Made by a program: the position numbers and the translations under genes | NCBI RefSeq assembly: GCF_007748075.1 | Contig: NZ_CP036280.1 | Location: 2,040,001-2,072,000 of the forward strand | Origin: Mucisphaera calidilacus | GTDB lineage: Bacteria > Planctomycetota > Phycisphaerae > Phycisphaerales > Phycisphaeraceae | Length of the DNA: 32,000 bases | Direction: 5' to 3' | Part shown: positions 1-32,000 of the stretch, piece after piece | Position numbering within the stretch: position 1 is the first letter of the stretch | Layout of the letters: each line of letters begins with the position of its first letter | The notes under the pieces: generated by a model | The model's database searches: none | The model's input: the letters and a program-made list of their open reading frames with translations, nothing else | What the model was told of the DNA's origin: nothing

Positions 1-52
1 CCCCCGCGAGCCGTCCAGAAAAAATCCCCCAGCTTGACACCGGGCTAAACCA

Positions 53-565
53 TCACCCGTGATCCCGGATCGCCGCCAGCACCGCCTCCGCGTGACCCGG
101 CACCTTCACCTTGTCCCAGCGGGCCGCAACCTTCCCGTCCGGACCGATCAGGTACGTCGTCCGCACCACCCCCGCGTACTTCTTCCCGTACATGCTCTTC
201 TCCTGCCACACCCCGTACTTGGCACACACCGACGCATCCGGGTCAGCCAGCAGCGTGAAGTTCAGTTCATGCTTCGCCACGAACTTCGCGTGCGACCGCT
301 CATCATCAGGACTCACGCCCAGAACCACCGCATCCGCTTTCGTGAAGTCAGGCAGACCGTCGCGGAACTGGCACGCCTCCTTCGTGCACCCCGGCGTGTC
401 ATCCTTCGGATAGAAGTAAAGCACCACCCACCGGCCCGCATAGTCGGTCAACTTGTGCGTCGCGCCCGCCTGGTCCTTCATCGTGAACGCCCGCGCCTTC
501 TTGCCCACCTCCGTCAGCGGCCGGGTCTCATCCACCGATACACGCTCTGCCGTTGCCTTCGCCAT
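53..565 (-). CDS. bcp: Thiol peroxidase / peroxiredoxin Bcp (thioredoxin-dependent)
   Basis: 170-aa ORF with the peroxiredoxin active-site block VVLYFYPKDDTPGCTKEACQFRD (PxxxTxxC with a resolving Cys five residues on). Length and overall pattern are typical of Bcp/PrxQ. Confidence 0.92.
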   Translation of the reverse strand: MAKATAERVSVDETRPLTEVGKKARAFTMKDQAGATHKLTDYAGRWVVLYFYPKDDTPGCTKEACQFRDGLPDFTKADAVVLGVSPDDERSHAKFVAKHELNFTLLADPDASVCAKYGVWQEKSMYGKKYAGVVRTTYLIGPDGKVAARWDKVKVPGHAEAVLAAIRDHG

Positions 566-603
566 GTTTCATCTCCTGATTAAGTTCACTCGATAGTAGA
601 CTG

Positions 604-1347
604 ATGGACATGAGACGACACAGCACCCTCCGCGGAACTTCGCCACGCCCCGGCTTCACCCTCATCGAACTCCTGGTCGTCATCTCCATCATCGCGCTGC
701 TCATCGGCATCCTCCTCCCGGCACTCTCCGCCGCTCGCAACGCCGCACGCGACATCATCTGCGGCTCAAACACCCGCCAGATCAGCACCGCCATGCGCGC
801 CTACCTCAACGACTTCCGCGACACCTACTTCTGGCGCGACACCGCCAACATCAGCGAAAACGGCATGGACTGGTACGTCTACGGCGGACGCGAATCCGGA
901 AACCATCACACCGGACAGGCCGGTCTCTTCAACCGACTCCAGCCACGACCCCTCAACCCCTACGTCGGCGGCTCCGTCGAAATCTTCCGATGCCCCTTCG
1001 ACTCCGACCCCGTCGACTGGGCCACATGGGGCAACGAGATCTACACCCACCACGACCTCGTCGGCACCTCCTACAACTTCAACGCCACCGGCAGACCCAA
1101 CACCCACAACGTCAACGCCCTCTACGGGCTCGCCGGACGAACCGATCCCTCCCTGCCCAGACCCACGAAAACACCCCTCTTCTTCGACGCCTCCGGAGCC
1201 AAAGCACCCGCCGGCCAAGAGATCTGGCACCGCGACGGCAAGCTCTACATGGCCTTCGCCGACAACCACGTCGCCTACCAGACCATGCCCCAGCCCAACG
1301 ACACCGCCGTCGACTGGGCCGCACCACCCGCCGGCTGGACACCCTGA
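604..1347 (+). CDS. Prepilin-type N-terminal cleavage/methylation domain protein (DUF1559 / H-X9-DG-like family)
   Basis: N-terminus [31 protein letters not shown] is a class III (type IV pilin-like) signal, G|FTLIELL. The C-terminal block [17 protein letters not shown] resembles the H-X9-DG prepilin-associated family. Start could be ATG 604 or 610. Confidence 0.85.
652..734 (+). repeat. 83-nt copy A of the conserved prepilin-leader coding segment (paralog repeat)
   Basis: Identical to 11339..11421 except for 4 synonymous third-position differences (gtc/gtg, tcc/tcg, gcg/gcc, ccg/ccc). Encodes [28 protein letters not shown]. Confidence 0.85.
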
Positions 1348-1475
1348 TTCCTCACAAGACCCGAACCCTCAACGTCCGCCCAGCGTTATACTGACGACCC
1401 CCGTCGGGAGGGGATCAAGTAGCCGCCATCAATCATCGATGGAACGGTTATCCGAAACCGCACAAGCCCTTATAG

Positions 1476-2552
<1,077 letters not shown>

Positions 2553-2574
2553 GCAACACCCACCGGAGCACCCC

Positions 2575-3609
2575 ATGCGCATCGGGTACCTCCTGCCCTC
2601 CTCCATCTCCCTCTCCGGGCCAGGCAACGGAATCCGTGCCGAGGTCCTCTTCCGCGCCGAAGCCCTCCAGAAACAGGGACACGACATCGTCCGCGTCGAG
2701 CCCTGGGACCTCACCAACCTCGAAGAACTCGACGTCCTCCACTTCATGGTCGGCGGGTTCGGAACCCATGGCATCGAGAACCGCCCCAGCTACCCCGCCA
2801 AGTTCCTCGTCTGGGGACCCATCATCGACACCAACGAACCGATGTGGCGATACCGACTCGCCGCCGCCGCCGGCTCCCTCCTCCCCAAATTCTTCACCAT
2901 CCCGGGCGTCTTCCGCGCCCAGGCACAGGCCGCCGACCTCGTCATCGTCCGCTCCACCCACGAACACCAACGCGTCACCGCCGGCCTGGGCATCGACCCC
3001 GCCAAAGTCGAGATCGTCCTCGGCGGCGTCAACCCGCCCCCGCCCGTCGATCCCGACCTCGTACGCCAGCGATTCGACCTCCCCGACGAGTTCGCACTCC
3101 ACGTCAGCAAGTTCACCCAGGGACGCAAGAACGTCCTCAACCTCATCGAGGCCATCCTCCCGACCAAAATCCCCCTCGTCATCGCAGGCTCACGAACGCC
3201 CGGCCCCGTCCTCGACCGCATCGAGCAGCTCGCCAAAGAACACCCCGACCAGATCAAGATCCTCGGCTTCCTCCAACGCGAGGAACTCGACGCCCTCTAC
3301 GCAGCCTGCCGAATCTTCTGCCTCCCCAGCACACACGAAGGCATCGGACTCGTCGCGCTCGAAGCCGCCGCGCTCGGCGCAGGCGTCGTCATCACACGCC
3401 ACGGCGGACCACCCGACTACTTCACCGACCTCGCTCGCTACACCTCGCCCGGCAACGTCGACGAGATCCGCAACGCCATCCAGCAGGCCTGGGACGACCC
3501 CAGAGGCGAACAACTCCGCGATCACGTCCTCACCAACCTCACCTGGGATCAACACGCCACCAACATCGCCGACACCTACGCCAAACACCGCTCCCGACTC
3601 GGCCTCTGA
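2575..3609 (+). CDS. Glycosyltransferase, GT-B fold (GT1/GT4 family)
   Basis: C-terminal donor-binding block CLPSTHEGIGLVALEAAALGAGVVITRHGGPPDYF (EX7E-type). GGAG lies 8 nt upstream of the ATG. Sits 22 nt downstream of gmd, so probably co-transcribed. Confidence 0.8.
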   Translation: MRIGYLLPSSISLSGPGNGIRAEVLFRAEALQKQGHDIVRVEPWDLTNLEELDVLHFMVGGFGTHGIENRPSYPAKFLVWGPIIDTNEPMWRYRLAAAAGSLLPKFFTIPGVFRAQAQAADLVIVRSTHEHQRVTAGLGIDPAKVEIVLGGVNPPPPVDPDLVRQRFDLPDEFALHVSKFTQGRKNVLNLIEAILPTKIPLVIAGSRTPGPVLDRIEQLAKEHPDQIKILGFLQREELDALYAACRIFCLPSTHEGIGLVALEAAALGAGVVITRHGGPPDYFTDLARYTSPGNVDEIRNAIQQAWDDPRGEQLRDHVLTNLTWDQHATNIADTYAKHRSRLGL

Positions 3610-3864
3610 ACCTCACAACCCGCGCCCCGAAGATTTCATAGCTTCTATAACGATGATTTTCTTCGGATTTATGGCTTGCGGTTTCTCAAGCACACGTTAT
3701 CATCCCCTCGATATGAGCCACATGCCCGGCACATCCAAACGCAAACACAAACGCGCTTGACGTCTCAGCCGCTCCCCGCGGCCCCACCCTCCCCTCGGGC
3801 ATAACCCCCAACAACCCAGAACCACCCACGGACCCACACCGTCCGCTCCACCAGGAGACGCATC

Positions 3865-4584
3865 GTGCGTACACCATCCCGATATCTCGTCCTCGGCGCA
3901 GGTCGAACCGGCGGACACCTCCCCCACTTCTTTCCCGAAGACACCCAACTCGACATCGTCACCTCCACCAACCCGATCACCGACGACGCCCTCCACAACG
4001 CCGCCGCAGCCATCGTCTTCCTGCCCACCGTCGTCATGCAGGACATGATCGACACCCTCATCGACGCCCGAATCCCCGCCGTCATCGGCACCACCGCCGT
4101 CCGATGGCCACGCGACCTCAACCAGCGACTCGTCGACGCCCGAACGCCCTGGATCCTCGGCAGCAACTTCTCCCTCGGCATGAACCTCCTCGTCTCCATC
4201 GCCAGCTTCCTCGGCGACACACTCCGAACCGCACCCGAAGCCTTCGCCAACACCACACTCGACATCCACGAAGTCCACCACACCCACAAACAGGACAAGC
4301 CCTCAGGCTCCGCCGTCACCCTCCACGACGCCCTCGGCAGCCTCGACACACCCGTACCCATCACCGCCGAACGCACCGGCGACGTCGCCGGAAGACACAC
4401 ACTCAACCTCAACCTCCCCCACGAAACACTCTCACTCACCCACGACGTCCGCGACCGATCCGTCTTCGCTCAGGGCGCCGCTTGGGCCGCACAACACCTG
4501 CTCCCCGAACTCGAACCCGGCCTCCACCACTTCCAACAACAACTCCAGAACCATCTGAGGAACCAACGCCATGACACCGCATGA
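3865..4584 (+). CDS. dapB: 4-hydroxy-tetrahydrodipicolinate reductase
   Basis: NAD(P) fold LVLGAGRTG, the blocks IGTTAV and GSNFSLGMNLL, and the DapB signature EVHHTHKQDKPSGSA (E-x-HH-x-x-K-x-D-x-PSG-x-A). GTG start preceded by aggaga. Confidence 0.86.
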   Translation: MRTPSRYLVLGAGRTGGHLPHFFPEDTQLDIVTSTNPITDDALHNAAAAIVFLPTVVMQDMIDTLIDARIPAVIGTTAVRWPRDLNQRLVDARTPWILGSNFSLGMNLLVSIASFLGDTLRTAPEAFANTTLDIHEVHHTHKQDKPSGSAVTLHDALGSLDTPVPITAERTGDVAGRHTLNLNLPHETLSLTHDVRDRSVFAQGAAWAAQHLLPELEPGLHHFQQQLQNHLRNQRHDTA

Positions 4585-5455
4585 AACCATCGTCTGGACA
4601 GCCTGCGTCACACCCCTCTCCGACAACGCCGAAACCGTCGACTTCGGCAGCTTCGAGCGAACCCTCCGCCGACAGGAAGCCGCCGGCAACGGCATCCTCC
4701 TCATCGGCACCACCGGCGAGGGAGCCTCCCTCACCAGCCCCGAGAAGCGCGGCATCATCACATGGGCCACCGGCCTCAACCTCAGCGTGCCCATCATGGT
4801 CGGCGTACCCGCCTACCAGTACGCCGACACACTCGACTGCGTCCAGTGGCTCTACGACACCTCCGTCGACGCGCTCCTCGTCCCCACACCCTGCTACACC
4901 AAGCCCGGGCGACGCGGACAGCACGACTGGTTCCGAAGCATGCTCGACGCCGCCGGAAGACCCTGCATGCTTTACAACGTCCCCTCACGCACGGGCGTCC
5001 CCCTGCCCCCCGAAACCGTCAGCGACCTCGCCGGACACCCCAACCTCTGGTCCATCAAGGAAGCCTCCGGCAGCATCGAACGCTACGAGGAATTCATGCA
5101 GACAGGCGTCACCCTCTACTCCGGCAACGACGACATGATGCCCCAACTCGGCCAACGCGGCGCCGCCGGACTCGTCTCCGTCGCCTCCAACCTCTGGCCC
5201 GATGAAACCAACGCCTACGCACGTCACTGCATCGACCAAACCCTCACGACCGACCAGCAAAGCCTCTGGTCACGCGCCATCACCGAACTCTTCCGCGCCT
5301 CCAACCCCGTCCCCGCCAAGCGCGCCATGCACGCACTCGGACTCATCGACACGCCCTGCCTCCGACCACCCCTCCACCCCGAAGACCTCGACGACCTCCA
5401 GCCCCTCCTCGACCTCGCCAACCAGATCCGACAGGAAAACACCGTTGCAGCTTGA
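4571..5455 (+). CDS. dapA: 4-hydroxy-tetrahydrodipicolinate synthase
   Basis: Motifs GTTGEGASLT, YNVPSRTG and the Schiff-base lysine context IKEASG. Overlaps the dapB 3' end by 14 nt. Confidence 0.92.
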   Translation: MTPHETIVWTACVTPLSDNAETVDFGSFERTLRRQEAAGNGILLIGTTGEGASLTSPEKRGIITWATGLNLSVPIMVGVPAYQYADTLDCVQWLYDTSVDALLVPTPCYTKPGRRGQHDWFRSMLDAAGRPCMLYNVPSRTGVPLPPETVSDLAGHPNLWSIKEASGSIERYEEFMQTGVTLYSGNDDMMPQLGQRGAAGLVSVASNLWPDETNAYARHCIDQTLTTDQQSLWSRAITELFRASNPVPAKRAMHALGLIDTPCLRPPLHPEDLDDLQPLLDLANQIRQENTVAA

Positions 5456-6194
5456 CGAACTCACCAACGACCGGTTCCTGCGCCAGCTCGAAGACGGATC
5501 CCTACGCGTCGCCAGCCCCGACGACCAGGGCAATTGGCACGTCCATCAGGACGTCAAACAACGCATCCTCACCGTCTTCAAAACCTCCGGCCTCACCTCC
5601 TTCGCCAACGGCTCCGTCGACAAGGCCGCGCTCGCCCCGCGCCACTTCAACACCGCCGACGGCGTGCGACTCATCCCCGGCGGATCCGCGATCCGCGCCG
5701 GCGCCTGCGTCCAAACAGGCGTCGTCGTCTGCCCGCCCGCGTGGATCAACACCGGCGCCTACGTCGACGTAGACACCATGATCGACTCCCACGCACTCGT
5801 CGGATCCTGCGCCCAGGTCGGCAAACGCGTCCACCTCTCCGCCGGCGCACAGCTCGGCGGCGTCCTCGAACCCATCGGCAACCGGCCCGTCATCATCGAA
5901 GACGACGTCTTCATCGGAACACAGGCCGCCGTCGTCGAAGGCGTCATCATCCGCAGAAACGCCGTCATCGCCCCGGGCGTCCTCCTCTCCGCCTCCGTCA
6001 CCATCTACGACACCGTCAACCACACCACACACACAGGCGAAGTCCCGCAGAACGCCGTCGTCGTCCCAGGATCACGACCCGCCCGAGGCGAATACGCCCA
6101 GCAGAACAACCTCCAACTCAACTGCCCCGTCATCGTTAAATACCGCGACCACAACACCGACGCCGCCACCCAACTCGAACAAGCCCTCCGCTGA
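5445..6194 (+). CDS. dapD: 2,3,4,5-tetrahydropyridine-2,6-dicarboxylate N-succinyltransferase
   Basis: The N-terminal block GSLRVASPDDQGNWHVHQDVKQRILTVF parallels E. coli DapD [27 protein letters not shown]. It is followed by left-handed beta-helix hexapeptide repeats (IGTQAAVVEGVIIRRNAVIAPGVLL). No in-frame ATG or GTG is available after dapA, so TTG at 5445 (overlapping the dapA stop) is the inferred start; the 5' end is uncertain. Confidence 0.85.
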   Translation: MQLDELTNDRFLRQLEDGSLRVASPDDQGNWHVHQDVKQRILTVFKTSGLTSFANGSVDKAALAPRHFNTADGVRLIPGGSAIRAGACVQTGVVVCPPAWINTGAYVDVDTMIDSHALVGSCAQVGKRVHLSAGAQLGGVLEPIGNRPVIIEDDVFIGTQAAVVEGVIIRRNAVIAPGVLLSASVTIYDTVNHTTHTGEVPQNAVVVPGSRPARGEYAQQNNLQLNCPVIVKYRDHNTDAATQLEQALR

Positions 6195-6349
6195 CACCAC
6201 CCCGGACCACAGCCTCTATCCCACGAGACCCCAGCGCGAGCTCCACCCCTCCGGGTAGCACACCGCAACCGACACCCAGAGCGGTTCCTCGGTGAATCCC
6301 TTCCCCAACCAGTCACATCCACACACGCCTTGTCCCAACACCCGCGATC

Positions 6350-8200
6350 ATGGTACGATCGCGTATGCCCCACTCCAACGACACCACACCGTCGCTGCTC
6401 CACGAAGCCGGACAGCAATCCCACCAATCCGAATTCTTCAACCCCGTCCCCGACGGGTACGTCCGCGGACGACACAAGTACCTCGTCGTCCTCGGCACCG
6501 TCATGTCCGGCCTCGGCAAGGGCATCTTCTCCTCCTCACTCACCAAGCTCCTCAAGGACAAGGGGCTCACCATCGCACCCCTCAAAATGGAGGGGTACCT
6601 CAACATCGACTCCGGGACCCTCAACCCATACCGGCACGGCGAGGTCTTCGTCCTCGACGACGGCATGGAAACCGACATGGACCTCGGAACCTACGAACGC
6701 CTCCTCGACCAGAACCTGACCCGCGACAACTACACCACCTCAGGGCAGATCTACCGACGTGTCCTCGACAAGGAACGCCACGGCGGATACCTCGGCCGAG
6801 ACGTCCAGATGATCCCCCACGTCACCGGCGAAGTGAAAATGATGGTCCGCCAGCTCGCCATGAAGCAGAACGCCGACCTCGTCTGCATAGAAGTCGGTGG
6901 CACCGTAGGCGACCACGAAAACGCCTTCTACATCGAGGCCATGCGCCAGCTCGCCTTCGAAGAAGGCCCCGGATCCGTCGCCTTCGTCGCCCTCACCTAC
7001 GTCATCGAGCCGCCCGCCCTTGGCGAACAGAAGTCCAAGGCCGCGCAACTCGGCCTCAAAAAACTCATGGAGGCCGGCATCCAGCCGCACATCGTCGCCG
7101 TCCGATGCCAGAGCCCCGTCGAAGCATCCGCACGCGAGAAGATCGCCATGTTCTCCAACGTGCCCCTCAACCGCGTCTTCTCCATGCACGACCGCGAGTC
7201 CGTCTACACCATCCCCGAAGACCTCCGCAAGACCGGCATGGACCGCGAAGTCCTCTCCCTCCTCGACCTCCACGGCCGCGTCAACCAGGTCCACGAAGAC
7301 GAGGAACGCGAACGCTGGCGCAAGTTCGTCGCCGACATCAAACGCAAACGCGCCCACAAGGTCACCATCGGACTCACCGGCAAGTACGCCTCCCTCCGCG
7401 ACGCCTACGCCTCCATCGACAAGGCCATCGAACACGCCGCCGCCCGACTCCACGCACAGGTCAACATCGAGTGGATCGACACCACCAAACTCACACCCGA
7501 GCAGGTCCCCGACCGACTCGCCAGCATGGACGCCGTCATCGTCCCGGGTGGCTTCGGCGTCCGGGGCACCGAAGCCAAGATCGCCTGCGTCCGACACTGC
7601 CGCGAAACCGGACTCCCCTACCTCGGCATCTGCCTCGGCTTCCAGATGGCCGTCATCGACTACGCTCGCTACGTCTGCAACATCAACGGAGCCTCCTCCA
7701 CCGAATTCGACCCCCAGGCACCCCACCCCGTCATCGACATCCTCCCCGAACAGAAGAAAATCGAGGGCCTCGGCGGCAACATGAGACTCGGCGGCAAGGA
7801 CGTCCTCATCAAACCCGACACCCTCGCCGCACACCTCTTCGGCAACCCCGCCAAACCGGCCACCGAACCCTTCACCATCCGACAACGCTTCCGACACCGC
7901 TTCGAGGTCGACCCGCGACACATCGAAACCCTCGAAGCCAGCGGACTCGTCTTCTCCGGCCGACACCCCGAACACCCCATCATGCAGATCCTCGAACTCC
8001 CCCCCGACAAGCACCCCTTCTTCATCGGCGCCCAGTTCCACCCCGAACTCACCTCACGCCCCCTCCGACCCCAACCCATGTTCATGGGGCTTATGGCCGC
8101 CGCCATCCAGCACGCCAACCCCGAAGCCGAACCCGAACCCACCCGAGATCGCTGGCTTGCCCAGTGTGAAACCCCCCAGAATACCCAGGTTCCCGCCTGA
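6350..8200 (+). CDS. pyrG: CTP synthase (glutamine-hydrolysing)
   Basis: Synthase domain KYLVVLGTVMSGLGKGIFSSSLTKLLK and NIDSGTLNPYRHGEVFVLDDGMETDMDLGTYERLL. GATase domain with GICLGFQ and RHRFEVD. Start is ATG 6350 or 6365; either leaves a 33-38 aa N-terminal extension over canonical PyrG. Confidence 0.93.
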   Translation: MVRSRMPHSNDTTPSLLHEAGQQSHQSEFFNPVPDGYVRGRHKYLVVLGTVMSGLGKGIFSSSLTKLLKDKGLTIAPLKMEGYLNIDSGTLNPYRHGEVFVLDDGMETDMDLGTYERLLDQNLTRDNYTTSGQIYRRVLDKERHGGYLGRDVQMIPHVTGEVKMMVRQLAMKQNADLVCIEVGGTVGDHENAFYIEAMRQLAFEEGPGSVAFVALTYVIEPPALGEQKSKAAQLGLKKLMEAGIQPHIVAVRCQSPVEASAREKIAMFSNVPLNRVFSMHDRESVYTIPEDLRKTGMDREVLSLLDLHGRVNQVHEDEERERWRKFVADIKRKRAHKVTIGLTGKYASLRDAYASIDKAIEHAAARLHAQVNIEWIDTTKLTPEQVPDRLASMDAVIVPGGFGVRGTEAKIACVRHCRETGLPYLGICLGFQMAVIDYARYVCNINGASSTEFDPQAPHPVIDILPEQKKIEGLGGNMRLGGKDVLIKPDTLAAHLFGNPAKPATEPFTIRQRFRHRFEVDPRHIETLEASGLVFSGRHPEHPIMQILELPPDKHPFFIGAQFHPELTSRPLRPQPMFMGLMAAAIQHANPEAEPEPTRDRWLAQCETPQNTQVPA

Positions 8201-8422
8201 ACCCTCCCTTACACCATAAAGCCATACATCACGGGATTTATAAGATTTCACTTGCCTCAACCCCACGCCAGCGCATGATTAACCTGTGCGCGGCGACGCC
8301 GCCACGACGCTTGGGGCTTCGGCAACGGAACCACGAGTCTTGACCACAACGTGGTCTGGCCTGCATTTCTGTTTTTTGAACGTGTGACCACACACATCCT
8401 CTTGTTATTGGGAGAAGACCTG

Positions 8423-9277
8423 ATGAAGACTCAACTCGCCCTCGCCGCCGCTCTGGCACTCACCGGAACCGTTCACGCCAGCGTGATCTCCGACGACTTT
8501 GAAGCCGATACCTCGGCCGATTACACCGTCGTGGACACCGGCGACGTCTCCACCACCTTCGCCTTCGACTACGTCGGCGCTGGCATCCCCCTGGCACCCA
8601 ACTCGGCGCCCGGAACCACCAACGGCCTGCGCATGACCGCCAACGACACCGTCGGCGCCGCCACCGCACAGACCGCCTTCCACAACACCATCCTCACCGG
8701 CGTCCCCGGATATGTGATGACCGTTGACATCTACATGGGCGTCACCGGCACCGGCGGAACCACCGAGTTCGCTCACGTCGGCGTCGCGGGCGACGGCTCC
8801 ACCGTCAACTCACTCTTCCTGCCCATCACCGGCTCCGGCCACTTCATGGCCATGACCGGCGAAGGCGGCTCCAGCTCCGACTACCGCCACTCCAACGCCG
8901 TCACCGGGCTCACCAACACAGGCGACCCCTCCTACCTCAACTCCACCAACACCACCAACGCCACCGGCGACACCTACCAGGCCATCTTCCCTAACACCGA
9001 CTTCCCCGGATCGCCCGGCAACACCTGGACCACCCTCACCATCGATAACACCGGCAGCGTCGTCCAGTACGCCCTCGACGGTGTCCCCATCATCCTTACC
9101 GAGTCCCAGGCCGTTGACGGCTACGTCAGCCTCGGCTACGGCGACCTCTTCAGCTCCATCGCCAACCCCTTCCAGTCGCAGTTCATCGTCTACGACAACC
9201 TCAAGGTCACCGTCCCCGAGCCCGCCTCGGTCGCTCTGCTCGGCCTCGCCGGTCTCGCTCTGACCCGTCGCCACTGA
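8423..9277 (+). CDS. PEP-CTERM sorting-domain secreted protein (function unknown)
   Basis: gggaga RBS and ATG at 8423. Signal peptide MKTQLALAAALALTGTVHA. C-terminal VPEPASVALLGLAGLALTRRH has PEP motif, TM helix and basic tail. The ORF-track start at 8351 is upstream of the RBS and was rejected. Confidence 0.8.
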   Translation: MKTQLALAAALALTGTVHASVISDDFEADTSADYTVVDTGDVSTTFAFDYVGAGIPLAPNSAPGTTNGLRMTANDTVGAATAQTAFHNTILTGVPGYVMTVDIYMGVTGTGGTTEFAHVGVAGDGSTVNSLFLPITGSGHFMAMTGEGGSSSDYRHSNAVTGLTNTGDPSYLNSTNTTNATGDTYQAIFPNTDFPGSPGNTWTTLTIDNTGSVVQYALDGVPIILTESQAVDGYVSLGYGDLFSSIANPFQSQFIVYDNLKVTVPEPASVALLGLAGLALTRRH

Positions 9278-9313
9278 TCCATTCAGACGACAACACAACC
9301 TGTTGATCCATGG

Positions 9314-9347
9314 CAACCGCTGGGTTCACCCCCAGCGGTTGTTCTTT
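9314..9347 (+). terminator. Rho-independent terminator candidate after the PEP-CTERM gene
   Basis: Perfect 11-bp stem caaccgctggg / cccagcggttg, 6-nt loop, followed by the T-rich tract ttcttt. Confidence 0.55.
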
Positions 9348-9442
9348 ATCCAAAAACCGCCCCCAACCGCCCCGATCGCCCCGCTTGACGCCACCACCGA
9401 CAGCCCGCATCATCACGCTCTACCAAACACTAGGAGAGCGGG

Positions 9443-10318
9443 ATGCACCACTACAATCTCATCGCACAGGCAGCCGAAGAACCCCAGCCCACCGACGAAC
9501 CCTTCAACATCTCCCCCGAGATGATCCAGCAACTCGCCCTCGACTACGCGCCCAAGATCCTCGGCGCCCTCGCCATCATCATCATCACCCTCCTCGTCGC
9601 CGGCATCGTCGCCGGCGTCGTCCGCAGCACCATGCGACGGGCCAACACCGACGAAACCCTCACACGCTTCATCGGCAAGATGATCTGGTGGGGACTCCTC
9701 CTCCTCGGTGCCCTCACCTCGCTCACCGTCCTAGGCGTCCAGATCACCGCCTTCGCCGCCGTCCTCGCCGCCATGGGCTTCGCCATCGGCCTCGCCTTCC
9801 AGGGAACCCTCGGCAACCTCGCCTCAGGCGTCATGCTCCTCGTCTTCCGCCCCTTCAAGGTCGGTGACGTCGTCAATGTCTCAGGCACCACTGGCAAGGT
9901 CTTCGAGATCGACCTTTTCACCACACTCCTCGACACGCCCGACAACCGACGCATCATCGTCCCCAACGGCACCATCTTCGGCTCCACCATCGAGAACATC
10001 ACCCACCACCCCACAAGACGCTGTGACGTCAGCGTCGGCACCGAATACCCCGCCGACCTCGACAAGGTCCGCGAGACCCTCGAAAAAGCCGTCGCCTCCG
10101 TCGATGGCGTCCTCACAGACCCCGCCCACCAGATCTACCTCCTCGAGCTCGGCGACTCCTCCATCAACTGGGCCGTACGCGTCTGGGTCAACACACCCGA
10201 CTTCTGGGCCGTCCGCGAAAAACTCACCCGCGCCGTCAAGGTCGAACTCGACAACGCAGGCATCGGCATCCCCTACCCGCAGATGGACGTCCACCTCTTC
10301 AAACAGGACACGCCGTAA
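9443..10318 (+). CDS. Small-conductance mechanosensitive channel (MscS family)
   Basis: Three N-terminal TM helices followed by the MscS core LASGVMLLVFRPFKVGDVVNVSGTTGKVFEIDLFTTLLDTPDNRRIIVPNGTIF. aggagag RBS upstream of the ATG. Confidence 0.9.
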   Translation: MHHYNLIAQAAEEPQPTDEPFNISPEMIQQLALDYAPKILGALAIIIITLLVAGIVAGVVRSTMRRANTDETLTRFIGKMIWWGLLLLGALTSLTVLGVQITAFAAVLAAMGFAIGLAFQGTLGNLASGVMLLVFRPFKVGDVVNVSGTTGKVFEIDLFTTLLDTPDNRRIIVPNGTIFGSTIENITHHPTRRCDVSVGTEYPADLDKVRETLEKAVASVDGVLTDPAHQIYLLELGDSSINWAVRVWVNTPDFWAVREKLTRAVKVELDNAGIGIPYPQMDVHLFKQDTP

Positions 10319-10367
10319 CAACCACCCTCAACCTCCAACCGCATCAAGAACGAGAAAGACACGCCTT

Positions 10368-11135
10368 ATGTTCAAGCGTTCCCTCCTGACCGCCGCCATC
10401 CTCGCGGCCATCTCCATCCCCGCCGCAGCCCAGGAACCCGAGCCCGAACCCGACGACAAGCCCGGGCTCTTCGGCACCAGCTTCCTCGAAGGCTGGGACC
10501 GACGCTTCACCCTCGGCATCGACGGCGAAGAAAACGACTCACCCGAATTCAACTTCTTCACCCTCCTCGAACTCGACTACACCAGCGACTACCACCGCTG
10601 GAACATCGACGTCAGCTACGACTACGGCACCGAAGAACACGACCTCTCCGACAACGAATTCCTCTTCAGTGTCCTCAAGGACTGGGTCTTCCCCGACAAA
10701 ACCTTCTTCTACTGGGCGCACGGCTCCTACGAGTACGACGAATTCGACGACTACCGCCAGCGGTGGACCGGCTTCGGCGGCCTCGGCCTCAACCTCTACA
10801 AAGACGAGAAACACCTCCTCGACGGACGCGCCGGCCTCGGCATCATCAACGAGGTCGACCCCTCCGACACCCGGCCCGAGGGCGTCTTCGGCCTCGAGTA
10901 CAAGTGGAAGATCAACGACAACCAGGACTTCTTCGTCAGCAACTACGTCTTCCCCAACCTCGAAGACCTCACCCGCTACCGCAACGAAACCGTTGTCGAC
11001 TGGATCATCAAGATGGACGCCGCCGAGGGACTCAGCCTCCGCATCGGCCTCGAAAACGAATACGACATGAACGTCACCGGCGGCTCCAAACGCAACGACC
11101 TCAACTACCGCCTCGCACTCGTGATCGACTTCTAA
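10368..11135 (+). CDS. Putative outer-membrane beta-barrel protein (DUF481/YdiY-like, tentative)
   Basis: Signal peptide [22 protein letters not shown]. Alternating aromatic/polar beta-strand pattern rich in Y/W/D/N. Terminal residue is F (LALVIDF), as in many OMPs. Family assignment is from memory only. Confidence 0.55.
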
Positions 11136-11165
11136 ATCACATTCAACACAGCAGTTACCCCAAAC

Positions 11166-11194
11166 AGCCCGCGCCCTCAAGCGTGGGCTTTTTC
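11166..11194 (+). terminator. Rho-independent terminator candidate
   Basis: 9-bp stem agcccgcgc / gcgtgggct with one G-U pair, 6-nt loop, then ttttt. Lies 30 nt after the stop codon of the beta-barrel gene. Confidence 0.55.
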
Positions 11195-11299
11195 ACGACG
11201 CAACCCAACCAGTCGCCTTGCCCTGCGCTCAATACAGGGCATAGTAAAACAGGGAAGAAAACCGCCCACACCCCGGTTCTAAACTGTGTCGAGGTGATC

Positions 11300-12064
11300 A
11301 TGCTTACGAATCCACCCACAGACCGACGCCAACCGGGAGGCTTCACCCTCATCGAACTCCTGGTCGTGATCTCGATCATCGCCCTGCTCATCGGCATCCT
11401 CCTCCCCGCACTCTCCGCCGCCAAACGCACCGCTCGCGTCCTCCAGTGCGGCACCAACCTCCGCCAGATCGGTGTCGCCTGGCAGCTCTACCTCATGGAC
11501 TACGACGAACGCTTCCCCAAGTTCCGCCAGCACATGCACTGGGTCTATGGCGGCATGAGCGGCCCCGACACCGTCACCACCTGGGACGACAACGCACCCT
11601 TCGAACGCCCCCTCAACCCCTACGTCGGGCTCGCCACCAACAACACCCAGGGCCTCGACACCTTCCGCTGCCCCGAGTCACGCCCCTACCACGACATCGA
11701 TGGCAACGGCGGCAGCAATGGACACGACGCCTACGACTACTGGGGCAACACCTACATGCTCAACACGGTCCTCACCCCCACACCCTCCCAGAGAGACACC
11801 AACGTCGCCCTCTTCGAATCCGGGCTTTCGGAATCACGCATCGTCCTCGCAGGCGACATGATGTGGTACTTCACTGTGAACTTCAGCGAACGATGGCAGT
11901 GGGACGCACACTTCCACAACCGCGACTACAAGATGAACCTCCTCTTCCTCGACGGACACGTCGCCTTCACCCAGCTCTACCGCAACGTCGCACAGACCGA
12001 CACCTACAGCTTCCCCCTCGTCCAACTCCCACCCGACGACGCCCAGGCAGCACCGGAAAACTGA
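11300..12064 (+). CDS. Prepilin-type N-terminal cleavage/methylation domain protein (DUF1559 / H-X9-DG-like), paralog of 604..1347
   Basis: [33 protein letters not shown] leader. Shares FRCP and RPLNPYVG blocks with the first paralog. C-terminal [21 protein letters not shown] at 11300 preceded by gaggtga. Confidence 0.85.
11339..11421 (+). repeat. 83-nt copy B of the prepilin-leader coding segment
   Basis: 79/83 identical to 652..734. All four differences are synonymous. Confidence 0.85.
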
Positions 12065-12299
12065 CAATCATTGCGCAGAAAAAACAAGGCACACTCGGAC
12101 GCCGCAGCGCCCGGGCATGACCTCGTTGCCACAACCCGCCCCGATTTCCACCCTCCGCCCCGCTCGTACCCCTTCTCCTAAATGACTACGCCGGAAATCA
12201 CCCCCGCCTGCGCACCCACACAGATATTTTTGTGTTATAAGTAAAACCCTTAGCCTGAAAAAACGTTGCCGAGTCCATGCACCGGAGAGGGCCTCTTGC

Positions 12300-13193
12300 A
12301 TGTCCGATCGTTCTCAGGAAGTTTCAGACGAACATCTGGATAACCCCCGACTCGCCAGCGAACAAGACGCTAAACCCTCCGTCCTCACCGAGCAGGACCT
12401 CCGCAACGTCATCAAACTCCTGCTCAACGTCATGCAGACCGAGGGATCCACAAGCATCAAAAAACGCGCCCTCATGCAGGGCCTCGCCGAACTCGTCGAC
12501 GCCGACTCCTGGATCTGGACCATCTCACGCGACGTCCACGAAGGCGGCACACCCGTCTCCGTCTGGATGATCCATGGCGGACTCTCCGAATCCCAGATCT
12601 CCGCGCTCCTCCAGTACACCCAGGACACCACCGTCGAACGACCCGAAGACGATGTCGTCTTCAAGCTCCAGAAGTCAGGCGAACACTTCACCCGCCGACG
12701 GCAGCAGATGATGCCCGACGAGGCATTCAAGAACGCCTCCGGCATGAAACGCTACGGCAAACAGATCAATATCGACCAGTACGTCTTCTCCATCTACCCC
12801 CTCGACGAACCCGACATGATCTCCGCCGTCGGCATGCACCGTCGCAACGGACGCCCACCCTTCTCCGAACGCGAGGCCCGACTCATCCACATCGTCTGCA
12901 GCGAGATCCGCTGGCTCCACTACAGCGACATCCCCGCCAACAAGGCCCGCGAATCCCTCGACCTCACGCCGCGGCAACGCACCGTCTTCATGATGATCCT
13001 CCAGGGAACCAGCCCACGCGACATCGCCGGACAACTCGAAATCAGCATCCACACCGTTAACGACCACATCAAGGCCATCTACCGACACTTCCACGTCGCC
13101 AGCCGAAACGAACTCATCGCACGGTTCATGCAATGCGACGGCGGCGACACCACCCCACCCCGCACCGAAACAAAAAAAGACCCCGACGGTTGA
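12300..13193 (+). CDS. LuxR/GerE-family transcriptional regulator with an unassigned ~200-aa N-terminal domain
   Basis: C-terminal HTH LTPRQRTVFMMILQGTSPRDIAGQLEISIHTVNDHIKAIYRHFHVASRNELIARF is a clear GerE/LuxR-type domain. The N-terminal domain has no receiver (no D-D-K pattern) or other motif I can name. Confidence 0.8.
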   Translation: MSDRSQEVSDEHLDNPRLASEQDAKPSVLTEQDLRNVIKLLLNVMQTEGSTSIKKRALMQGLAELVDADSWIWTISRDVHEGGTPVSVWMIHGGLSESQISALLQYTQDTTVERPEDDVVFKLQKSGEHFTRRRQQMMPDEAFKNASGMKRYGKQINIDQYVFSIYPLDEPDMISAVGMHRRNGRPPFSEREARLIHIVCSEIRWLHYSDIPANKARESLDLTPRQRTVFMMILQGTSPRDIAGQLEISIHTVNDHIKAIYRHFHVASRNELIARFMQCDGGDTTPPRTETKKDPDG

Positions 13194-13230
13194 ACCGCCG
13201 AGGCCTCGCTCATCTCAAGATCTGATCGCG

Positions 13231-14208
13231 TCAGTTCAGGAAGTCGTGCTCCATCTGCTCACGCAACTTCTCCAACGCGCGATTCTGGATCTGACGCACA
13301 CGCTCCTTCGTCACGCCGATCGTCTTGCCGACCTGCTCCAGCGTGAACCCGCGACCGTTCGGCCGACGCGTCTCCGCACGCAGCCCGAAGCGGTGATCCA
13401 GCACCGCCTTCTCGACGTCCGACAACTCAGCCCGGTTTGTCTTCAACAGATCGCCGACCTCATCGATGCAGTCTTCCTCGTGCGTCTCGCGCAGCTTCTC
13501 CATGAAGTCCGACCGCTCGAACTTCGGGTCATACGCCGCGGGGAACATCCGCTTGTGACGCGTCTGCTTCTGACCCGCACGGCTGAACGCCTTGAGAATC
13601 GCGCGGCAGGCGTACGTCGAAAACTTGAAGCCACGCGAAGCATCAAACTTGTCCACCGCTCGCATCAACGCCATGTTGCCCTCGGACACCAGGTCCGCGA
13701 ACTCCAGGTCCGTCAGCTTCACACGCTTGGCCATCGCCAGCACCAGCGCCAGGTTCGTGTTCGCCACCTGCTCACGGTACGCCTCCGCGCGCTCGTGCCA
13801 CCTCAGGAATCGAACCGCCATGTCCTCGTTGAGCTTCCGCTGGCGACGCAGCCGGTCGTGCAGCTTCGACGCCCGGTACCGCGCGTAGTTGAACTGCAGA
13901 AAGAGCGCCTGCTCCTGCTTCGCCGTCAACAACACCGTCCCGCCCGTCACCGGGTTCGCGTGCACACCCAGCACGTCATCGATCATCGGCGCGTACCAGC
14001 GCGTGTCCGGCTCGGGCACCTCCACCGCGTCGCGATAGATCAGCTTCTCCGCACGCGCCGGAGGCTCGTGGAACAACTCGTGATCCATGTAGTCATACAC
14101 CTCAAGCTCAAGCAGCGACGCCAGCGTCTCGCGCTGAACACGGGTCAACAACGAGCCCGAGCGACGCTTGGACTTGGGTTCTGAGGTGAGGGAAAAAGCT
14201 GCGGCCAT
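13231..14208 (-). CDS. RNA polymerase sigma-70 family factor (non-ECF, regions 2-4 present)
   Basis: Region 2 DLVSEGNMALMRAVDKFDASRGFKFSTYACRAI. Region 4.2 FTLEQVGKTIGVTKERVRQIQNRALEKLR. GGGAGG RBS followed by ATG at 14208 (MAAAFSL...). The longer ORF-track extension to 14700 crosses an AT-rich intergenic region and was rejected. Confidence 0.85.
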   Translation of the reverse strand: MAAAFSLTSEPKSKRRSGSLLTRVQRETLASLLELEVYDYMDHELFHEPPARAEKLIYRDAVEVPEPDTRWYAPMIDDVLGVHANPVTGGTVLLTAKQEQALFLQFNYARYRASKLHDRLRRQRKLNEDMAVRFLRWHERAEAYREQVANTNLALVLAMAKRVKLTDLEFADLVSEGNMALMRAVDKFDASRGFKFSTYACRAILKAFSRAGQKQTRHKRMFPAAYDPKFERSDFMEKLRETHEEDCIDEVGDLLKTNRAELSDVEKAVLDHRFGLRAETRRPNGRGFTLEQVGKTIGVTKERVRQIQNRALEKLREQMEHDFLN

Positions 14209-14378
14209 GGGACCTCCCTGTGGTGATGAGCGGTATTCCGTTATGACAGTCCGCCACTGAGTCCTCATAATCCGATTGAACCTAGAATAATTCCAAAAAT
14301 CAAGATCTTTTTCCCGGACCCGCACAGCCGTCACAATGGATAAATCGAAATCCAACTCAATTCGTCCTGATTCAGGGC

Positions 14379-14428
14379 TATAATGTGGTTGTAACGACCT
14401 GAGATCGGTCTGGAATATTCCGATCTCA
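14379..14428 (+). promoter_or_regulatory. Candidate sod promoter -10 element plus downstream palindromic operator or leader hairpin
   Basis: Perfect TATAAT at 14379-14384 in an AT-rich intergenic region; the -35 is poor. A 9-bp inverted repeat tgagatcgg-N11-ccgatctca spans 14400-14428, with an internal 10-bp palindrome ggaatattcc. It ends 30 nt upstream of the sod ATG. Confidence 0.35.
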
Positions 14429-14457
14429 CACAGAATGAACGACTTATGGAGATACCC

Positions 14458-15093
<636 letters not shown>

Positions 15094-15115
15094 GACACAA
15101 CACCATCACAACACA

Positions 15116-15146
15116 ACCGTGGTCGTCACAACGACCACGGTTTTTC
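15116..15146 (+). terminator. Rho-independent terminator after sod
   Basis: Perfect 11-bp stem accgtggtcgt / acgaccacggt, 4-nt loop caca, followed by ttttt. Confidence 0.75.
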
Positions 15147-15267
15147 ATGCGCGTAAGGCCCGTCTTATCGGCCCTGCACAAGAAGCGGACGCGGGAAGAT
15201 AGGCGAACCGATATCCTCATGGGTAACACGCCTGCGGCTCCTGAACACCCCCCAGAGACACCGACGC

Positions 15268-16692
15268 ATGAGACACTACGACGCCGTCGTTATCGGAACC
15301 GGCCCGGCGGGCCAGAAGGCGGCGATCCAGGCCGCCAAGCTCGGCAAGAGCGTCGCCATCATCGAGAAGGGCTCCGTCCTCGGCGGGGCGCAGGTCAACA
15401 CCGGCACCGTCCCCTCCAAGGCGCTGCGCGAAGCCGCCATGCACCTCACCGGCGCCGGCAAACGCGGGCTCTTCGGCGAGTCCTACCGCGTCAAGAAGAC
15501 CATCACCATCCGTGACCTCGTCTCCGTCTCCCAGCAGGTCATCCGCAACGAGTGGGAGGTCATCCGCGAACAGCTCGACCGCAACGGCGTCGACCTGCTC
15601 TGGGGCAAGGCCCACTTCGAGGGACCCAACCTCGTCCAGATCGTCGGGCCGGACCACGCCGAGATGGTCACCGGCGACGTCTTCGTACTCTGCGTCGGCA
15701 CGCGACCCGCCACCCCCGACCACGTCCCCTTCAACGACAACAACATCCTCACCTCCGACAGCTTCCTGCAGGTCGACCGCCTGCCCCGAAGCCTCATCGT
15801 CGTCGGCGGCGGCGTCATCGGCACCGAGTACGCCTGCATCATGGCGACGCTCGGCGTCAAGGTCACGCTCGTCGAGGGCCGCCCGAAGCTCCTCGGCTTC
15901 ATCGACAGCGAGATCTCCGAGGCGCTGCAGTTCTACATGCGCCGCGAAGGCGTGACGCTACGGCTCGGCGAGAAGGTGGACCGCATCTACGAGATCCCGG
16001 AGGAGGAGCGGCAGAACACCAACGGCTCGGGCGGGCCGCAGGTCGTAGCCCAACTCGAGTCGGGCAAGACGCTTAAGGCCGAGTGCCTGCTCTACGCCAT
16101 CGGCCGCCAGGGCGTCTGCGGCGACCTCGGGCTGGACAACGTCGGTGTGGCTTACGACGACCGCGAGCGGCTGAGCGTCAACGAGCGCTACCAGACGAGT
16201 GTGCCGCATGTCTATGCGGCGGGGGATGTTATTGGTTTTCCGTCGCTGGCTTCGACGTCGATGGAACAGGGTCGGCGGGCGATGTGCCACGCGTTGGGCA
16301 CCGAGATCGAGAACTGGAACACCGAGCTGTTCCCCTACGGGATCTACGGCGTGCCGGAGATCTCGATGGTCGGCAAGACCGAGGAGCAGCTGACCGACGA
16401 GGGCATCCCCTACGAGGCGGGGATCGCGAGTTATAAAGAGATTGCCCGCGGGCAGTTACTGGGCGATGAGTTCGGCATGCTCAAGGTGCTGATCCATCAG
16501 GAGAACCACACGATCCTCGGCGTGCACGCGATCGGATCGGGGGCGACGGAGATCATCCACATCGGGCAGGCGGTGATGGCCCACGGGGGCAAGGCGGAGT
16601 ACTTCATCAACAACGTCTTCAACTTCCCGACGCTGGCCGAGGCGTACAAGGTGGCGGCGTACAACGGGCTGAACAAACTGGCCCACGTGTGA
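15268..16692 (+). CDS. sthA: Soluble pyridine nucleotide transhydrogenase (flavoprotein disulfide-reductase fold)
   Basis: FAD fold YDAVVIGTGPAGQKAA. Blocks parallel E. coli SthA: KAECLLYAIGRQG, YQTSVPHVYAAGDVIGFPSLASTSMEQGRRA, GIYGVPEISMVGKTEEQL and IIHIGQAVMAHGGKAEYFINNVFNFPTLAEAYKVAAYNGLNKL. There is no CxxxxC redox disulfide (GGAQVNTGTVPSKAL), which fits a transhydrogenase rather than LpdA. Confidence 0.87.
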   Translation: MRHYDAVVIGTGPAGQKAAIQAAKLGKSVAIIEKGSVLGGAQVNTGTVPSKALREAAMHLTGAGKRGLFGESYRVKKTITIRDLVSVSQQVIRNEWEVIREQLDRNGVDLLWGKAHFEGPNLVQIVGPDHAEMVTGDVFVLCVGTRPATPDHVPFNDNNILTSDSFLQVDRLPRSLIVVGGGVIGTEYACIMATLGVKVTLVEGRPKLLGFIDSEISEALQFYMRREGVTLRLGEKVDRIYEIPEEERQNTNGSGGPQVVAQLESGKTLKAECLLYAIGRQGVCGDLGLDNVGVAYDDRERLSVNERYQTSVPHVYAAGDVIGFPSLASTSMEQGRRAMCHALGTEIENWNTELFPYGIYGVPEISMVGKTEEQLTDEGIPYEAGIASYKEIARGQLLGDEFGMLKVLIHQENHTILGVHAIGSGATEIIHIGQAVMAHGGKAEYFINNVFNFPTLAEAYKVAAYNGLNKLAHV

Positions 16693-16745
16693 GGGTTTGG
16701 GCTGAGTCCGTCGCGCACAATCTGACAACTTTGCAGGAATTTACA

Positions 16746-16838
16746 TTTTTTCGGGTTCGTTTCGGGTCGTTTTCGAGCGTTTTGGGTTCGTTTTCGTCCG
16801 TTTTGGAGCGTTTTGGTCCAAAAAGGGCCTGTTTTTGG
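16746..16838. repeat. Helically phased T-tract / CGTTTYSG short tandem array in the sthA-downstream intergenic region
   Basis: Units cgtttcgg, cgttttcg, cgttttgg, cgttttcg, cgttttgg, cgttttgg start at 16758, 16768, 16778, 16789, 16799 and 16809 (spacing 10,10,11,10,10). Flanked by T6 at 16746, A5 at 16820 and T5 at 16832. gagcgttttgg occurs twice, 31 bp apart. Looser copies lie at 16913 (cggttttcgg) and 16952 (cgttttca). Confidence 0.85.
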
Positions 16839-16991
16839 TCGCGATGTGCGCACAAAGACCGTCATCGTGCGCGCGACCCCTGAAATCGGGAGGTCGGGGT
16901 GAAAGAAAGTATCGGTTTTCGGAAGCGGCGGTATACTGATGGAACCTGTGTCGTTTTCATCTGATTTCCGCCTTCCGAGGAGGACTTGGAC

Positions 16992-18875
16992 ATGCTGGGA
17001 TTGACGAAGCGTGGCGTGGTGTTGGGGGTTGTTCTGGGTCTGGGTTTGGGCGTCTGTCCTGCGGCGGATGCGGAGCCGACGGTGATCGACGGGGTCGTGC
17101 GTTCGGAGGGCGGGAACCTCCGGCTGACGGGTGACCCGCTGGTGTTCACCGGCGAGGCGTACGCGGGCCGCCTGCCGACCGAGGACTCGTTTCCTTCTGA
17201 TCACGCGGGCACGATTACGTTTGAGCGTGTTGAGGGGGAGGGCGGTCGTTTCTTTGCGGGGGTCAGAAGCAGTATCACGGTTGAAGCGACGACGGGGCCG
17301 GGCCTGTTTCTTGATCAGGTCTATGTCGATACGAGGAGTTCCTACCGGGGTGTTCTCATCGATGAGGCCGAGCGTGTGTCGATCGAGCATGCGGAGGTTC
17401 TGTCGGGCAGTTTCACGAGCCTGGCGAGTGAGCTGGCGATCGGCGCGATGTCGGTCAGCGGCAGGGATTCGCAGGTCTACCTCGCGGGCGACGGTCTCCA
17501 GCGGCTCGACGAACTGGTCGCGTCGGAGCACGCGTGGGTTGGGATTTCCGGCCTGAACGCGGGTGGTTCGTCGAGCGGTCGTCCGAGCGGGTGGTATCTG
17601 TCGAGACTGGATTTTGAGGATGCCACGCTGGTGCTGGACGGCAGCGTGTACGAGACGTATATCACGATGACTGGCGGCCGTCTTGACCTTGGTGGCCTGA
17701 CCGGGGAGGCGCTGAATCTTGGGTATCGAACGCGGTTTGTGCTGCGTGAGAGCGTGGTGCGGGTGGAGGAGCCTTATCGGTTTGATGACCTGCAGGATCG
17801 GGTCGACTTTTCTCGGTCTGAGGGTGCGGTGCTGGCGTTGACGGAGCACCTGCTACCGAACGATGCGGGTGTTCTGCACCTGACGCCGACGTGGGAAAGG
17901 TATGAGTTGCGTTCTGGTGAACGGCTGAGCAACGTGCGTGTGACGGGTGCGTCGCTGGTGGGCGTGGACGTCGCGGAATCGTCTGGTGGGCGCGGGGGGC
18001 CCTACCCTTCCGGTAGGATCGAGGATGCTGTGGTGGAGGTGCCGGTTCGCGGGGGGTATCCGTTGTTTGCGGGCGAGGTTGTGTTGACCGGGGGTGTGGT
18101 GCTGGACCGTGCTTTTGTCGAGGGCATCCTGACGGTGGATGCAGAGCGTGATTTTTCGATCGAATATCTTGAGGTGAGCGGGTTGCTGGAGACAGAGCGA
18201 GGCGGGCGTCTGGAGGTTCCCGCGGATCACTTCTGGCAGTTGCGTGGCGGTGCGGTGCGTGCGGGTGCGTTGGTGGTGGAGGGCGAGGTCTCGCTGATGC
18301 ATGGGGATGAGGCGGCGTCGATTTTTGGCGATCTGGTTCTGACGGATGAGGCGACCGCGTTGTTCGATGTCACGGATCGGGTTGACGGTGTTTATCGCCT
18401 GAGTTCGGCGCGGGTGGAGGTGATCGGCCGGGCGGAGTTGGGCGGGCACGCCGAGTTCAGGTTTTATGGGCCTGAGGTTTTGCCGCTCTTCGGTCAGCGT
18501 GAATTGCTGATGCGGCCGTCGGAGGGGATTGAGGGTCGTTTCGCGACGGTCGGTGGCGTGATGCTTGGCGAGGGTTTGGGGCTGGCGGTGTGGTACAGCG
18601 ATTATTCGGTGTTGACGGAGGTGGCTTACCTCGGCGACGCGGATCTGGACCGGCGTGTGGATCTGGATGACCTGTCGGTCCTGGCGGAGCATTTTGGTGA
18701 GGATGGCGCGGTGTGGCGGGAGGGGGATTTCAATGGTGATGGCGTGGTGGACCTGATGGATCTGAGTCTGCTGGCGGGGAACTTCGGGCGGTCGGGCGTG
18801 CCCGCGGTCCCGGAGCCGGGTGTGGGTTTGTTGCTCGGGGTTGGGCTGGTGTTGCGGGGCGGGGTTCGGGGCTGA
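16992..18875 (+). CDS. Large secreted PEP-CTERM protein with C-terminal dockerin-like Ca-binding repeats
   Basis: gaggagga RBS then ATG 16992. Signal peptide LGLTKRGVVLGVVLGLGLGVCPAADA. Dockerin-like pair DADLDRRVDLDDLSVLAEHFG and GDFNGDGVVDLMDLSLLAGNFG. Terminal VPEPGVGLLLGVGLVLRGGVRG is a PEP-CTERM. The central ~500 aa are unassigned, possibly beta-helical. Confidence 0.75.
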   Translation: MLGLTKRGVVLGVVLGLGLGVCPAADAEPTVIDGVVRSEGGNLRLTGDPLVFTGEAYAGRLPTEDSFPSDHAGTITFERVEGEGGRFFAGVRSSITVEATTGPGLFLDQVYVDTRSSYRGVLIDEAERVSIEHAEVLSGSFTSLASELAIGAMSVSGRDSQVYLAGDGLQRLDELVASEHAWVGISGLNAGGSSSGRPSGWYLSRLDFEDATLVLDGSVYETYITMTGGRLDLGGLTGEALNLGYRTRFVLRESVVRVEEPYRFDDLQDRVDFSRSEGAVLALTEHLLPNDAGVLHLTPTWERYELRSGERLSNVRVTGASLVGVDVAESSGGRGGPYPSGRIEDAVVEVPVRGGYPLFAGEVVLTGGVVLDRAFVEGILTVDAERDFSIEYLEVSGLLETERGGRLEVPADHFWQLRGGAVRAGALVVEGEVSLMHGDEAASIFGDLVLTDEATALFDVTDRVDGVYRLSSARVEVIGRAELGGHAEFRFYGPEVLPLFGQRELLMRPSEGIEGRFATVGGVMLGEGLGLAVWYSDYSVLTEVAYLGDADLDRRVDLDDLSVLAEHFGEDGAVWREGDFNGDGVVDLMDLSLLAGNFGRSGVPAVPEPGVGLLLGVGLVLRGGVRG

Positions 18876-18913
18876 GGGTGGAGGGTGCGTTTGTGTGCGG
18901 TGCGGTTGCGTTG

Positions 18914-19702
18914 TCAGAGGATGGGGATGGGGGGTGAGTCGTCGAAGCGGTCTTCGTGGACTTCGATGCTGCCGTTGTTGTGTTGGGTTGCGATGCCGAG
19001 GTCCTGGAGTGCCTGCAGGGCGGCTTTCTGTTCGGCTTCTTTTTTGCTGTTGGCCCATGCGGAGGTGTATTTGTGTCCGCCTATTTCGACGCAGACCTCG
19101 AAGGCCTTGGCGTGGTCGGGTCCTTTTTCGTCGAGGAGGATGTAGGCGGGGTTGCCCGGGAGGTGCCGCTGGGTGTAGTGCTGTAGGACGCTTTTGAAGT
19201 TGTGCTGGTGGAGAGAGTTGGTGGCTTCTTCGAGGATGTCGTCGAGGGCGTGGAGGATAAATTGTTTGGCGGCGGGGTATCCGGCGTCGAGGTAGATGGC
19301 GGCGATGACGGACTCGAAGACGGCGGCGGCGACGCTGGTGGGCAGGTCGGTGCCGGCCTCCATGCCCTTGCCGAGTTTGAGGCAGTCGGGGAGGCCGAGT
19401 TTTCGGCTGACCTTGGCGCAGGCTCGTCGGCTGACGACAGCGGACTTGATCTTGGTGAGTTCGCCTTCCTGTTCGGAGGGCAGTTCGTGGAAGAGGTATT
19501 CGCAGACGACCTGTCCGAGTACGGCGTCGCCGAGGAACTCGAGTCGCTCGTTGCTTTCGAGTCGGTCGCCGATGCTTGAGGCGTGGGTGAAGGCGCGTTT
19601 GAGGAGGTCTCGGTCGTCGAACTGGTGACCGAGGCGTTGCTGGCAGTCGTTGATGAGTTCGTGATCCATATTGCTGTTCTGGCAGTCGATGACCTGAGGC
19701 AT
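18914..19702 (-). CDS. rnc: Ribonuclease III
   Basis: RNase III signature ERLEFLGDAVLGQVV. C-terminal dsRBD FKSVLQHYTQRHLPGNPAYILLDEKGPDHAKAFEVCVEIGGHKYTSAWANSKKEAEQKAALQAL. Start is ATG 19702 or the internal ATG 19669. Confidence 0.92.
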   Translation of the reverse strand: MPQVIDCQNSNMDHELINDCQQRLGHQFDDRDLLKRAFTHASSIGDRLESNERLEFLGDAVLGQVVCEYLFHELPSEQEGELTKIKSAVVSRRACAKVSRKLGLPDCLKLGKGMEAGTDLPTSVAAAVFESVIAAIYLDAGYPAAKQFILHALDDILEEATNSLHQHNFKSVLQHYTQRHLPGNPAYILLDEKGPDHAKAFEVCVEIGGHKYTSAWANSKKEAEQKAALQALQDLGIATQHNNGSIEVHEDRFDDSPPIPIL

Positions 19703-19824
19703 CCTGCGGGTTGAGGGGCGGAGGTGAGACTTCGGACGATTGTATCCTGTCGGGTGCGTTCGATTTGCGCGAATAGGCGGTTTGGGTGGTTGTCAGCTTG
19801 CCGCGACGTGGTTAGTCTCACCGC

Positions 19825-21750
19825 GTGAAGAACCTTTCCTGGATTGTGTACGCGGTTAGTCTGTTGCTCCTGCAGGGGACCTGGTCGCGGGGCGAATTGC
19901 TTTCCCCTCGTCTGGATCTGGTGAAGATTCCGTCGGAGCCGACGCCAAGCATGCGTGTTTCGGAGGTTCGTCCGGGGATGCGTGGTGTTTGTCTGACGGT
20001 TTTTTCGGGGACGAAGATCGAGCCTTTTGAGGTGGAGGTGATCAGCGTCATTGAGCGTAGTGGTCCGGGTCAGGCTGTGATTTGGATGCACTCGGAGGAC
20101 CCTCGGATGCTGGTGACGGGTCCGGTTCAGGGGATGTCGGGTTCGCCTGTGTACCTTTGGGATGGCGAGGAGCCGAATGATCCTGATGACGAGCGTCTGG
20201 GCGGGGGTCGTCTGATCGGTGCTTTTGCGTATGGGTACGCGAATACGAAGGGTTGTCTGATCGGTGTGCAGCCGATCGAGCAGATGGTTCCGGTGGGCGA
20301 GCGTATCGGCAAGGCGCCGGTGGATTACGCTCGTGGGGCGCGACGTGCCCTCGACACGGTGGGATCGGGTCTGGCGTCGGTGGAGGCGGATGCTGGCACG
20401 GAGGCGCGTTGTGCCGCGTGGTTGTCGGTGTTGTCGCCTTGGACGGCTGGCGGTCCTGCGCGTGGCGGTGTGGTGTTCAACGATTCGCTTCGGCCGATGT
20501 CGTTGCCGGTGACGGGTCTGAGCAAGCGTTTTCTGGAGTTGGGTCTTCCGCTGGAGGTGGGTGGCGGGCTGGAGCTGGTTGCGGATGGTGGGAGTGTGGG
20601 GCCGCCTCCTGCGTGGATTGATCCTGATGCAAAGCTGGAGCCGGGGTCGGCGTTTGTGGTTCCGCTGACGACGGGCGATCTGGACCTGGCGGGCGTGGGG
20701 ACGACGACGGATGTCCGTCCGGACGGGACGGTGCTGGCGTTTGGTCACTCGATGAACGGGGAGGGTTCGAGCGCGTTGCCGATGGCGACGGGCTACGTGC
20801 ACTTTATTGTTCCGAGCCGTGGCAACAGCTTCAAGCGTGGTACGCCTTTGCGTGTGGCTGGGACGTTGCTGCAGGACGAGACGGCCGCGGTTGCGGGTCG
20901 TGCGGTGCTGGAGCACACGATGGCGACGATGCGTGTGGCGGTGTCGATGCCGGGTCAGCCGGATCGGTCGTATGCGTATCAGGTGGCGCGCCATCCTTAT
21001 TACACCCCCCTGCTGTCGATGATCTGTGCGGCTCGTTCGCTGGCCGCGGAGCAGATGCCGCCTGTGGAGAGCACGACGCGTTACGCGATTGACTTTTCGT
21101 TTGATGACGGGCGGACGCTGGCGGTGAAGAACACGTCGGTGTCGGGGAGTTTTGCGTTGTACAGCACGATGATGCCCGTGATCGCGTCGGCGATGAGCAA
21201 TCCTTACGAGCCGCTTCGGCTGTCGTCGGTGGATGTTGATCTTGAGGTCACGGAGGGTGTTCGGACGGCGGAGTTGCTGGGTGCGCGTCTGGCGAAGTCG
21301 ACATTGGAGCCCGGCGAGGAGGCGGTGGTTTACGTCGAGGTTCGGCGTTACAAGGGTGAGGCGGAGACGGTTCGTCTGGTGATTCCCGTGCCTGAGGGCA
21401 CGGCGGAGGGTCAGTATCAGTTGTTTGTTGGCGGTCGTGCCTCGCACCTGATGCGGATCATGCGTTCGCAGCCGCACCGCATGGAGATTCGTGGTCTGGA
21501 CGATCTGTTCACGGTGATTGATGAGATCGAGAACACGCCTGCGGAGGGTTTGTACGGGATGCTGATTGCGGAGGGCGGGGGTTTGGCGGTGGGTCGTCAG
21601 TCGCTTCCGGATCTGCCAAGCAGTGTTCGGGCGTCGATCACGTCGAGTGGTCAGGCGTCGGTGTTCAGCGAGGTGGTAACGTCCCGCGCTGAGTTGGATC
21701 TCGAGATTTTTGGTGAGTACCCGTTGATGCTGACGGTGACGAAGCCCTGA
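19825..21750 (+). CDS. SpoIVB/S55-type serine peptidase domain protein, secreted
   Basis: Signal/anchor MKNLSWIVYAVSLLLLQG. VCLTVFSGTKIEPFEVEVISVIE followed by VTGPVQGMSGSPVYL...RLIGAFAYGY matches the S55 catalytic-serine block (GIVQGMSGSPI...GAVTHV in SpoIVB). GTG start. The C-terminal ~450 aa are unassigned. Confidence 0.72.
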   Translation: MKNLSWIVYAVSLLLLQGTWSRGELLSPRLDLVKIPSEPTPSMRVSEVRPGMRGVCLTVFSGTKIEPFEVEVISVIERSGPGQAVIWMHSEDPRMLVTGPVQGMSGSPVYLWDGEEPNDPDDERLGGGRLIGAFAYGYANTKGCLIGVQPIEQMVPVGERIGKAPVDYARGARRALDTVGSGLASVEADAGTEARCAAWLSVLSPWTAGGPARGGVVFNDSLRPMSLPVTGLSKRFLELGLPLEVGGGLELVADGGSVGPPPAWIDPDAKLEPGSAFVVPLTTGDLDLAGVGTTTDVRPDGTVLAFGHSMNGEGSSALPMATGYVHFIVPSRGNSFKRGTPLRVAGTLLQDETAAVAGRAVLEHTMATMRVAVSMPGQPDRSYAYQVARHPYYTPLLSMICAARSLAAEQMPPVESTTRYAIDFSFDDGRTLAVKNTSVSGSFALYSTMMPVIASAMSNPYEPLRLSSVDVDLEVTEGVRTAELLGARLAKSTLEPGEEAVVYVEVRRYKGEAETVRLVIPVPEGTAEGQYQLFVGGRASHLMRIMRSQPHRMEIRGLDDLFTVIDEIENTPAEGLYGMLIAEGGGLAVGRQSLPDLPSSVRASITSSGQASVFSEVVTSRAELDLEIFGEYPLMLTVTKP

Positions 21751-21782
21751 TGCGTTCGGAATGAGCGCAGGAGAGTGATGCG

Positions 21783-24212
21783 ATGCTTGGATTGACTGGT
21801 CGCGGCGCGTGCGCTGCTTTTGCGGTGTTGCTGGTGCTGTGTGTTTCGGGTGTGTCGCGGGCGATCGTTCCGGTGACGGTGGAGCAGGCGACGGAGGCGG
21901 ATTTCTCGGAGGGTGTGACGGAGGGGACGCGTGTGACGAACACGGGTCGCGTGGCGTTGGCGAAGCGTGTGGAGGACCTGGCGGAGGGCGGGGAGGCGTT
22001 TTCGTCGGTGTTTGACGTGTTGTTCTCGGGTGACCTGACGCTGGTGTGTGTGGCGGCGGGGCCGTCGGGGTATTTCCATCTCGCGGTAGGCGAGGAGCCT
22101 GTGGCGGTGGGCGGCGTTGAGGAGGCGGAGCAGGTCTTCGCGTTGTGTGATGTTGGCGGGAAGCGGCTGGTTGGCGTTTCGGGAGAGGGGACGTCTCGTC
22201 TGGCGTGGGAGACGGCGGGTGCGGATGGGGGCGTTGTTCTCGAGACGGTGGTTGAGCTTGAGGGCGTTCGGTACGTGTGGGATATCGTGGCGGTTTCGGC
22301 GGAGTTGGTAGCGGTGGCGACGGGCACTGAGGGCAGGGTGCTGCTGGTGAATCTTGCGGCTGGTGAGGACGAGCCGTTGGTGCTGCTGGAGACGGAGCAG
22401 CCGAACGCGTTGTGTCTGGCGACGAGCCGTGACGGGAAGACGGTTTACGTGGGGACGGATGGGGACGGGCTGGTTTACCGGGTGACGGGTCTGGATGCGG
22501 CAGGTCCTGAGGTTTACGTGATGTATGACGCTGGCGAGCCGGAGGTGGCTTCGCTGCTGGCGTTGGAGGATAGTTCGTTGCTGGTGGGGACGGCGGACGC
22601 GGAGCAGGCGAAGCCCGGGCGTCTGGAGGAGGCGGTGAGCGAGTCGGAGGGTGAGGTTGAGGGCGAGGGCGTTGTTGAGGAGGCGTCGGAAGCGGCGGTG
22701 GAGGCTGAGGCTGATGAGCCTGCCGAGGCGGTCGCTGTTGAGGAAGAAGTGAACGAGGAGGAGGTGGTTGAGGACGTCGCGGTGGTGGAGCCGGATGTGG
22801 TGGAGGTGACGGACGAGCAGCGTGATCGTCTTCGTGATGCGTTGCGTGAGCGGCTGCTGGTCGCGCGTGAGCGTGGCGAGTTGAAGACGGGTGGTCTGGC
22901 GAGCAAGGGTGGTGAGAAGAAGTCGGAAGGGCGTCGGCCTCGGCCTGCGTCAGCGGCGTCGCAGGAGGAGGGCAACGCGGTCTATCGGATCACGCCTGAC
23001 GGGTTCGTGGAGACCTTGTTGCGGGAATCGACGACGATGCTTTCGCTGAGTGAGGAGGACGGGGTCGTCACGGTGGGCACGGGTAATGAGGGTCAGGTGT
23101 TCCGGGTGGTGATGGCGACGCTTGAGGTGTCGGTGCTGGCCGATTTTGAGAGCGAGCAGGTGAGTTGGATGGCGGGGATGGGTGAGGGTCGTTTTGTGAT
23201 GGGTCTGTCGAATCCGTCGCGTGTGGTTTCGGTGGGCACCGAGCCGGAGATGCGTGGGACGTTTGAGTCGTCGGTGATTGATGCCGGGCAGATCAGTTTT
23301 TGGGGATCGGGTCGTTTGCGTGTGTTGCTGCCTGCGTCGTCGTCGGTGACGTTCGAGACGCGGAGCGGGAACGTGGCGGACCCGGACTCGGGTCGATGGT
23401 CGTCGTGGTCGTCGCCTCTGGGTCTGATGCCTCATGAGACGGTGCCGGCGGCGGTTCCGCGTGAGGTGTCGATCACGTCGCCTCCGGCGCGTTTTCTGCA
23501 GTACCGGGTGACGCTGATTGGTGATGGCGAGGCGTTGCCTGAGCTGGATGCGGTGGAGGTGACGCACGTGATGCCTAACCTGGCGCCACGGATCGCGACG
23601 GTGTCGGTGGAGGTGCCGGAGGTGGGCGGTCCGGAGGAGGAGGTTGCGTCGGAGTACGGGGTGTCGTGGGAGGCGAATGATCCGAACGGTGACCGTCTGG
23701 AGTATGTGGTTGAGCTTCAGCGGGCGGGGTCTACGGTGTGGCTCAAGGGCGCGGAAGACGTTACTGAGACTGAGTTTGCGTGGCCTGTGAACCGTGTGCC
23801 GGACGGCTGGTACCGGGTTCGTGTGACGGCGAGTGATCTGCTGGACAACCCGCCTGACATGGCGAAGCGGGCCAAGCGGGTGTCGGACCCGGTTCTGGTG
23901 GACCGGACGGCTCCTGAGGTGGAGGAACTGGCGTGGGAGGCGGTTGGCGGGGATCGGATTCGTGTGTCGGGGGTGGCGGTGGACGGGTTGTCGCCGCTGG
24001 TGGGGATCGAGTACGCGGTGGATGGCGGGGAGGCGTATCGTCCGATCGTGCCTGAGGATCTGATCCTGGATTCGACTCGTGAGGCCTTCTCGGTTACACT
24101 GCGGGGCTTCACCGGTTCGGAGCACGTTCTGACGCTCCGGGTGGTGGATCGGCGTGGGAACGCGAAGCTGATCCCGCTGATCATCAAGATGAACCCGGCC
24201 GCCGACGGTTAA
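21783..24212 (+). CDS. Large secreted protein of unknown function (propeller-like N-domain, acidic linker, Ig/FN3-like C-terminal modules)
   Basis: aggagag RBS. Signal peptide MLGLTGRGACAAFAVLLVLCVSGVSRA. An E/V/A-rich acidic low-complexity stretch of roughly 80 aa (SESEGEVEGEGVVEEASEAAVEAEADEPAEAVAVEEEVNEEEVVEDVAVVEPDVVEV). C-terminal blocks such as WEANDPNGDRLEYVVEL and VPDGWYRVRVTASDLLDN. Starts 32 nt after the S55 gene. Confidence refers to it being a real CDS; function is unknown. Confidence 0.7.
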   Translation: MLGLTGRGACAAFAVLLVLCVSGVSRAIVPVTVEQATEADFSEGVTEGTRVTNTGRVALAKRVEDLAEGGEAFSSVFDVLFSGDLTLVCVAAGPSGYFHLAVGEEPVAVGGVEEAEQVFALCDVGGKRLVGVSGEGTSRLAWETAGADGGVVLETVVELEGVRYVWDIVAVSAELVAVATGTEGRVLLVNLAAGEDEPLVLLETEQPNALCLATSRDGKTVYVGTDGDGLVYRVTGLDAAGPEVYVMYDAGEPEVASLLALEDSSLLVGTADAEQAKPGRLEEAVSESEGEVEGEGVVEEASEAAVEAEADEPAEAVAVEEEVNEEEVVEDVAVVEPDVVEVTDEQRDRLRDALRERLLVARERGELKTGGLASKGGEKKSEGRRPRPASAASQEEGNAVYRITPDGFVETLLRESTTMLSLSEEDGVVTVGTGNEGQVFRVVMATLEVSVLADFESEQVSWMAGMGEGRFVMGLSNPSRVVSVGTEPEMRGTFESSVIDAGQISFWGSGRLRVLLPASSSVTFETRSGNVADPDSGRWSSWSSPLGLMPHETVPAAVPREVSITSPPARFLQYRVTLIGDGEALPELDAVEVTHVMPNLAPRIATVSVEVPEVGGPEEEVASEYGVSWEANDPNGDRLEYVVELQRAGSTVWLKGAEDVTETEFAWPVNRVPDGWYRVRVTASDLLDNPPDMAKRAKRVSDPVLVDRTAPEVEELAWEAVGGDRIRVSGVAVDGLSPLVGIEYAVDGGEAYRPIVPEDLILDSTREAFSVTLRGFTGSEHVLTLRVVDRRGNAKLIPLIIKMNPAADG

Positions 24213-24241
24213 CGGCGAGCCCTGAGACAGCGAGCGAGACG

Positions 24242-24391
24242 ATGTCCACTCACTACCCCAAGCGTCGTAGCCGTATCAAGCGATCCCGCATGTGGGGTTT
24301 CCGTGCCCGCATGAAGACGAAGCAGGGTCGGAAGATGATCAACCGCAAGCGTCGTGTTGGTCGGAGCGTGAACGTCCGTCACAACTTCTGA
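24242..24391 (+). CDS. rpmH: 50S ribosomal protein L34
   Basis: 49-aa ORF MSTHYPKRRSRIKRSRMWGFRARMKTKQGRKMINRKRRVGRSVNVRHNF found by hand; it is below the 60-aa cutoff of the ORF track. Carries the L34 core (H/W)GFRARMxTxxGRxxxxxRRxxGR. Confidence 0.85.
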   Translation: MSTHYPKRRSRIKRSRMWGFRARMKTKQGRKMINRKRRVGRSVNVRHNF

Positions 24392-24609
24392 TTGACTGAC
24401 GGGTGGATGATGAGGTTGAAGGGGTGGTGTTTTGTTGTGCGCATGGGGGGCGCGGCGTGTGAGGATTGAATTTCCTTGGGTGTTGCGGGGAGTTGGCTGC
24501 ACAGGCGGTCGGAAAAACGGTATCCTCCGGGTATTGGCAGACACAGGACCCTTGTGTCTCGTGATCGATGAGTACGGTGCGTGCTCATCGTCGTGATCCC
24601 CCCTATTAG

Positions 24610-25926
<1,317 letters not shown>

Positions 25927-25957
25927 GCCGGATCGAGACACGACGAATATGACAGAA

Positions 25958-25987
25958 CCCCTGGGCTGAGAGGCCCGGGGGTTTTTT
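25958..25987 (+). terminator. Rho-independent terminator after eno
   Basis: 9-bp GC-rich stem cccctgggc / gcccggggg with one G-U pair, 6-nt loop, then tttttt. Confidence 0.75.
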
Positions 25988-26195
25988 GTGCGTCGGGCTT
26001 CGGCCTTGCACGGGCTTGAAACAGGCATCCGAGCGGGTTTGGGAGGAGCCACACACAGCAACCTCGTGGACTCGGTTGCAGTGTGCCACCCAAAAGCTCA
26101 TCGACTTGGGCTTCTGCCTCGCGGTGACAACTCGATGAGGGCGTGGGCCGACGGGCTTTGGGGTGCGTGGCATGGCTTGTCGGCCGATTTGCTCT

Positions 26196-26225
26196 TTATC
26201 GATAATGACCTATCATTTGCATCAC
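26196..26225. promoter_or_regulatory. Candidate Fur-family (Zur/Mur/Fur-like) operator upstream of the metal ABC operon
   Basis: Isolated AT-rich island tttatcgataatgacctatcatttgcatca in GC-rich surroundings, about 90-115 nt upstream of the binding-protein ATG. Contains the perfect 10-bp palindrome TTATCGATAA (26196-26205). GATAATGA-cct-ATCATT matches the E. coli Fur box GATAATGA-TA-ATCATT-ATC with one extra central base. Confidence 0.4.
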
Positions 26226-26313
26226 AGGGCATTCATGAGGCCGTTGTGGCTCTTGCTCGAGTGCGGCGGCGCGTGCGTCGTGCCTGCCGCTCCACCCCAG
26301 AGAGACAGAGACT

Positions 26314-27444
26314 ATGCATGATTCGATGGGCAAGCGATGCCGCCTGTTCGCTTGGTTTATGGCCCTGATCCCGCTGGTTCTGTCGGGATGCGGCGGGGGT
26401 GACGATGAAGCCGCGGCGGGTGGTGATGCCGTTCTGGTGTGCGTGAGTTCGACCGACGTGGCGACGCTTGTGGAGGCGGTCGGTGGGTCGGGCGTTCGTG
26501 TCACCGGCTTTGTGAAGGGTGAAGATGATCCGCACGTGGTGAACGCGACGCCTTCGATGGTTCGTGCGCTTGCCGAGGCGGAGTTGGTGGTGGTGGTTGG
26601 CCTGGGTCTTGAGGAAGCCTGGCTTCCGGCGATGCTGGAGCAGGCTGGTGGTTCGAGCGTAAAGCCCGGTGGTCAGGGTTATCTCGACCTGTCGGTCAAC
26701 CTGCGTACGATCGCGGGTCCCGAGGGTCGTGGGGTGCCTGGTTCGTTCCATCCGGAGGACAACCCTCACTATCTGGCTGATCCGGTCGAGGGTGTGAAGG
26801 CTGCGCAGGCGATCGCCGAGAAGCTGTCGGAACTGCGTCCCGAGAAGGCTTCGGTGTTTCGGCAGAATGCGGAGGTTTTCTCGGATAACGTCATCCTCGC
26901 TCTGGTGGGTGAGCACGTCGCGAACAAGATCGACGCGTCGGGTCTTGAAGAATTGGCGATCGCGATTGAGACCGGTGAGCTGGACGCTTTTCCGTACTTG
27001 AAGGCGGAGCCTGAGGTTCTTGGCGGCTGGCTGGGTGCGTTGCGTCCTTACACGGACGTGCCGGTGGTTGGCGACCATGACCTTTGGCCTTATCTCGCGC
27101 GGCGGTATGGGGTGCGGGTTCTTGGCTATCTTGAGCCGAGCCCCGGCGTGCCGCCGACGGTGCCGCACCTGCAGGAGGTGATCGCCACGATGAAGGAGCG
27201 GGACTGCCGGATCATCCTGACGGTTCAGTACTTCGACCCGCAGCACGCGGCCTTTGTGGCAGAGGCCACCGGCGCGGAGGTTGTGCCGATGGCGAATCAA
27301 CCGGGCGGTCGGCCGGGCACGAGCAGCTACCTGGACTTTGTCAATTACAACGCGGGTCAGTTGCTGGAGGCGGTTCGTTCGCAGGCCGGGGATGCTTCGA
27401 CGCAGGACGGTTCGGGTGCTTCCGAGTCGGCGGACGGAGCCTGA
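26314..27444 (+). CDS. Metal ABC transporter substrate-binding lipoprotein (ZnuA/TroA/MntC cluster 9 family)
   Basis: Lipobox LVLSGC. Blocks DPHVVNATPSMVRALAEAELVVVVGLGLE and FHPEDNPHYLADP. GDHDLWPYLARRYGVRVLGYLEPSPGVPPTVPHLQEVIATMKERDCRIIL is typical of cluster-9 metal SBPs. Start is ATG 26314 or 26326. Confidence 0.85.
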   Translation: MHDSMGKRCRLFAWFMALIPLVLSGCGGGDDEAAAGGDAVLVCVSSTDVATLVEAVGGSGVRVTGFVKGEDDPHVVNATPSMVRALAEAELVVVVGLGLEEAWLPAMLEQAGGSSVKPGGQGYLDLSVNLRTIAGPEGRGVPGSFHPEDNPHYLADPVEGVKAAQAIAEKLSELRPEKASVFRQNAEVFSDNVILALVGEHVANKIDASGLEELAIAIETGELDAFPYLKAEPEVLGGWLGALRPYTDVPVVGDHDLWPYLARRYGVRVLGYLEPSPGVPPTVPHLQEVIATMKERDCRIILTVQYFDPQHAAFVAEATGAEVVPMANQPGGRPGTSSYLDFVNYNAGQLLEAVRSQAGDASTQDGSGASESADGA

Positions 27445-27448
27445 CCGG

Positions 27449-28266
<818 letters not shown>

Positions 28267-28270
<4 letters not shown>

Positions 28271-29135
28271 TGGACTTTTTTGAGTCGTGGCCTCTTTTCT
28301 TGCGTCCGTACACGCTCACGCTGCTGGCCGCAGCGGTTCTGGCGATGATCGGCGTAGTGGCTACGGCGCGTCGTCAGCTGTTCATGGCGGTCGCGGTGGC
28401 GCAGACGTCGCTTCTGGGTTATGCGGTCATTTCGTTCCTGTTTGTGCGCACATCGGTGGTGCGTTGGGTGCGGGGGCTCGCGACTCGGTGGTAATCGGTG
28501 CGGCGGTGGTGGCAGCGATGATCACGATGCTGGGCGGCCGTGACAGCCAGGCGGCGGAGGGCGGGCGGCTGGATGGCGATGAGCGTACGGCGTGGGTGTT
28601 CGTGACCGCGGGTTCACTGGGCGTGCTGTTTCTGGCCCACGCTCCGGCGGGGATGGAGCAGGTGAGGCGGCTGCAGGTTTCTTCGGTGGTCGGTGCGACG
28701 TGGCTGGACGTGCTGATCTTCGCGGGGTTGTTGTGCGGTGTTGTGGTGATGGCGCTCTGGTTGATGCGGCCTCTGATCCTGCTGCTGTCGGATCCGGTGA
28801 TGGCCTCGGCGATCGGGCTGCGTGTTTCGCGGTGGAATGTCGCTCTGGCGGTGTTGGCCGGGCTGACAGTCGGTCTTGCGGTGCGTTCGACCGGTGTGCT
28901 GTTTACGTTCGGTGCGCTGGCCGTCCCGGTGATGATTGCCAAGCAGGTCTGTGGCGAGGTGAGGAGCCTGTTTCTGCTGGCCCCGGTTCTGGGTGCGGTG
29001 CTGAGTTTTATCGGGCTCTGGCTGGGGCACGCATGGGACCTGCCGCCCGGTCAGGCGGCGGTGAGCGTGATGTGCGTGGTGCTGCTCGTAGCCCATCTTG
29101 CGCGTCAGCTCTGGGACCGCGTAGGCGTGAGCTAG
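28267..29135 (+). pseudogene. Metal ABC transporter permease (ABC-3 / ZnuB-like), reading frame interrupted by a 1-nt frame change near 28450-28475
   Basis: ATG 28267 overlaps the ATPase stop (ATGA coupling). The N-terminal ~60 aa (MMDFFESWPLFLRPYTLTLLAAAVLAMIGVVATARRQLFMAVAVAQTSLLGYAVISFLFV) are TM-like in frame A, which stops at 28494. The remaining ~220 aa of TM-rich sequence (IGGALGAG...VVIGAAVVAAMITML ... LFTFGALAVPVMIAKQV...) are in the -1 frame through 29135. Total span is 869 nt, which is 290 codons minus one nucleotide. Confidence 0.7.
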
Positions 29136-29225
29136 TCATGTTCATGGGTGGGAGGCGGGTGTGAGTCTCTGTGTGGTTTCGCGGCGCAGGGGTGGGTGAT
29201 CGTCGCGGGTGGTTATGCTGTGGGG

Positions 29226-30518
29226 ATGATGCGAACGTTGATGTGTGGCGTGTTGGTGGTGGTGTTGCTCGCGGGTACGGCGTGGGGTGATGTGGTTGAC
29301 GCGTGGATTGATTACGGGTTGACGGGTGAGGATCGTCCCGCGTCGGCATTGGTGGAGGCGTCGGATTTTCGGATGCGGCTGCGCGGCGTTGATCCGGCGG
29401 AGGCGGAGGCGATGCTGTGGGCGCTGGCGCGTCGCGGGGAGGTGGAGCCGCAGACGCTGCTGGACGTTTCGATGCTGGCGCGGATCCCGGAGCGGACGCG
29501 TCTGGCGGCGGTGATGTCGCTGGCGGAGTATCCGAAGGAGGAGAGCTACGTCTATCTGCTGGCGCTGGTGGCGACGGGTGCTGCGGAGGACTCGGTGTTT
29601 GAGCGGCTGGTGACGTGGCGTGCGATCCTGGCGATGCCGAAGCCGGATATGCGTTCGGTGAGCATTTCGCCTGACAAGATGGTGCTGGCGCACTGGGTGC
29701 AGGAGCCGTCGGAGGAGGATCGGGGGTTGTGGCCTTTGTATCTCGCGGCGGTCTATCAGGTGGGTGAGGCGATCGCGTCGCGGAAGCCGCCTGGTCATGA
29801 GCTGGGGGATGCGACGCGTCTGGCGAGTGTGGAGGCTGCGGACGTGTGGGGGTATCGGTTCATGGATTCGGAGCGACCGGCGCTGGAGCGTGTGCTGACG
29901 ACGCGGATTGACGTGAATTTCCGTGTTGTGGACATGCGTGATGCGTTTGGATCGGATCAGCCTGGGGTTGCGGAGTTGGCTCTGCTGACGGTTCAGGAGC
30001 GTTTGGGTGTTGAGGATCGTGCGGCGCTGCTGGGGTGGTTGCGTGCTCAGGAGGGGGAGCGGGCGATGCGAAGTGCGTTGCTGCTGGGGACGCTGAACGC
30101 GTGGGGCGGCGGTCCGATGCTGGTGCCGCGTGATCTGCCTGAATCGCTTGATGGGTATGGGCAGCTGCTTCGTGCGTCGGATCAGGCGGAGGCGTTGCCT
30201 CATGTCGCGGTGCAGTTTGCTCGTGCTGATTCTTCGGCGGCGGGGGCGTGTCTGCTGGTTTTGCTGGAGCGTGGTTATTTCTCGGAGGCGATGGGTTTGT
30301 TGTTTCCGCTTGAGGGCGAGCCGGTGTTGGATGTTCGCGACTGGCTGGTCGAGGAGCGGGGTTGGCATCTGCTGGAGAAGCATCTGCCTGAGGGTTCGCC
30401 TGGGTTCTGGTTGTATGGCGATGAGGCGGTTCAGGCGTTTCAGTTGCGTGTGCTGAAGCGGTGGTGGGGGCTGGCTGTGGAGCGTGGCGGGGTGGCCGAG
30501 CGGGGCGTGATCCGCTAA
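29226..30518 (+). CDS. Secreted hypothetical protein (Leu/Ala/Arg-rich, probably helical)
   Basis: The ORF has codon usage consistent with its neighbours. A plausible signal peptide MMRTLMCGVLVVVLLAGTAWG begins at ATG 29226, so the ORF-track start at 29148 is less likely. No motif recognised. Confidence 0.55.
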   Translation: MMRTLMCGVLVVVLLAGTAWGDVVDAWIDYGLTGEDRPASALVEASDFRMRLRGVDPAEAEAMLWALARRGEVEPQTLLDVSMLARIPERTRLAAVMSLAEYPKEESYVYLLALVATGAAEDSVFERLVTWRAILAMPKPDMRSVSISPDKMVLAHWVQEPSEEDRGLWPLYLAAVYQVGEAIASRKPPGHELGDATRLASVEAADVWGYRFMDSERPALERVLTTRIDVNFRVVDMRDAFGSDQPGVAELALLTVQERLGVEDRAALLGWLRAQEGERAMRSALLLGTLNAWGGGPMLVPRDLPESLDGYGQLLRASDQAEALPHVAVQFARADSSAAGACLLVLLERGYFSEAMGLLFPLEGEPVLDVRDWLVEERGWHLLEKHLPEGSPGFWLYGDEAVQAFQLRVLKRWWGLAVERGGVAERGVIR

Positions 30519-30559
30519 GTTTTGCGTGACGAACATTTATATTTCAATGAAGGATCAGC

Positions 30560-31165
30560 ATGGAAAACCCCGCGCCCTCGGAACACCCGATGATTGATGT
30601 CGCCAAGCGTCGCTGGAGCCCTTACGGCCTGGCGCCGAAGGTGATTCCGGCGCAGAAGATTCGTTCGCTGATGGAGGCGGCCCGCTGGGCGGCGTCGTCG
30701 TTTAACGAGCAGCCCTGGCGTTTTATGCTGGCGCCGCGTTCGGACGAGGCGGCGTTTGAGAAGGCGCTGGGTTGTCTGGCGGAGGCGAATCAGGCTTGGG
30801 CGAAGAACGCGGGGCTGTTGATTTTGACGGCGGTTCGTGAGTCGTTCACGAAGAATGACAAGCCGAACCGTGTGGCGGAGCATGACCTCGGGTTGGCGGT
30901 GGGGAACCTGTCGTTGCAGGCTACGGCGATGGGCTTGTTCGTGCACCAGATGGCGGGCGTTGATCTGGACGCGGTGCGTGATGCTTATGGTGTGCCGGAG
31001 GGGTTCCGGGTGATGACGGCGATCGCGGTGGGACATGCGGCGAAGGCGGACGAGGTTCCGGCGGAGCTTCGGGCGCGTGACGAGGCGGAGCGTGTGCGCA
31101 ACGACTTCGACACGTTCGTGTTCGGGACGAGCTGGGGCGAGGCGTCGGCTGTGTTCAAGGATTGA
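30560..31165 (+). CDS. Nitroreductase-family FMN oxidoreductase
   Basis: RWSPYGLAP...IRSLMEAARWAASSFNEQPWRF is the nitroreductase N-terminal signature. Also EHDLGLAVGNLSLQATAMGL. aagga RBS before the ATG. Confidence 0.85.
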   Translation: MENPAPSEHPMIDVAKRRWSPYGLAPKVIPAQKIRSLMEAARWAASSFNEQPWRFMLAPRSDEAAFEKALGCLAEANQAWAKNAGLLILTAVRESFTKNDKPNRVAEHDLGLAVGNLSLQATAMGLFVHQMAGVDLDAVRDAYGVPEGFRVMTAIAVGHAAKADEVPAELRARDEAERVRNDFDTFVFGTSWGEASAVFKD

Positions 31166-31687
31166 TCAGGCGGAGACGGCCTGCTGCTCGGTGGGCTGCT
31201 GCACGGCCCAGGTGACGAAGGTCTTGGCCCAGTCGTGGACTTCGTCGCGGGTCATGCGGAAGGCGCCGAGTCGTCGTTCGTCGTCGCCCGGGACCATGTC
31301 GGGATCTCGGAAGGCGTGGTGGACTTTCCAGCGTGCGCCCGTGACGGCCGGGCTGTTGTCGCGGGTGTAGTCGTCGATGGTGATGACGAACTCGAAGTTG
31401 TCGGTGATGACGTCGTTGATGTCGGTGGGCTTCTGGGTGCTGATGTCCATGCCGACTTCGAACATGACTTCCACGGAGAGGGGGTGGAGGTCATCGGGCA
31501 TGATGCCGGCGGAGACGACTTCGAGTCGTGGTCCGGCGATGTGACGGATCCATGCGTCGAGCATCTGTGACCGGCAGCGGTTGTTGCGGGAGAGGATCAG
31601 GACGCGGCGCGGCTGGTTTCCGAGGCGCATGCGTTCGGTCTGAGGGTTGTGCGTGGGATACGGGTTGTTCGCTTCACCTGCCACCAT
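31166..31687 (-). CDS. LMW-PTP / ArsC (thioredoxin-type) fold protein with degenerate active site
   Basis: P-loop-like VLILSRNNRCRSQML aligns to canonical (V/I)LF(L/V)CTGNSCRSQMAE, and the DP acid-loop HHAFRDPD is retained. aggtga RBS 5 nt before ATG 31687. Stop abuts the nitroreductase stop with zero spacer (convergent genes). Confidence 0.72.
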   Translation of the reverse strand: MVAGEANNPYPTHNPQTERMRLGNQPRRVLILSRNNRCRSQMLDAWIRHIAGPRLEVVSAGIMPDDLHPLSVEVMFEVGMDISTQKPTDINDVITDNFEFVITIDDYTRDNSPAVTGARWKVHHAFRDPDMVPGDDERRLGAFRMTRDEVHDWAKTFVTWAVQQPTEQQAVSA

Positions 31688-31828
31688 GACTTCACCTAAT
31701 GAGGGTTCGTTTCTTCCATCCTTTAGTACGCACGGCGGGACAGAATCTTGCACGTGGAGGAATCTTTATCGGAAGAAGTGTGGTGTGGTTAAGCTAAAAG
31801 CCGTGTTCACAGCGTTATCGGGTTGGCT

Positions 31829-32000
31829 TCACGCTGAGTGGTCAAGGTGGGCAAGGAGCGATTTTCGGTGGATGGGGAGTGTGGGCAAGGCGGCGAGGAA
31901 GCGTTTTCCGTAGGACTTGGCGGTGATGCGGGGGTCGAGGACGACGACGCGGCCGGTGTCGTTTCGCGAGCGGATCAAACGACCAAAACCCTGTTTGAAC
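31829..32000 (-). CDS. C-terminal fragment of a DinG/Rad3-family ATP-dependent DNA helicase (5' end outside window)
   Basis: Reverse-strand translation [39 protein letters not shown] matches the helicase motif VI region (QGxGRLIR) and the characteristic DinG tail. Partial and shorter than the ORF-track cutoff. Confidence 0.6.

What the first reader, a model, noticed from the sequence alone, without database searches (positions are those of the whole stretch)
15300..16990. Abrupt chromosome-strand composition switch (C/A-rich to G/T-rich) located inside an intact sthA gene: replication-origin-type polarity
Left of about 15.8 kb the + strand is C- and A-rich; right of about 16.1 kb it is G- and T-rich. 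Spot counts give C 26 vs G 10 at 661-720, and G 28 vs C 14 at 17041-17100. Synonymous codon choice flips for + strand genes. On the left they use ctc/gtc/acc/gcc/ggc/cgc/gaa. On the right they use ctg,ttg/gtg,gtt/acg/gcg/ggt,ggg/cgt,cgg/gag,gat,ttt. This follows the chromosome strand, not transcription. Minus-strand genes on the left (bcp, sigma factor) use the G/T-ending set, while minus-strand genes on the right (rnc, the ArsC-like gene) use the C/A-ending set. The transition can be followed codon by codon within sthA. The 5' two-thirds use mostly gtc/ctc/acc, and from about 16140 the codons become ggt gtg gct ... gat gtt att ggt ttt. In bacteria the leading strand is normally G/T-enriched, so a + strand change from C/A-rich to G/T-rich is the signature of an origin, not a terminus. 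The magnitude is unusually large, and a boundary inside a conserved ORF is unusual for an origin. The alternative is an old inversion or recombination junction, for example between paralogous flavoprotein reductase genes.
Basis: partly seen in the sequence, partly recalled or inferred. Interest (0 to 1): 0.72.

Follow-up and report, generated by a model that had tools for sequence, protein, structure and literature searches.

The report
Strand-composition switch inside the sthA gene
In the chromosome of the planctomycete Mucisphaera calidilacus, an exceptionally strong strand bias flips sign in the middle of an intact gene, most likely where the two oppositely replicated chromosome arms meet with origin-type polarity, but no origin sequence elements could be found.

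Summary
The window comes from Mucisphaera calidilacus Pan265. Its + strand has GC skew -0.29 and AT skew +0.18 up to about 15.9 kb, and +0.28 and -0.22 after 16.2 kb. At four-fold degenerate sites the skew reaches ±0.5-0.9. It follows the chromosome strand, not the direction of transcription. The change point lies inside sthA, at 15.84-16.20 kb.

Both halves of sthA are equally close in protein sequence to three relatives, and no second M. calidilacus sthA appeared among the closest database matches. The 3' half differs from relatives mainly by C-to-G/T third-position changes.

Both flanks show full-strength skew, so I read this as a present-day boundary between oppositely replicated arms. By the canonical rule (leading strand G/T-rich) its polarity is that of an origin.

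The origin reading is not proven. The window has no dnaA gene, DnaA-box cluster, parS or dif site, although relatives carry canonical DnaA boxes upstream of dnaA. The whole-chromosome skew could not be computed.

Origin is favoured at about 0.5. The feature is a known kind of thing, unusual in magnitude and in lying inside a gene.

The parts
1..15900 (.). C/A-rich lane of the + strand: GC skew -0.29, AT skew +0.18. It holds 13 genes on + and 2 on -. By the canonical rule this arm is replicated leftward.
15268..16692 (+). sthA, soluble pyridine nucleotide transhydrogenase (QDU71814.1), intact, 474 aa. Codons 1-218 are C-rich at four-fold sites (-0.68). Codons 219-474 are intermediate (+0.17).
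15840..16200 (.). Transition zone of the mutational strand bias. Change-point estimates are 15,921 and 16,194.
16693..16991 (.). Spacer between sthA and the next gene, 52% GC. It is also the point where gene order stops matching L001, L164 and L166. It has no DnaA box with 2 or fewer mismatches. It is the only nearby non-coding DNA that could hold origin elements.
16749..16820 (+). Seven CGTTTT units phased at about 10.3 nt (also scored as periods 21 and 31). Function unknown. Not found in any of the other loci scanned.
16815..16840 (+). Terminator-like hairpin GGTCCAAAAAGGGCC followed by a T run. Probable sthA terminator.
16200..32000 (.). G/T-rich lane of the + strand: GC skew +0.28, AT skew -0.22. 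It holds 9 genes on + and 2 on -. By the canonical rule this arm is replicated rightward.
16992..18875 (+). First gene of the right lane, a hypothetical or dockerin-domain protein (QDU71815.1). Only one database hit, itself.
14209..14457 (.). AT-rich (46% GC) divergent promoter region between the sigma-factor gene (-) and sodA (+). It lies entirely inside the C/A lane, so it is not the switch point.

Best explanation
The feature is a present-day boundary between two chromosome arms that are replicated in opposite directions (a chirochore boundary).

Shown: a very strong mutation pressure acts in this organism. It enriches G and T on one strand of each arm and C and A on the other. It has driven four-fold sites to a G:C ratio of about 1:10 or 5:1, depending on the arm. 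The point where this pressure changes sign lies at about 15.9-16.2 kb, inside sthA. The 5' 650 nt of the gene have kept the C/A-rich state. The 3' 770 nt have gone about 70% of the way to the G/T-rich state by in-place synonymous substitution.

Inferred: the pressure is linked to replication. If the leading strand is G/T-rich, as in bacteria generally, the two forks move away from this point, so it is the replication origin region. On that reading the origin's cis elements would sit in or near the 293-bp spacer after sthA.
For: 1. The skew follows the chromosome strand, with equal strength on both sides. Lane effect 0.72, coding-strand effect -0.11.
2. Neither flank shows decay. Left genes are at -0.75 to -0.91, as extreme as any relative. 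Right genes sit at the value the fit expects. A fossil junction old enough to let sthA change would have let one flank decay.
3. The gene changed in place. Compared with L001, the 5' part of sthA changed mainly towards C. The 3' part changed C>G 39, C>T 14 and A>G 12 times, against G>C 2 and T>C 3.
4. Amino-acid identity and identity at codon positions 1+2 to L001, L164 and L166 are the same in both halves. Only position 3 tracks the lane.
5. sthA appears to be single-copy.
6. The polarity is C/A-rich to G/T-rich on the + strand, with G and T enriched together as on canonical leading strands.
7. sthA lies 8 kb from dnaA in two Phycisphaeraceae (L048, L008/L082) and 257 kb (6% of the genome) from it in Poriferisphaera sp. 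WC338.
8. Switches of the same sign lie at or near sthA in other lineages: at the stop codon in L073, and 3-5 kb away in L077 and L021/L018.
Against: - The window has no dnaA, dnaN or parAB gene, no parS site and no DnaA-box cluster.
- Relatives carry perfect TTATCCACA boxes upstream of dnaA, so canonical boxes would be expected at an origin.
- The switch lies 0.5-0.8 kb from the nearest non-coding DNA.
- 13 of 15 genes on the left would be transcribed head-on to replication.
- In relatives dnaA is not reliably at a switch of this sign. WC338 has none within 10 kb. L082 has a switch of the opposite sign 1 kb downstream of dnaA.
- Short blocks of reversed skew occur near sthA in relatives (L021), so not every switch in this family is an origin or terminus.
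- The L073 switch sits in a 146-bp spacer between convergent genes, too small for an origin.
- That the leading strand is G/T-rich has not been verified in this clade.
Confidence: 0.5

Rival explanations
1. Rearrangement junction. An inversion or translocation placed a block from the opposite lane next to sthA. The switch is then a fossil of that event, and both sides of the window are now replicated in the same direction.
For: - Gene order matches L001 and L164 from pyrG to the end of sthA and stops matching exactly in the spacer after sthA. L166 also differs there.
- Relatives show blocks of reversed or half-converted skew on the 5-15 kb scale: L021/L018, and the stepwise ramp in L164/L001.
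- Close relatives hold sthA in opposite lanes: L166 against L001/L164.
- No origin or terminus elements were found.
Against: - The compositional change point is 0.5-0.8 kb inside an intact gene, not at the point where gene order breaks.
- The 3' part of sthA changed by in-place directional substitution. That takes long enough for one flank to have decayed too, yet both flanks are at full strength.
Confidence: 0.2
2. Fork-convergence (terminus) point in a clade whose leading strand is C/A-rich, the reverse of the canonical polarity. A meeting point of forks needs no sequence element. It can therefore lie inside a gene, and it drifts when the lengths of the two arms change.
For: - No origin elements are present, and the boundary is intragenic.
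- The 3' part of sthA is only about 70% converted, as if the boundary had moved about 770 bp.
- In L082 a G-to-C switch lies 1 kb downstream of dnaA, close to DnaA boxes and a parS-like site.
- Several other planctomycete dnaA loci are more G-rich to the left of dnaA than to the right: L081, L147, L150, L114.
Against: - It needs a polarity I know of in no bacterium (own knowledge; the SkewDB paper searched describes the leading strand as G-rich).
- G and T are enriched together, as on canonical leading strands.
- No dif-like site was found.
- Other dnaA loci show the canonical sign: L133, L167, L168.
- In strongly skewed loci dnaA lies more often on the G-rich strand, 6 against 2.
- WC338 shows no switch at dnaA at all.
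Confidence: 0.1
3. Mosaic gene. The 3' part of sthA came from another copy or allele that had lived on the G/T-rich strand, by recombination between two copies or by import from a related strain.
For: - Lineages with sthA wholly on the G/T-rich strand exist among close relatives (L166, 86% identical).
- Some Phycisphaeraceae genome assemblies carry two sthA genes: L059 and L063 come from one assembly.
Against: - Amino-acid identity of the 3' half to L166 (0.859) is not higher than to L001 (0.875). Identity at positions 1+2 is equal, 0.92-0.93.
- Both halves are closest to L001 among the 80 loci.
- No second M. calidilacus sthA appears among the best 120 hits. The sthA cluster at 90% identity has a single member.
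- A reciprocal exchange would leave a partner chimera, and none is seen.
Confidence: 0.05

Closest known systems
GC-skew inversion at bacterial replication origins and termini (Lobry 1996; 'chirochores', Frank and Lobry 2000; SkewDB, PMC8941118)
   Same: - The sign change of G-C and A-T asymmetry follows the chromosome strand.
- G and T are enriched together on one strand.
- The change from C-rich to G-rich on the top strand is the origin signature.
   Different: - Magnitude. SkewDB gives a typical skew of about 2.5% (abstract). Here it is about 28% over all bases and 45-90% at four-fold sites.
- The change point is inside a conserved ORF.
- No dnaA gene or DnaA boxes are nearby.
Strand-specific codon and amino-acid usage in Borrelia burgdorferi and Treponema pallidum (McInerney 1998; Lafay et al. 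1999; from my own knowledge, not checked here)
   Same: - Codon choice is determined mainly by which replication strand carries the gene.
- The effect reaches amino-acid composition. Here Val is 6.9 vs 10.7%, Gly 7.8 vs 10.4%, Asn 4.3 vs 1.9% and His 3.5 vs 1.6%.
   Different: - Those genomes are AT-rich and have a strong excess of genes on the leading strand.
- This genome is 64% GC, and the window shows no gene-orientation bias that tracks the lanes: 13+/2- on the left, 9+/2- on the right.
DnaA-dependent oriC (DnaA-box cluster plus AT-rich unwinding element, usually next to dnaA)
   Same: Only the skew polarity. The organism's relatives encode DnaA and use canonical boxes.
   Different: None of the sequence elements is present at or near the switch.
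Amelioration of skew after inversions, seen as local skew anomalies in SkewDB ('forensic record', PMC8941118)
   Same: Relatives show blocks of reversed or partly converted skew next to sthA. The 3' part of sthA is partly converted.
   Different: In the window both flanks are at full strength, and the boundary does not coincide with the rearrangement point.

Membership tests
Bacterial chromosomal origin (oriC) | GC skew of the top strand changes from negative to positive | tested here: met
   -0.29 to +0.28, with the change point at 15.84-16.20 kb
Bacterial chromosomal origin (oriC) | The switch is the global minimum of the cumulative skew of the replicon | not testable with these tools
   Only 32 kb of CP036280 are available. 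The genome is not in the contig index.
Bacterial chromosomal origin (oriC) | Cluster of DnaA boxes (TTATCCACA-like) | tested here: not met
   Six boxes with 1 or fewer mismatches are scattered over 32 kb. None with 2 or fewer mismatches lies in 16693-16985. Nowhere in the window are there 3 or more boxes within 400 bp. Relatives have perfect boxes upstream of dnaA.
Bacterial chromosomal origin (oriC) | AT-rich unwinding element with repeats | tested here: inconclusive
   The spacer 16693-16985 is 52% GC against 63% for the window. It holds phased CGTTTT repeats but no AT-rich 13-mers. Its predicted fold is no more stable than that of shuffled sequence, z = -0.38.
Bacterial chromosomal origin (oriC) | Neighbourhood of dnaA, dnaN, parAB or parS | tested here: not met
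   None found by Pfam in the window. tblastn with E. coli DnaA finds nothing in the window. No parS with 3 or fewer mismatches. In relatives sthA is 8 kb (L048, L082) to 257 kb (WC338) from dnaA.
Bacterial chromosomal origin (oriC) | Copy-number maximum in growing cells, or DnaA binding | not testable with these tools
   Needs sequencing reads or experiments.
Replication terminus / dif region | GC skew of the top strand changes from positive to negative | tested here: not met
   The sign change is the opposite one.
Replication terminus / dif region | A 28-bp XerCD dif site at the switch | tested here: not met
   The core CATAAT-N6-TTATGT with 3 or fewer mismatches matches only at 26.2 and 28.3 kb, which is fewer matches than chance gives.
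Inversion or recombination junction | Gene order breaks at the compositional boundary | tested here: inconclusive
   Gene order with L001, L164 and L166 ends in the spacer at 16.7-17.0 kb. The compositional change point is 0.5-0.8 kb to the left, inside sthA.
Inversion or recombination junction | Chimeric gene whose two parts have different ancestry, with a partner copy | tested here: not met
   Both halves have equal amino-acid and position-1+2 identity to three relatives. sthA appears to be single-copy.
Inversion or recombination junction | One flank out of equilibrium (decaying skew) | tested here: not met
   The lane effect is the same on both sides. Left genes are at -0.75 to -0.91 and right genes at +0.45 to +0.79, with the minus-strand genes mirrored.

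The most novel reading that the evidence does not exclude
The switch is where the two replication forks meet, not where they start. In these strongly skewed Phycisphaerae the leading strand would then be C/A-rich, the reverse of every bacterium studied so far. This would account for the absence of any origin element, for the boundary lying inside a gene, for its apparent drift by about 770 bp, and for the G-to-C switch seen 1 kb downstream of dnaA and its DnaA boxes in L082.
Probability: 0.08. Interest if true: 0.85.

Novelty: new member of a known kind. Interest (0 to 1): 0.42.

Why it matters
If this is the origin, it fixes the replication map of a cultured, fully sequenced member of the little-studied class Phycisphaerae. 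It would also mean that the origin lies more than 15 kb from dnaA and lacks an obvious DnaA-box cluster, which is worth testing.

Whatever the boundary is, the strand asymmetry here is far above the usual range: four-fold-site G:C ratios near 1:10 and 5:1, visible in amino-acid usage.

Close relatives hold the same genes in opposite or half-converted states. pyrG shows 201 against 10 directional synonymous changes between two species of the genus. That makes the clade a natural system for measuring how fast replication-linked mutation pressure rewrites genes, and for asking which repair or polymerase feature causes so strong a bias.

Tried and rejected
- Fetching the rest of the genome. Exact look-ups of sthA, sodA and QDU71815 found no contig on record. 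The window could therefore not be placed on the chromosome.
- Placing dnaA by GenBank accession order. The M. calidilacus DnaA was not among the 120 listed hits. No paper gives QDU numbers or usable locus tags.
- Checking the polarity from dnaA loci. 80 metagenomic loci and six others give mixed signs.
- Checking the polarity from tRNA and rRNA genes. Too few lie in skewed loci.
- Checking the polarity from ribosomal-protein genes (L170). Their C-rich third positions may reflect selection on codon usage.
- Checking the polarity from gene orientation. No bias either way.
- A home-made gene caller based on codon-position composition. It picks antisense ORFs in the C/A lane and was dropped.
- GATC cluster at 16305-16551. 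It looked origin-like, but the same positions carry GATC in the G/T-lane ortholog of L166, so it follows from codon choice.
- Conservation of the spacer after sthA. No similarity in any locus.
- Known RNA families at 13-19 kb. None.
- dif and parS searches. Negative.
- Chimera with a distant paralog. Rejected.
- Assembly artefact. Rejected, because the gene is intact and orthologous along its whole length.
Full report
**Source.** The window comes from Mucisphaera calidilacus Pan265 (class Phycisphaerae, phylum Planctomycetota). The ORF at 16992-18875 is 100% identical to QDU71815.1 on a contig of 3,486,541 bp. sthA, sodA, rnc, bcp and the nitroreductase are QDU71814, 71813, 71816, 71799 and 71826. 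The species paper gives CP036280, 3.49 Mb, 63.9% GC and 2,856 protein genes, and says nothing about skew or the origin.

**Gene map.** Pfam gives this map:
- Left of sthA: bcp (-), an N-methyl-motif protein, gmd, dapB, dapA, a dapD-like gene, pyrG, a PEP-CTERM protein, mscS, DUF481, DUF1559, a LuxR-family gene (all +), a sigma-70 factor (-), sodA (+).
- sthA at 15268-16692 (+), followed by a 293-bp spacer.
- Right of the spacer: the QDU71815 gene (+), rnc (-), an S55-like peptidase gene, a large unknown gene, eno, znuA, two ABC transporter genes, an unknown gene, a nitroreductase gene (all +), and a low-molecular-weight phosphatase/ArsC-like gene (-).

- The + strand has GC skew -0.285 and AT skew +0.176 over 1-15,900.
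- It has GC skew +0.278 and AT skew -0.224 over 16,200-32,000 (chi-square 1580 for G/C, 470 for A/T; profiles).
- At four-fold degenerate sites the coding-strand GC skew of + strand genes is -0.75 to -0.91 on the left and +0.45 to +0.79 on the right.
- The four minus-strand genes are mirror images: bcp +0.75, sigma +0.47, rnc -0.90, phosphatase -0.63.
- A two-term fit gives a chromosome-lane effect of 0.72 and a small coding-strand effect of -0.11 (third-position values).
It is strong enough to change amino-acid usage: Val 6.9 vs 10.7%, Gly 7.8 vs 10.4%, Ile 5.2 vs 2.8%, Asn 4.3 vs 1.9%, His 3.5 vs 1.6%.

**Where the switch is.**
- Third-position G+T content is about 0.2 up to 15.87 kb.
- It is about 0.5 (range 0.28-0.76 in 25-codon windows) from 15.94 to 16.69 kb, and about 0.75 from 16.99 kb on.
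- The likelihood change point is 15,921 (support 15,837-15,993) within sthA alone, and 16,194 (support 16,146-16,197) over a wider range.
- The four-fold GC skew of sthA is -0.68 in codons 1-218 and +0.17 in codons 219-474.
- Orthologs that lie wholly in a G/T lane have +0.31 to +0.57 in the same 3' part. Orthologs in a C/A lane have -0.59 to -0.89.
- The 3' part of the Pan265 gene has thus gone roughly 70% of the way from one state to the other.

**Is sthA a chimera? No.**
- Among 80 related loci, both halves are closest to the same genome, a Mucisphaera sp. metagenome assembly (L001): 86% and 90% amino-acid identity.
- Two further close relatives were fetched, L164 and L166, each 86% identical.
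- Amino-acid identity of the Pan265 gene to all three is 0.86-0.875 in both halves. Identity at codon positions 1+2 is 0.92-0.93. Only position 3 follows the lane.
- Codon by codon against L001, the 5' part changed mostly towards C. The 3' part changed C>G 39, C>T 14 and A>G 12 times, against G>C 2 and T>C 3.
- Only one M. calidilacus sthA appears among the 120 best database hits (down to about 69% identity), and its cluster at 90% identity has one member.
- A reciprocal exchange between two copies would have left a partner chimera.
- The two halves of one vertically inherited gene have therefore been under opposite mutation pressure.

**Is the boundary a fossil of a rearrangement?**
- Gene order matches L001 and L164 from pyrG to the stop codon of sthA and ends in the spacer. 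L001 and L164 continue with nadA and Rnf-like genes. L166 continues differently again.
- The family is prone to lane changes. sthA is C/A-rich in L001 and L164 and G/T-rich in L166.
- L164 and L001 show a stepwise ramp of third-position skew: +0.05, then about -0.4, then -0.62 over 15 kb. pyrG differs between L001 and Pan265 by 201 against 10 directional synonymous changes.
- L021/L018 carry a 10-kb G/T-rich block between C/A-rich flanks.
- A rearrangement at the 3' end of sthA in the Pan265 lineage is therefore likely.
- Two things argue that the mutation pressure itself switches here today. First, the change point is 0.5-0.8 kb inside the gene, not at the break in gene order. Second, the time needed to convert the 3' part of sthA would also have eroded whichever flank was out of equilibrium, yet both flanks are at full and equal strength.

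**Origin or terminus?** Under the canonical rule (leading strand G/T-rich; own knowledge, and the abstract of PMC8941118), a change from C/A-rich to G/T-rich on the top strand is an origin.

Supporting context:
- sthA lies 8 kb from dnaA in two Phycisphaeraceae (L048, L008/L082) and 257 kb (6% of the genome) from it in Poriferisphaera sp. WC338.
- Switches of the same sign lie at the sthA stop codon in L073 and 3-5 kb from sthA in L077 and L021/L018.

Against an origin:
- The window has no dnaA, dnaN or parAB gene, no parS site and no DnaA-box cluster. The spacer after sthA has no box with 2 or fewer mismatches.
- In this family, dnaA upstream regions carry perfect TTATCCACA boxes paired with GTGGATAAAAA.
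- In L073 the switch falls in a 146-bp spacer between convergent genes.
- No dif-like site is present either.

I could not verify the polarity in this clade:
- dnaA loci give mixed signs. Canonical: L133, L167, L168. Opposite: L082, L147, L150, L114. No switch: WC338.
- tRNA and rRNA genes are too few in skewed loci.
- Ribosomal-protein genes in L170 are C-rich at third positions, which could be selection on codon usage.
- Gene orientation shows no bias in either direction.

**Verdict.** The best reading is a live boundary between oppositely replicated arms with origin polarity (about 0.5 for origin). Rivals are a rearrangement fossil (about 0.2), a fork-meeting point with inverted polarity (about 0.1) and a mosaic gene (about 0.05).

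The kind of feature is textbook. What is unusual is the size of the asymmetry, its position inside a conserved gene, and the lack of any recognisable origin element. Whole-chromosome skew of CP036280 and marker-frequency analysis would settle it.

Noticed in passing
whole window; L004, L081 (Poriferisphaera sp. WC338), L006, L073, L137: The strand asymmetry is far above the usual range. Four-fold-site GC skew is ±0.45-0.9 in the window. Overall GC skew reaches 0.48 in WC338. It alters amino-acid usage. I found no paper reporting it for Phycisphaerae.
   Followed up: partly
window 1-32000: No gene-orientation bias goes with the strong skew. The count is 13 (+) / 2 (-) left of the switch and 9 (+) / 2 (-) right of it. 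One arm is therefore transcribed almost wholly head-on to replication, whichever polarity holds.
   Followed up: partly
window 16749-16840: Seven CGTTTT units are phased at about 10.3 nt (helical repeat, curved-DNA-like or iteron-like). A terminator-like hairpin follows. Nothing like it occurs in the other loci scanned. Function unknown.
   Followed up: partly
L048 11900-12000; L081 9607-9650; L083 9640-9690; also L082, L167, L168: In Phycisphaeraceae, dnaA is preceded by a GNAT acetyltransferase gene. In L048, L081 and L083 there is also a conserved pair of inverted DnaA boxes (TTATCCACA ... GTGGATAAAAA). In WC338 this site is not at a skew switch, so it is probably the autoregulated dnaA promoter rather than oriC.
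   Followed up: partly
L164 1-21425; L001 1-21422; L166: Close relatives (sthA 86-87% identical) keep the local gene order but differ in lane. L166 sthA is G/T-rich. L001 and L164 sthA are C/A-rich, with a stepwise ramp of third-position skew (+0.05, about -0.4, -0.62). pyrG shows 201 vs 10 directional synonymous differences between L001 and the window.
   Followed up: partly
L021 4500-16500; L018: A 10-kb G/T-rich block containing sthA sits between C/A-rich flanks. At its left edge, next to ftsK, is a 2-kb stretch of neutral skew and low third-position GC that encodes HTH_3 and Peptidase_M78 proteins. It looks like an inserted mobile element.
   Followed up: no
L082 12000-12500 (same contig as L008): A G-rich to C-rich switch lies about 1 kb downstream of dnaA. 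DnaA-like boxes and a parS-like site (GGTTTCACGTGAAGTG) lie upstream of dnaA. This is the opposite sign to the one expected at an origin. dnaA is split into 466-aa and 69-aa ORFs, possibly a long-read indel error.
   Followed up: partly
window, e.g. 1470-2774(-), 6740-8041(-), 29142-30536(-): Long 'shadow' ORFs run antisense to real genes (gmd, pyrG and others). They are a side effect of the skewed composition. Composition-based gene calling picks the wrong strand in the C/A lane.
   Followed up: yes
L169 / L170 about 9900: In Phycisphaeraceae bacterium D3-23 and a relative, skew changes from + to - immediately upstream of sthA. Part of this is a coding-strand effect, because the genes change orientation there. 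sthA again sits at a compositional boundary.
   Followed up: partly
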